Shown here: piece after piece, positions 1-64,000 of the stretch
Numbering within the stretch: the first letter of the stretch is position 1
Layout: each line of letters opens with the position of its first letter
DNA from: Eledone cirrhosa
Lineage: Eukaryota
Length of the DNA stretch: 64,000 nt
Reading direction: 5' to 3'
Assembly (NCBI GenBank): GCA_964016885.1
Contig: OZ024740.1
Location: 201,190,001-201,254,000 of the forward strand
Position numbers and translations under genes: made by a program
Notes under the pieces: model-generated
Seen by the model: the letters and a program-made list of their open reading frames with translations, nothing else
Database searches by the model: none
Told to the model about the DNA's origin: nothing

Positions 1-74
1 TTGCCCTTGAAATATATATAATAAAATAATTATTGTTTTATAAATATAGTTTCCATTTATTAATATATTGTATA

Positions 75-241
<167 letters not shown>

Positions 242-579
242 CAGAATGGAAGCGGATCTAGCTGTTGAAACGGCCGGAGCTCAGCCGTCGTCGCAGTTCT
301 GAATTTTTCCTATACATATATATGTGTGTGTCTGTGTGTGTGTGAGTGTGTGTGTATGTGTGTGTATCTGTGTGTATGCCTGTGTGTGTGTCTGTGTGTG
401 TCTATGTGTGTATAGTGGACAAAGAGTCAAAAGAAACAAAAAATGAACAGATGACAGAGTACGGCAAAGTTAGAGTATAGTAATTTAACACACAAATACA
501 TACACTCACAAACACACATACACACACACGCGCAAAAACGCACACACACTCATATACACACACACACACACATGTATGT

Positions 580-692
<113 letters not shown>

Positions 693-1111
693 TATTAATA
701 TATATATTATATATTAATATATATATGATATATCAATCTCATGCAACCCATTCTCGATTGTTTTCATGCCTTGCTTTATCTGATTATACAAAAACCTATC
801 CCTTCTCGTCTGCAACCGTCATTAAGCAATGGAAAATCTGCATCCTTCTTATATTTGTCTTGTAGGTTTTAGATTTTTTTTTTTTTCTACTATCACGCTT
901 TCCAGTGAACAACTCATTTTATTTATCCATACCTTCTCCGCAGTAGGCATACATTTTTACTATTATATATTATATGTTCCAGTCGGGTTGCTGTATTCTA
1001 CTTGTGTTATTGCCTGCAGCAGATAACTCTGATCAAAGGAACCACCCAATTTACTTCGTTCTGTGTGTAGATTTACAAACACACACTACACGCGCACCAC
1101 ACGTGTATAAC

Positions 1112-1203
<92 letters not shown>

Positions 1204-1393
1204 TTAGTTAAGCAAAACAAGACCACAAATTTCACAAGGAAGACATTATTAAAAGATTATCAACATATTTTAGTTTGATGTAAGTAATGTAGAGAATAAT
1301 AATAATAATAATATTAATAATAATAATGTCCGTTTACAATTGTTTCGCTACTCCATATAATATTTCTGGTTCAAATGACTATATATCATTATT

Positions 1394-1580
1394 TAGGCGG
1401 TGGATTGGCAGTATCGGTAGAGGGTCGGACGCCATGCTTTCCAGCATAGTTATGTCCCTTTGCGATCTGAGTTCAAATCCCGCCGAGGTTGACTTTGCCT
1501 TTCATCCTTACGGGGTCGATAAAATAAAGTACCAGTAATGCACTGGGTAATGTTGGCCTTGTGCCTAAAGTAGAAACAAT
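1394..1580 (+). mobile_element. tRNA-derived SINE family 1, inserted in the PLE-A pLTR
   Basis: Head TGGCAGTATCGG (A-box-like), GAGTTCAAATCC (B-box), core GCCTTTCATCCTTACGGGGTCGATAAAATAAAGTACC, tail CCTTGTGCCTAAAGTAGAAACAATT; ATTATT on both sides; uninterrupted site at 3930-3950. Confidence 0.92.
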
Positions 1581-2024
1581 TATTTATCTGGTTCAGTTGA
1601 AAATAATTAACATAGGTAAAGATAGAGCAGCTCATCGGAACTTCAAAAGGAATATAAATTAAAATAAGGAAAGAAAGTTACATAAATGTAATGTTCCATA
1701 TATTGGTATTTTACTATGGTGTCCTGGGTATATCAATTGTCTGCCCTAGTCGAGCAGTATTCTTCTGTCGAGGCTGCATTCTGTGAGATCTCCCTATGGG
1801 TAACAAGATGGCCGCCAATGGACATATTTACCTTACAAATTAGAGGTTGATTTCAGGGGAAGTAACTCCTCGAGAGATTAGAAATTGCGGGTAGTTTATA
1901 GTTAAGTGCTAATTTTTTTATTTTTTTATTGAGAGACAATGTAAGAGAGGTAACTTATAATTATCTAAGTTAGTTATAGCTATTTAACTTATTAGCTACA
2001 AGTAAAAATGGGGCTAGATGACTA

Positions 2025-3085
2025 TGTTGGGTCAAATATTCTGTTGGCGAAGGAATTAGCCCTTCGATGTTGACAGCTAATAGTTACCTCCGTTCTATCG
2101 TTAATCGGTAGAGGTCGTGATAAAGTTATGTAATATGCTTCGGTAAGACAAAGGTCACAAGATTTTCTTCGTCCATTGAACGGTTGGGCCTAACCAAGAT
2201 ATCCCATGTTAGTGAGTGTTCAATGTTGGTTAATTTCAGGTTTTTAATGAGCCTAGCTAGAGATGTCGAACATCTGTTGTTAGGGTCTCGGAAGATTATT
2301 GAAGCGTAATAACTGTCAATGTCAAATTGGATGAACCTCATAGATTCCTTGGACCTTAGATCGGAGAACCAACTAATGACTTGGCCGATGTTGGAACACA
2401 ACTTGTAGGTGATATCATCTCGTAGCCCAGGGATGATCCTATCAAGGATGTTCTTACTGATACAACCCAAGTCGGATGTGGTTGGGCTTATAAGTCTAAT
2501 AGATGGGTTCTCTATAAAGTTTGGCTTATGATCCTTGAGAGAAAACCTTGGGGTTGTTGGTACATAAGGGTGGGTAAATCTATCCAGATGCAAGTCCTTA
2601 ACCAAAGCCTGGGCTTTTCGGTTAAGTAAGTTTACACTGGAGGGTATAGTTTTTTTATAGTTTTTATTAAGTTCCTTAAGAAGGAAAGAGTTGTAAGTTT
2701 CAGGAATCATGGTGTATAGATTTTTAGTTTTGTCATGCAAGAGGTGGCTATCTTTAAATTTTTTTATAGTTGTTGCTAATTTTGTGAGGAAATTATTCTT
2801 GTGTTTATAATGCTTTTTGAATTTAATCCTCCTGACGAAGTTAAATAGATCTTTCTCAAAAGGGTCCAGCAGGATGTTGTGTGGGGGGTTCTTGCAGGTG
2901 TTAAATCCATATCTGTTTGCTGTACTTCCGGCGTCAGCAGCACCCGCACGGTCGAAGTCGAAGGCTTTCCATCGTATTCTTCGGATGAAAGAGTTGACAC
3001 TCTGTATTAGGAGTTTGAGGTATGTCTTCCTGTCCGGGATAGGTATGGACTTAAGTGACATCCTGAGTTCCTGCTTGCTCAACAT
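2025..3085 (-). pseudogene. PLE-A RT N-terminal part fused to GIY-YIG C-terminus (RT core deleted, frameshifted)
   Basis: Homologous to the intact ORF 47213..49930 (SLKxIPIP, RFxLKDHKxxFxxNPSxRLI, FIQFDI); no YRDD segment. Confidence 0.88.
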
Positions 3086-3424
3086 GGTGACTTCTAACAG
3101 TAAATAGCTAAAACTATGGGATCTCAAGTATACACAGTTCAAGAGTAACCAATCTTAAAGAGAGAGATGGAGATAGGAGAGGATATAGGACAGGAGACAT
3201 TGGTGAATTAGTTAGAAGCCAAAGCGTAAAAGCATGTGCTCAATGTGTAATATGCAGTGGAAAGCAGCTAGGTGGTTGGGTTCATGCAGAGGTTAGGTGC
3301 ACAGAGCTGGAAATATTCATTAGTTAAGCAAAACAAGACCACAAATTTCAGAAGGAAGACATTATTAAAAGATTGTCAACATATTTTAGTTTGATGTAAG
3401 TAATGTAGAGAATAATAATAATAA

Positions 3425-3612
3425 TTGTTTCTAATTTAGGCACAAGTCCAGCAATTACCCAGTACATTACTGGTACTTTATTTTATCGACCCCGTAAGGA
3501 TTAAAGGCAAAGTTAACCTCGGCGGGATTTGAACTCAGACTGTAAAGGGACGTAACTATGCTAGAAAGCATGGCGTCCAACCCTCTACCGATACTGCCAA
3601 TTCACCGCCCTA
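3425..3612 (-). mobile_element. SINE family 1, 3' end abutting the (TAA)n tract of the PLE-A pLTR
   Basis: Reverse complement of the 1394-1580 copy. Confidence 0.92.
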
Positions 3613-3668
3613 GTTGTCTTCCTGTCCGAGATAGGTATAGAGAATAAGAATAAGAATATTAATAATAA

Positions 3669-3853
3669 TTGTTTCTACTTTAGGCACAAGGCCAGCTTTT
3701 ACCCAGTGCATTACTGGTATTTATTTTATCGACCCAGTAAGGATGAAAGGCAAAGTTAACCTCGGCGGGATTTTAACTCAGACCGCAAAGGGACGTAACT
3801 ATGCTGGAAAGAATGGCGTCCTACTCTCTACCGATATGCCAATCCACCGCCCC
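3669..3853 (-). mobile_element. SINE family 1, second adjacent copy
   Basis: Reverse complement of 1394-1580; tail abuts AATAATAAT. Confidence 0.92.
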
Positions 3854-3854
3854 T

Positions 3855-4615
3855 ATAATATTAATAATAATAATGTACGTTTACAATTTTTTCGCTACTC
3901 CATATAATATTTCTGGATCAAATGATTATATATCATTATTGATCTGGTTCAGTTGAAAATAATTAACATAGGTAAAGATAGAGCAGCTCATCGGAACTTT
4001 ACATAAATGTAATGTTCCATATATTGGTATTTCACTATGGTGTCCTAGGTATATCAATTGTCTGCCCTAGTCGAGCAGTATTCTTCTGTCGAGGCTGCAT
4101 TCTGTGAGATCTCCCTATGGGTAACAAGATGGCCGCCAATGGACATATTTACCTTACTAATTAGAGGGTGATTTCAGGGGAAGTAACTCCTCGAGAGATT
4201 AGAAATTGCGGGTAGTTTATAGTTAAGTGCTAATTTTTTTATTTTTTTATTGAGAGACAATGTAAGAGAGGTAACTTATAATTATCTAAGTTAGTTATAG
4301 CTATTTAACTTATTAGCTACAAGTAAAAATGGGGCTAGATGACTATGTTGGGTCAAATATTCTGTTGGCGAAGGAATTAGCCCTTCGATGTTGACAGCTA
4401 ATAGTTACCTCCGTTCTATCGTTAATCGGTAGAGGTCGTGATAAAGTTATGTAATATGCTTCGATAAGACAGAGGTCACAAGAATTTATTCGTCCATTGA
4501 ACAGTTGGGCCCTAACCAAGATATCTCATGTTAGTGAGTGATCAATGTTGGTTAATTTAAGGTTTTTAATGAGCCTAGCTAGAGATGTCGAACATCTGTT
4601 GTTAGGGTCTCGGAA
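3855..4615 (-). mobile_element. PLE-A 3' end (endonuclease C-terminus, 3'UTR, hammerhead region), inverted relative to 4616-6550
   Basis: Near-identical to 1310-2294 without the SINE; reverse complement of 5472-6270. Confidence 0.9.
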
Positions 4616-6671
<2,056 letters not shown>

Positions 6672-6691
6672 ATATATATATATATATATAT

Positions 6692-6767
<76 letters not shown>

Positions 6768-6825
6768 TGTATAGATATATATATGTATATATATGTATTA
6801 GAAAGGAGGGGTTTGGGGGGGAGGG

Positions 6826-7011
6826 GTTACAAAATGCAAAATAACCGAGGTGTCCTACACGAGTGAAAGTATAAAGAAAAAAAGATGAAATCGAAAATGC
6901 AACTGAAGTCTTATTTTTAAAAATATATATATTTATTTGGTTCCTTTACTGGTTTCGCAATTCTTCTGCTTTTCAAAAATAGAGTTGAGATGGAGGGTCT
7001 GTGGTTTTTCT

Positions 7012-7016
<5 letters not shown>
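6826..7016 (-). mobile_element. Fragment of the 19.5-20.3 kb palindrome family, with a decayed U3-A8 hammerhead (6943-6980)
   Basis: Matches 19504-19645 and the reverse complement of 20110-20305. Confidence 0.85.
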
Positions 7017-7102
<86 letters not shown>

Positions 7103-7109
7103 GTGTATA

Positions 7110-7145
<36 letters not shown>

Positions 7146-7420
7146 CATATATAGATATATACATATATATATATATACATATGTATATATATATGTATAT
7201 ATATATGTATGTGTGTGTGTGTGTAAATAAATATGTGTATGTGTAAATATATATTATATATATATACATACATACACAAGTTTATTTTTTTATTCAAGTT
7301 TTACAGCATGACATGATGTTTCAGCAAAGCCAGTTGATAGTTCACCAAGCTTCTGGTGTATTTTGTTCTGTGTATAGATTTACAAACACACACTTCACGC
7401 AGACTACACGTGTATAACTG

Positions 7421-7520
<100 letters not shown>

Positions 7521-7542
7521 TATACATATACATATACAAGAG

Positions 7543-8471
7543 AGATATATTTTAATTTTAATTATATCTCATATAAAATAATACAACTGGCTTTCCACAA
7601 AATACATATAGTTAGCACCCCAAACACTAAATTGGGATTATACTAACGTATATCCTAATGTTTGTTGAGTGAGATGGTAGCCAGTCAGAGTTTAGCTTAA
7701 AGCGTTCTCTGTTATTGTATTAAATATTTTACTCTTGATTTGGCCAGAGAATTATATTTCCAGATACCTTTTAAACGTAACTCTCCGTATTTATTACTGT
7801 TATGAGATATTGTTTGTTATTTAGGTATCACTTCTCTGTTTTTAGCCTAAGAAAATATCTATATGCGTGTGTAATTAATACATGCTTACATTTATTTTTT
7901 TTAAATTAATTGAGTTCTTAACACGCAGGATTAAAATTGTTTTTTAAAAAACTAATTAACCCACGTGTATATTATTTTACTTTCTTGTGTTCCGCGATTG
8001 CCTCCCTTTTCCGATTCGTGACGCTGTGAAATTCCTCAGTCTAAAGACTGCTGGAATTTCAAATTTGGCGGTCATTATGATGCGTGAAGGGACGACTTAG
8101 CTGACACGAAAAATAACTGCAGTAAGAAATTTTTTCTTATATCAAAGTTTGATGGGCATCCACTGATGATTTATAAGTGCCCACCTGCATGTGTTCTTAC
8201 AGAAAAATATGTAGACTTCTACATAAACCGGAAACATTCTCCCAACTTGTATAAAACTTATAATGAAACAATTGTTTGGAAAGATAAGATATATTTTAAT
8301 TTTAATTATATCTCATATAAAATAATACAACTGGCTTTCCACAAAATACATATAGTTAGCACCCCAAACACTAAATTGGGATTATACTAACGTATATCCT
8401 AATGTTTGTTGAGTGAGATGGTAGCCAGTCAGAGTTTAGCTTAAAGCTTTCTCTGTTATTGTATTAAATAT
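7543..8471. repeat. Non-coding unit bounded by 185-bp direct repeats (7543-7727, 8287-8471)
   Basis: Repeats differ at one base by eye; flanked by (TA)n. Confidence 0.9.
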
Positions 8472-8962
8472 ATATATATGTGTATTTCCACATTCACTCG
8501 AATTGTTTTCGCGGATATAGGGGTCATCTCCCTTGTCTAATGCCATGTGCGTTTTTCACCGCTAGTTGACTCCTCTGCCGCCAGGAAAAAACTCGTTGAT
8601 AACGTAAACTCCGTTCCACTTACTCTAGTAGGCTTTTATATTTATATGTGAGCTGATAGAGTACAGTCTAAGGATTTACAGAAACCCATGAAGCTAGATT
8701 TAACACCTTTCTAGTGGGTCCGGGTATGATTTTACATTCATTTAAATTATTGACGTATTGTTTTATTGATATTTTTTATCTGTTTGGCCCGAATCTTCCT
8801 TTATCGATTTTAAATCGTATGGTTGATTGTAGACTTGTTCTATATGTGACGGTATTTTAACGATAGTTATAGCTCTGATTCATCTGAATTATTGAGCCCT
8901 CTGCCGCTCATATCGAATTTCGTTTATCGTGAACTCGTGCGCCGATTTTTCGATACTCGATC

Positions 8963-8993
<31 letters not shown>

Positions 8994-9097
8994 GAGATTT
9001 TGAGTTTATGTTGGTTGTATACCAACACCTCAGTATGCAGGCTGGAGCACTCGACGAAGTGCGCAGGTTGGTTTGGTTACTCCGGAGTAGTGTAAAA

Positions 9098-9523
9098 TAA
9101 AGTTAAATAAAAGTCAAATGATTAAAATTTAGCTTCGTTTATTACTGCTATATATATTTCAGTGACAGCCATCTTTGGCTGTGACCTCTTCAGGCAGTTT
9201 GAATTAGTATGGTATAGACAAGTACATATGTTGTTTAGGTGTATGATATTGTCAATACTCTGATATGCCCAGTTCCTTGTTGGGTTGTAATTCACTGGGG
9301 AACTGGAGTCATATCCAGTTCCCCAGTGAATTAACAACCCAACAAGGAACTGGGCATATCAGAGTATTGACAATATCATACACCTAAACAACATATGTAC
9401 TTGTCTATACCATACTAATTCAAACTGCCTGAAGAGGTCACAGCCAAAGATGGCTGTCACTGAAATATATATAGCAGTAATAAACGAAGCTAAATTTTAA
9501 TCATTTGACTTTTATTTAACTTT

Positions 9524-9524
<1 letters not shown>
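9098..9524. repeat. Near-perfect palindrome with about 210-bp arms and a 6-nt centre (GTCATA, 9308-9313); a hammerhead in each arm
   Basis: Arms are reverse complements with one indel. Confidence 0.97.
9424..9478 (+). ncRNA. Type I hammerhead ribozyme (mirror copy 9144-9198 on -)
   Basis: Stem I ACTGC/GCAGT; core CTGAAGA and GAAA; stem II GGT-C-ACAGCCA/TGGCTGT-C-ACT; palindromic stem III ATATATAT; AUA cleavage triplet; AATAAA at 9479-9484. Confidence 0.88.
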
Positions 9525-9580
<56 letters not shown>

Positions 9581-9618
9581 TTGCCAGAGTTTTTATATGA
9601 AATCGTGTGACGAAACAA

Positions 9619-9919
9619 ATATTGTTATACTTGGGGATAGTTGTATTTGTGTAATAATATTGCCAGAATTAATAACAGAACACACTCACTGTTTGGTTGG
9701 TTTTCGCTTCTGTGTCTTTTATATCGGTTAATTTAATTTATTCGGTCCTCAATGTTGCCATTGACTGACAAACGGTCAAAAATACAGATACAATATAGAC
9801 ACAAACACATATATATAGTCTATCAAAGTTCTTTCGTTGCACATCTGGAACATCGTTAGTGGTGCTATTATGTTTCCTCCCGTTACATTGTATGCTTACG
9901 CCATCTTTATTTGGTCTGT

Positions 9920-9970
<51 letters not shown>

Positions 9971-10181
9971 TTTGATAGACTATATATATATGTATCTGTG
10001 TCTATATTGTATCTGTATTTTTGACCGTTTGTCAGTCAATGGCAACATTGAGGACCGAATAAATTAAATTAACCGATATAAAAGACACAGAAGCGAAAAC
10101 CAACCAAACAGGGAGTGTGTTCTGTTATTAATTCTGGCAATATTATTACACAAATATGACCCTCCCCAAGTATAACAATAT
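9619..10181. repeat. Inverted repeat (9619-9827 / 9971-10181) derived from the pLTR of PLE family C; decayed hammerhead at about 9820-9864 (-)
   Basis: Arms are reverse complements; homologous to 20790-21120, which follows a GIY-YIG C-terminus. Confidence 0.9.
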
Positions 10182-10889
10182 ATATATATATATATATATA
10201 CATACATATACAAGTTTATTTATTTATTCAAGTTTTACAACATGACATAATGCTTCAGCAAAGCCAGTTGATAGTTCTCTAAGCTTCTGGTGGTTGTGAT
10301 CATGACCATCATCATCATTATCATCACAATTGCGCCTTAGAAGGTATCAAAACCACTAATATTTGACTTTGAAAAATTGAAAACCGCGCGTTTAGCCAAA
10401 CTATAGACTATACAGACCTGCATCTAAATGTATAATCTAAACCATTATAAATATTCCACTGTGGGAGATATATTTTAGTCTTTCACAAACGACATAAAAA
10501 CTTTTATATTCATGTTTTCTTTATTACGTAGTGTCAAATTTATCGAGGTTACAGTAAAATTGTGCAATGACCAGGTTATGAAATAGTGCCAAATTTACTT
10601 GTTGTTGTAGAATTGTACCAGTGACCAGGTTGAAGAGAGTGTGACGAAAATTTTGTTAACAAGAAATATATGAAAAGTTCATATAACATTTTTTTTTCTT
10701 TCTAATTACTTTTCTAAAAATGTCTAAAATGACTCTTCCGCAATTTAATTGCTTTATTTGCATAATACGATCGCAGCAAAACTCACTTTACAAACAAAGC
10801 TCCGAAATAATAAAGCGTACTGAAAGAATATTTCGAATTATTAGCATCTCCATGGCGTGTTGTATGTCTCAATAATAAATCCACAATAG

Positions 10890-11252
10890 ACACAGCATGG
10901 CCAAATGGATAAGAAGTTCGCTTCACAAATATTTGGTCCAGGGTTCAATCCCACTGCTTGGCATCTTGGGCATGTCATTTACCATAGCCTCGGATCGAAC
11001 GAAGTCTTGTGAGCGAAATTTGGAAGATGGAAACTGTTGGGAAGCCTGTCGGACGGACTGTACATCTAAATCAAATGACCAGGCGTGATATTCAAAGAGT
11101 CAAATAATGTGTCACACTAAATCTCACGAGAACCACGTCAAGGGCGCATGTGACTGTGGGATCTTCAGTGACATGCACGTTAATTTCATAAGCTGGCTGT
11201 TCCTTTGATCAAACAACTGGAACACACATCGTCGAAAACGAGGGATGTCCAT
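10890..11252 (+). mobile_element. tRNA-derived SINE family 2 (diverged)
   Basis: TGGCCAAATGG A-box, GGTTCAATCC B-box; tail similar to 50900-51050 and the reverse complement of 62855-63000. Confidence 0.8.
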
Positions 11253-11699
11253 TCCAATAAATCCACAGAAACAATATCAAAGAAGTCTAGTTGAATTATA
11301 CAAAGGAAAAAATACCATTTAATTATTGCACATTCTAAACATAACTGGGCTAAAAGCAAAACAATCCTTATCTTTCACATCTATTGAAGACGGGAAAATC
11401 TCTACCAATAAAGTATTAGGGACCGGCGCGATACTTAGAATAGGTGTAGCATAGTTACTTTACCTTTGAATTTAATTGGCATGGCATAAATTCTTACATC
11501 TTGACACTGGTGGAGAGAAGGCAGTGGAATTGTCTTAGACTCAACCTCCGTCGGATTCAGCGATGAATAATAGAAACGATCGAAAAGATTCCAAACCTCA
11601 TTTGCTTACCAAGTGGGGTGAAACTCGTCAAATAGAACAAAGGAAAAAATGTTTCTATTGGTCTTTGCATTGCTGATACTCTCTACCGGTTGAAACTTC

Positions 11700-12180
11700 T
11701 GGCAGAAAGAACGACGTGAAATAAAGTGTCTTGCTCTAGTACATAAGGCATCGCTCAGTCCGAGAATCGAACTCACAACCTCACGATTGCGAATCCAGTT
11801 CTCTAACCACTAAGCCATGCACCTTCAGCGATAAGTATTCCAGTTGTTCGTTTAATGGAACAGCCTGCTTTAGAAATTAACGTGTAAGTGGCTGAGTATT
11901 TCACAGGCATTGGTGGATTGGCAGTATCGGTAGAGGGTCGGGCGCCATGCTTTGACGCATAGAGTTACGGCCCTTGCCATTCTGAGTTCAAATCCCGTCG
12001 AGGTTAACTTTGCCTTTTATCCTTACGGGGTCGATAAAATAAAGTACCAGTAATGCACTGGGTAATTGCTAGCCTTGTGCCAAAAGTAGAAACAATTATA
12101 CCTATAGTCTAATTCTTAGTCAGATCCAGCGTGACACTGTGTTGTGTGACACGGTTAAACCTATGAATTTCAAGTACTAG
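11700..12180 (-). mobile_element. SINE family 2 pieces: head 11700-11827, and a tail piece 11835-12180 split by a SINE1
   Basis: Minus-strand TGGCTTAGTGG...GAGTTCGATTC; GAAATTAACGTGTAAGTGGCTGAG shared with 62920-62950. Confidence 0.75.
11911..12098 (+). mobile_element. SINE family 1
   Basis: Same head, core and tail as 1394-1580. Confidence 0.92.
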
Positions 12181-12609
12181 GATATGTTTCCACACGCTGA
12201 CGCGTATGTGTATATGTGTGTGCGTGTGTGTGCGTATGCATACATTTATATGTATGAGTATAGGTATAAACTTACAAACTCAGACACACTTACAAAAATA
12301 CACACTCAGACATACATTCACACAAACGCACACATACATTCACACACACGCATACACAGCATAACAAATGGAACGTCAGCCGCTATTTTGCTAGAAAATT
12401 TTCACCGCCCCCTGCCTTCCTTTTATACACACATGCATTCACGCAGGCAGCAGACGTAAAGAGAGAGTAGTATGTGGTAGTCAAACTACTACTCTCTTTT
12501 TATGTGTTGTGGCAGAATCACAGAAATTTATATAAAGATAGGCCATCCGATGAGCTTCCAATCAAATTTCCATCTACCCTATTTCACCCACAAAACATGG
12601 ATCAATCCG

Positions 12610-15170
12610 AACCAACGGAGATTGACAACTCACAGTTGCAGCAGAAATACTAAAATATAAGTCAACAGCACATAAACGACAAGTGCTAAATAGATTATTT
12701 GCCAGAGATCCTAAATCAGTTTATCGCAGCTTCAATGGGAAAAGCTCAATCTCTGTAAATGACACGCCTACAAAAGAACAGGTTGAGAGCTACTGGGGAT
12801 CTGTAAGGGAAACGAATGACGGATTTAGCAAACAAACTAAATGGCTAAAAGAACTGGAACACGACTACTGCCAACATGTCCAGACAAAACAATATAACAT
12901 AAATAGGTCAATAATGGAAACAGCTCTACAGAAAATGTCGAATAGGAAATCACCAGGCCCAGACCTCATAACAGGATACTGGCTGAAGAAATTCACCTTC
13001 TATCGGCAAGATCTCATATGGCTGTTCAGAGAAACCATCAAAGGCACACAATGGTTATCAACTGTCACTACTCTCCTCATCCCCCCAAATAGCCAGACCT
13101 TGCTAAAAATTACCGCCCAATAGCTTGCCAGAACATCCTGTACAAATTATACACTGGGTGCCTTAACCTGTTCTTACAGGATCATTGTGCCACCAATAAA
13201 ATTATAACACCTGAGCAAGCTGGTGGAAAGAGGGAGGTGTGGGGTTGCATAGATCAACAAATAAAATGATACAGGAAAACATAGCAAAGAATCGCAGGAA
13301 TATGACTGTGGTGTGGCTGGACTATCAGAAGGCTTTTGATAGTGTACCTCATGGATGGATTATTAAGGCTTTATATTTAGCCAAAGTCCCACAACCACTA
13401 GTAGCTGCTGTTGAACATCTGACCAAGAACTGGTACACTAATTTGATACTTAGGGTTGAGAAGGAGCAAATTAAGATTGATACAATACACTACCAGAAAG
13501 GCATCTTTCAGGGTGATAGCTTATCAGTACTGCTCTCCGTCCTCTCACTAAACCCACTATCATACCTCCTCACAAAACAAAGTGGTCATGGAAGCGGGTC
13601 CAGAAGTATCTCCCATCTTTTCTTTGTTGATGATCTGAAGTTTTATGGGCTAAATATCAACTACATAAAGAAAATTAGACCTCATTACACAATTTTCTGC
13701 AAATATCAGAATGAAATTTGGTGAGTCCAAGTGTGCATATTTGGCAGTAAAACGTGGAAGAGCTGTGTCCTCCTCTAGAAATCTAGAGATTAACAGCCTG
13801 TCAATACAACCTCTACAGTCAGGTGACAACTACAGCTATCTTGGACAGGATGAGAATGTCAAATATGATGGACCCATAAATAAGGAGAGAACCAGAACTG
13901 AATACCTCAGAAGAGTAAAGAAAATGTGACCATCAGAACTGTCAGCGTACAACAAATACATTGCCCACAATACTTATGCTGTACCAATTCTAACGCCAAC
14001 ATTTGGTCTGCTGAACTGGTCATTGCAAGAACTAAGTAAAATGGATGTAAGAACTCGCAAGCTTCTCAGTGTTACTGAAAACTTTAACATCAATGGTGAT
14101 GTGACTAGGCTATACTTCTCCCGCAAGGAAGGTGACTGGGGTCTAAAATCCATATCAACAGCATATGAGACCTGGATAGTAACACTGAAGCAACATCTTC
14201 AGCAGAAGAAAAAGGTCAGCAACCATCTTGCCCAGGTCTATGATCATGAAGGAAATAATATCATTAGTATAGCCACTGATCTGGAGGGGAGATATGGAAT
14301 AAAGCCTGATATAGATCTCTCTCCCAGGGAAATTGGAAGATCCTACTCAATGTTCGAACAGGATAAAAGAATGGACCAATTTACAGAGAAAGTTGTGCAT
14401 GGGTACCTGAGACGAAAAGCACAGACCACAGAGGGGATAAATCATCCAAAAAGCCTGACATGTAGTTCCGACAAGTTTATGACATTCCACCTTGAAGGAC
14501 ATCTCTATGCAATACAGGAACAAGAAATCCCCACCAAATATCTGCTGCACAAAAGAGGACCATCAGTCGACAATAAATGTAGGCTATGTAAAACAAAGAT
14601 CGAAGATGTTAGCCACATTGTTGCCAACTGTGAAAGAATATCGTCTCGCTACTACCTCCCTATGAGACACGATGTGATAGCTAGAACAATCTGCTGTGCA
14701 CTTAGGAAAACAAAATTAAAAACAAATGAGGAGGAATATGTTGAGAAAGATGGCACTAAAAAATACTGGTGGAACCTGAAAATAAAAGCTGCCACCAAAT
14801 TAAAACACAACTGGCCTGATATTGTTGTTTGGGACCACACACTACAAACGTGCTCTATTGTAGAGATCAGCTTCCCACTTGATGTAAACGTTGTCAGAAA
14901 AATACAGGAGGAGGACATCTACGGACCATTGATGAGGAATTTGCAGATCCAGTATCCAAGATACACTTTCAGCTTCATACCCATTATTATTGGAGCTACA
15001 GGTTATATACCAACCCACTTGGACCAAAGTATGACTGAACTTGGATTTGTAGACAAAGAGCGCAGCTCCCTAATTCATAGGGTACAAATGGCTGCGATAG
15101 CTGGGACCTTCAAAATTTGCAAAACATTCTTGCGATTCAAGGGATGGCAATTTCCTTTCTTTTACAACCT
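12610..15170 (+). pseudogene. 5'-truncated, decayed R4/Dong-like non-LTR retrotransposon (RT + CCHC + restriction-like endonuclease)
   Basis: KSPGPD, WLDYQKAFDSVPH, GIFQGDSLS, FVDDLK, CRLC..HI..C, RHD, PDIVV..IVEIS; several frameshifts and stops. Confidence 0.92.
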
Positions 15171-15267
15171 TGCCACCAGGAAGGTGGCCGGTCAAAAATG
15201 TACTTGAATTAAGAGAAAGAGAAACATACATACATACATACATACATACATACATACATAGATAGAT

Positions 15268-15337
<70 letters not shown>

Positions 15338-16318
15338 GAGGGCGAGAAAAGAGAGGGAGGGAGAGAAGTATCGAGAAGCAATCTATCTATCTGTTTACCC
15401 GTCTATAACATGCCCTTGTTTTTACATAACACATCGTACTATACCTTGGACAATATGGACGCTGAAGAAAAAGCTTTTCAAGTTCTTTTGGTGTAACAAA
15501 ATTCTCAGTAATGGTTCAGTGATTCCAATATTTATGTGAACGTAATCAACCGCAGGTTTCTGATTCATCACACACAAAACAGAAACTTCATCTTATAATT
15601 GGAGATTTGCAAAAATATATACAAATAATGAGGATACGAGAAGCAGGCAGTATCTTTCGCTTGGTCGACGAACAACGTAAGAAATATTCCTATAATTGAA
15701 ATCAACCATTTTCTAAACAATAAAGAATGTTTCTAGAAGTATGAATGAATGAATGGATGAATGGATGGCTGGATGAATGAATGGTATTCTGTGGTGTATT
15801 TTGTGAATAAGAAATGCACCTGTTTGTACATTTGTACATGAACGCGCACACACACACACACATACACACATACTCACACACACTCACACACACTCACACA
15901 CACTCACACACACACATGCATATGCATTTATATGCATATATGAGTTATTTGTGGATCGTGAATGGTGTAAACAGTGTCAGATAAAGGTCTCGACAGGGAT
16001 CGAAACTCGAGTCAGTCAGGTCATCGTTTTCAATATATGGAGAAATACTATATAAGACATGTTTAAATGGTTAAACATATCAAAATGTGTGTTTATTTTC
16101 ACGTCTCGCAGCTTCGATTAAAGCCTGTAGTGTTTATATAAATACAAATCTTAGCAAATTCAACAGCTTAGTGCAAGATTTATTCTCTCTCTCTCTCTCA
16201 CTCTCTCACTCTCTCTCTCTCTCTCCCTCTCTCTCGCTCTCTCTCTCTCTCTCCCACTATCCCTTTCTCTCTCTCCCTTTCTCTCTCTCTTCCACTATCC
16301 TCCCATCTCTCTCTCTCC

Positions 16319-16378
<60 letters not shown>

Positions 16379-16379
<1 letters not shown>

Positions 16380-16894
16380 TATCAATAATATTAATAAATG
16401 GAAACTATCTTTATAAAACCATATTTATTTTATTATATATATTTCAAGAGTAACAACATTTTTGGTACGCCTTCATCAGATAAAATACAAAAGTTGTTTT
16501 ACAGATAGTGACATATTCAAACAGAACTCAAAACGCTAAGTTCTAGTTTTGAATATGTCACTATCTGTAAAACAACTTTTGTATTTTATCTGATGAAGGC
16601 GTACCAAAAATGTTGTTACTCTTGAAATATATATAATTGTTTCTACTTTAGGCACAAGGCCAGCAAATACCCAGTGCATTACTGGTACTCTATTTTATCG
16701 ACCCCGTAAGGATGAAAGGCAAAGTCAACCTCGGCGGGATTTGAACTCAGATTGTAAAGGGACGTAACTATGCTGGAAAGCATGGCGTCCGACCCTCTAC
16801 CGATACTGCCAATCCACCACCCTTCTTGAAATATATATAATAAAATAAATATAGTTTTATAAAGATAGTTTCCATTTATTAATATTATTGATAT
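16379..16894. repeat. Palindrome (about 150-bp arms, centre near 16529-16538) with a SINE1 in the right arm; another copy of the distal arm at 1-70
   Basis: Arms are reverse complements once 16638-16841 is removed; contains CTGATGA-A-GG-CGTA-CC-AAAA. Confidence 0.92.
16638..16823 (-). mobile_element. SINE family 1, full length with 18-bp TSD
   Basis: TCTTGAAATATATATAAT at 16620-16637 and 16824-16841. Confidence 0.95.
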
Positions 16895-17110
16895 TATAAT
16901 CCAGAAGAAACTTGTAGAGTGCTTCTAATCTGTTATAAACTAAATTTGCTGAATAACCAACAAATTAAATAACTCATTGCTTATATAAATATATAGATAT
17001 AGATATAGATATATAGATCATATATATACATCATATGTATATACATATAGATCATATATATATACATCATATATATACATATATATATATACATATATAT
17101 ATATTATTAC

Positions 17111-17143
<33 letters not shown>

Positions 17144-17294
17144 TATATACACACATACATATATATATATATTTATATAATATATATATATATATGTGTG
17201 TGTGCGTGTGTGCGTGTGTGTGTCGGATGGTAGCTAAGATGCTTCCGTAGGCGGTATGCCGGTTGAGCACTCTATGCTCTTACAGAGTATGATG

Positions 17295-17643
17295 TAATAT
17301 AAAACGAAAAATCAGTGATGCATCTGAACTCAATTTATTGTGTGTTACAATTGTTTCGCCGGAGGACAGCTCGAGACGCGATCATTGTCTGGATCTGTCT
17401 GATTCTGGACCCGCCGGTTCGACGGACACGTCTAATGATTTCGGAGCATATTCTTCCATTGGGGTATCTCACCCTGTGGGCCAGTACTGACAAAAACTTC
17501 ATCCTCTTCGCGCGTCCAGTGATTGGCCGCTGGTTGCCTACGTCATCATACATACTGACCACAGGTATTATTCCGCTGTCCCATGTCTGCTACACTTCAA
17601 TGAATCACTGCTGTGTTTGGTAGTCCACACATCCACGCGCGCA

Positions 17644-17732
<89 letters not shown>

Positions 17733-18041
17733 GCACCACCACATAGATACCGACAGGCTCCCGCTATACCCACACATTAAGGAGAACATATAAACATATA
17801 AACATACGCATACATTCATCCAAAGAGACACGTATATACATAGACACATGCCCACAGGCCTATATAGATAAACACGCACACACACACATGCTCATACACA
17901 TGCATACGTGTATGTATACACGTACACACAAACACGTACAGACATGTACGTAGAACTCCCCCCCCCCCTCCAACGCACACACACATATATATACACACGT
18001 ACCCATATATACACGCACAGATACACACTCGCTCGTAAACA

Positions 18042-18083
<42 letters not shown>

Positions 18084-18527
18084 AACACGTACAGACATGT
18101 ACGTAGAATCCCCCCCCTCCACCAACGCACACACACACATATATATATATATACACACATACCCAGCATAGTTACGTCCCTTTACGATCTGAGTTCAAAT
18201 CCCGCCGAGGTTGACTTTGCCTTTCATCCTTACGGGATCGATAAAATAAAGTACCAGTAATGTACTGGGTATGTGCTGGCCTTGTGCTTAAAGTAGAAAC
18301 AGTTATATGTATATTCTTTATATTGGTAATATTTTTAATATATATTATATTTTATATTTTTTTTATATATATGTAGATGCGTATATGTATGTATATGTGT
18401 ATATATATATGTGTATGTATATATTTTTGATATGTGTATATGTTTATAACAAGATGCATCCTTTCATGTACGACCCATTGTGTATCTTTGTATGACTTTG
18501 TGTGTATATTCTGTTTATGTGTGTATA

Positions 18528-18565
<38 letters not shown>

Positions 18566-18798
18566 TTATTTTTTTATATTTTTTTTATGCGTGCGTGCGT
18601 GTGTATGGCAATATGCGCATGTTTGTAGGAGTGTATATGGGCCGTGTGTGTGTGTGTGTGTGTGTGTGTACAAGCACCCCTGTAGGGAAAGGGCTTGTTT
18701 GTGTGTGTATATATATATATATATGCGTGTTTACAAGCGAGTGTGTATCTGTGCGTGTATATATGGGTACGTGTGTATATATGTGTGTGTGCGTGGGT

Positions 18799-18833
<35 letters not shown>

Positions 18834-19053
18834 CTACTTACATGTCTGTACGTGTTTGTGTGTACGTGTATACATACGCGTATGCATGTGTATGAGCATG
18901 TGTGTGTGCGTGTTTATCTATATAGGCCTGTGGGCATGTGTCTATGTATATACGTGTCTCTTTGGATGAATGTATGCGTATGTTTATATGTTTATATGTT
19001 CTCCTTAATGTGTGGGTATAGCGGGAGCCTGTCGGTATCTATGTGGTGGTGGT

Positions 19054-19097
<44 letters not shown>

Positions 19098-19450
19098 TGT
19101 GAGTGCGCGCGTGGATGTGTGGACTACCAAACACAGCAGTAATTCATTGAAGTGTAGCAGACATGCGACAGCGGAATAATACCTGTGGTCAGTATTTATG
19201 ATGACGTAGGCAACCAGCGGCCAATCACTGGACGCGCGAAGAGGATGAAGTTTATGACAGTACTGGCCCACAGGGTGAGATACCCCAATGGAAGAATATG
19301 CTCCGAAATCATTAGACGTGTCCGTCGAACCGGCGGGTCCAGAATCAGACAGATCCACACAATGATCGCGTCTCGAGCTGTCCTCCGGCGAAACAATTGT
19401 AACACACAATAAATTGAGTTCAGATGCATCACTGATTTTTCGTTTTATAT

Positions 19451-19452
<2 letters not shown>
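17295..19452. repeat. Long inverted repeat (arms about 17295-18087 and 18696-19452) with GC-rich distal halves; 5'-truncated SINE1 (18165-18305, +) in the spacer
   Basis: 17335-17640 is the reverse complement of 19100-19415; distal ends carry GAAACAATTGTA..AATAAA. Confidence 0.93.
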
Positions 19453-19503
<51 letters not shown>

Positions 19504-19510
<7 letters not shown>

Positions 19511-20260
19511 AAAAAGAGATGAAATCGAAAATGCAACTGGAGGCTTATTTTTTTTTTAAATATATATATTTATTTGGTTCCTTTACCGGTTTCGCAGTTC
19601 TTCTGCTTTTCAAACGGTGAGTTGAGATGGAGGGTCTGTGGTTTTTCTCACATCTGGTTGGTCTCTGAATGTTACTTGTTTTATATGGAAAAAGTGGCTT
19701 GAAATGCCAGGTTTTTCGAGAAGTAATTTGATTGGTTTGTCAATAATTATAATAAATTTCGCGTTACAATAGTTCTTCAAATAAGAGGGGGGAGCTGTCA
19801 CAGGTTGTTTTTTCATATATGAGTGTTTGAATTTCTTTTTACTTGAAAAAAGGGGCTCACGAAGGCCAACCAAAAAAAAACCTTCGTGAGCCCCTTTTTT
19901 CAAGTAAAAAGAAATTCAAACACTCATATATAAAAAAACAACCTGTGACAACCCCCCCCCCCCTCCCTCTTATTTGAAGAACTATTGTAACGCGAACTGG
20001 CGCGAAATTTATTATAATTATTGACAAATCAATCAAATTACTTCTCGAAAAACCTGGCATTTCGAGCCACTTTTTCCATATAAAACAAGTAACATTCAGA
20101 GACCAACCAGATGTGAGAAAAACCACAGACCCTCCATCTCAACTCACCTTTTGAAAAGCAGAAGAACTGCGAAACCGGTAAAGGAACCAAATAAATATAT
20201 ATATATTTTTTAAAAATAAGACTCCAGTTGCATTTTCTATTTCATCTCTTTTTCTTTATA
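19504..20260. repeat. Palindrome (about 360-bp arms, 15-nt centre 19866-19880) with a hammerhead in each arm
   Basis: Arms are reverse complements with few differences; the right arm continues to about 20305. Confidence 0.96.
20147..20184 (+). ncRNA. Minimal type I hammerhead, U3-A8 core variant (mirror copy 19580-19617 on -)
   Basis: CCTT-TTGAAAA-GCAG-AAGAA-CTGC-GAAAC-CG-GTA-AAGG; palindromic ACCGGT stem III; AATAAA at 20190-20195. Confidence 0.8.
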
Positions 20261-20327
20261 CTTTCACTCGTGTAGGACACCTCGGTTGTTTTTCATTTTG
20301 TAAAAAAAAACCTCACTTTCTAATATA

Positions 20328-20400
<73 letters not shown>

Positions 20401-20409
20401 CGGCGATGA

Positions 20410-21120
20410 ATTAGAATTAGAATTAGAATTAGAATTAGAATAATATCTAAACATAGGAATGACCCAGCAGATAGGCAAATCAGAGAGGCCAGTGAAATAG
20501 AAATTAGAAGACCAAAGCTAAACAGAAAGAATGAGTGGAACAACAACAACACCCAAACAAACAACACTGACCTAAGAGAAGTATAAATAAGTAAATAAAA
20601 TTAAATAAAATAAGATAAATAAATACATACACAAGCACAATAACAACAAGCACATAAACACACACTAGTCACCCAGCAGACACAACACTATACACACTAG
20701 TCACAGATCACACATAACACTATACACACACGCAAACGCATGCGCAAAGAAGACAAAATAAAATAAGATAAACAAACAAGCAAATAAATAAATAAATATA
20801 TAGACAGACTGAATAAAAAATGGCGTAGACATACAACACAACAGGAGGAACAATGAATATAACACCACTGACGATGTTGCAGATGTGCAACGAAAGATTT
20901 ATGTAAATTATGTAAACTATATATATATATATGTGTTTGTGTCTATATTGTATCTGTATTATTTTTGACCGCCGGTCAGTCAATGGCAACATTGAGGACC
21001 GATTAAGTTAGATCGCAGATATAAAAGACAGCGAGAAGCGAAAACCAACCAAACAGTGAGTGTGTTCTGTTATTAATTCTGGCAATATTACGCAAATATG
21101 ACCCTCCCCAAGTATAACTA
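20410..21120 (+). mobile_element. 5'-truncated PLE family C: GIY-YIG C-terminus (20410-20586), 3'UTR, pLTR with hammerhead motif at 20864-20904
   Basis: Own translation IRIISKHRNDPADRQIREASEIEIRRPKLNRKNEW resembles PLE endonuclease ends; CTGACGA-T-GTTGCA-GATG-TGCAAC-GAAA. Confidence 0.78.
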
Positions 21121-21139
21121 TATATATATATGTATTTAT

Positions 21140-21458
21140 ATATACACAGTTCAAGAGTAAACCAATCTTAAAGGGAGAGATGGATATAGGCGAGAAGAAG
21201 AGAGATTGGTGAATTTGTTAGAAGCCAAAAGCGTAAAGGCATGTGCTCAATGTGCAGTAAGCAGTGGAAGGCAGCTAGGTGGCTGGGTTCATGCAGAGGT
21301 TAGATGCACAGAGCTGGAAATATTCATTAGTTAAGCAAACACAAGACCAAAAATTTCATAAGGAAGACGTTATTTAAAGAAAGTCAACATAGTTTCAGTA
21401 TATGTGAGGAATAAGGAGTGTAATTATAATTTAATGTAAGGAATAATAATAATAATAA
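21140..21458 (-). mobile_element. PLE-A-related pLTR, left part; resumes at 39997-40180 after the nested LINE array
   Basis: Homologous to 3128-3420; continuity shown by the inverted copy at 40186-40778. Confidence 0.88.
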
Positions 21459-21482
21459 TTTAATAATAATAATAATAATAAT

Positions 21483-24400
21483 GATTTCATTTATTAGCCA
21501 CAAGGGCCGACATGTAGGGGACAATACAAAGACAGGGACAGTGGGGGTTTACAATAAGGTCGAGTAAAAGTGCACAATGGCAAGACTAATTTAACAATGA
21601 AAATATAAAAATATAAAATAAATTATGCATAAATATAACAAAATAAATTCCCCGATAGGGGGTGGACGAACCTGGGGTGATTCGGGTACCCCACCAATCC
21701 TGAACCACCCTGCGCTTCTAGGGCACCCAGGGAGAGCACCCCTCTCCTCAAGTTAGCCAGCCTATAGGCGCATGGTCAGAGTAGGCCCATTCACACGAGC
21801 CATTCTCGCCACATTCACCCACCTTTTAGCAAATGTACTGGTGGGGGGGAGCATTTCTCTCTCCACCCTCACCCTCCTTTCCAGGTGAAACTTGAAGAAG
21901 TTGATGAGGGATTGGCTGAAGAGAAAAATGTTTGTCTTTAGTCCTTTCAACCTGGTCCACCATATAATCTCTTTCGCAACTGCCACCAGACAGAGGAAAA
22001 TGTCCTGCTCTTCCTGACCTAAAGAAGGTGGCGGCTCGATCTTCACTCTTAACTCGGCCGATAGCCGGATTCGTTCCACACGCGACAGTAGCTGTTCGAC
22101 ATAACTCCACAAGTCAGTAATGCACGGACATTGGACAAGTGCGTGCAAAACAGTTTCGTCGTTCTGTGTGCATCTTGGGCAGGTCCGTCTGACAGCACTT
22201 CCGTGCCTGTAGAGTTTATCCCGAACCGGCAGTACCTCCCGGTAGCACTGCCAAGCGAGAGATTTCTGGAAATTGTCCATCGTCCCCGGCTCAAAAGCCC
22301 TCCGGTACAGACTGGTCAGTTCGACTTCGTCGAGGCCCAAAGCTTCTCCGAGTGCGTCATCGCACTTGCCCACCACTAATCCTCTATAGAACTCGAGAGT
22401 GGAAGTTCCACTGATCGCATTGCCCGCTTGGTAGAGGGCAGTGAGTGCCTGGCAACATTCCAGGTGCCAGTCACCCAGTCTCGGTCTCTTCTTGACCCAG
22501 GACTGCAGCTCAGTCAAAGAAATGAGCTGCGGAAAGGCCCGTCTGATAAACGGCGACCACACCTGTTCACCATTGAGGCAGAATATCTGGAGATGTCGCA
22601 GCCTCAACGCATGTCTGCGCATCATTAGCCACGGCACGCCCAGCCCTCCGCGTAGATGGTGCTGGCAGCAGATGGACCGCCTCACCAACGGAACTTGTCC
22701 CCTCCACAAGAATTTGAAGAGGAGCCGTTCCAACTTGACGAGGCGCGGACGGGGGCAAGGCACGACGGTTAGGCGGTAGTAGATGACGGACGCGATGTAC
22801 GCATTCGCCACCTCCGCGCGACCTTTCAGTGATAGCTTCCTCCCAGCCCATTTTTGGGTGAGACTGGCTACTCTGCTCGTTACCTCGTCCCAATTCTTTT
22901 CCACCTGGAGGTCTGGTCCGAACCAAACCCCGAGCAACTTTACCGGTCCGTCCGTCCAGCGCCCCACGGCGCTGTTGGACGGCATGGGCTTGCCTCTCCA
23001 GGTTCCGAGCTGCAAGCCCACCGACTTTTCGGGGTTAAGTTTGGCTCCTGTCAACCTTTCATATTCCTTCAGTAAGGTGCCGACCACCTCGATTTCTGAG
23101 GTGTTCGACACCATCACGGTGATATCGTCCGCATAAGCCGACACCGCCTTTCCACGTCCCGGTTCGAGCGTACAGAAGGGAAGAGAGAGGGAACCCTTGA
23201 CGGACCGATCGGGAGAGCCGAAATGGTTCCGAAAGGTGGCCATTAACCTTGACCACCGAGCGTGTGCCGCTGTGCATTGCAACGATCCAGCTTCTAAAGA
23301 CAGGGCCGAAGCCAGCTGCTTTGAGGACAAACTTCAGATACCGATGGTCGACCCTATCGAATGCTTTCGATTGATCTAAATTGATCAGTGCCCCACCGAA
23401 GCCAGGTTTACACCCTACCCTCTCTATGATGTATCGCATGAGGTGGAGATTGTCGTGTATGGACCTGGCTGGGATTGCGCAAGTTTGCGCCTCCCCAACC
23501 AAATCCTCGACGACAAGCGCCAATCTCTTTGCTAACACCTTGGCCAAAATCTTAAACTCTGTGTTGAGCAGAGTTATGGGCCTGAAGTTGTCTAATGTAT
23601 CCCTCTTGTTCTCGTCTTTCCTTATCAGCGTCACCACTCCCCTGCTCACAGAACTGGGAATACTGCCATTCTGCTGCCAGTTGCAGTAGAGGGCTTCGAG
23701 GAGTTCGGAGAACAAGTCTGGCATATTTACGTAAAGCTCGTAGGGCAGGCCATCCAAACCGGGTGACTTGCGCCTCATGCAGCCGACAAGAGTGTCATGA
23801 ATTTCGGCTGAAGTAATCGGCCTTTCGCAGCGCTCAGCGTCGACCGTCGAAATGCGCGGCAAGCCGTCAAGGTAGGGACTGAAATCCGCTACTCTCTCTG
23901 ACTCGCCAATCTCCCTGAACAACCGAGCAAAGTGCTGGCGAAAGGCCTCACACATCCGCTTGGAATCGCTTATCTCGTGTCCGTCTCGGTCCGCCAAAGA
24001 CCGAATTGTGGTTTTATTACCACACTGCGCCTCCGCCACGCGGGCCCATCGAACAGCTTTAGTTCCCTCGTTTCTCAGCGCACGCGCCTTAGCTCTGGCA
24101 ATGCAACCTTCGTGTTTGGCGTTGAAGAAATGGTCTAATGCCATTCTCGCCGCTAGCACGTCAGTTGCAATGCCACTACAAATAGCCTCGTCTAACTTAT
24201 CTACCAGCTCCCCCTCCTTTCTATTTTTCTCTAACGCTAGTTCTTTGCTGAACTCTATCGAAGTTACTCTAATCTCCCTTTTGAGAGCCCCCCACCATCT
24301 GTTGTTGATGATCCCCCGTCAACTTTTGCTTAACTAAATTGTTGACTCGGTCCCTGTAAGCCTTACGTGCCGGCAATGACATGTTCAGCTTCCAGTAACC

Positions 24401-26070
24401 CGGTCCTAACCTACGCGTTTTATTTAGGTCGACCGTACAGATCACAAATTTGTGATCTGAATAGGCGAGCGTTTTAAAAAGTGGACAGCCCACACTATTT
24501 CTATCTATTTTCCTAATGAAGATCCTGTCTATATACGATCTAGATGACCCCATTCGGTTGGTCCATGTCCATACTGGCACATTGGGGAAATCTAGTCGAT
24601 ACCTGTCAGACAGTTGGAACTGGCTGAGTAGGTGCTTGAGGCTTTTGCACCCCCCGCTCCTATCGGCTACTCCCACACAATCCCAGCGTGCGTCTAAGAT
24701 GCCATTCCAGTCCCCCGCTAACAGTAAAGGGCGAGACGTACCCAGAAAGGTCTCCAGGCGCCTAAAGAAGTCAGGTCGTCCGGCCCCTGTAGGGGCGTAG
24801 ACGGCCAGCAGTCTAAAGGTACCACCTTCGCTACTGCTCACATCCAAGACCACCAACTTACCGTCCGGGTCCCGGAAGATCGACCTTACCTCGAGATCCA
24901 GTCCTTTCCTAAACAGCACTGCCACCCCACCCCCCATTCCCGGCCTGCTAACAGATGCGAAGATCTGATAGTCGTCGAAAATGGGCGCTAGTGCGCGCGT
25001 GTCGGAAATTCTGGTCTCGCTTACGGCAATCACATCCATTTCCAGCGACCGGAGGTCGTTGAGCAGGCGACCCTGCTTCCATATGTTCATTCCTGGTGGG
25101 ATGCTGGGAATGCGTACCTTCACTGTCCTTTTACCCATATAGGACGGATGCATGATAATGCGTTCCGTTCTGCAGGGGGTCACCGAGTGCTTAATAGCGA
25201 GGGCCTCGGTTTTGAACAGTACCGAGATGGTACCGAACTGTTTGCCTCTTGCTTTATACTCAATGTTACTTCCGATGTACTCCAAAGCAGCCTCTACCTC
25301 TGCTTGGCTCGCAAGTTCCACTTTTCGTGTCAGCACCGAAATACATCGAAAGAGCACCGTCCTCCTTTGCATGGCCGCTATTGCCTCGTCCGGGATGGTC
25401 AGGTTTGCCCAGGACTTCTCCCGTTTAATTAGCCTCCACGCTTTGGCCAACTGTTCGTCTTTATCGCTAATATCAATATCAATATTCAATAAGCGCTTTG
25501 TTTTTGCTGCTGCTGCAGCAAATGTGGTGTTTCTGATGCTCTTATTGTTGGTGTTGTCATACTTGCTGTTGCCACCGCCATCCTTGTTTACATTGAAGCT
25601 GTCGGTGTTATTGTCGTTATTGCTCTGAGTTGTTGTTGCGGTGGTGGTGGTGGTGGTGGCGGTGGTGGTGATGTCGTTTTCTGATGATACTGCTGCTATC
25701 ACAGAAGGTTGAGTTTTGCCTTCACATTCAGTAGAGTGGATGACAGGCATGACTGTAGCCGTCGTAGTCGTGGTGAAATCTGCAGTGGCTGCCGTTAAAC
25801 TTTTGACCTGAACGTTGTTTACCGTTTCAAGGTCGAAAATTTCCATAATTTCCTTTTGGTGGGGAAGCGATTTTTTTCGAAGTTTTTAAAAATAAATCTG
25901 AATATTCGTGCTTAAAGCCCGAATATTGAGAGGTATCCCTCTCTTTAAATCAAGATGTGTACCTTAAGTTTCGTTAATGACAAGAAAATACAAAAAAAAG
26001 ACACTTTAAAACAGCCTAAAGCTACGAACCTTTTCCGCCGCAGACTTGTCTGTCTTCACACATGTGCGGC
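21483..26070 (-). mobile_element. Tx1-clade LINE #1, internally deleted (ORF1 N-half fused in frame to APE; RT frameshifted)
   Basis: APE motifs VSETR, GGGVAVL, VYAP, GDWN, YIDR, SDH; RT KSPGLDG, FRPITLLN, LDQSKAFDRV, VRQG, YADD; C-terminal CPRC..H...C; (TAA)n at both ends. Confidence 0.95.
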
Positions 26071-26073
26071 AAA

Positions 26074-26115
<42 letters not shown>

Positions 26116-26117
<2 letters not shown>

Positions 26118-29100
26118 TTTCTTTATTAACCACAAGGGTTTACATAAAGTAGACATTAAGGACAGTGCAGGATAATACAGGGCGGTACTAATGGGCATTT
26201 CTGCGTGTAAAAAACAAAAACAGAGGATGTAACAAAAAATAACAATGAAAAATTCCCCGGAGGGACATTTGTGGAGAAAGCCCATTAAAAGACCACAGTG
26301 ACCCTGACCACCAGGGCAAGTGCCCTCTCCCAGTTTTCCACCTTTAATTTACAGACACATACTCAGAGAAGGCCCATTCATTCGGGCCATACTTACTTCT
26401 CTCACCCATCTTTCAACAAAATGCTGGGAAGAGAGCACTTCCCTCTCTACCCTGATTTTACTTTTCAAATGAAATTTGAAAAGTAAAATCAGGGTAACAT
26501 CAGTTAATCAGGGCATCACCAAAGAGGTAAGTGCTCGTCTTCAGCCCTTTCAAATGTGTCCACCATACTATCTCTTTCGCCATGGCCACCAGAGAGATAA
26601 AAACTGCCTGCCCTTCCCGGCTAAAGGAAGAGGGCGGGGCAATCCTCACGATGGACTCAGCTGATAGCTGGATCCGTCCTACACGCGACAGCAGGTGTTC
26701 AACATAAACCCACAAGTCAGCAATGCTCGGACACTGGACGAGTGCGTGCAGGAAGGTTTCGTCGCCCTGCGCGCATCTCGGACATGCCCGGCTGACGGCA
26801 CCTTCATGCTTGTAGAGTTTATCCCGAACTGGCAAAGCTCCTCGGTAGCACTGCCAGGCCAGGGATTTCTGGAAGTTGTCCATAGGCCCCGGCCCGAAAG
26901 TTCTTCCGAAGAGATTGGCTAGTTGACTTTCGTCGACGCCTATAGTTTCTCCAAGTACGTCGTCGTTCTTCCCCTCCACTAATCCCCTATAGAACGCCAA
27001 GGTGGAGTTTCCACCGATCACATTGCCCGATTGGTCGAGGGCTGTGAGCGCCTGAAGACATTCCAGTCTCCAAGCGCTCCCTCTCGGTATTCGCTTGACC
27101 CAGGACTGCAATTCCGTCAAGGAGACGAGCTGGGGAAAGACGAGTCTAGCAAACGGCGACCACACCTGATCACCGTCGAGGAAGAGGTGGAGATGTCGTA
27201 GCCTGAGCGCGTGTCTGCGCATCATCAGCCACGGCATGCCCAGCCCTTCACGTAGCGGGTGTTGACAGCAGATGGACCGCCTGAACATCGAAGCGCGTCC
27301 TTTTCACAAAAGGCGAAAGAGCAAACGCTCCAGCGCAGTCAGGCGGCGCTTAGGACAAGGTACCACGGTTAGGCGGTAATAGATGACAGACGCGATGTAC
27401 GCGTTAGCCACCTCCGCTCAAACTTTCAGGGATAGCTTCCTCTCCGCCCATTTCTGGGTGAGATAAGCCACCCTGCTCGTCACCTCGTCCCAGTTTTTGT
27501 CCGTCTGGAGGTCTGGACCGAACCAGACCCCTAGCAATTTAACCGGTCCGTCCGTCCAGCGCCCGACGACGCTGTTGGACGGCATGGACCTGCCTCTCCA
27601 GGTGCCGAGCTGCAGGCCCACTGACTATTCCTTGTTGATCATTGCTCCTGTCACCGCTTCATATTCTCTTAGTGTAGTGGCGATCGCCTCGATTTGTTTG
27701 GCGTTCGACACCACTACGGTGACATCGTCCGCATATGCTGACACGGATCCTCCGCATCCTAGTTCGCGCGGGACCCCCCTCAACGTCTCCAATTTGTGCA
27801 GTAATGGCTCGAGAGTCAATACGTACAATAGGGACGAGAGGGGACATCCTTGGCGGACCGAGCGCATGATGTTGAACGGTTCCGAAAGGTGACCGTTCAC
27901 TCTCACTACAGAGCAGATGTCGCTGTGCATGGCAGCGATCCAGCCTCTGAAAACAGGCCCAAAGCCAGCCGCCCTCAGGATTGCCGCTAGGTAACGATGG
28001 TCGACCCTATCGACGGCTTTCGACTGATCTAAATTCATCAAGACCCACCCGTGCCAGGTTCCCTAGCTACCCTCTCTACGATGTATCGCATGAGGTGGAG
28101 GTTGTCGTGGATGGATCTGTCGGGAATGGCGCATGTCTGTGCCTCTCCCACCAGACCACCAACGACAAGCGCCAACCTCTTTGCTAGCACCTTGGCCAAA
28201 ATCTTGAACTCTGTGTTTAGCAGAGTTATGGGTCTAAAATTATCTATGTTATCCCCCTTGTTCGGATCCTTTCTCAGCAGCGCCACCGCTCCTCGGCTCA
28301 CAGAGCTGGGAATTCTCCCGTTCTGTTGCCAGTTGCAGTAGACGTCCGCCAAGAGGCCTCCGAAGAAGTTTGGCATTTGTACGTAAAGTTCATAGGGCAG
28401 ACCATCCAAACCAGGCGATTTACCCCTTGTGCAGCCAGTCATTGCCTCCCGTACTTCAGCGGTTGTTATCGGCTTTTCGCAACACTCCGCCTCAGTGGCC
28501 GAAAGCCGCGGCAGTCCGTCGAGTTAGACACTAAAGTCCATCCCTCGATCCGGCCCGCCACTTCCCCCGAACAGCTGAGCGAAGTGTCGCTGAAAAGCTT
28601 CACACATTTGCCCGGGATCGAGTAGCATGCGCCCGTCGTGGTCCACCAAAGACCCGATCGTGGCTTTGTTGCCACGACGCGCCTCCGCCACTCGGGCCCA
28701 TTGAACGGCTTTCGTCCCCTGGTGTCTGAGAGCACGCACCCTAGCTCTGACAACGCAGCCTTCGTGCTTTGCATTGAAGAATTGGTCAAGGGCCAATTTC
28801 GCCGCAAGTACGTCGGTCTCGATGCCTTTGCTAAGCGCCTCGTCTAATTTTCTAACTAATTCTCCCTCTGCTCTATTTTTCTCTATTGCTAAAGCCTTAC
28901 TAAACCTAATGGACTCTATTCTAATTGCTCTTTTCAGAGCAAAGCACCACTTGTTGTTGACGATGGTCCCCGTCAACGCCCGCTTAACTAGTTCGCTAAT
29001 CCGGTCTCTGTAGGCCTTGCGCGCTGGTAAGGACGCGTTTAGCTTCCAGTAGCCGGGTCCTCGTCTATGAAGCCTATCTAAGTCAAGCATACAGATCACG

Positions 29101-31991
29101 AATTTGTGGTCCGTGTAGCTGACTATCTTGAATTGTGGACAGCCTATGTTAGACCTATCTATTTCCCTACAAAATACTCTATCTAGATATGATCTGGAGG
29201 ACCATATGCGATTTGTCCAAGTCCACATTGGTACATTCGGGAAATCCATTCGGTACCTGTCAGACAGTTCAAAACGCCTGAGCAGGTTGGTGAGACTCTT
29301 GCAACCTCCTTCCCTATCCACTAATCCCACACAATCCCAACGTTCATCTAAGATCCCGTTCCAGTCGCGCACTAACACTAAAGAGCGGGACGTTCCAAGA
29401 AAGGTCTCTAGACGCCGGAAGAAATCAGGCCGCCCTGCTCCTATCGGGGCATAGACGACCACTAACCTGAAAGCTTGCCCGTCTCCGCTGGTCACGTCCA
29501 GCACCACCAACTTACCTTCTGGGTCCAGGAAGATGGCCCGTATGGCAAGATCCAAACCTCTCCGAAAAATCACAGCAACTCCTCCCCCCGATCCCGGACG
29601 GCTGGGAGATGCGTACACATCGTAGCCGCCGAAGATCGGTGCGAAGGCCCGTGCTTCGGAGATTCTGGTCTCGATGATGGCCACCACATCTATGTTTAGT
29701 GACTTGAGGTCGTTGAGCAGGTGGCCCTGCTTCCAAGACGACCCCAAGCCACGCGCATTTATGCTGCCTATTCTGAGTGAGGTCATGTTGAAAAGGAGTG
29801 GAAAAGATGGAAAAGACCACTTACCTTACTTCTCGTAGAGGAAGGATGGTTTTTCCATCCTTTTCACTGCTTGTGGCCTCCTCAGGAAGGATGTCCTTAT
29901 AAATCCTCCAGGAGAGTGCTTGTCGGAAGTCTACGATGTCTTTGGGGAATTTTTGTTTTAGTGTCATGTACGTTTTATGTGTGATGCGAGTGATTTGTAT
30001 GTGTGGAGGTGGTGTGAATGTTTGGGTTGTTGTGTAGTCTTTTTCTGTGATGCTGGTGTTGTGTTGGATGTAGTGTAATAATTGCTTGTTGTTCAAATTT
30101 AATACTGTGTAGTGTGTATCGTTTTGGTTGTTTCGTTTTGTTTGCGTTTGTTGTGGGTTTGTTTCTGTTTCGTATTTTGATGACTTTTGTGGTGTAGGTG
30201 ATGGTGGTGTTGGGGTTAATGATGGTGATGGTGTTGGTGTTTGGGTTGATGGGGTTGGTGATGCTGGTGTGGATGGTGGCATATCTGTCCTAACTTTTTT
30301 GTTTGTTAATTTATTTGTTTCCCTCTATATTTTGTTTTTGGTGGGGGAAGGAAGAGAATTTTTTCTTTTTTGGTTTCTTTTTTTTTTCCTGATACCGTTT
30401 CCCACTCCTCGTCGTCACAATCTGTCTGCAGTTGTGATAGGCCGGGGAGTGGAAAATCCTCCACAGGCGTTAGTTTTGGTTGTGGCGTGGTGGATGGTGT
30501 AGGCGCTGGTGCTAGTTCTGAAGCGTTGGGTGGTGGTGGTGTTGGTTTTGCTGGTGATGGTGGTGTTGGTTTTGCTACTGTTGCTGGGTTTGTTGCTGTT
30601 ATAGTTGCTTCTGTTGTTGCTGCTACAGTTGTTGCTGCCATCTCTGCTACTGGTGGTGTTGATGGTTGTGTCACTGGGGTGGGTAGGAGAGGTGGCCTCA
30701 ACCTTTTAGCCTGAGGGCAGAAAGCCCTTAGGTGGGTTCCTTCACCACAAACGACACACCTAGGCCTTCTGCCCTCGACAATTACGGTGAGGTGGCTGCC
30801 GTCAGTGAGGTCTATTACTTCTGGGATCTCTTCAATGCTTTTTTGATCCGCTTGGATCAGGAGCTCCATCCCAGATCCGGTCCAGTTCTCCTGCTTTTCT
30901 TTTGCTATTGCTATTATCTTTGTGTTGGCTTCGATGCCGGCGAGGACGGCCGCTATTAGCAGGGAATTTCGATGGCCGGTGGAACGTGGGTCACCCTGAT
31001 CTTTACGAGTCTCTGGCCACAATAGCTTGGGACGAGTGTGAAGTCGTCACTTTTTAATGGGGCCATGGAGTGTTCTCTAGCCTCCTCTGGTGTTTCAAAG
31101 AACACGTCCACGGTCCATACTTCTGCCCACGTCTGATGTGGGTTTTTCTTGCCCACACATGTCCCAAAGCTTTTTGGATTTGGGACTCGGATGCCCATTC
31201 CACTCGGCGCGATTTTACATTTATTGTTCGATACGACACGGTGCATAGGCGCCGATGCTCCATTTTATTAGGTGGAGGGGTGAGGCTGACCCTGTACCCA
31301 TCTTTCTTTACCATTTGTTTGGCATTTTCTAATTCCTCCTGAGTTACCGTAAATGCTTCGCACTGTTTTGCTACTCTGGCAAAACTCAGGGTGGTTTTTT
31401 TAATGTCATTGTTGTTGTTGTTGCTATCGTTAATTTTGTTATTATTAATTTTAGTTTCAGTTGTGGTGGTGGTGACGTCAGTGAAGTTCGGTTTGGGAGA
31501 GTCCATTTTGGTTGAAATATTTCGATATCACGAGTTGATTTATTTTTTCCTTTTGTTTCTGTTGTCGCGGTGGTGGTGGTGGTGGTGGTGGCGGCTTTAA
31601 CACCTGCAGTCATTGGTAATGGCGGGAAATGAATGTCTGCCTGAGACAAATTTAAAATATTGCTAGTGCTTAAATTGTTTGTGGTGGCAAACGTAGTATC
31701 ATTTACAATGGTGGTGTCGGTGTGAGGTGTTAATTTGTGAGAAAGGCTTTCAGCTGCTTGGTGCAGTGGTGAATTAGCCATTTTTTTTTAAAAGAAATTT
31801 TTTGATAATCATAAAAAATTAAATTTTGTGCACAAGGCCCCAATCTTTTTGGGTGTCCTTTTCGGAAAACAATGTATGTGCGCTTATATATAGTTAGCAA
31901 TAAAAATTTTCCATAAATGGCAATTTTTAACAAACGGAAATAACAAACCTTTGCGGAGCTCACGATGATACGATTTACTACGTAGGTCGCC
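26116..31991 (-). mobile_element. Tx1-clade LINE #2, full length but frameshifted (ORF1 about 31780-29821 with CCHC knuckle; ORF2 29786 to about 26340)
   Basis: CVVCGEGTHLRAFC; MTSLRIGSINARGL APE start; QGCPLS, YADD; (TAA)n at both ends. Confidence 0.96.
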
Positions 31992-32029
<38 letters not shown>

Positions 32030-32039
32030 TAAAAACAAC

Positions 32040-35000
32040 AACAAAAGGAAAACCCCGTGACCAAGAAATACCGGGATTGCGGCCGGCGGGGAATAGCCGT
32101 GTCTCTAGGGGAGAACGACCCCTCTAGTCTTGGTTGACACTCGTTCTAGAAGTGGTAACACGAAATGATTACCCCTTGGCGGATAAGGATAAAACGCGAC
32201 AAAATAAAGTAAATGTCTAATGATAAAATTTCATACCGGATCGGCCGTCACCCGGGTAAAAAAGGGCCGCGTCCCTCAGAGAGGAACCAGACTGGGGTCG
32301 AAAAATCAGCTAATGGTTCAAACCTTCCCATCACTTCGGAGCTGGAGACCTCCAATAACCGGAATACTCCTATTGTTGGCCCTCCATGCTCACCACCAAG
32401 AAATCCAAAGAAAAAGAGAGAAAAATGGTCAAGAGATGATAATAAAGAAGTCCTTGAGGCTTTCTACACTGCCATGTACTACCCATCAAATACATCGAAT
32501 ACAGAGGCTATATTGACAGTAACAAACTAGCCAATATACGAAGAAATATTGTAAGAAAAAAGTTACTAACTGATATAGAAATTGATCAGATCAAGCTATT
32601 AGCACAAAGTCAGCGAAGGGAAAATGAAACATGTGTCAGTGAAAAGGAGGTAAATTGTAACACTTCGAATCCCAGGGTTGGGGCGGAATCACTGGCAACA
32701 GAACAAATTAAAGAAAAGATCGAAAAAGTGGAGGGAGTGCATGCTCAGGATGAAACTCCAAATGAAAATAATGAGATCGTAAATGATAAAGAAATGAATG
32801 AGAATGAACTTGCCAACTTGAAGGATGAAATTATGATCGAATGGATGAAAATGAAAGAATCTGACATGGGGCAACGAGACACCCTCCCTAAGATCCAGAA
32901 CTCCAAACAGAACCAAAAGATAATACATAAGACTAACATAATTCTCAAAAACATTATCATCACAAACAAACTAAACATTACTGATTTAAATCATCTCTAT
33001 TATGCATCGGCTAAAGTCACCACTCACTTATGTGGAGTGAAGATGAAAAAACAAAAGAATTCCCACAAGAAATCTACTTGGCGAGAGAACATCAATCGCC
33101 AAATAAACCTTCTCCGATCTGACATAGAAATTTTAACAAACTATAAAGTAGGTGAACATGTTAAACAAACTAAACCTAGAAAATTGAAAAGAAAGTACAG
33201 TATAAAATCAACAAGTGACATAGACATGCTGATAGAAATAATCAAGCAAAAAGTGTCGGCCAAAGCTGCTCATATAAGGCGCTTTGAAAAACGATCTAGA
33301 TTCTATAAGGATAATAATATGTTCAAAAACAACCAAAGAAACTTCTACAGAAAAATTGGTAACTCAACAATAACTGCTAAATCAACACCACCCAGGGAGG
33401 AAGTGCAAGAATTCTGGGAAAAGATCTGGGCCGAAGAAAAAGCTCATAACATACATGCCCCATGGATAGACAGACAAATGAAAGATACAGCTCACCTTGA
33501 GGAACAAATATGGGAAAATATAACAGTTGAACAGTTGCGCTTGGCTCTAAGAAAAACCAGCAAATGGAAATCCCCAGGAAAAGACAAAATACAAAATTTT
33601 TGGATAAATGCCTTCACAGAGTCTCATGAGCTGTTAGCTCAACTTTACAATGAAATAGTTAAGGAGCCAGAAAAGATACCATCATGGCTAGTTAACGGCA
33701 TTACATTCCTGCTTCCGAAGAATGATGAGACAAACAATCCCAAAAATTACAGACCGATAACTTGCTTGACCACAATGTATAAAATGTTAACATCAGTCCT
33801 AACTGAATACACATATGACCACCTGATAACAAATGACCTATTTCCCATTGAGCAGAAAGGGTGTAAACGAGGCTCATATGGCTGTAAGGATCAGCTTTTG
33901 GTTAACAAAATGATACTGGAAGATTGTCATAATAGACACAAAAATTTATCGATTGCTTGGATAGATTATAAAAAAGCATTCGATAGTTTGCCACACAGTT
34001 GGATTGAAAAATGTTTAGAGATTTTCAAAATATGCCCCGTTGTCAGGAGGTTTTTGTCATTCAGTATGAAGACATGGAAAACGACACTCCTTTTGAATAG
34101 TGAAACAAAATCACTGGAAGCTGGAGAAGTTAATATTAATTGTGGAATTTTTCAGGGTGACTCTTTATCACCGCTTTTATTCTGCATCGCACTTATACCA
34201 TTAAGTAAAATGCTCAATGAAACAAAACATGGATATAAAGTCTATGACAAAACCATTAATCACTTGTTCTACATGGATGACCTGAAACTATTTGCAAAAA
34301 ATGATGAACAATTTCAAGGGCTATTATCCACTGTGGAGCAGTTCAGTGATGACATTAAAATGGAGTTTGGACTAGATAAATGCGCCAAAGCAACGTTCAC
34401 CAGAGGAAAGCTGCTGAAGAGTTCAGACATTAATCTTGATCGGGGGAACATGATAAGAGAACTTGATCAAGGAAAAACTTACAAATATCTAGGTGTTTGT
34501 GAAGGAGACGGAATCAATCACTCGACAATGAGGGAAAGGATAAGGAAGGAATGTTACCGCAGAGTAAGAGCAATCTTAAGAACGGAATTGAATGCAAGGA
34601 ATAGGATCGATGCCATAAACACGCTTGCCATACTAGTAGTAACCTACAGTTACAATGTCATCAACTGGTCAAGCACAGAGATCCGTAGGCTCGATACAAA
34701 AATTCGAAAATTCTTAACCATGCACAGAATGCATCACCCTAAGGCAGATATAGATAGAATATATCTCCCTAGGAAAGAAGGAGGACGTGGGTTAATACAG
34801 TTAGACATTGCGTTGAAAACTGCAACAATTGGATTATCTACATATCTAAGGGAATCACATGATTGGATGATCAAACTCGTTTTGAAACACGAAAGCATCA
34901 AAAGATCATATTCCATTACAAAAGATGCACAAAGATACAGTAATGGACTACAAATTTCAGAAGTCCCATTTACTGCTGAAATGGAAAACACAGAAAAAGC

Positions 35001-35964
35001 AAAGCAGGTAAAAGTAACTGCAAAGAAAGAACTGCTACAGAAACTGGCTAAGAAATGGCAAGAAAAGCCTCTGTATGGAAAATACCCAGAGCGAGCTATC
35101 AATCCTGAGGTTGACAAAACTTTAACCCATCAGTGGTTGGCATCCTCTGGACTGAAATCGGAGACTGAAGGACTGATTATATCAGCACAAGATCAGTGTC
35201 TGCCAACAAAAAATTACCAAGCCAACATAATAAAAAATGGATGCACCCCATTATGCCGTGTATGCAAAAAACAACCAGAGACCATTGACCATATAATTTC
35301 AATGTGCAGTCCTATAGCTCCAACCGAATACCTAAACAGGCATGACAGAGCTGCACAATACATACATTGGAAAATGTGTAAGCATTTTGACCTGCCCCAT
35401 CAAAAGAATTGGTGGGAGCATCAACCACCTCCCATACTTGAAAAAGATCACATCTCAATCTTGTGGAACTTTAGCATCCAAACAGACCGAAAAATAGATG
35501 CAAACAGACCTGATATAATATTGAAAGACTTTCAAAAGAGGGTATGCCTGCTAATTGATATGTCTGTTCCAATAGACAAGAATGTATCTATAAAAACATT
35601 TGAAAAATTGAGCAAGTATAAGGACCTGGAGATAGAAATTGGAAAAATGTGGAAATTGAGAACTAAAACAATACCAGTGGTTGTAGGCGCTCTGGGAATG
35701 ATACCTAAGGGGTCTAATGATTACTTATCGCAAATCCCAGGAAACCCGCGTATAGGAGAAATACAAAAGATAGTACTAATGGGAACTGCCCATATACTAA
35801 GGAAGATTCTGTCAATATAAGTACATCACAAGTCTAAACACTAAAGATGCATGTGTGAGTATGTATGTTCTTTCTTGAACATGGCGGACCTTGTTGTCTC
35901 TTGAGGTCACTGCTTGTGACTTGGTGATAACTCGTATGAACATAAAGCAAGATAAATGCAACTG
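32040..35964 (+). mobile_element. Near full-length R4/Dong-like RLE retrotransposon inserted in (TAA)n
   Basis: 5'UTR, ATG at 32213 with KWSRDDNKEVLEAFY, frameshift or deletion near 32515, then the 1030-aa ORF; 3'UTR ends in (TAA)n. Confidence 0.95.
32728..35820 (+). CDS. R4/Dong-like reverse transcriptase / restriction-like endonuclease polyprotein (N-terminus detached)
   Basis: NYRPITCL, IDYKKAFDS, GIFQGDSLSP, YMDDLK, CRVC..HI..C, RHD, RPDI, IDMSVP, KLSKY. Confidence 0.93.
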   Translation: MEGVHAQDETPNENNEIVNDKEMNENELANLKDEIMIEWMKMKESDMGQRDTLPKIQNSKQNQKIIHKTNIILKNIIITNKLNITDLNHLYYASAKVTTHLCGVKMKKQKNSHKKSTWRENINRQINLLRSDIEILTNYKVGEHVKQTKPRKLKRKYSIKSTSDIDMLIEIIKQKVSAKAAHIRRFEKRSRFYKDNNMFKNNQRNFYRKIGNSTITAKSTPPREEVQEFWEKIWAEEKAHNIHAPWIDRQMKDTAHLEEQIWENITVEQLRLALRKTSKWKSPGKDKIQNFWINAFTESHELLAQLYNEIVKEPEKIPSWLVNGITFLLPKNDETNNPKNYRPITCLTTMYKMLTSVLTEYTYDHLITNDLFPIEQKGCKRGSYGCKDQLLVNKMILEDCHNRHKNLSIAWIDYKKAFDSLPHSWIEKCLEIFKICPVVRRFLSFSMKTWKTTLLLNSETKSLEAGEVNINCGIFQGDSLSPLLFCIALIPLSKMLNETKHGYKVYDKTINHLFYMDDLKLFAKNDEQFQGLLSTVEQFSDDIKMEFGLDKCAKATFTRGKLLKSSDINLDRGNMIRELDQGKTYKYLGVCEGDGINHSTMRERIRKECYRRVRAILRTELNARNRIDAINTLAILVVTYSYNVINWSSTEIRRLDTKIRKFLTMHRMHHPKADIDRIYLPRKEGGRGLIQLDIALKTATIGLSTYLRESHDWMIKLVLKHESIKRSYSITKDAQRYSNGLQISEVPFTAEMENTEKAKQVKVTAKKELLQKLAKKWQEKPLYGKYPERAINPEVDKTLTHQWLASSGLKSETEGLIISAQDQCLPTKNYQANIIKNGCTPLCRVCKKQPETIDHIISMCSPIAPTEYLNRHDRAAQYIHWKMCKHFDLPHQKNWWEHQPPPILEKDHISILWNFSIQTDRKIDANRPDIILKDFQKRVCLLIDMSVPIDKNVSIKTFEKLSKYKDLEIEIGKMWKLRTKTIPVVVGALGMIPKGSNDYLSQIPGNPRIGEIQKIVLMGTAHILRKILSI

Positions 35965-35993
35965 TAATAATAATAATAATAATAATAATAATA

Positions 35994-36315
35994 GAGAGTG
36001 CAAGAGAAGGAGAGGGAGAAAATTAACCGATACCAGGACTTAAAGTGGGAGGTAAAAAGGATTTGGAACTGCCATGAAGTCAAAGTGTTCCCGATTGTCA
36101 TAGGCGCACTAGGTACTATCTCAAAAGGTTTCCAGGGATGGTTAAAGAAAATTGGGCCCGCCCCGCTTTTTTGGAACGCTTCAAAAGACATGCTTGCTGG
36201 GAACAGCAAGAACCCTCCGATACGTCCTGAATATCTGAGGCTGCAGGTAGTGGCTTGATATTCATTTCAACAAACTTTCCAGTTAACTAACATCAATGAC
36301 TGAGACTCAAAGAAC
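35994..36315 (+). mobile_element. 5'-truncated 3' end of a second R4/Dong-like family
   Basis: KEREKINRYQDLKWEVKRIW..PIVIGALG; (TAA)n on both sides. Confidence 0.88.
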
Positions 36316-36333
36316 AATAATAATAATAATAAT

Positions 36334-36613
36334 GTCTTTATTGGCCACAAGAGCTGACATCAAGAAAAACATTACAGACGGCACAGAACGGTACAGGACG
36401 GTACGATGTGGGTTTTGTGCGTGTAAATATTTTTATTATTTATATAAGAAAAGAAAAAAAAGGACATAGAATCATATATATATATAAACAATAAAAATGA
36501 AAATTGAAACAATGAAAAATTCCCCAATAGCGGGGAAACCTCCGATGGTTACTCGTGGCGAAAACCACACAAAAGACCACGGCCACCCTGACCACCAGGG
36601 CAAGCGCCCTCTC
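36334..36613 (-). mobile_element. Tx1 3'UTR-only insertion
   Basis: Reverse complement of 40360-40620; (TAA)n on both sides. Confidence 0.88.
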
Positions 36614-36634
36614 TATAATAATAATAATAATAAT

Positions 36635-39600
36635 GCTTTCTTTATTAACCACAAGGGTTTACATAAAGTAGACAGTAAGAACAGTACAGGACAATACAGG
36701 ACGGTACAAATGGGCATTTCTGCGTGTAAAAAAACAAAAACAGAGGATGTAACAAAAAAGTAACAATGAAAAATTCCCCAATACGGGGGAGACTTCCGAG
36801 GCACGGAAGTGAAGAAAACCCATTAAAAAGCCACAGTGACCCTGACCACCAGGGCAAGTGCCCTCTCCTAGTTTTCCACACACTCTCTCACACATCTTTC
36901 AACAAAATGCTGGGAAGAGAGCACTTCCCTCTCTACCCTGATTTTCCTTTTCAAATGAAATTTGAAAAAGTTAATCAGGGCATCACCGAAGAGGTAAGAG
37001 CTCGTCTTCAGCCCTTTCAAACGTGTCCTCCATACTATCTCTTTCGCCATGGCCACCAGACAGATAAAAACTACCTGCCCTTACCGGCTAAAGGAAGAGG
37101 GCGGGGCAATAACACTCCGCCTCAGTGGCCGAGAGCCGCGGCAGTCCGTCGAGGTAGACACTAAAGTCCATCCCTCGATCCGGCCCGCCGCTGCCTCCGA
37201 ACAGCTGAGCCAAGTGTCGCTGAAAAGCTTCACACATTTGCCCGGGATTGAGTAGCATGCGCCCGTCGTGGTCCACCAAACACCGGATCGTGGCTTTGTT
37301 GCCACGACGCACCTCCGCCACTCGGGCCCATTGAAGGGCTTTCGTTCCCTCGTGTCTGAGAGCACGCACCCTAGTTCTGACAACGCAGCCTTCGTGCTTT
37401 GCATTGAAAAATTGGTCAAGAGCCAATTTCGCCGCAAGTACTTCGGTCGCGATGCCTTTGCTAAGCGCTTCGTCTAATTTTCTAACTAGTTCTCCTTCTG
37501 CTCTATTTTTCTCTATTGCTAAAGCCTTACTAAACCTAATGGACTCTATTCTAATTGCTCTTTTCAGAGCAAACCATCACTTGTTGTTGACGATGGCCCC
37601 CGTCAACGCCCGCTTAACTAGTTCGCTAATCCGGTCTCTGTAGGCCTTGCGCGCTGGTAAGGACGCGTTTAGCTTCCAGTAGCCGGGTCCTCGTCTATGA
37701 AGCCTATCTAAGTCAAGCACACAGATCTCGAATTTGTGGTCCGTATAGCTGACTATCTTGAATTGTGGACAGCATATGCTAGACCTATCTATTTCCCTAC
37801 AAAATACTCTATCTAGATATGATCTGGATGACCCTATGCGGTTTGTCCAAGTCCACATTGGCACATTCGGGAAATCCAATCGGTACCTGTCAGACAGTTC
37901 AAAACGCCTGAGCAGGTTGGTGAGGCTTTTGCACCCTCCTCCCCTATCCGGTAATCCCACACAGTCCCGGCGTGCATCTCAGATCCCGTTCCAGTCGCCC
38001 ATTAACACTAAAGAGAGGGACGTTCCAAGAAAGGTCTCCAGACGCCGGAAGAAATCAGACCGCCCTGCTCCTGTTGGGGCATAAACGGCCACTAGCCTGA
38101 AAGCTTGCCCGTCTCCGCTGGTCACGTCCAGCACCATCAACTTACCTTCTAGCTCCAGGAAGATGGCCCGTATGGCGAGATCCAAACCTCTCCGAAGAAG
38201 CACAGCAACTCCTCCCCCCGATCCTGGACGGCTGGGAGAAGCGTACACATCGTAGCCGCCGAAGATCGGTGCGAAGGCCCGTGCTTGGGAGATACTGGTC
38301 TCGCTGATGGCCACTACATCTATGTTTAGCGACCTGAGATCGTTCAGCAGGTGTCCCTTCTTCCATGACGACCCCAGGCCACGTACATTTATGCTACCTA
38401 TTCAGAGAGTAGCCATGTTGACTAGGATAGGAGGAAAACAAGTGAGAGGGGAGAGGTACAAAAAATAACCTGTGGCTCTTCTTTAGGAAGGGGGTGGGTG
38501 ATCCATCCCTCCGACCATTGGTTTTGTGGGTGTAGGAAGAGATGGTGTTTTTGTTGTTGGGGATGGTGATTTCTCTTCTGTCACTGTGTTCTTTGTTTGT
38601 TTGTCTGCTCCAGTTGCGGGGCACAGCGTGGGGAGAAGGGGAGGGCGCGTGCCTGTTTTGGTAATTTTGGGGCAGAATGCCTTAATGTGCGTCTTGTCAC
38701 CGCATCCATGACACCTTGGGCGCCTACCTTCGACAGTCACGGGTAGATGGCTGCCGTCGTCCAGGTCTATTACATCGGGGATGGCTTCAACGCTTTCGTG
38801 GTTTGCTTGGATGATTAGCTCCATCCCCGACCCTGTCCAATTTTACTGACGTTGAGTATGGTTGTTGAATCTTCAACGTCAGCGAGGACGGCTGCCGTCA
38901 GCCACGCCATCTCCACTGAGGGTGGAACCTGGCCTACTCGAACCCTCACGACTCTCTGGCCGCAATATGTGGGCATCATTGTGATTTCGTCGCTGCGGAG
39001 TGGTGCAATGGAGTGTGCTCTGGCTTCCTCTGGTGTAGCGAAGAGCACACCCACAGTGCCATATCTCGATCCCCGGGCTATATATGTTTTCTCTGCCCAG
39101 ACGGCACTCATAGCTCTTTGGATCTGTGACTCCGTTCCCCGTTCAACTCGCCTGGATTTTGATCTGATCGTGTGATAACTGACCAAACACAAAAGCTTGT
39201 TTCTTATTATCTCAGCTGGGCGGGTGAGACTTACCCTGTGTCCGGTCTTTTTAACCAAGACCTTTGCTTGTTTTATCTCTTCGTTAGTGATGTGTACTTG
39301 TTCAAAACTGTTTGTCGCTTTAGCGAAAGACGTGTTTGTTTTGATTTGTGTTGACACGTCACTAGCTTTGTCTTTGTTGCCGTCGACGGTGTTTTTGTTT
39401 GTTTCTTTTTCCTCTGTGTTGCTGCTGTTATAGTTGTTGTTCTTTGGGTTCTTTGTGGTTGTTGCTGTTTTTATTGTTATTATTGGGGTGGTAGTGGTGT
39501 TTGATTTCTGTAAGACAGGAAATTTTTCGTTATAATTTTCACTACTGCTACTACAGTTCCAGTGACAGCTGCTGCTGAAATCATTATCGCTGTCGCTGTC

Positions 39601-39920
39601 GTTGCTGCTGCTGTTTCTCTTGTTTTTTACTTTGCCTTGTGATTGGGTGGAATTGGCTGTTCCACCCTCTGAACAACTCGCTGTCCCTCCCTGTGGACAA
39701 TTTTCTTTGTCCGACATGATTTTTTTTTATTTGGGGTTTATGGTTGTAAATAAAAGAAAATTTAGCCCTCAAGGGCGCGAGATACAGTTTTATAAAAACC
39801 ACCTCCTTTGACAGAGGGGTTCTTTAACTACACACCGATGTAAAATATATTATTAGAACTTTCGATAACTCGTAAAAATCCAACCAACTTACTCTGCCGT
39901 AGTTACCGCCGTTTTGTAAT
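36635..39920 (-). mobile_element. Tx1-clade LINE #3: ORF1 (39717 to about 38460) and APE present, RT domain deleted at about 37110
   Basis: CHGCGDKTHIKAFC knuckle; ORF2 near-identical to #2 but jumps from the equivalent of about 28480 to about 26643. Confidence 0.94.
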
Positions 39921-39927
39921 GATAACC

Positions 39928-39963
<36 letters not shown>

Positions 39964-39965
<2 letters not shown>

Positions 39966-39999
39966 TTTCATTTATTAGCCACAAGGGCCGACATGTAGG
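39964..39999 (-). mobile_element. About 35-bp stub identical to the 3' terminus of Tx1 #1
   Basis: GATTTCATTTATTAGCCACAAGGGCCGACATGTAGG also at 21483-21518. Confidence 0.85.
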
Positions 40000-40185
40000 A
40001 GTGTGATTATAATAATAAAGAGTGTAATTATAGTTTAATGTAAGGAATGTTAATAATGTTAATAATGATAATAATAAGGTCCGTTTTCAATTGTTGCGCT
40101 ACTCCATATAATGTTTCTGGATCAATTGATTATAGATAATTATTGATCTGGTTCAGATGAAGATAAGTAAATTAGGTAAAAAAAA

Positions 40186-40772
40186 TTATTATTATCATTA
40201 TTAACATTCCTTACATTAAACTATAATTACACTCCTTATTATTATAATCATACTCTAGCAAGTTTGTTGAAAGGTGGGTGAATGTAACGAGAATGGTCCG
40301 AGTAAACGGGACCGCTCTGAATATACGCCTGTAGTTTGAGTAATGGAAAAATTGAGAGACTGCGCTTGCCCTGGTGGTCAGGGTGGCCGTGGTCTTTTGT
40401 GTGGTTTTCGCCACGAGTAACCCTCGGAGGTTTCCACCCTATTGGGGAATTTTTCATTGTTTCAATTTTCATTTTTATTGTTTATATATATATATATATG
40501 TTTCTATGTCTTTTTTTTCTTTTCTTATATAAATAATAAAAATCCTTACATGCACAAAACCCACATCGTGCCGTCTGTAATGTTTCTCTTGATGTCAGCC
40601 CTTGTGGCCAATAAAGAAATCATTATTATAATCACACTCCTTATTATTATTATTATTCCTTACATTAAATTATAATTACACTCCTTATTCCTCACATATA
40701 CTGAAACTATGTTGACTTTCTTTAAATAACGTCTTCCTTGTGAAATTTGTAGTCTTGTCTTTGCTTAACTAA

Positions 40773-40778
<6 letters not shown>
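40186..40778 (+). mobile_element. Inverted copy of the PLE-A-related pLTR (right arm), interrupted by a Tx1 3' end
   Basis: Reverse complement of 21321-21458 joined to 39997-40077. Confidence 0.9.
40256..40621 (+). mobile_element. 5'-truncated Tx1 3' end with 18-bp TSD
   Basis: Encodes SKFVERWVNVTRMVRVNG; ATTATTATAATCA(T/C)ACTC at 40238-40255 and 40622-40639. Confidence 0.93.
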
Positions 40779-40842
<64 letters not shown>

Positions 40843-41133
40843 CAGTGGCGGACTGGGTCTAAAAATATTGATTGCCAGGAGATGAAGGGGGCCCACCTAC
40901 ATATAGAATGCTATCATTTAATTTTTATAATGAATAAATAACATTTTCGAAAAATACATAAGTGGAAACAAAACAGTGCAGTCAAATCTTTGTGTAAAAA
41001 TATACCTTCTCCAATAAAAAATATTACGTATTTTGCGAAATCCAAAGACTTTCAATAATGGCCAAAAGTCGACCCTAAATATTGCTAATAGCTCTTGGAA
41101 AGCCATAAACGATAGCACATATTTTTAACTTTG

Positions 41134-41427
41134 ATTTTGAAAGTAGGTTTATAATTATCAATTTTCATTATACTTTTATAGCTGTCTCGGTGGCCTAGTT
41201 GGAGGAATCATAGACGGTCCTGGTCTGAAGTTCGATCCTGGTTGGGAGTAAGGTTCCCAGTAAACCTTTTCAGTTTTTTTTCTATTGGTTGTAAAATAAA
41301 AACTGAAAAAGGTTACATGTAACTCTTGACCAGGATTGAACCGAAGGCCAAGACCTCCACAGCGAGGCCACAGAGACAACTACGAACATCTGATGTAAAT
41401 TCATACCTATAAACCTACTTTCAAAAT
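41134..41427. repeat. Imperfect palindrome with perfect 20-bp ends containing two convergent tRNA-like units
   Basis: ATTTTGAAAGTAGGTTTATA / TATAAACCTACTTTCAAAAT; A/B-box-like motifs on both strands. Confidence 0.8.
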
Positions 41428-41520
41428 TTTCAAAACAAAGTGTTGTGGTGTCGTTCATGTCTTTCTGAATGTTATTGCTCCTACTTAAGGTCGACGTCTA
41501 AAGCAATCGTTTTGTTTCAC

Positions 41521-42016
41521 ATCTATCTAGATTATATTTTAACCTGTAATCCATGTTTCATTTCTGTCGCACCTCATTTCTCCCCCCCCCCCCTCTCTCT
41601 CTTTCTCACTGTGATATTTGAATCTACTATGATTTGGGCTTACTTCATATATGTTTTTGCATGTCAGATTCAAATGATTGGCATTATATATATATAATTA
41701 TAAATGTAAACATGTAAGTATGTTTTTTGAAACGGTGCGCGAGTTTGAAATTAGAAATTAGAAATTATAAGCTTTCACCGTATTTTAGACTAAAGAAATT
41801 TCTAGCCTGATAGTGGGGTTTATAACCCTCGGAGAAATGGAAAAAGATGAGTATTGCCGTACATATATATTATATATATATATATATATCATCTATCTAG
41901 ACTACATTTTAATCTGTAATCCATGTTTCGTTTCTGTTCCACCTCATTTCTCCCCCCCCCTCTCTCTTTCTCTCTCTCTCTCTCTTTCTCTCTGTGATAT
42001 TTGAATTTACTATGAT
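41521..42016. repeat. Diverged direct repeat of about 115 bp (41521-41633, 41891-42016)
   Basis: ATCTATCTAGA..TGTAATCCATGTTTC..ACCTCATTTCTCCCCC..TGTGATATTTGAAT occurs twice. Confidence 0.85.
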
Positions 42017-42258
42017 GTATACATCGCTATTTCAGAGCACCAATCCTAATATATATATATATAGAGATAGATAAATTCTATATATATATAGACAGAGAGA
42101 GAGGGGGGAAGAGAGAGAGAGAGGGAGGGATTATATATATATATAAAGATTATTTATAGATATATATATAAAAAGATTATTTATAGATGATGTGGTATGC
42201 TATATTTCCAAAGTTGTTAGATTCAGCTCCCTAGTTCAGACGATAGCATGTTTTCAGA

Positions 42259-42331
42259 GGTCCCTTAGTTCAATGGCAAGAGAACTTAACCAGTATCTTA
42301 GAAACACAAGGTTCGACCCCTCGTAACGGCC
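42259..42331 (+). pseudogene. tRNA-like remnant
   Basis: TAGTTCAATGG A-box, GGTTCGACCC B-box, partial acceptor stem; the anticodon arm does not fold. Confidence 0.5.
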
Positions 42332-42516
42332 GCTGTCAACTTCTTTTCCCGTCTTTAAGGGTCTTTACCCAATTATATAAGCTATTTATAGCGCAATCTA
42401 CTGTACTTACAGTTACTTTCTGTGTCTGAGTATAATATATTAATAAACCTTATAGTCTTTCAGCGCTTCGTAAGTTCAAATCTTTGAGCTTCGCACACGT
42501 TGTTTAGAGAGAGAGG

Positions 42517-42560
<44 letters not shown>

Positions 42561-42625
42561 TACTTGTCTAAATATCTCCTTTTGATAGCCAACTTTAGGA
42601 GTACTCGATACTTCTCCTAGTATTA

Positions 42626-42716
<91 letters not shown>

Positions 42717-42739
42717 GCATTTTGAGTGAAGTTGGGTAG

Positions 42740-42930
42740 AAGGTCGCTGTTTGTAAAACGCCCATCGGATGAACTGTACCTGTAATTCAGAAGATCAGCT
42801 TTGTCACACAGATTTACATTAAATCTCCCTTAAGGATACATGTGTCTGTAGAATTCTCAGCTACGTACTCATTAATTCCATGAGTAGGCTGTTCCCTTGA
42901 TCTAACAACTGGAACAATCATCGATAAAGG
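42740..42930 (+). mobile_element. SINE family 2 tail fragment
   Basis: Similar to 50870-51040 and 11100-11230. Confidence 0.7.
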
Positions 42931-43572
42931 TCCATTACATCAGCTTATCAAACCAACTAGTCAGTCATTGCTATTTCAAAAGAATATATCAATTAATGCA
43001 AGTTGTTTTTAAAACAAAAAAGAAACGAAAAAAAAATAATCCAAGACATGAAATGTAGAATTATCATTAAAGTGTCAAACGGAGTGTTAAAAAGAGCAAA
43101 CATACGACACCAACCGATTAACTAACATTTTAGTCGACCTATTAATTTCTTTTCCATTAAGTGACCATTTGGGATAGAAATTTCTCCATGAGTTTTTCCA
43201 ATATCAAAGAATAGTATTTAATTCGATATTTTCAATGAGAGACACAATATTCCTAAAAATCATCTTGAGTGTGTGTGTTGGGGTTGATTTTGGTTCTTTT
43301 TTTTTTAGTTTTGTTTTGTTTTGTTTTGTTTGTGTGTGTGTATTTTTTTTTTTTTTTTTTTTTTGTGAAGGTGACTTGTATCTTTAAAAATTAGGTTGCA
43401 GTAATAATAATTAACGATATTCTAAATTGAAATGTCATGCTAATATTATCAATTGGCTCCTTGAAAGTCAAGAAGAAAACAGAACAAGAAATATTTCAGA
43501 AATATTCTTTTATTTTATAATATTATATTTATTTTTTCTTTTACTGGTTTCAGTTAGCTGGCATTGGCTGAG

Positions 43573-43697
43573 TTGGAACAACTCCTCTTGAAGGCCGATC
43601 CTATCAAACCCCAGTCCGGGCTGTCTTGGAACAACTCCCCTTGAAGGCCGATCCTATCAAACCCCATCTCGAGCTGACTTGGAACAACTCCCTTGAA
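43573..43697. repeat. 53-bp minisatellite, about 2.4 units
   Basis: TTGGAACAACTCC..TTGAAGGCCGATCCTATCAAACCCCA repeated. Confidence 0.9.
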
Positions 43698-43742
43698 AGA
43701 GATCATTGTATGTATATATATATATATGCATATATATAAATA

Positions 43743-43829
<87 letters not shown>

Positions 43830-44161
43830 GGTTGGGTGTGGATGCATTCATGTATATGTGTGTGTCCGCATATATCTGTGTGTTTCTAAATATATTGTTA
43901 ATAGCTCCCTCTGGTCGAGTAATCTTTGAAGTGTGGTGACTGCTGGAAAGCGGCCATTACTCATACTTCTCGCCCCCTTCACCACCTCTTCTACGGCTTC
44001 GATATAAATACCCCCTCCGCCTCCGTGGTATTTTCTTCGGGGTTATAAGAGGCTTAGCTCTGTTTCTCGACCGTTATATCGCGTGACTATCTCCCCCTCC
44101 GCCTTTTGGGATTCTTTCTCACGTCGTGTAGACGCGTTCTTGAAGCTAGTAAAATGAGGTA

Positions 44162-44251
44162 TCCTCTTGATAAGTCGGCAGACCTCGCAAGGACTCTATA
44201 TCTTTATGATGTATTGTTTTTGTTTATGCCACGAAACTACGTAGTCGAGGA
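44162..44251 (+). ncRNA. Type I hammerhead, U3-A8 core, extended loop II, in an unclassified unit (about 43870-44320) between TA-rich tracts
   Basis: TCCTC-TTGATAA-GT(C)GGCA...TGCCAC-GAAA-CTACGTAG-TC-GAGGA; stem III ACTACGTAGT is a perfect palindrome; GUC triplet. Confidence 0.8.
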
Positions 44252-44314
44252 ATCTAGGAGCAGTTTAGGTATGATACATTTTATTACTAATTATATCTAA
44301 ATGTTTCTTCTCTC

Positions 44315-44349
<35 letters not shown>

Positions 44350-44350
<1 letters not shown>

Positions 44351-45251
44351 GGAAAAATTTGAACAGGAACAAAACAGAGAGGCAGTACAACGAATGTTTA
44401 TTAATTTCACGCTCTGGAGAGTGGGGTGGTGGTGGGGAACGACGTTTCGGGCATAAGCCCTTCCTCAGGTGAGAAGTGTGTGGGAACAGAGTTCAAAGGG
44501 TGTGTAGGGGAATGGTGGAGAGACATATAGCGAAAGGAAACGGTGAGAATGAAATTAAAAATAAAAATAAAAATAAAGCATGATCAAAATAAAAGGAATG
44601 AAATAAAAATAAATATAAAAGCATGACCAAAATAAACTGAAATTAAAAAGGGGTAAAACAGGTGGTGGAAGGGTGTGGGGTGTGCAGGGGTGGTGGCAGG
44701 TGGAGTGGGGGGAGGGAGACGGGGTGTCCGAGCGGGGAGGGCTGAAGGTGGTGTGTGTGTAGGTGTACGTGTGTGTGTGTGTGTGTGTATGTGAAAGTAA
44801 GGGTTGGGGGAAGAACGGGGTTGCATGTTCAGGAAGAGGTGTGTGTGGGGGGGGGGGTTGTAGGTCGGAGTGTCTGTGCGTGTGTGGATAGAGGGGTGGG
44901 GCGGGGAATCAGGAGGCTGAGGGTGTAAATATGTGGTGGAAAGCACGTGTGTGTGGGGTTTAAGCGTGTTGTGGGTGTAGGTGGCGTGTGGGAGAAAACA
45001 ACATTTTTGGGTGTGTGTGTGGGTGAGTTATATAGGTGATTCCGTAAGAGGATGGTTGAAATGTTGGTAAATTCCTATGATGTTTAGTAGATTCCGTGGT
45101 GGTCAAGTTCCACATACGAGTATTCCATGAAGAATGAATTGGTCGGAAGAGGAGAGATGTGGGGTGCGCGCGCAACAGGAAGTGGTCAAGCGGTGGGAGT
45201 GCTGTGTGTCTGTTTGTGCTGGGAGGTGGTCAGAGGGCATAGCAGCAGTCA
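44350..45251 (-). mobile_element. Probable decayed PLE 3' end with hammerhead core at 44439-44470
   Basis: Minus strand CTGAGGA-A-GGGC-TTAT-GCCC-GAAACGTC then AATAAA; stem I only 2 bp; coding remnant weak. Confidence 0.5.
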
Positions 45252-47212
45252 TAAGAATTGAAATACTAGAGTGTGTTGGAGGTAAACACCCTCTTCGTAT
45301 TATAGAAATGACAGTAAAGGTATAGCTCAATGTAATTAAACAGAGCCGAAGAATTATGAAAATAAACCAAAGAAGCCTTCAATACATCAAAAGTCTTTAT
45401 TAGCCAACAATGTTTCGTCCTATTAAGGACTCATCAGGGCAATTAAAGCTATAAGAAGCACTATCAGCCAATACAAGCCGAAAACTCAGAAGAATATGGA
45501 GTGTACATAGATTAAATCATAGGAAAATAATCGGGTGAAAATATCAAGTAAAAAATTATCAAGTGAAAATTGCTAAGGAAGTAAATAACATTTTGAACCA
45601 TATTACAAATATAGTCCAATGCAAAAACTAGAGCTAAAACAGAGGTGATGATATAGAGCGGGTATTATTGTACTATATATAATATCAAATAATATAATAT
45701 AATATAATATAATTAATAATGATAATAATAATAATGTTAAAAGGCCCAATATACATATATATATACATATGTACACATATATACATATATATCAATACAC
45801 ATTTCCATCAATAGAAGCACAAACTAACCCTTATTAAGAGTTTAAATATAAATAAGAATAATAAAAATAAAAATAAAAATAAAAATAAAAATAAAAATAA
45901 AAATAAAAATAAAAATAAAAATGAAAATAAAATTAAAATATAATATATATAATATTTACAGTATAAAATGAAGAATAAATGATTAAAAGTAAGCATAAAA
46001 TATATAATAAACTATATAATTATATAATAGATAATCTCCGGTTAATTTGCACAAACAATATAAATGTTACAATAACACTAAAATCACAATATTATAATAT
46101 AATGGCATATAACTTAACAAATCATATAGAGTTACAGTCCGGGTGAGAAAAAATATTGTACAGAACTAAATTATATTGGAAAAATTATGTTGGAAAAATA
46201 TCAAAACCATTGCAAGAAAATAGATCAAATTTCTATACAGTTGGTGTAAATAAATATTATCCAAACATTACAAGAATTATAAAAATATAAACATATTACA
46301 GGATTTACAGAATTTAACATAACATAATGGTACATTTAATAATCGATAAATAATAATGATCAGTAGTACGTTTACAAAGAGTGGAATGATATAAAATTTC
46401 AATATAAAATATTGAACATAGTATAATATAAATAATTACATGGTTGGTGGAGAGACATTTGTGAATAAGTGAATGAGAGCCAGACAGACAGACTACGCAC
46501 GGTAGTATATATAAATAAATACAATCGACCGGAAATCGAAAAACAAAAACAAAAGTATTTACTTAGGTGTAGCATGCAGTTAAGTAAAAAATTTAGGACT
46601 AGAAAACCCTATTAAATTAATTAATATTGAAAGTACTTAAAATACATAATAAGTCCATACAAAATTAGCTATGGTTTAAGTAATCAAAATCCCCGAATTT
46701 AAAGATATCACTATAAAAATATATCTGGAAAAAATGAAATATTCAACTATCAGTTGAATAACGTTATCTAATAAACAGACTTTAAATAGAGTTATGGTAG
46801 GCCAATGGGGACAGAAAAAAGAAATGTATGGAGGATATGAAAGAGCATAAAATCATAATCAACATACTGTATTATACAATAGAAAGGAGCGTAAAAGGGA
46901 ATTGGATATAATTATAGTATATTTGAAGGGGCGAGTGACAAGTATGTATGTGTGGGGGGGGGTAATTATCCAAAGAAGAATCCAAATAAAATAAAATAGA
47001 ATAATATAAAATAAAATAAAATATATAATCAGATATAAACTCATAAGGTGTTAATAGTGAAAATATAATATTTAAGAAGATAGAAATGGTATGGTAGCCA
47101 AAAGATTATGAAAGCTATAATGAAAAGCTGTCCAAAACCAATGATAAAAATGATGATAATGATGGTGGTAAACATAATAAACCTTAACTAAAAAGATAAG
47201 GGAATGTAGCAG

Positions 47213-49900
47213 CTAATGGATACAATTTACACTACTAGAACCTTTAGGTTTATAATAAAAGTAAGAATTTGAAATGGCGTGGGGGCAAGAAGAGAATATC
47301 TCAGACTTTCTATTAAGTAAGGTTTCCCTAGAGAAAATTATAGAGTGGGTCTCAAGGATACAGAGATTGCAAAATTTAGTATGTGTTGAAAGGTTATTAG
47401 AGCGTGCTACTATACGCCAACTAAGGCTATATGGTATATTAGCCCCCTTAAGATCCCAGATATGGTGTGCTAAAGAAGTAGGATTCTTAAACTTAACATG
47501 TTTAAAATTAGAGATATGAGAATTAAACCTAGTCTTAAAAGTGTTAGATGTAGAGCCTATATACGTGCTATTAAAAGAATTAGTTTTAACCACACAAGCA
47601 TAAACGATGTTCTTAGAGAGGCAGTTACCGTTTAAAGGGCAGTTAGCACTCACTCTACAGTTACACTTCCGGGTGTTATTGATCGGCTGAATTAGTGATA
47701 CATCGCACGTAGGATTACTATGAGATAAAGTCTGCTCTGGTGGTAAGGCATCTACGGATCTATTCTGACTAGTAGCACGTAGAGAGGAGTATCCATCCCT
47801 AATTTTCCCATTGTTAGTGCTAGCTAAATGAGAACTAATATTAGGGGTGGTAGAGAATGAAAGTTTAATTACATTTTTATTAAAAATACTATGGTATTTA
47901 TTAGTAGGAGGGAAGTTTTTCTCTAAGATAGAAAAGAAAGACCTAGGGATGTTAGTTAATACTTCATGATTATATGGCGGGTTAAAATAAGTATTTAGTC
48001 TCCTTCTATTTTTATCCTTACCAACTCTACCGTTATCTAATGTCCCATTATTAAGATTTGGGTTACTACAAGGATTAGTTAAAACCACATTACTAGAATC
48101 AGCCGAAACTCGATTAAGTCTCTTTCTGTTTCTACCTCTAGTATATTTGCCGCCTTCTGGAGTCATATCAAAAGGATTAGGGCCAATAATAGGATCAGTA
48201 GAAACAACATTATTAGAATTAGGTATATCAAAAGTATTACCAATGTGTGAGCGCTCAGAGGGCTCGACTTGATTCCTAGAAGTATTAAATTCTCTGCTAC
48301 GAGTCCGGTGGCTTAACCCATGGATGGGTTCAGATACACCTATGTGATTTCTACGATTCTTATGCTTTCTACTCCCATTCATGGCCATATTATGGGATAT
48401 TATGTTATTATTATTATAAGTAAGCGGAGACTTTCTAAGGTTACTATTATTATAATGTATTTTACCAGAGTAACCTGAGTTAGCTAGGGCATTATTATAA
48501 TACTCTGCATGTGCATTAAATGTTCCTACGTCCTTAGAGAGTGTGGAAATCCTATTAGATACACCATTAATTATAGAGCGTATCATAGATTTGGGGTGGT
48601 TAGAATTTGGACTAACATAAGTGAGTATTTCATTAGGCTTATGGAAGGGTTTAAAACTATTAGTGACCAAGTCCAAAGTCACATCTAAAAAGTTGACCGC
48701 TCTATCGTTTCTATCTATCGTGATCGAAAGGTTATAGCTTTTAAAAAACTTATAAAGCTTCTTCTTATTATGTTCGACGTTGTTGGTGCTAGAGTTAATC
48801 ACAAACAATGCATCGTCACGATAAAGTCCGCCTTTAAGGTGCGGAAAGGTAACATATAGTTCATTTAGGAGGAACAACCCAACAAGATCAGTTACCTGGG
48901 CCGAATCATTCGAACCCATTGTAACGTCGAAATTATTGGGCGTGTTTTTACGGGTCCAAAAAGTATCCTCAAAATTAATGATAGTTCTACGGGCTGCTAG
49001 TATAATATCTACCTGTGATCGTGTAAGGCTGGACACTCTCATAGCCAACATTAAGGCTTTATTAAGGAGGATGGGTGAAATCGATGTGTAATAGGCATCA
49101 ATATCGAACTGGATAAACTTACTAGATTCAAGTTTATTAATGCCAGAGAACCAATCTATAACCTCCTTAGTGTTCCCCCAAAGGTTAAAATTAACCTTCT
49201 CCCTAACATCTGGTATAATAAGGTCAAGGATTTTTTTACTAATTATGTCTATATCAGACTTAGAAGGACAGATGAGTCTAACAGAGGGATTACTAATGAA
49301 GTCTACCTTATGATCCTTAAGAGTGAATCTCGGTTCTCTAGGGTAATATGGCTGGGTATACTTATCTAGGCCAAGATCCGAGACTATCTTAAGACCCTCA
49401 TTATTGATATGGTTCAAATTATCCTGCGTAGTTTTTTTATAATTTCTATGCAGCTCCTTATAAATAAAATCACGGTAAGCGCTGTAATCCATAGAGTATA
49501 GATTCTTAGTCTTATCAGCCAGGACAAGAATAGACGTATTAGCACTAAAACCCTTAACAATATTTTTAAGTCTAGACTGGAACTTGTCAAACTTATTATA
49601 ATTTCCATGTCTATTATATGGCCTATACTTAATATTTTTGACAAGGGAAAGTAAGGCATTTTCAAAATTATCTAGTAGAACATTATGTGGCGGGCTCTTA
49701 TAAGTTTTGAAGCCGAAGTTATTGAAATGAGTTCTATGCTTGGGGTCAGTCCTATTCCTATTAATATCATAGTGGAAAGCACGCCATCTAATCCTTTTTA
49801 CGAAGGAGTTAACACTAGCAATTAAGAGTTTTTCATAAGTATTTTTAGAGGGGATGGGAATATTCTTCAAAGATAAAGGCAGGTAACTCTTTGTTAGCAT
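47213..49900 (-). CDS. PLE reverse transcriptase + GIY-YIG endonuclease (Naiad-type); first ATG at 49900
   Basis: QFDIDAYY, FDVTMGS, GLYRDD, NFLDV, FHKP, SNHP, CNCRVSANCPLNGNC, IVY..YIGST..FKTRFNSH, CNLC..E, CPH; no stops. Confidence 0.96.
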   Translation of the reverse strand: MLTKSYLPLSLKNIPIPSKNTYEKLLIASVNSFVKRIRWRAFHYDINRNRTDPKHRTHFNNFGFKTYKSPPHNVLLDNFENALLSLVKNIKYRPYNRHGNYNKFDKFQSRLKNIVKGFSANTSILVLADKTKNLYSMDYSAYRDFIYKELHRNYKKTTQDNLNHINNEGLKIVSDLGLDKYTQPYYPREPRFTLKDHKVDFISNPSVRLICPSKSDIDIISKKILDLIIPDVREKVNFNLWGNTKEVIDWFSGINKLESSKFIQFDIDAYYTSISPILLNKALMLAMRVSSLTRSQVDIILAARRTIINFEDTFWTRKNTPNNFDVTMGSNDSAQVTDLVGLFLLNELYVTFPHLKGGLYRDDALFVINSSTNNVEHNKKKLYKFFKSYNLSITIDRNDRAVNFLDVTLDLVTNSFKPFHKPNEILTYVSPNSNHPKSMIRSIINGVSNRISTLSKDVGTFNAHAEYYNNALANSGYSGKIHYNNSNLRKSPLTYNNNNIISHNMAMNGSRKHKNRRNHIGVSEPIHGLSHRTRSREFNTSRNQVEPSERSHIGNTFDIPNSNNVVSTDPIIGPNPFDMTPEGGKYTRGRNRKRLNRVSADSSNVVLTNPCSNPNLNNGTLDNGRVGKDKNRRRLNTYFNPPYNHEVLTNIPRSFFSILEKNFPPTNKYHSIFNKNVIKLSFSTTPNISSHLASTNNGKIRDGYSSLRATSQNRSVDALPPEQTLSHSNPTCDVSLIQPINNTRKCNCRVSANCPLNGNCLSKNIVYACVVKTNSFNSTYIGSTSNTFKTRFNSHISNFKHVKFKNPTSLAHHIWDLKGANIPYSLSWRIVARSNNLSTHTKFCNLCILETHSIIFSRETLLNRKSEIFSSCPHAISNSYFYYKPKGSSSVNCIH

Positions 49901-50517
49901 ACTGTCAGATATATATAAAGGCCAAAACACCAGTATATCGGAGGAAGCTCAACCAATCGGGAGCAGTAACAAGAATTGAAATACTAGAGTGTGTTGGAGT
50001 TAAACACCCTCTTCGTATTATAGAAATGACAGTAAAGGTATAGCTCAATGTAATTAAACAGAGCCGAAGAATTATGAAAATAAACCAAAGAAGCCTTCAA
50101 TACATCAAAAGTCTTTATTAGCCAACAATGTTTCGTCCTATTAATATAATGATATATATGTATATATGTGTATATATATATATATGTATATTGGGCCTTT
50201 TAACATTATTATTATTATCATTATTTATTATATTATATTATATTATATTATATTATATTATATTATATTATATTATATTATATATAGTACAATAATTCCC
50301 GCTCTATATCACCACCTCTGTTTTAGCTCGAGTTTTTGCATTGGACTATATTTGTAATATGGTTCAAAATGTTACTTACTTCCTTAGCAATTTTCACTTG
50401 ATAATTTTTTACTTGATAATTTTTACCCGATTATTTTCCTATGATTTAATCTATGTACACTCCATATTCTTCTGAGTTTTCGGCTTGTATTGGCTGATAG
50501 TGCTTCTTATAGCTTTA

Positions 50518-50562
50518 ATTGCCCTGATGAGTCCTTAATAGGACGAAACATTGTTGGCTAAT
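50518..50562 (+). ncRNA. Minimal type I hammerhead of PLE-B (identical sense copy at 45399-45443 on -)
   Basis: GCC-CTGATGA-GTCC-TTAATA-GGAC-GAAAC-ATT-GTT-GGC, then AATAAA. Confidence 0.88.
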
Positions 50563-50615
50563 AAAGACTTTTGATGTATTGAAGGGTTCTTTGGTTTATT
50601 TTCATAATTATTTTC

Positions 50616-50727
<112 letters not shown>

Positions 50728-50764
50728 TATATATATGCATATATATATATACAATGATCTCTTT

Positions 50765-51050
50765 GTGATTAGGTTATTCGGCTCACAATCCTAAGGTTCG
50801 AATCCCGGCGGCATATTGTGTCCTTGTGCAAGACACTTTATTTCACGTTGCTCCAGTCCACAAAATGGCTTGTACATGTAATTCAAAGGGCCAGACATGT
50901 CACATTGTATGTCACGCTGAATCTCCCTGAGAACTGCGTTAAGGATACGCAGGTATGTGGAATGTTCAACTACTTGGACGTTAATTTCAGGAATTGTCTG
51001 TTCCGTTGATCGGATTAATTAGGACACATCTCATAACCGATGGGGTGCAA
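50765..51050 (+). mobile_element. SINE family 2
   Basis: GGTTCGAATCC B-box, CAAGACACTTTATTTCACGTTGCTCCAGTCCA core, shared tail. Confidence 0.82.
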
Positions 51051-51280
51051 GTTGTTATGTTTATATATATATTTTATTCAATTCAGGAAAGTTGGTTGAT
51101 GAAATAATCCACCGACTTTGGTCGTAAACAGGCGTAAATCAATCTTGTATTCCTTAAAGTGTTATCAATAAGGTATCAACCGGAGTGTCGATATTATAAA
51201 AGGTTATTGTGCAATCACTTTGACATCTTCGAAATACGTGTAACAGGATTATATATTAAACAGATGCACATTTAAAACCG

Positions 51281-51376
<96 letters not shown>

Positions 51377-51396
51377 GGCGCTCTATCTCAAAATTA

Positions 51397-51432
51397 TTTT
51401 TGAAAAGCATTAGAAATGCGCAACCGGTAAAA
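51397..51432 (+). ncRNA. Decayed U3-A8 hammerhead related to 20147-20184
   Basis: TTT-TTGAAAA-GCAT-TAGAA-ATGC-GCAAC-CG-GTA-AAA (GAAA mutated to GCAA). Confidence 0.62.
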
Positions 51433-51540
51433 CTTAAAACCAAAACTGAATACTAACCAATACTATTACTAATTTTTACTTATTCCTAATTAAACTATTT
51501 TTCACTGGGAACAATTTGTCAGCATTTTCTTTTCCGTTTA

Positions 51541-51930
<390 letters not shown>

Positions 51931-52435
51931 AAATATATATATATATATATATATATGAATAAGAGAGACGGTTTTAAATGTGCATCTTCTGTTTAATAGC
52001 GGGTGTTCATATATATATATATGAACATCCGCTTGGCTTAAAACAAACATTAGGGAGAGGAAAGTCGATTACATTTACTCCAATACTCGACTGATGCTTT
52101 ATTTTATTGTTCTCGGAAGGACAAGATGCAAAGTTGGCTTCGACAGTATTTGAACTCCGAACGTTAAAACATGGAACAAATAACACAAAGTATTTTGCCG
52201 ATACTCAAACGATTCTGTCAGTCCATAGTATTAATAAAAATACTCAAAACTACATTTATTTCCCCCAAACAATGTTGCCAAAAAATGTAATATATTTCTC
52301 AGCATGGAAAAAAATATATCTTAGCAATATAATCTAACTTTCTTATCATTGGAAGATGGCGGTGTCTGACGAATGTAATATATTTCTGAAAGACATAACA
52401 CCAGAATATGAGAGTACATGTATTATAATTATTAG

Positions 52436-52692
52436 AAAACAACAACGATGGCAACGATGACAACGACAAATAAGAGACCAACGCCAGCCACTATTACTAT
52501 TACCACCACCAACTTCATTATCACCACTCTCCTTACAACTCTGACAACCAACATGACCAGCCATAACACCACCATTACCATCACCACCAACAACATCGCT
52601 ACCACCATTGCCACCACCAACTACACAGCTACTACCATTGCCACCACCACCACCACAACTATCACAATCATTGCCACTACTACTAACCACAA
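52436..52692. repeat. Degenerate (ACC/ACA/ACT)n low-complexity tract
   Basis: Direct reading. Confidence 0.9.
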
Positions 52693-53032
52693 CTTTCTGT
52701 CAATATAGCCACAGCTTAGTTGTTTCAAAGTAGATATACTTTTTTCGATCTCACATTTTTTCCGGAAGACTGCATGGTGTTTTGATTATTTTTGATAGAA
52801 ATATGTATTTATGAATAAAAAGTTTCAACAAATAAATAATAGTAATAATATGTGTAAAATAAATAGAGAAGCCATGTTGTCTATCCAATGCAATTATTAT
52901 AGCAGTACAATAAAAAATATATTATGGAATGGGGTAAATGTAGGTATGCATATATGCATGTATGCATGTGTGTGGGCGTGCGTGTGAGTGTTTGGGGTGT
53001 GTGTATGTGTGTGTCTGTGTGTCTGTGCCTGT

Positions 53033-53065
<33 letters not shown>

Positions 53066-53203
53066 GAACTTTCGTCTTGCCGTAAAATATTGACTGAAAC
53101 TCTCATAAAAATGCGCTTTCTTTCATACATATCAAATATATATATATATTACTAAATATTACCATGTATTATATATATGTGTGTGTGTGTGCGCATAACA
53201 TTA

Positions 53204-53353
<150 letters not shown>

Positions 53354-53696
53354 TACGTGAAGTTCTGTAGAAACTTGCGGGACGGCGTTACGTTAGATTT
53401 CGGAGAGGAGTACGGCGTTCCTCCACTATTTCAAATAAATCAAATTTTAAATTAACCAATGTAATCACATTCTAAATTCCCACACTTGAAAGACATGTGA
53501 GAAAGATTCATTAATTGCTTCAATTCTTTTTACTATATCTGAACTGCTGAAGCATTATCGCATTACTTGATATATATTTTTAACTGCTTATTTCTTGTAG
53601 GCCGTTTGATTTCTCCGTGCACTTTAATGCATTCTCTATCCTGTCCGTCATGACCGCGTGTCGGTCAGCGCGTTGGCTCCCGTTTACTTATAATAA

Positions 53697-53858
53697 TTGT
53701 TTCTTCTTTTGGCACAAGGCCAGCTATTACCCCAGTGTATTACTGGTACTTTATTTTATCGACCCCGTAAGGATGAAAAGCAAAGTTAACCTCGGCGGGA
53801 TTTCAACTCAGAATGGCAAGGGCCATAACTCAATGCGTCAAAGCATGGCGTCCGACTC
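53697..53858 (-). mobile_element. SINE family 1, 5'-truncated
   Basis: Core and tail match; tail abuts TATAATAAT. Confidence 0.9.
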
Positions 53859-54041
53859 TGGAGAGCGAGAGAGAGACGGAGAAAGAACATCAACACACAT
53901 ACGCAAGTGATAAGACAACGATAGATATTATACACAAGTTATATCTAACTTTTAGATAGTCATTAGTTTAAAACCAGCTATCTATAGCTATCTACCTATG
54001 TATCTATATATCTCCGAACAATAGAATCAAAAGAGTCCATG

Positions 54042-54098
<57 letters not shown>

Positions 54099-54512
54099 CA
54101 GGAATCCAATCTAGCTGTCGTCTGTTCTACAGTGTGGATGTAATTCACTTCGCGCAGAAGTTTTGTTCAAATTTATTGCGGAAATTTTGTGAGTTCAAAT
54201 TTAATTTTGATACAATTGTGTAGCTTGACCCCCCCGTCTGAACTGTCAGGCGGTGGGTCAGCTCATCTTTACCCCTCCTAGAGGTGAAAAACCTGTTTTA
54301 AAAAATTTTGTGGCAAAAAAATTTCAATCGTCTAACAGAAATGTTAAATGCAGCGAACGAAAATAGTGGTGGGGGGACAGCGGTAAGAGTTTTAAGCTCG
54401 CACGCTTTAGTCCCCCCCCTTCCTTCCCAACTAACTAGAGAAGGAAGGAAAAATTAAAATAAAAACAGACGAATCTGCGGAGAAAAAAAATGACGAAAAC
54501 ACAAATCTGGAC

Positions 54513-56238
54513 ATGGATTCCAACAACGAAAAAAAAAAATGTGAAAAATTGCATGACAATACTAATAACACAAACAAAGACACAACAAACACAAAAATAA
54601 TATTTGAAAATAACACCATAACAGAAAGCAAAGCAGACGACAAGATTTCATTTGCACAGAAAACAAAGAAATCTTTGACTTATATACCGGAAAATATTTC
54701 AGATATGGTACGAAGAATCACAGACGCCAAACAATACATAAGTGAAGGAGAGAATGGTATTTTATCGGTAAAAATACCTCAAGAATTCAACAAAGACATT
54801 GAAAGCCGAACGGTCAAGTTTCGGACCATCAACAACAGTACAAAAAAACCTGAACAGCCTTCTCAAGCAGATATCAAAACAGTACTCACAGAAGTACTTA
54901 ATGAAACCACTTTCATAAGAAAAGACAGACTGTATGGAAGCCTAGCAATTATCATGAAGAACGAATCGGCGGCAAAAAAATGTGCTTTGTCACCGATTCG
55001 TTCGAAAAATTTTACCTTTTATCCATCTTATATGGGTAAAAGAACTCAACACATATGGCTGGATGCAATGATGCCAGATGTGGACTACTGCTGGCTCATA
55101 GCTGGCTTCATCGATCCAGTGAATGACAACGTGATTTCCATTGGGAAAACCACAGGCAATGCGTTCAGTGGAACAGGTATAGAGCTGGTAGTGCAAATGA
55201 AGCCTGAACGCATCGCCCAAATAGCCGACAGAATCCTATTAGAGGACCACGGGTATATAAACATTAGCGTGGAGGGGAGAAGGCCGTCCTGCCATATATG
55301 TGCAGGCAGAGGGCACCTGAAGGCCGCTTGTCCCCAACTCAACAAAAAGAAAACCCTGCTACCAACACCAGCTCCATCACCACCACCACAACAGATAAAC
55401 AAACAACAAAACTCAGTCCCACCCAACCCGTCCCTCAGTAAAACCACACCACCACCACAACACAAACAGTCACAACACATTACCCCAAAACAAAATACAG
55501 GCCCACCCAACCTCTCACTCAATAAAACAACACAACCACCGCAGACACAACACACAACACAGTCTAACATAGTGACATCCATCTCCCCCACAAAGAAAAC
55601 CAACACGGAAACATTACCAGCAAACATACCTCTTCCCTCCAACACTGAAGATAACCCAACGAATTCGGAGGAAGAAACGGAGTCCTTCAGACAGATTAAA
55701 AGGAAAAAAAGAAAACATGTGCAAAACACACAAGGCCAAACAACCCCCACCCAAATCTCAACACAATCCAACAAAACAGAAAACACCCCTCCAGCAACAA
55801 ACCAAACCAAACCTGCCCCTCCCCTCTTCGAAACACTCACACCATCCGAAAAAAAAGACATTACACTATACTTACATCAACAGAAACAATAATAAATTAA
55901 ATGAACTCATATACAATAATCCTTCGGTACAAACCGAAGGTGTAAACTTTGTTTCTTCAGAAAACTACCCACATTTAAAACTAATAAAGATCCCAATGAA
56001 CCTCTACCAAAAACTAAAAAGGGATTTTAAGGAGGACGTAAGACCACCCTCTGTCAAACCCATAAACCGCGTCCTACTAAAAAGCTTTCCCCCTCCCCTT
56101 CCCCTCCCCAACACAACTCCAAACACCCCAACCCCACCACACACTGACGACCCCACACCACCACAAGACACCCCTTCACCCAACACCGCCGACCCCATGG
56201 AAGTCGTGCAACCCGAACCCCGGGAAGCGGAAAGGTAG
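54513..56238 (+). pseudogene. Tx1 #4 ORF1 (CCHC knuckle, P/T/Q-rich tail), one frameshift near 55890
   Basis: VEGRRPSCHICAGRGHLKAACP; homologous to ORF1 of #1-#3. Confidence 0.85.
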
Positions 56239-56271
56239 GTCTCTACACTCTCCTTTGGCCCTGCCGCCCAC

Positions 56272-59200
56272 ATGGATGTGTTAAGAGTAGGATGTTTGAA
56301 TGCACGTGGCCTGGGCTCAACTTGGAAGAAAGCAAAGCTTCTAAATGACCTCAAGTCATGTAGTATAAATGTAATGGTTATCTGTGAGACTCGAATCAGC
56401 GTCGTGCGGCAGCTGGCCCCCACCTTCGATGACTTTGAGGTGCATGCATCTCTCTGTCAACCTGGAGGTGGGGGTGGGTTGTCGTACTGCTGCAAAAACA
56501 CCTGGGTCTTGCCGTACAGGTTGTGCACTCGGACCCGGAGGGTCGTTTGTTGGTGCTAGACGTTGGCAGTAGTGAAAGTGCGGCCTTGAGACTGGTCGCC
56601 GTCTACTCCCCTTTCGGAGCTGAACGGCCCGACTTCTTCCAGCGTTTGGAGACTTTTCTGGGAACGTCGCGTTCCCTGCTTCTAGCGGGGGATTGGAATG
56701 ACATCCTAGATGCACGTTGGGACTATGCAGGAGCATGTCCTAATAGAGGGGGGTGTAACAGCCTCAAGGGGTTACTCGACCGTTTTAACTTGGTCGATAG
56801 ATATCGACTAGATTTTCCAACTGTGCCTACCTGGACTTGGAGAAAGCACAGTGGTCAATCTAGATCGTACTTAGATAGATTCTTAGTTAGAAGTAAGGAT
56901 AGGGACATATTAAGCTGTCCAGAAATGCGCACGGTTGGCTACACGGATCACAAATTAGTGACCTGCGTAGTCAATCTCGAGAAAACACATAAACAGGGTC
57001 CCGGTTACTGGAAACTTAATTTGTCTTTACCGGCAAAAGAGACTTACAGAAACCGGATTAGCAGATTAGTTAAGGAGAGGTTGACGGGTGCAATCGTCAA
57101 CAACCGATGGTGGGCATCTCTCAAAAGAGAGATTAGAACAGAATCAATAAGTTATAGCAAGATGTTAGCTGCCGATAGGAATAGAAACGAGAAAGAATTA
57201 ACAGGTAAATTAGAAGAGGCAATCAAGAGCGAAGATGTGGCCAGAGTGCTGGCATCGAGGACGGCCTTGAACATGTTTTTCGATGCAAAGCACGAAGGCT
57301 GCGTCATTCGAAGTAAAATACGTGCTCTATGTAATGAGGGGGCCAAAGCCGTTGGCTGGGCCCGCGTGACAGAAGCTAAGAGTGGAAATCGATCCACCAT
57401 CCGGTCGTTGCAAGACGAAGATGGACGGGTGATCCGGGAGCCTAAGCAGATGTGCGAGGCCTTTCAAAGACACTTTGCCCGATTGTTCGGGGGAGGCGAG
57501 GGTCCGGGTGGGGGCGGGGATTTCGGTCCATACCTCGACGGCCTACCGCGTCTCTCGAGCGAAGAGGCAGAGTCCTGCGAGGGACCAATCTCGGCTGATG
57601 AGATCGGAGATGCGCTGAGCCAATGCAGCAGACGCAAATCTCCAGGTCTCGATGGTTTACCTTACGAACTTGATTTAGCAATGCCGGTCTTCTTCTCCGA
57701 ACTCCTCGAAGCGGTCTACTGCAATTGGAAGCAGAACGGGAGAATTCCTTGTTCTGTAGCCAAGGGCGTAGTCACGCTGGTGAGGAAGGACGAGAACAAG
57801 GGAGATAGTATAAATAATTTTCGGCCCATAACCCTGCTAAACACAGAGTTAAAGATTTTGGCCAAGGTGTTAGCAAAGAGGTTGGCGCTTGTCGTGGGTG
57901 GCCTGGTGGGAGATGCGCAGACATGTGCTATCCCATCCAGGTCCATTCACGATAACCTCCACCTCATGCGATACATCATAGAGAGGGTTGGCAACAAACC
58001 CGGCTTCGGTGGGGCCCTGATCAACTTGGATCAGTCTAAGGCCTTCGATAGGGTCGACCATGGTTACCTGGATGCGGTGCTAGCGGCGGCTGGGTTCGGT
58101 CCTGTTTTCAGAGGCTGGATCACTGCCTTACATAGCAACCACATCTGTTCTAGGATCAAGGTGAACGGCTACCTTTCGAAGCCGTTCGAAATCACACGAT
58201 CCATTCGACAGGGGTGCCCTCTCTCCTCCCTTCTGTACGTATTGACTCTCGAGCCTTTACTGAGGAAGTTGGAGTTGTTGCAGGGTATCCCCCTGGAACC
58301 AGGATTGAGCAAAGCGGTGTCGGCCTACGCCGATGACGTAACAGTAATGGTATCGACCGACTCGGAGATCGAGGCGATCGGTACCTTACTGGAGGAGTAC
58401 GAAAGGTTGTCAGGAGCGAAACTGAACCGGGAAAAATCCATCGGGCGGCAACTCGGAACGTGGAGAGGCAGACCGATGCCTCCTGACGGTGTCGTCGGAC
58501 ACTGGACGGAGGGCCCGGTAAAGTTGCTTGGGGTCTGGTTTGGACCGGACCTCCAGGTGGAAAAGAACTGGAACGAGGTTACGAACAAGGTGTTTGCACT
58601 AACCCAGAAATGGGCCAAGTGTAAGCTGTCCCTAAAAGGCCGGGCGGAGGTGGCGAACATTTACATAGCGTCCGTCACTTACTACCGCCTGACTGTCGTG
58701 CCTTGCCCTAAGGAAACACTCACCACCATGGAACGCATGCTCTTCCAATTTCTTTGGAAGAAGCGCCCTCCTATGGTGAGAAGATCCATCTGCTGCCAAC
58801 AACCTTCGAAAGGAGGGCTGGGGATGCCGTGGTTGATGATGCGTAGGCACGCATTAAGGCTACGGCACCTACAGGTATTCCTCACTGGTCAACCGGTGTG
58901 GGCTCCGTTCGTGAAACGAGCCTTTCCGAGACTCGTCTCGCTCACCGAGCTACAGTCCTGGGTCAAGCAAAGATCCGGAAAACTGGGAGACTGGCACACT
59001 GAGTGTGCTCAGGCGCTCAGGGCTCTCTGGCAAGCGGGCCAGGCCATCGGTGGAGAATCCACCTCATCATTCTATAGAGGGCTGGTGGCTAGCAGGGGCG
59101 ATGACACCCTTGGAGAGTCGCTGGACATGGAAGAAGACGAACTGGCCAGCCTGTTCGGTAGGACTTTCGGCCCAGAACCAATGGACAACTTCCAGAAGTC

Positions 59201-59708
59201 ACTGGCCTGGCAGTGCTACCGGGGGGCTCTACCCGTTCGAGAGAGGCTCTACAGACACGGGCGCCCGGGCAGGGATCCCTCAAAAAAGATTTGCCCTAGA
59301 TGCGTGCGTCACGAAGAAACCGTTGCGCACGCATTGGTGCAATGTCCGGGCGTGGCTGATCTGTGGGGCTACGCCGAACGACTGCTGTCGCGGGTGGCGC
59401 CGATTAAATTGACCGCCGAGTCCGTGATGACAATCAAACCGCCTCCCCTCTTCACAAAGGAAGCAAAGGCGGTTTTTCTGTGCGTAATAGCCATGTTGAA
59501 AGAGGTTGTTTGGTGGACACGATTGAAAGGTCTGAGGTCAGGCAACTTCCTCTCTGGCCATAGTCTGGTCTACTTCTTCCGATATCACTTCGGAAGAAGG
59601 ATAATAATGGAGAGAGAGGTGCTTGGCCACAGGCAGTTTTATGAAAGGTGGGTGATAGTGGCGAGAATGGCTCGTGTAAATGGGCCTTCTCTGTATACCA
59701 TCCTGTAG
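56272..59708 (+). pseudogene. Tx1 #4 ORF2 (APE-RT-Zn finger), one frameshift near 56480
   Basis: LNARGL, ICETR, GDWN, TDH, LDQSKAFDRV, IRQGCPLS, YADD, CPRC..H...C. Confidence 0.94.
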
Positions 59709-59937
59709 GTAAAGAAGTAAAGGAGAGGGGAGCACCTTCTCCATGTGCTCCCCGGGCAAAGGATTGCACACTTTTTCGGGGTGTGTGCAACCCCCATCAC
59801 GTCCCCTCCCTTTTGAGGTTATTTTCGATTATTTTCATGTTACACCCTTTTTACTCGATTATATGTAAACTCCCCCTTTGTATTTGTCCCTTCTTTTTAT
59901 GCCTTTATGGTAAATAAAGAAATATATCTATCTATCT

Positions 59938-61511
59938 CAGGAATACGAAACGTTGACAGGAACAAGACTAAACCCGAACAAGTCTGTCGGTTTGCAACTC
60001 GGTACATGGAGAGGCAAACCCATGTCGTCTGACAGCATTGTTGGGCGCTGGACGGAAGAACCGGGGAAAATGCTCAGGGTCTGGTTTGGTCCAGAATCCA
60101 GGTGGACAAAAGCTAGAACAAGGTTACGGTGAAAGTGTTTGCACTCACCCAGAAGTGGACTGAGTGCAAACTCTCCTTAAAAGGTCGAGCGGAGGTAGCG
60201 AACACTTACATAGCGTCCGTCATCTACTACCGACAAGGCTCTACAGTCGTGCCTTGTCTCCGCGATCACCTCACCAAAATGAAACGTCTACTCTTCAAGT
60301 TCCTTTGGAAGAAAACAGGCTCCATTGGTGAGGAGATCTATCTGCTGTCAACACCCTTTTAACGGAGGGCTGGACATGCCGTAGCTGATGATGCGCAAAC
60401 ACGCGCCGAGGCTACGCCATCTCCAGGTGTTTCTGACCGATGAACTGGTGTGGTTGTCGTTTATGAGACGAGCTTTTCCACAACTCGTCTCGCTAACGGA
60501 GCTGCAGTCTTGAGTCATGCAAAGACCGAAAATGGGTGCCTGGCACCCGAGTGCGTTCAGGCGCCCACAACGCTCTACCTAGCGGAAACGGCAATAAGCG
60601 GAGACTCTACTTCGACGTTCTATAGGGAATTAGTGGAGGTTAAATGCGACGGCGTTCTCGGGGAGACTCTAGGCATCGAAGAGGGCGAACTGGCCAGTCT
60701 GTTCGGGAGGACTTTCCGTCCAGGGCCTATGGATAACTTCCGGAGATCTCTGGCCTGGCAGTGCTACCGCGGAGCTCTACCAGTTCGAGACAAAATCTAC
60801 AGGCACGCACGCCCTGGCAGAGATCCTGCCAAAAGGACCTGTCCAAAATGCGAGCAAGACATTGAAACCGTTCTGCACGCAATTGTTCAGTACCCAGGGA
60901 TGACCGACCTGTGGAATTACGTGGAACAGCTACTGTCACGTGTGGGACACATCCAATTGTCAGCCGAGTCCATCGTGAGGATCACCCCTCCGCCTTCATT
61001 TAAGAATGAAGGAGAGGCGGTTTTCCTCTGTCTGGTGGTTATGGCGAAAGAGGTAATATGGTGGACGAGGCTGAAAGGACTGAGGGCAAGAATCTTCCTC
61101 TCCGGACAATTCATCCCCTTCTTTAAATTCCACTTCAGAAGGAAGGTGAGAGTGGGGAGAGAGGTGCTGCACCCCAGTAAATTCGCTGAAAGGTGGGTGA
61201 ATGTGGCGAAAATGGCCCGAGTGAATGGACCTTCTCCGTATATAAACCTGTAGGTTGAGGAAGACAAAAAGAGAGAAGACGGGAACACCTACAAAATGTG
61301 CTCCTAGTGTTGAGGGTTGTTCTATCTACGGGATGTAAATTAACCACGCAGTACCCCCCCCCCCCTATTGGGGATTTCGATGTTTTTTTTTAATATATAG
61401 TTTATTGTTATTTATTAATGTTAAAGTTTATATGATTTTTATGTAAAACCCCCGCCGTCACGTCTTGTAATGTCTCATTTCTTGTACGTCCTTGTGGAAA
61501 ATAATGAAAGA
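59938..61511 (+). mobile_element. 5'-truncated decayed Tx1 #5
   Basis: Starts at QEYETLTG; ORF2 C-half with stops and frameshifts; 3'UTR ends GAAAGATATGTATC. Confidence 0.92.
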
Positions 61512-61516
61512 TATGT

Positions 61517-62128
61517 ATCCAGGGGTGACCGACCTGTGGTATTATGTCGAACAGCTACTGTCACGTGTGGGACGCATCCAGTTGTCAGCCGAGTCCATCG
61601 TGAGGATCACCCCGTCGCCTTCATTTAAGAATGAAGGAGAGGTAGTCTTTCTCTGTCTGGTGGCTATGGCGAAAGAGGTAATATGGTGGACGCGGTTAAA
61701 AGGACTGAGGGCAAGCACCTATCTCTCCGGACAACTCATCCCCTTCTTTAAGTACGACTTCAGAAGGAAGGTGAGAGTGGAGTGAGAGGTGCTACAGCCC
61801 AGTAAATTCGCTGAAAGGTGGGTGAATGTGGCGAAAATGGCCCGGGTGAATGGGCCTTCTTTGTATATAAACCTGTAGGTTGAGGAAGATAAACAGAGAG
61901 AATACGGCACACCTACAAAACGTGTTCCTGGTCTTGAGGGTTGTACTATCCACGGGGTGTAAAACAACCCCGCAGTAGCGTTACCCCCCCCCCCCTAATG
62001 GTGATTTCAATTGTTTTATTTATATAGTTTATTGTTATTTATCATTGTTAAAAATGTTATGTAAAACCCTCGCCGTCCCGTCTTGTAATGTCCCATTTTT
62101 GTACGCCCCTGTGGCAAATAAAGAAAGA
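61517..62128 (+). mobile_element. 5'-truncated Tx1 #6 (same subfamily as #5) ending in (TATC)n
   Basis: Close match to 60891-61511; TATC repeats at 62129-62144. Confidence 0.92.
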
Positions 62129-62521
62129 TATCTATCTATCTATCCATGTTAGAACTCTTGGTTATCAAATGTTTTAAATATATTAAAAATAAAAGTAGAT
62201 TGAGTCTAATATTTGTTGGTCTGTCTTATATAACCGTAATGTAATTCATTCAAATTCGTTTGTATGTATATTCTTTTTTTAATAAACAGCAGAAATATTT
62301 TTTCAATTTTACATAATGTGCATTTCGGAAATCTAGAAGACTATTTTTTATGGTTATATAATGTTAGATTCCACATAAAAAAGATTAAATTCCTCCCATT
62401 TAAGTACTTGAATATCATAGTTCTGACGACATACTAGGGCAGGAGTAGAGCGGCAGTCTTCAGACGCAAGGGTGAAAAATGCTCACATATATACACACAC
62501 ATACACACACACACATACACA

Positions 62522-62598
<77 letters not shown>

Positions 62599-62626
62599 AC
62601 ACACATACACATACTCTCACACGCAC

Positions 62627-62669
<43 letters not shown>

Positions 62670-62854
62670 ATTTAAACAGATTAAAACCATGGAAATAAAC
62701 CAAAAAATTGTCTCTGGTAAATTTAAAAACCAACTCTGAAATCGAACCTGGTACACTAGGATTTACTTTGGAAAACATGTAATAAAACAAATAGAACCGT
62801 ATATATTATAGAAAAAATTCATTCCTCAATATTTTCAATTCAACATGAAAAGAC

Positions 62855-63146
62855 CGACACTCCGTCGGTTACGACGACGAGTGTTCTAGTTGATCTGATC
62901 AACAGAACAGCTTGCTCGCGAAATTAACGTGCAAGTGGTTGAACATTCCACAGACACGCGTACCCTTGACGTAGTTCTCAGGAAGATTCAGTGTGACACA
63001 GAATGTGTCAAAGCTGGCCCTTCGAATTACAGGTACGACTCATTTTTGCCAGCTAAGTGGACTGGAGCAACGTTAAATAAAGTGTTTTGCTCAAGAACAC
63101 AACGCGCCGCCGGGAATCGAACCCACGACCTTACGATTGTGAGCTG
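62855..63146 (-). mobile_element. SINE family 2
   Basis: Minus-strand GGTTCGATTCCCGG B-box; core and tail shared with 50765-51050. Confidence 0.85.
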
Positions 63147-64000
63147 TCAACATGAAAAATACTATTGAAAACTAATATTTCCGTCCTCTCCTCATAAGAA
63201 TTTGTTTTATTATTTCCTTTCAGTTGAAGAAGCAACTAGGATCATTTGCTATCGATTGCCTCCTATCTGCAGTTCCCAGTTGCATTAGTTTCAATCATTT
63301 GCTAGCAGCTGCCTCATATTTGCAGTTGCCTTCAATAATTGGCTATCGGCCACCAGCTGCCTCTGTGTTGCTGCTGTCCGCAAATATCCAGTGACAGTGG
63401 CTCATTACATCCGCTATCAGTAGGATTAAACTGTAATTACATTAGATATAGCTGCAAGAGTCAGAACCAACACGCAGATGCAGACAAAAATCAGACGAAA
63501 ATCACAAGGGACCAGATAAAACAATTCTCTACCCTCCACCTTGCCTCTATAAACTCTTTTAATCCAACCGATTTCTCCATAGACTTCTACGCACAGTTTT
63601 CCACACCTTATTTTTTCGTTTCTTCCTCTTAATATTCTCACATATCTTTCTGATTTAGGGATAAGGCCAGCAATTTTTTCGGGGAGGGGGGTGGGGGGAT
63701 TCGATTAAATTGACCCCAGTGCGTGACTGGTACTTTATCTTATCGACTGATACTGCCAATCCAATAATAATAATAGTAATAAACGAGAGATATATACTTT
63801 ATATCATCTCTATTTATTTCATTATATATAAGCTGTAAAGTTCTATGTATAACATGAAGCAAAACATGTCCTCCTCACATAAAATACATAGAAAATGTAT
63901 AATGTATTTCCCAATGTGCTGGTAGACAAACGAACTGGACAGATTGGTGACCACCAAGCATTTTCTCCAGCAGTACCGCAGTGAATCCATGAATGAAAAA

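Follow-up and report, generated by a model that had tools for sequence, protein, structure and literature searches.

Hammerhead-bearing palindromes of Eledone cirrhosa as head-to-head ends of Penelope-like elements

In a window of 64,000 nucleotides of Eledone cirrhosa DNA (GCA_964016885.1 OZ024740.1:201190001-201254000), an initial annotation described several ORF-less hairpins between positions 9098 and 20305, carrying hammerhead ribozyme motifs on both strands. These hairpins raise the question of whether they are by-products of Penelope-like element (PLE) insertion or an overlooked class of self-propagating ribozyme elements. Our reading, to which we assign a probability of roughly 0.8, is that every palindrome consists of two short hammerhead-bearing terminal repeats (pLTRs) of one PLE family, joined head to head within (TA)n and with a tail on one arm, and that its mirror arm was likely made during insertion from the same RNA template.

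Fold-back units and their Penelope-like parents

The fold-back units announced in TA-rich tracts were recovered as five inverted repeats with 90-98% arm identity, each adjoining (TA)n tracts (Table 1). None is a pure palindrome, all five carrying an unpaired tail of 41-99 nt on a single side. Because of this single-sided tail, the two transcription directions would give different RNAs and not the same RNA, as had been assumed. The tail of unit A was single-sided in 24/24 palindromes among the best matches, and that of unit C was partial on both sides in 1/24 and undetected in 2/24 distinct loci.

Table 1. Features of the five units. Positions are counted from the first nucleotide of the window; L numbers designate genomic loci of the parent families.
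Feature	Position	Strand	Remarks
Unit A inverted repeat	9093..9529		98% arm identity
Unit A tail, unpaired 3' extension	8994..9092	-	in L057/L058, leader and ORF come next
Unit A tail-bearing pLTR arm	9093..9314	-	99% to both pLTRs of the L058 ORF element; inner end at 9314, which is unit position 1 and the family 5'-end hot spot
Unit A tail-less inverted pLTR arm	9315..9529	+	outer end at unit position 223, the second of two fixed 3' ends in the family
Unit A left-arm type I hammerhead motif	9144..9198	-	
Unit A right-arm type I hammerhead motif and AATAAA	9424..9484	+	motif 9424-9478, AATAAA 9479-9484
Unit D inverted repeat	9619..10181		96% arm identity
Unit D tail	9578..9618	-	in the parent, falls among the first ORF codons
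Unit D tail-bearing pLTR arm	9619..9973	-	one decayed hammerhead motif near 9822-9864; 80% to pLTR of a ~1,130-aa RT+GIY-YIG ORF in L183
Unit D tail-less inverted arm	9976..10181	+	begins 3' (downstream) of the hammerhead motif
Unit C inverted repeat	16432..16637		93% arm identity; past the SINE, right arm resumes up to 16894
Unit C tail-less arm	16379..16534	-	hammerhead motif 16487-16426
Unit C tail-bearing arm	16535..16894	+	hammerhead core at 16590; split by SINE; 96% to pLTR 1.36 kb downstream of GIY-YIG ORF in L174
SINE-like repeat within one unit C arm	16638..16823	-	18-nt target duplication 16620-16637/16824-16841
Unit C tail	16895..16985	+	single-sided in 21/24 distinct loci
Unit E inverted repeat	17288..19459		91% arm identity
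Unit E tail	17225..17287	-	
Unit E tail-bearing arm, pLTR and microsatellite-rich 3' UTR	17288..18165	-	hammerhead-like motif with non-canonical core, 17429-17342; copies in L254 and L256 that follow PLE coding sequence match at 91-92%
Unit E tail-less inverted arm	18708..19459	+	motif 19318-19405
Unit B inverted repeat	19504..20260		90% arm identity
Unit B tail-less arm	19504..19866	-	U3-A8 hammerhead motif, core at 19613
Unit B tail-bearing arm	19866..20260	+	U3-A8 hammerhead motif 20147-20184; 93% to copy downstream of GIY-YIG coding stretch in L168
Unit B tail	20261..20323	+	

The units had been regarded as unrelated to one another, but all five are PLE ends. On the strength of sequence, each one is the pLTR and tail of a PLE family, coding copies of which are present elsewhere in this genome, and longer genomic copies join all five families to RT and/or GIY-YIG coding sequence. 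These coding assignments were made from motifs and from tblastn matches to the 911-aa ORF of the window; Pfam gave no match for this ORF, PLE ORFs being unrecognised. RT and endonuclease motifs were found for families A (L057/L058), D (L165, L183) and E (L254), and the endonuclease-coding part only for B (L168, L260) and C (L174, a single locus). The parent of family A is organized as pLTR-tail-ORF-pLTR-tail plus an inverted 5' piece in L057/L058, the tail preceding a short leader and then the ORF start in coding copies. The family D parent forms 4,147-bp tandem units carrying RT+GIY-YIG, and copies of families B, C and E follow sequence that codes for GIY-YIG or RT+GIY-YIG, on its downstream side. 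Tandem or partial tandem pLTRs surround the ORF in A and D; none were seen for B, C and E in the loci fetched. Two same-strand pairs, L055 and L056, were rejected as ORF-bearing elements and correspond to local duplications. Family A in L058 displays RWK, DKT, a CxCX5C linker, CxxC and CxH, a Hydra-type set with no CCHH, and C and E show Hydra-type motifs on the endonuclease side only. CxCX5C linkers are present in the parents of A, C and E and in the window element at 45244-50612.

Each family counts hundreds to thousands of copies genome-wide. Exact 24-mers matched 1,963 times for the A tail, 12,324 times for the B arm and 9,392 times for the D arm, and a first-look DNA search returned 2,091 candidates for C, with a query that spanned the centre and therefore biased the centre clustering of C, and 2,042 for E. 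Exact patterns matched only 3 times for C and 7 times for E because of private changes. An inverted 5'-truncated copy with a tail at one end, as in all five window units, was found in 56/95 copies of A among the 100 matches listed and in 14/22 of B.

Hammerhead motifs on the two arms

The outward-reading type I hammerhead attributed to each arm in 9098-9524 and 19504-20260 was found in both units. The motifs of unit A have the core CUGAAGA, 9/10 pairs in stem II, a palindromic stem III and a 5-bp stem I, with AATAAA immediately 3', as had been noted for this unit. Those of unit B have a U3-A8 core, the left arm showing one stem I mismatch. A strict descriptor recovered 6 motifs in 9098-20305, as compared with a mean of 0.005 and a maximum of 1 in 200 dinucleotide shuffles. 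The motifs of A, B and C pass this descriptor, that of D is recognized by its family motif and that of E is non-canonical.

The remaining units had been described as holding decayed or partial motifs. This proved correct for unit D, in which one decayed motif with a non-palindromic stem III is confined to the longer arm, but not for unit C, whose two arms each yield a motif accepted by the descriptor (the SINE cuts the right motif just past the cleavage site), nor for unit E. The latter fails the conserved core, U4 and A6 being changed; by the measure of its family, this odd core is not due to decay of the window copy, because each of the 7 letters of CCGUCGA is kept in 28-30/30 family copies. 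The family D core, CUGACGA, was present in 27/28 loci where the motif was located. None of the five units reached the Rfam gathering score. Hammerhead_1 was matched only at 45399-45443 and 50518-50562, with 29.1 bits for a cut-off of 34, and miRNA matches were sub-threshold only.

Predicted folding gave the hammerhead stem pairs a probability of 0.0 in the full palindrome transcript. The ribozyme is thus predicted to be unfolded in the full hairpin and to fold in single-arm RNA only, which makes the long hairpin with a self-cleaving end that had been envisaged unlikely.

Copy statistics and the origin of the mirror arm

Family A statistics were drawn from a position-ordered sample anchored on the tail (100 matches listed of 1,963), to which all counts out of 56 below refer. 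Ninety-five of the listed matches end with the tail, 56 have an inverted arm and these show 46 distinct junctions. The tail-less arm has its outer end at 216-226 in 50/56 inverted arms, and two end at position 36, before the second start site. At haplotype sites 17, 36 and 71, 3/194 within-copy arm comparisons were discordant, as compared with ~54 expected if arms were independent; two independent RNAs supplying the arms as a rule were rejected on this count. Private variants are mirrored across both arms. Because junctions vary and the arms of a copy share their haplotype, the palindrome would be rebuilt at each insertion. The proposal that the units are PLE insertion by-products is supported by these data, every unit being a PLE pLTR and tail whose junctions vary among copies.

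Inner ends show a hot spot: among listed copies, 31/64 tail-ended A copies reaching position 1 stop there, versus 1/13 ORF-linked copies (Fisher p=0.011). A purely structural stop of the RT at a 5' hairpin is disfavoured, 12/13 ORF-linked copies reading through. In 15/22 insertions of family B, one arm begins between -54 and -41, which is 30 nt below a TATAAAA; no TATA box was found at the unit A hot spot. We lean towards the hot spot marking where an RNA initiated within the pLTR has its 5' end, and priming near this end would leave only stumps of 220-320 nt. As to the hot spot as the start of the coding mRNA, full-length ORF copies beginning there were looked for and this idea was rejected, the count being 1/30.

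The initial annotation had proposed a shared centre as a test of propagation. Centres do cluster, one junction being common to 10/56 palindromes, but each is made anew and the test is misleading: since the point at which centres cluster is likely an RNA 5' end, copies may have their centre in common without the palindrome propagating. Eight listed copies with an identical perfect centre include two haplotypes and several outer ends. The single fixed centre suggested by a search with the whole palindrome was a query bias, exposed by the tail-anchored, position-ordered sampling.

The copy statistics favour a scheme in which cDNA synthesis is primed on each strand of the target, from two start sites on the RNA. 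The PLE protein would nick both (TA)n target strands, one cDNA would be primed at the tail end and a second at the tail start, and both would extend toward the RNA 5' end before joining head to head through short self-complementary patches or small templated inserts; hammerheads would be passengers in the formation of stumps. We regard this combination of two nicks, two priming sites and head-to-head joining as evenly poised between right and wrong. No published twin-priming model for PLE inversions was found in the open-access library searched. The tail-less arm is not a plain copy of the tail arm, because it reaches further 5' in 16/56 palindromes. The impression from the first 57 loci that it is usually the longer arm was abandoned, the comparison over all 100 listed matches being 16 vs 9 (p=0.23, not significant). 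Deletions arising later at the centres of palindromes could produce a similar inequality of the arms.

A competing explanation, which we consider less probable though serious, is that a single tail-end-primed cDNA folds and copies back to the tail start, is resolved by the endonuclease and has its centre trimmed by deletions. It accounts for the haplotype common to both arms, and at least as simply for the 31/56 palindromes in which both arms stop at one inner point, in many cases off the hot spot. Junctions are frequently found at local palindromes or hammerhead stem II; Arkhipova 2013 (PMC3846280) takes junction palindromes as self-priming, and Craig 2021 (PMC8557442) attributes the tail to endonuclease resolution. 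However, fold-back requires that in 16/56 the tail arm alone was shortened by deletion, by 85-570 nt in some of them, and is at odds with L070, in which the tail is fused straight to the inverted arm without overlap, with the arm differences at linked sites 116-117 in 2/83 palindromes (L029 and L087) and with partnerless tail-less ends (a solo tail-less copy was seen in family B, L124).

It is unlikely that the stumps form a non-autonomous, SINE-like tier, in which an internal promoter at the fold point would give an outward single-arm RNA copied by PLE protein in trans, the palindrome being remade. Non-autonomous PLEs are known in Chlamydomonas, and an internal promoter is described for Drosophila Penelope (PMC2377424). 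Family A tail copies are ~30x more numerous than leader-linked copies (1,963 vs 64 exact matches), short copies stop at position 1 where ORF-linked copies read through, and haplotype G36 is absent from 13 informative ORF-linked pLTRs. Against this, the three main haplotypes are all found in ORF-linked copies or in long copies that carry 3' UTR sequence upstream, no variant set restricted to short copies was seen, and stumps lack the CCAAT (A) and TATA (B) motifs, which are located upstream of the hot spot. The sharing of haplotypes between short and long or ORF-linked copies, together with arm-specific variants of which the commonest occurs in at most 3/96 palindromes, speaks against an overlooked self-propagating ribozyme class. 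The joint proposition that one enzyme dimer twin-primes PLE inverted repeats, using the two tail-bounding start sites to prime either strand of a broken (TA)n target, and that stumps are such a tier, with single-arm RNAs initiated at the fold point and copied in trans, the palindrome being rebuilt at each jump, is similarly doubtful; if true, a SINE-like twin-primed tier seeds thousands of near-perfect 200-400 bp hairpins here.

Propagation of the whole palindrome, whether through a fold-back DNA element of MITE type or through a hairpin RNA of full length, is highly improbable, and the counts of junctions and of haplotypes contradict it. The 40/40 scored matches to 9098-9524 that were full length, at 97-100%, are biased by their query, and the junction common to 10/56 stands beside 46 distinct junctions, mirrored private variants and the scarcity of arm-specific ones; the one-sided tail and variable outer ends likewise differ from a MITE or fold-back DNA transposon. 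Assembly fold-back artefacts can practically be dismissed, despite the difficulty of assembling perfect inverted repeats within microsatellites, in view of the 0.72% divergence between family A arms (118 in 16,461 nt), the SINE with its target duplication in one arm of unit C, and one-sided tails and fixed outer ends recurring across chromosomes.

Significance and comparison with known systems

The literature already describes hammerhead pairs on opposite strands, the U3-A8 core, inverted pLTRs and one-sided tails, and as an element class the head-to-head pLTR pairs have little importance, their structure and opposite-strand pairs being known. They are of modest value as a test bed: the formation of PLE inverted repeats and tails is given as undefined in Craig 2021 (PMC8557442), and counts from young, abundant families can separate two-strand priming from fold-back. 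Family A is young, with arms 0.7% apart and ~2,000 copies, and counts of its type point to a discrete RNA 5' end. Stumps resemble MITEs or miRNA hairpins and call for caution in annotation. Family A alone has roughly 1,100 near-perfect hairpins, as extrapolated from 56/95 among listed matches, which may impose a double-stranded RNA load where transcribed.

Non-LTR retrozymes are likewise ORF-less, PLE-derived and equipped with a type I hammerhead, but are direct tandem repeats with a ribozyme per unit (Li 2026, bioRxiv 10.64898/2026.07.22.740005, after Cervera and de la Pena), whereas the window units are inverted, with motifs on opposite strands, and unable to act as a tandem dimer. The closest same-strand A pairs among the 100 matches listed are 2.2-4.6 kb apart and are ORF-bearing elements or local duplications, and in L184, the sole short tandem of D, the region of the motif is missing. 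The minimal PLE hammerheads of Cervera and de la Pena 2014 (PMC4209133), in the part accessible, show the same dual opposite-strand motifs, ~100-700 bp apart and ascribed to truncated PLEs, the same U3-A8 variant, long helix II, short helix I and palindromic helix III, single motifs being without cleavage in vitro; the fixed CCGUCGA core and long branched stem II of family E were not found in that text.

Families A, C and E are alike by motifs, (TA)n insertion and hammerheads to the Hydra clade of Craig 2021 (PMC8557442), whereas the parents of B and D differ by CX4CxxC linkers, as in Neptune or Nematis. EN+ PLE insertions, according to PMC3846280 and PMC8557442, consist of a pLTR with an adjacent inverted 5'-truncated copy and a one-end tail, with junction palindromes, solo pLTRs, (TA)n targets and partial tandems, all of which are also seen in the window families. 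The families differ by tails of 41-99 nt instead of the 30-40 nt reported there, by the ~30:1 excess of ORF-less stumps over leader-linked copies in family A, and by inner ends that pile up at one point. Finally, the accessible text of Frangieh 2024 (PMC11167929), on the Poseidon PAc system in vitro, does not propose that opposite-strand start sites make an inverted repeat, a step that we suggest could occur here. It describes a dispensable hammerhead, an AT-rich target of which both strands are cut and extended, as in our scheme, and a tail bounded by two RT start sites, which match the two fixed outer ends of the Eledone units.

Inverted repeats and their parent families

Microsatellites, LINE-like RT fragments and members of a SINE-like family make up nearly the whole window (3.0-Gb genome). 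The inverted repeats of five units (A to E, see table) are genuine, with arms 90-98% complementary. The initial annotation, which had called them palindromes, overlooked an unpaired extension (tail) on a single side of each unit, beyond the terminal repeat (pLTR) of a Penelope-like element (PLE).

Features of the window (window coordinates)
Feature	Position	Description
Unit A	9098-9524	inverted repeat
Unit D	9619-10181	inverted repeat
Unit C	16379-16894	inverted repeat
Unit E	17295-19452	inverted repeat
Unit B	19504-20260	inverted repeat
SINE-like ~190-bp repeat	1396-1587, 3420-3609, 3664-3859, 11912-12099	window copies
SINE-like ~190-bp repeat	16638-16823, 18163-18318, 53692-53859	window copies
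Hydra-type PLE at 45244-50612	45244-45797	pLTR + tail
Hydra-type PLE at 45244-50612	50147-50612	inverted pLTR, ends in (TA)n

Of the two origins initially proposed, PLE by-products are favoured, each unit matching the end of a coding PLE family. The family A tail 24-mer has 1,963 exact matches in the genome. At two loci fetched elsewhere (L057, L058), pairs on one strand, separated by 4.1 and 3.5 kb, read pLTR-tail-ORF-pLTR-tail and have an inverted piece at their 5' ends; the ORF begins ~50 nt past the tail, and the pLTRs share 99% identity with unit A. A-family ORF pieces contain the motifs RWK, DKT, YRDD, CxCX5C, GIY-YIG-type, CxxC and CxH, the Hydra-clade marks given by Craig 2021 (PMC8557442). 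Family D (9,392 matches) corresponds to the pLTR of tandem units, 4,147 bp long, that hold an RT + GIY-YIG ORF; in L168 and L260, GIY-YIG coding sequence is found upstream of family B (12,324 matches). A Hydra-type endonuclease precedes family C (2,091 candidates) by 1.36 kb at one locus only (L174), and family E (2,042 candidates) is found downstream of a shared PLE coding sequence in three of the 15 E loci fetched (L249, L254, L256). Since coding sequence stands beside genomic copies of each family, all five units are ends of coding PLE families.

A full Hydra-type PLE occupies 45244-50612, with an uninterrupted 911-aa frame at 47213-49948 (-), whose protein was not recognized in a Pfam search; each outer repeat of the element bears a hammerhead (Rfam 29.1 bits, under the cut-off of 34). 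Families B and D are each represented again, at 6722-7016 and about 20460-21123, the D copy retaining the last 46 codons of the ORF and an intact core. A larger fold-back at 1197-6526 includes several SINE copies as well as PLE coding sequence in broken pieces (2126-3154, 5001-5747), and small palindromes occur at 41098-41465 (67%) and 26448-26496 (94%). The SINE-like repeat, present in seven window copies, also occurs in L174, where it lies at the end of the C-family copy. Different PLE families have left stumps stacked in the same (TA)n tracts at six loci (L043, L167, L176, L178, L181, L184), L184 having four tandem ~287-bp repeats of an inverted D piece.

Assembly of the palindromes

A whole-A query gave full-length matches only (40/40), which were discarded as a sign of inheritance owing to query bias. 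The sample used instead comprised every one of the 100 tail matches listed, ordered along the chromosomes, three being partner arms of close pairs, counted twice. The tail was followed by an ORF leader in 5 and by microsatellite or flank in 95. An inverted arm adjoins 56 of these 95 tail-ended copies, with 46 distinct junctions. In A-family numbering (position 1, the inner hot spot, is 9314 in the window), the tail ends at 318-325 in 92/95 copies, and the tail-less arm has its outer end at 216-226 in 50/56 palindromes. Palindromes from the whole-A search were added to reach 96 with both arms aligned. Divergence between arms was 0.72%, arm pairs were discordant at three subfamily sites in 3/194 cases (about 54 expected if arms were independent), private variants were mirrored across both arms in six cases, and no arm-specific variant was common to more than three of the 96. 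These many junctions, concordant arms and lack of inherited arm-specific variants indicate that A palindromes are made at insertion, each probably from a single template or a single source locus. A self-propagating palindrome class, for which shared centres had been proposed as support, is not borne out: 46 of 56 junctions are distinct, arm-specific variants reach at most three copies, and eight listed copies sharing a perfect centre carry two haplotypes and several outer ends.

Family B behaves likewise: once the 8 second arms among 30 loci were set aside, 14 of the 22 remaining insertions showed a partner arm, and their centres vary. In the A-family loci L029 and L087 the arms differ at linked sites 116-117, and the two pLTRs of L057 carry one haplotype each of this pair; tandem RNA or gene conversion could be the source.

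Inner hot spot and origin of the mirror arm

Among tail-ended A copies reaching position 1, 31/64 stop within 12 nt of it, vs 1/13 ORF-linked copies (p=0.011). CCAAT lies ~50 nt upstream of this hot spot, and 15/22 B insertions have an arm that starts at -54 to -41, 30 nt below TATAAAA. The hot spots do not coincide with the hammerhead cleavage site but lie ~40-115 nt upstream of the motif. They are most simply read as a discrete RNA 5' end inside the pLTR. Priming at start sites close to this end would give only 220-320 nt stumps, and longer read-through RNA would be the source of ORF-bearing copies.

A PLE protein is described as cutting and extending both target strands, with RT beginning at two RNA sites bounding the tail (Frangieh 2024, PMC11167929), and the two fixed outer ends seen here agree with the two start sites of that system. 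We give two-strand priming of the target a probability of about 0.5 as the origin of the inverted pair. The alternative, fold-back with trimming, is possible but somewhat doubtful. Inner ends are equal in 31/56 palindromes, against two-strand priming. In 16/56, however, the tail-less arm has 5' sequence absent from the tail arm, and the tail is present only on the latter, so neither arm simply duplicates its partner; later centre deletions could produce unequal arms, and the skew (tail-less arm longer in 16, tail arm in 9) is not significant. Also against fold-back, the bare tail in L070 directly abuts an inverted arm, and the two do not overlap. L1 twin priming gives such non-overlapping inverted joins; no publication applying it to PLEs was found in the open-access literature searched. 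Templated inserts are expected from polymerase-theta joining of free 3' ends, and the junction inserts, which copy adjacent arm sequence, would fit such joining. In 22/95 tail-ended copies the element runs into (CT)n, in phase with its last letters, ahead of (TA)n, through either repeated realignment at priming or preference for compound microsatellites.

Hammerhead motifs and known systems

The descriptor finds six motifs in 9098-20305 vs 0.005 per shuffle. As initially described, both arms of unit A hold an outward-reading type I motif immediately followed by AATAAA, and unit B shares this arrangement. The B core is of the U3-A8 type, already described by Cervera and de la Pena 2014 (PMC4209133). 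Of C, D and E, initially said to hold decayed or partial motifs, D does show decay (a single motif, longer arm); both C arms pass the descriptor, a SINE splitting the right one (18-nt target duplication), and the non-canonical E core is family-wide, fixed as CCGUCGA. The hammerhead-like E fold (17429-17342, 19318-19405, L215-L244), with palindromic stem III and long branched stem II, is a relic or a putative variant. In single-arm RNA, predicted pairing is 0.86-1.0 for outer stem II and about 0.14 for stem I. The suggested hairpin with a self-cleaving end is unlikely, because the predicted stem-pair probability is 0.0 for all hammerhead stems in either full palindrome transcript. For a single minimal motif, the account of Cervera and de la Pena 2014 reports no cleavage, and Frangieh 2024 describes the motif as dispensable for PLE insertion.

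The copy statistics give some, if modest, purchase on how the inverted pairs form. The five units are real and of an ordinary type: they represent new families within an element class already known. Opposite-strand dual motifs ~100-700 bp apart were ascribed to truncated PLEs by Cervera and de la Pena 2014; inverted and solo pLTRs, the one-sided tail and junction palindromes were described by Arkhipova 2013 (PMC3846280); Craig 2021 added the Hydra clade and the use of (TA)n as target. Retrozymes are given as direct tandems (Li 2026, bioRxiv 10.64898/2026.07.22.740005), whereas the units here are not.

Follow-up and report, generated by a model that had tools for sequence, protein, structure and literature searches.

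The window analysed here is a 64,000-nt stretch of the Eledone cirrhosa genome (contig OZ024740.1). Within it, at 21140-40778, the TAA repeat in the left arm of a Penelope-like pLTR palindrome holds seven LINE pieces with seven AAT tracts between them. A preliminary description of this DNA had claimed such an array, with the left arm split by seven LINE insertions and TAA tracts, and our mapping bears it out, including the strands: the five L1/Tx1-type pieces lie on the minus strand and the two Dong/R4-type pieces on the plus strand. From left to right (tracts are given on the plus strand), tract 1, (AAT)6 TT (AAT)7 at 21442-21482, comprises a target remnant plus the tail of Tx1A. Tx1A (21483-26073, minus) is an L1/Tx1-type LINE with its own 5' end and with APE, RT and zf-RVT domains recognised by Pfam; it is frameshifted, and an internal deletion removed the end of ORF1 and the start of ORF2. 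Tract 2, (AAT)14 at 26074-26115, runs from the 5' end of Tx1A to the 3' end of Tx1B, a full-length, frameshifted LINE of the same type (26116-31991, minus; Pfam and sequence comparison) that is 73.7% identical to Tx1A over 3.4 kb. Tract 3, (AAT)11 at 31992-32024, is head-to-head: Tx1B and Dong1 each turn their 5' end towards it, so it is the tail of neither. Dong1 (about 32025-35964, plus) is an RLE LINE whose single ORF holds RT, a zinc knuckle and a PD..D nuclease; about 950 nt of its 5' UTR are missing, and its N-terminus is broken by a short deletion near 32505. Its tail, tract 4 ((TAA)9, about 9.7 units, 35965-35993), is also the 5' flank of Dong2 (35994-36315, plus), a 5'-truncated copy, reduced to its 3' end, of a second Dong family whose longer copies show 41-46% protein identity to Dong1. 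Tract 5, (AAT)6 at 36316-36333, joins Dong2 and Tx1D tail-to-tail. Tx1D (36334-36614, minus) is a Tx1 piece consisting of 3' UTR only, 87% identical to Tx1F of the right arm. Beyond tract 6 (about 6.7 AAT units, 36615-36634) lies Tx1C (36635-39927, minus), an internally deleted Tx1 copy that is 93.5% identical to Tx1B in the APE region and has a 5' module unlike that of Tx1B. Tract 7, (AAT)12 at 39928-39963, precedes a 36-nt 3' stub of the Tx1A family (39964-39999, minus), joined to the pLTR via a 3-nt AGG microhomology. The stub matches the Tx1A 3' end perfectly, and its junction with the pLTR is unique to this locus among 54 matches, which rules out the stub as a passenger of Penelope-like element (PLE) copies.

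The Tx1 ORF2 carries the Pfam domains PF03372, PF00078 and PF13966 (APE, RT and C-terminal zinc-binding) within a two-ORF architecture, and a related intact ORF2 at 56439-59705 matched L1 ORF2p at E=1e-46 vs 1e-19 for R2. A search for homologues returned 210 proteins, almost all unnamed, with none labelled Tx1 among the 120 listed; we class the elements provisionally as Tx1, the label of the preliminary description. Tx1D and Tx1F were considered as a SINE, which is ruled out by the ORF2 C-terminus encoded by Tx1F. Dong1 contains a 1120-aa frame with RVT_1 whose best PDB matches are R2 proteins (E=1e-27). Its translation includes C-x2-C..H..C and PD..D..K..KY motifs, which we take to be a CCHC knuckle and a restriction-like endonuclease, and on the grounds of architecture and target we assign it putatively to the Dong/R4 clade. 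Searches of Pfam, PDB and the atlas left the Tx1 and Dong clades and the PLE ORF unnamed.

The putative PLE unit that hosts the array is flanked by (TA)n tracts at 21119-21144 and 40776-40842, a feature also present at most other copies of the unit. The outer part of its left arm (21141-21441; minus, which is the PLE sense here) is 85.6% identical to 3129-3422, which adjoins a PLE-type ORF on the minus strand. The inner part (40000-40180, minus), which retains in decayed form the 3' half of a hammerhead-like motif, leads to the palindrome centre at about 40180-40186, and the right arm (plus) continues with an inner part at 40186-40255 and an outer part at 40640-40778. The outer parts of the arms mismatch at 4 of 122 positions, and the right arm in reverse complement reads G(AAT)5 AAGGAGTGTG, as had been described. 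The counterpart of the split site, (ATT)5 at 40643-40657, is indeed empty. The right arm as a whole is not a pristine empty site, however: Tx1F, a 5'-truncated Tx1 copy (40256-40621, plus), is inserted 21 nt away in the next pLTR tract, which is 2 units long. Tx1F is bracketed by an 18-nt TSD with one mismatch (40238-40255, the end of the inner arm, and 40622-40639, which begins ATTATT). The original tract had been given as (TAA)5; the empty arm has 5 units, but the pre-insertion length need not be 5, since unoccupied tracts in this pLTR subfamily measure anywhere from about 3 to 20 units.

The ORF pieces adjoining the related pLTR copy at 3129-3422 match a 911-aa ORF (E=4e-81 and 7e-38), in which RT- and GIY-YIG-like motifs could be read by eye; the PLE ORFs had no match in Pfam or PDB. 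A custom hammerhead pattern (core, 10-bp stem II, GAAA, palindromic stem III, GUA) gave 39 distinct hits and none in 1.8 Mb of shuffled sequence. We regard this pLTR motif match as a putative ribozyme, decayed in the window's own arm. It was not listed by Rfam, whose hammerhead matches were confined to another PLE (45399-45443 and 50518-50562) and fell short of the gathering score. Rfam also returned chance miRNA hits on microsatellites. PLE copies occur in tandem or inverted arrangement with (TA)n flanks, and the AAT run of the pLTR, which in this subfamily is uninterrupted and often long, sits beside the hammerhead-like motif. The accessible part of PMC8557442 describes Neptune/Nematis-type PLEs with an inverted truncated copy beside the pLTR, a hammerhead, a (TA)n bias and a Cys motif before GIY-YIG. 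The inverted arrangement, hammerhead-like motif and (TA)n flanks are common to both, whereas the unit here is pLTR-only, has a decayed hammerhead half and carries an AAT run targeted by other retroelements.

Nested TEs are common in large genomes, and an array might accumulate passively, through unbiased insertion and the persistence of harmless copies, with the tracts being only tails. The 5' flanks of other copies in the genome argue otherwise. With the window copies excluded, 27 of 29 Tx1A 5' ends abut an ATT tract (at least 9 nt in perfect phase, median 21 nt), as do 29 of 29 Tx1B 5' ends (at least 15 nt, median 35); these come from the best 30 among 40 scored, drawn from 462 and 1566 candidates. 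Dong1 5' ends abut an AAT tract in 24 of 29 cases (20 by script, four more read by hand), leaving two Tx1A and five Dong1 ends, of 29 each, with no adjacent tract. At Dong 3' ends, taken from sampled genome blocks, TAA follows. The tracts are therefore not only tails, a point on which the preliminary reading had depended. The suspected orientation bias proved equally firm. The nearest neighbour at 58 Tx1 5' ends is a Dong copy in opposite orientation at 29, a Tx1 copy in the same orientation at 16, a SINE in the same orientation at 7 and none at 6, and a fixed polarity is obeyed at 52 of 52 junctions with a recognised neighbour, with zero violations (p=4e-16). With tracts in the 5' flanks of 56 of 58 Tx1 ends, passive accumulation is effectively refuted, and we give it a negligible probability.

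Template jumping, in which RT, on reaching the 5' end of an RNA, switches to the repeat tail of another, would build an array in one or a few events. The head-to-tail Tx1 runs speak for it, and they are common (the 16 same-orientation junctions above); the perfect match of the 36-nt stub to Tx1A also fits, and comparable stubs occur elsewhere. Jumping cannot, however, yield the 29 junctions at which Tx1 and Dong meet head-to-head across a tract; with a 5' end on each side, that tract cannot be the tail of either element. Neighbours moreover belong to different families and show unequal divergence. We consider this explanation of the arrays improbable, although jumping may account for single pairs such as Tx1A plus its stub.

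We conclude that the locus is very probably a pile-up of head-to-tail TAA-targeting retrotransposons, Tx1 on one strand and Dong on the other, grown by repeated independent insertions that each likely left flanking TAA tracts. Tracts at 5' ends, polarity, TSD size (Tx1F and a SINE), recurrence and copy independence are observed. Arrays of 6.6, 11 and 19 kb were found in a 1-Mb sample of arbitrarily placed blocks, and one of 36 kb in another pLTR; the 19-kb array has no PLE. TAA-confined insertions make up at least 33 kb of the sample, half of it from one array, and by extrapolation the present locus is one of thousands and is not special. Such pile-ups likely recur genome-wide because each insertion leaves fresh TAA repeats for the next. 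Weighing against this reading, some pLTR tracts that hold no LINE are as long as 16-20 units, so slippage alone makes long tracts. Altogether, 29 of 50 sampled AAT tracts lie at junctions of Tx1, Dong or SINE copies.

The landing pad had been attributed to the PLE, and LINEs might recognise the pLTR context itself (or its chromatin or transcription), making arrays mainly Penelope passengers. Consistent with this, a manual count finds a LINE at the pLTR tract in 12 of 26 arms of the locus's subfamily and a SINE in 8 more, whereas 7 of 35 tract loci in the 1-Mb sample hold a LINE (p=0.049, borderline); RAD reads of another run join Dong1 5' ends to the pLTR tract. The proposed enrichment is lost when the first tract only is counted (10 of 26, p=0.15), and in a sister pLTR subfamily, where the tract is interrupted, a LINE sits at the tract in 0 of 29. 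In the sample, 0 of 9 TAA-LINE sites fall inside a pLTR, and a pLTR lies within 1.5 kb upstream of only 2 of the 58 Tx1 5' ends. Any TAA tract serves, which weakens the case for a PLE-borne pad, and we regard recognition of the pLTR as unlikely. Inheritance of arrays through PLE copying is ruled out: at four loci the first Tx1B copy in the same pLTR site is no closer to its counterparts (96.0-97.6% identity) than unrelated copies are, and different elements come after it. At 3 of 11 array-bearing loci of this subfamily arrays grew in both arms and the palindrome has lost its centre. One other locus (T9) contains a 17.8-kb repeat (99.97%), possibly the product of an assembly error.

The window itself might contain long reads mis-joined through AAT tracts, as its joins fall in microsatellites and reads gave no confirmation. 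Short contigs and RAD reads, in which thousands of copies are mixed, neither confirm nor refute the array, and small-share runs from other organisms carry no weight for this locus; the exact structure rests on the assembly because no listed piece bridges a locus-specific junction. The tracts, however, are just 18-42 nt long, two halves of one pLTR matching the empty arm bracket the array, and the same rule holds at dozens of independent loci. We consider an artefact very improbable. Identity of the window copies to their nearest relatives runs from about 94.6% (Tx1F, Tx1C) up to 98.6% (Dong1), a coarse and biased basis for dating, as the relatives of Tx1A, Tx1B and Dong1 are top hits and only four relatives of Tx1D/Tx1F were compared.

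The suggestion that a SINE shares the pad holds for target and TSD size, which it has in common with Tx1, but not for the array, as 21140-40778 contains no SINE. Outside the array, the SINE occupies the corresponding tract of a different pLTR copy of the window (3426-3620 and 3670-3850), and that of many further copies elsewhere. A TSD of at least 12 nt was found in 31 of 65 full-length copies (median 16; control mean 2.4), and 24 of these 31 begin ATTAT. The terminal ~25 nt resemble the Tx1 3' end by eye, and the polarity is that of Tx1. Common 3' end, target and TSD (median 16 vs 18 nt for Tx1F) point to a putatively Tx1-mobilised SINE.

In the mechanism we propose for the pile-up, the Tx1 APE would nick the AAT strand, the resulting AAT-3'OH end would pair with the AUU-repeat end of the RNA and prime reverse transcription, and a second nick about 16-19 nt off would duplicate 5-6 units. 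For the Dong RLE the scheme would be reversed: it would work on the ATT strand, and its RNA would end in UAA. Since TAA/TTA is asymmetric, each family would take one fixed orientation. Tails and slippage would lengthen the tracts, and the Penelope pLTR would be one of several sources of starter tracts. We infer the order of insertion events, as we do any Dong TSD.

The ingredients are already known: Dong insertion into TAA, microsatellite-targeting Tx1, TSD-sandwiched tandems, and the polarity of TRAS and SART, both of which are R1-clade APE elements. As described in the accessible part of PMC7265360, TRAS and SART occupy (TTAGG)n of Bombyx in opposite orientations, and SART1 requires at least three repeats. 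There as here, two LINE families use one asymmetric repeat in opposite orientations; those repeats are telomeric, whereas here APE and RLE clades use interstitial, mostly self-made microsatellites genome-wide. Dong elements of the R4 clade (Bombyx Dong, DongAg and the Biomphalaria snail DongBg) target TAA microsatellites according to the available portion of PMC3812793. Ours resemble them in TAA target, TAA tail and a single ORF with R2 RLE proteins as best solved relatives, but here the target of two Dong families is also used by APE LINEs and a SINE, in multi-family arrays of 6-36 kb. Dong-R4 is listed as recently active in Octopus vulgaris (PMC13282606, whose main text, in the portion available, lacks the words 'nested' and 'target'). 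For Tx1, the available sections of PMC4494074 list Kibi (TC)n, Koshi (TTC)n, crocodilian (TTCC)n/(TTTC)n and Tx1-Mar with SINEU, and describe sequential insertion into a host transposon that gives tandem Tx1 insertions sandwiching a TSD. APE LINEs, repeat targets, a SINE with the Tx1 target and TSD-sandwiched tandems are shared with our case; the differences are the (TAA)n target, which those sections do not name for Tx1, and an opposite-strand partner that is an RLE element. In the literature searched we found no report of a TAA-targeting Tx1 sharing its target with Dong and a SINE.

To a broader reading we give slightly less than even weight. A TAA-targeting Tx1 lineage not yet reported, together with two Dong families and a highly abundant SINE, may form a genome-wide autocatalytic niche that creates much of the AAT microsatellite (the 29 of 50 tracts above) and a few percent of the DNA. 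Penelope palindromes may seed paired pads of opposite polarity, whose arms grow same-family arrays as multi-kb inverted repeats and then collapse, deleting the Penelope centre; sister (ATT)n and (TATC)n Tx1 lineages may differ in endonuclease hairpin loop and tail. The pile-ups themselves show target-site recycling across clades, with an APE LINE, an RLE LINE and a SINE using and remaking one trinucleotide repeat, which confines many insertions to earlier ones. Such recycling could account for TE hotspots and for the abundance of AAT microsatellites in genomes of this kind, and the arrays may give rise to large inverted repeats and deletions. Finally, a sister Tx1 lineage in the Eledone cirrhosa genome targets (TATC)n, and matched Tx1 lineages with different repeat targets provide a test system for endonuclease vs RNA-tail control of specificity.

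We mapped the parts of the array in the window, which belongs to a 3.0-Gb assembly, by self-comparison, ORFs and Pfam, and this upheld the counts, strands and coordinates of the preliminary description. The outer part of one arm of an inverted pair of Penelope-like element (PLE) terminal repeats (pLTRs), at 21141-21441 and preceded by (TA)n, leads into the array. As assembled, seven AAT tracts are interleaved with LINE pieces in the order Tx1A (-), Tx1B (-), Dong1 (+), Dong2 (+), Tx1D (-), Tx1C (-) and a 36-nt Tx1A stub (-, 39964-39999). Among the reads and contigs listed, none spans a junction specific to this locus. The rest of the split arm (40000-40180) follows directly, and the inverted arm (40186-40778, then (TA)n) keeps (AAT)5 at the site matching the array's insertion point. 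All long LINE copies in the array are damaged. The right arm also holds its own 5'-truncated Tx1 copy (Tx1F), previously overlooked, at 40256-40621 and flanked by an 18-nt duplication; the SINE thought to share the array lies outside 21140-40778. Tx1 3' stubs of only 36-47 nt recur in arrays (window 39964-39999; the occupied pLTR locus T4; a read joint, 21526-35186), which suggests that reverse transcription often stops early.

Pfam recognises APE, RT and zf-RVT in the minus-strand LINEs, and the best match of an intact relative is L1 ORF2p; they appear to be Tx1-type elements within the L1 group, the placement in Tx1 rather than L1 proper being putative. The 5' UTR/ORF1 modules joined to one Tx1B-type ORF2 are of at least three kinds (window 29800-31991 and 38430-39927; pLTR loci T6-T10). 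Dong1 has one ORF, which contains RT and, at its C-terminus, knuckle/nuclease motifs; among PDB entries, R2 proteins come closest to it. The Dong1 5' UTR includes a SINE 3' fragment along with short AAT runs inside it (copies L061-L090, ~140-100 nt upstream of the match), and Dong1 thus carries a SINE piece and potential targets along with it. Run X1, whose code denotes another organism, yielded contigs matching Dong1 at ~99% over 1.2-1.5 kb (window 32054-35952), which would mean a close relative or else a recent exchange. The host arm shares 85.6% identity with a pLTR adjoining PLE-type ORF pieces; a hammerhead-like motif recurs in pLTR copies (39 distinct matches vs 0 in shuffles), and the copies sit within (TA)n and are paired in inverted orientation, all traits described for PLEs (PMC8557442). 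Pfam and PDB searches did not recognize the PLE ORFs. The motif (window 6123-6250 and many pLTR copies) has a 10-bp stem II, a closing loop of ~75 nt, a palindromic stem III and GUA; on the PLE strand, 8 nt separate it from the ATT tract that follows. In one pLTR subfamily C replaces U in the core. Further palindromic elements occupy 19508-20256, 41098-41465 and 45244-50612, the last of which is a PLE whose ORF measures 911 aa and which also shows hammerhead matches.

The proposal that the tracts are targets, and not only tails, was borne out by a survey of the best 30 of 40 scored matches per 5' end, with the window's copy left out. A perfect ATT phase lay directly upstream of Tx1A in 27/29 cases (at least 9 nt) and of Tx1B in 29/29 (at least 15 nt). 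For Dong1, AAT tracts adjoined 20/29 5' ends by script and 24/29 after reading variant 5' UTRs; four exceptions were fused to other sequence and one had its tract ~40 nt off. Of the 58 surveyed Tx1 5' ends, 29 have an oppositely oriented Dong as nearest neighbour, 16 a Tx1 and 7 a SINE, both of these in matching orientation, and at 6 the neighbour was unrecognised. The fixed orientation of the families was likewise confirmed, with no violation among the 52 recognised neighbours (p=4e-16). A tract with a 5' end on either side of it is not explained as a tail. At 15-18 nt, the shortest tracts at Tx1B junctions agree with the 18-nt target site duplication (TSD) of Tx1F and with those of the SINE (at least 12 nt in 31/65 full-length copies, median 16, 24 beginning ATTAT; mismatched-pair control mean 2.4), implying that each insertion makes two tracts out of one.

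We consider it very probable that the array grew by sequential target-primed insertion with renewal of the target. Tx1 and its SINE would use the AAT strand for priming, Dong would use the ATT strand, and TSD, tail and slippage would renew the tract; the junctions, together with what is established for TPRT, are the basis for the inferred nick positions and RNA-DNA pairing. Studies on TRAS/SART (PMC7265360) and L1 loop grafts (PMC1950540) document that the endonuclease controls which target is chosen. Window copies are 94.6-98.6% identical to their nearest relatives, a coarse measure that suggests insertions spread over time. A sister Tx1 lineage, Tx1G, forms a parallel array in (TATC)n repeats (window 54040-62146; G000 blocks C1:50000001-50050000, C2:30000001-30050000 and C4:200000001-200050000). 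It shares the 3'-terminal motif of the ATT-targeting copies and differs in repeat and in endonuclease hairpin-loop sequence, a comparison confounded by phylogeny.

Several components have precedents in the literature: Dong targeting of TAA (PMC3812793); Tx1 elements that target microsatellites and other transposons, have a partner SINE and form TSD-sandwiched tandems (PMC4494074); one repeat shared in opposite orientations by TRAS/SART (PMC7265360); and the targeting of repeats as a way for elements to survive (PMC4640811). The portions seen of PMC4824008 and bioRxiv 10.64898/2026.07.22.740005 held nothing decisive for comparison. Neither a TAA-targeting Tx1 nor mixed Tx1/Dong/SINE arrays turned up in our literature search or in the available octopus annotation text (PMC13282606); such a family may already be on record in Repbase entries, in Kojima and Fujiwara 2004 or in supplements to PMC4494074 and PMC13282606.

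TAA-tract LINE arrays are real and common in the Eledone cirrhosa genome. A sample of 20 blocks of 50 kb at round coordinates (1 Mb) contained 19 TAA-LINE 3' ends at 9 sites, two of which met block edges and were extended beyond them; three sites held multi-LINE arrays (6.6, 11 and 19 kb). TAA-targeting LINEs span at least 33 kb of the sample, half of that from one array. Of its 50 tracts of at least 5 units, 18 lie next to such LINEs, 11 next to SINEs only and 21 next to neither; SINE matches number 193 per Mb (118 of them reaching the 3' end), and many form tandems bounded by copies of the TSD. The idea of a PLE-borne landing pad was weakened. Among 28 other arms of the host pLTR subfamily, two end before the tract; the remaining 26 (hand count) comprise 12 with a LINE, eight with SINE only and six empty, so arms are often occupied, yet none of the 9 sampled TAA-LINE sites lies in a pLTR and both pLTR loci of the sample are empty. 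The anticipated LINE enrichment inside pLTRs is borderline: 12/26 arms vs 7/35 hand-merged sampled tract loci gives p=0.049, but p=0.15 when only the first tract counts. The pLTR is therefore a frequent starter site, not a requirement. In a sister pLTR subfamily (L241-L270; in the window 1201-1393, 3129-3422 and 5760-6550), one ATT unit interrupts the tract, and its 29 copies show no recognised Tx1/Dong LINE there and a SINE or SINE stub in 10; this subfamily looks younger, and age confounds its lack of LINEs.

At 11 occupied pLTR loci followed in the genome, array content varies, length reaches 36 kb and the first Tx1B copies are only 96.0-97.6% identical, the same as unrelated copies, indicating independent arrays. 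The longest (T7, G000:C3:153124001-153164000) stacks about nine LINEs at the pLTR site that is also occupied in the window, and on the far side its PLE runs on into its ORF. At T9 (G000:C5:87530001-87580000) a 17.8-kb segment comprising array end, PLE remainder and flank is tandemly repeated at 99.97% identity, either a very recent duplication or an assembly error. Three of the 11 loci carry opposite-polarity arrays in both arms and lack the PLE centre: T1 (G000:C1:65441001-65461000), T10 (G000:C1:109179001-109229000) and T11 (G000:C9:21262001-21292000). Inverted copies of one LINE family meet at two of the three switch points (two Dong1 copies, 97.7% identical, in T10; two Tx1B pieces in T11), and these three cases make it likely that the centre was lost when a long inverted repeat collapsed. 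One array in block G000:C1:300000001 likewise switches polarity, with no PLE there.
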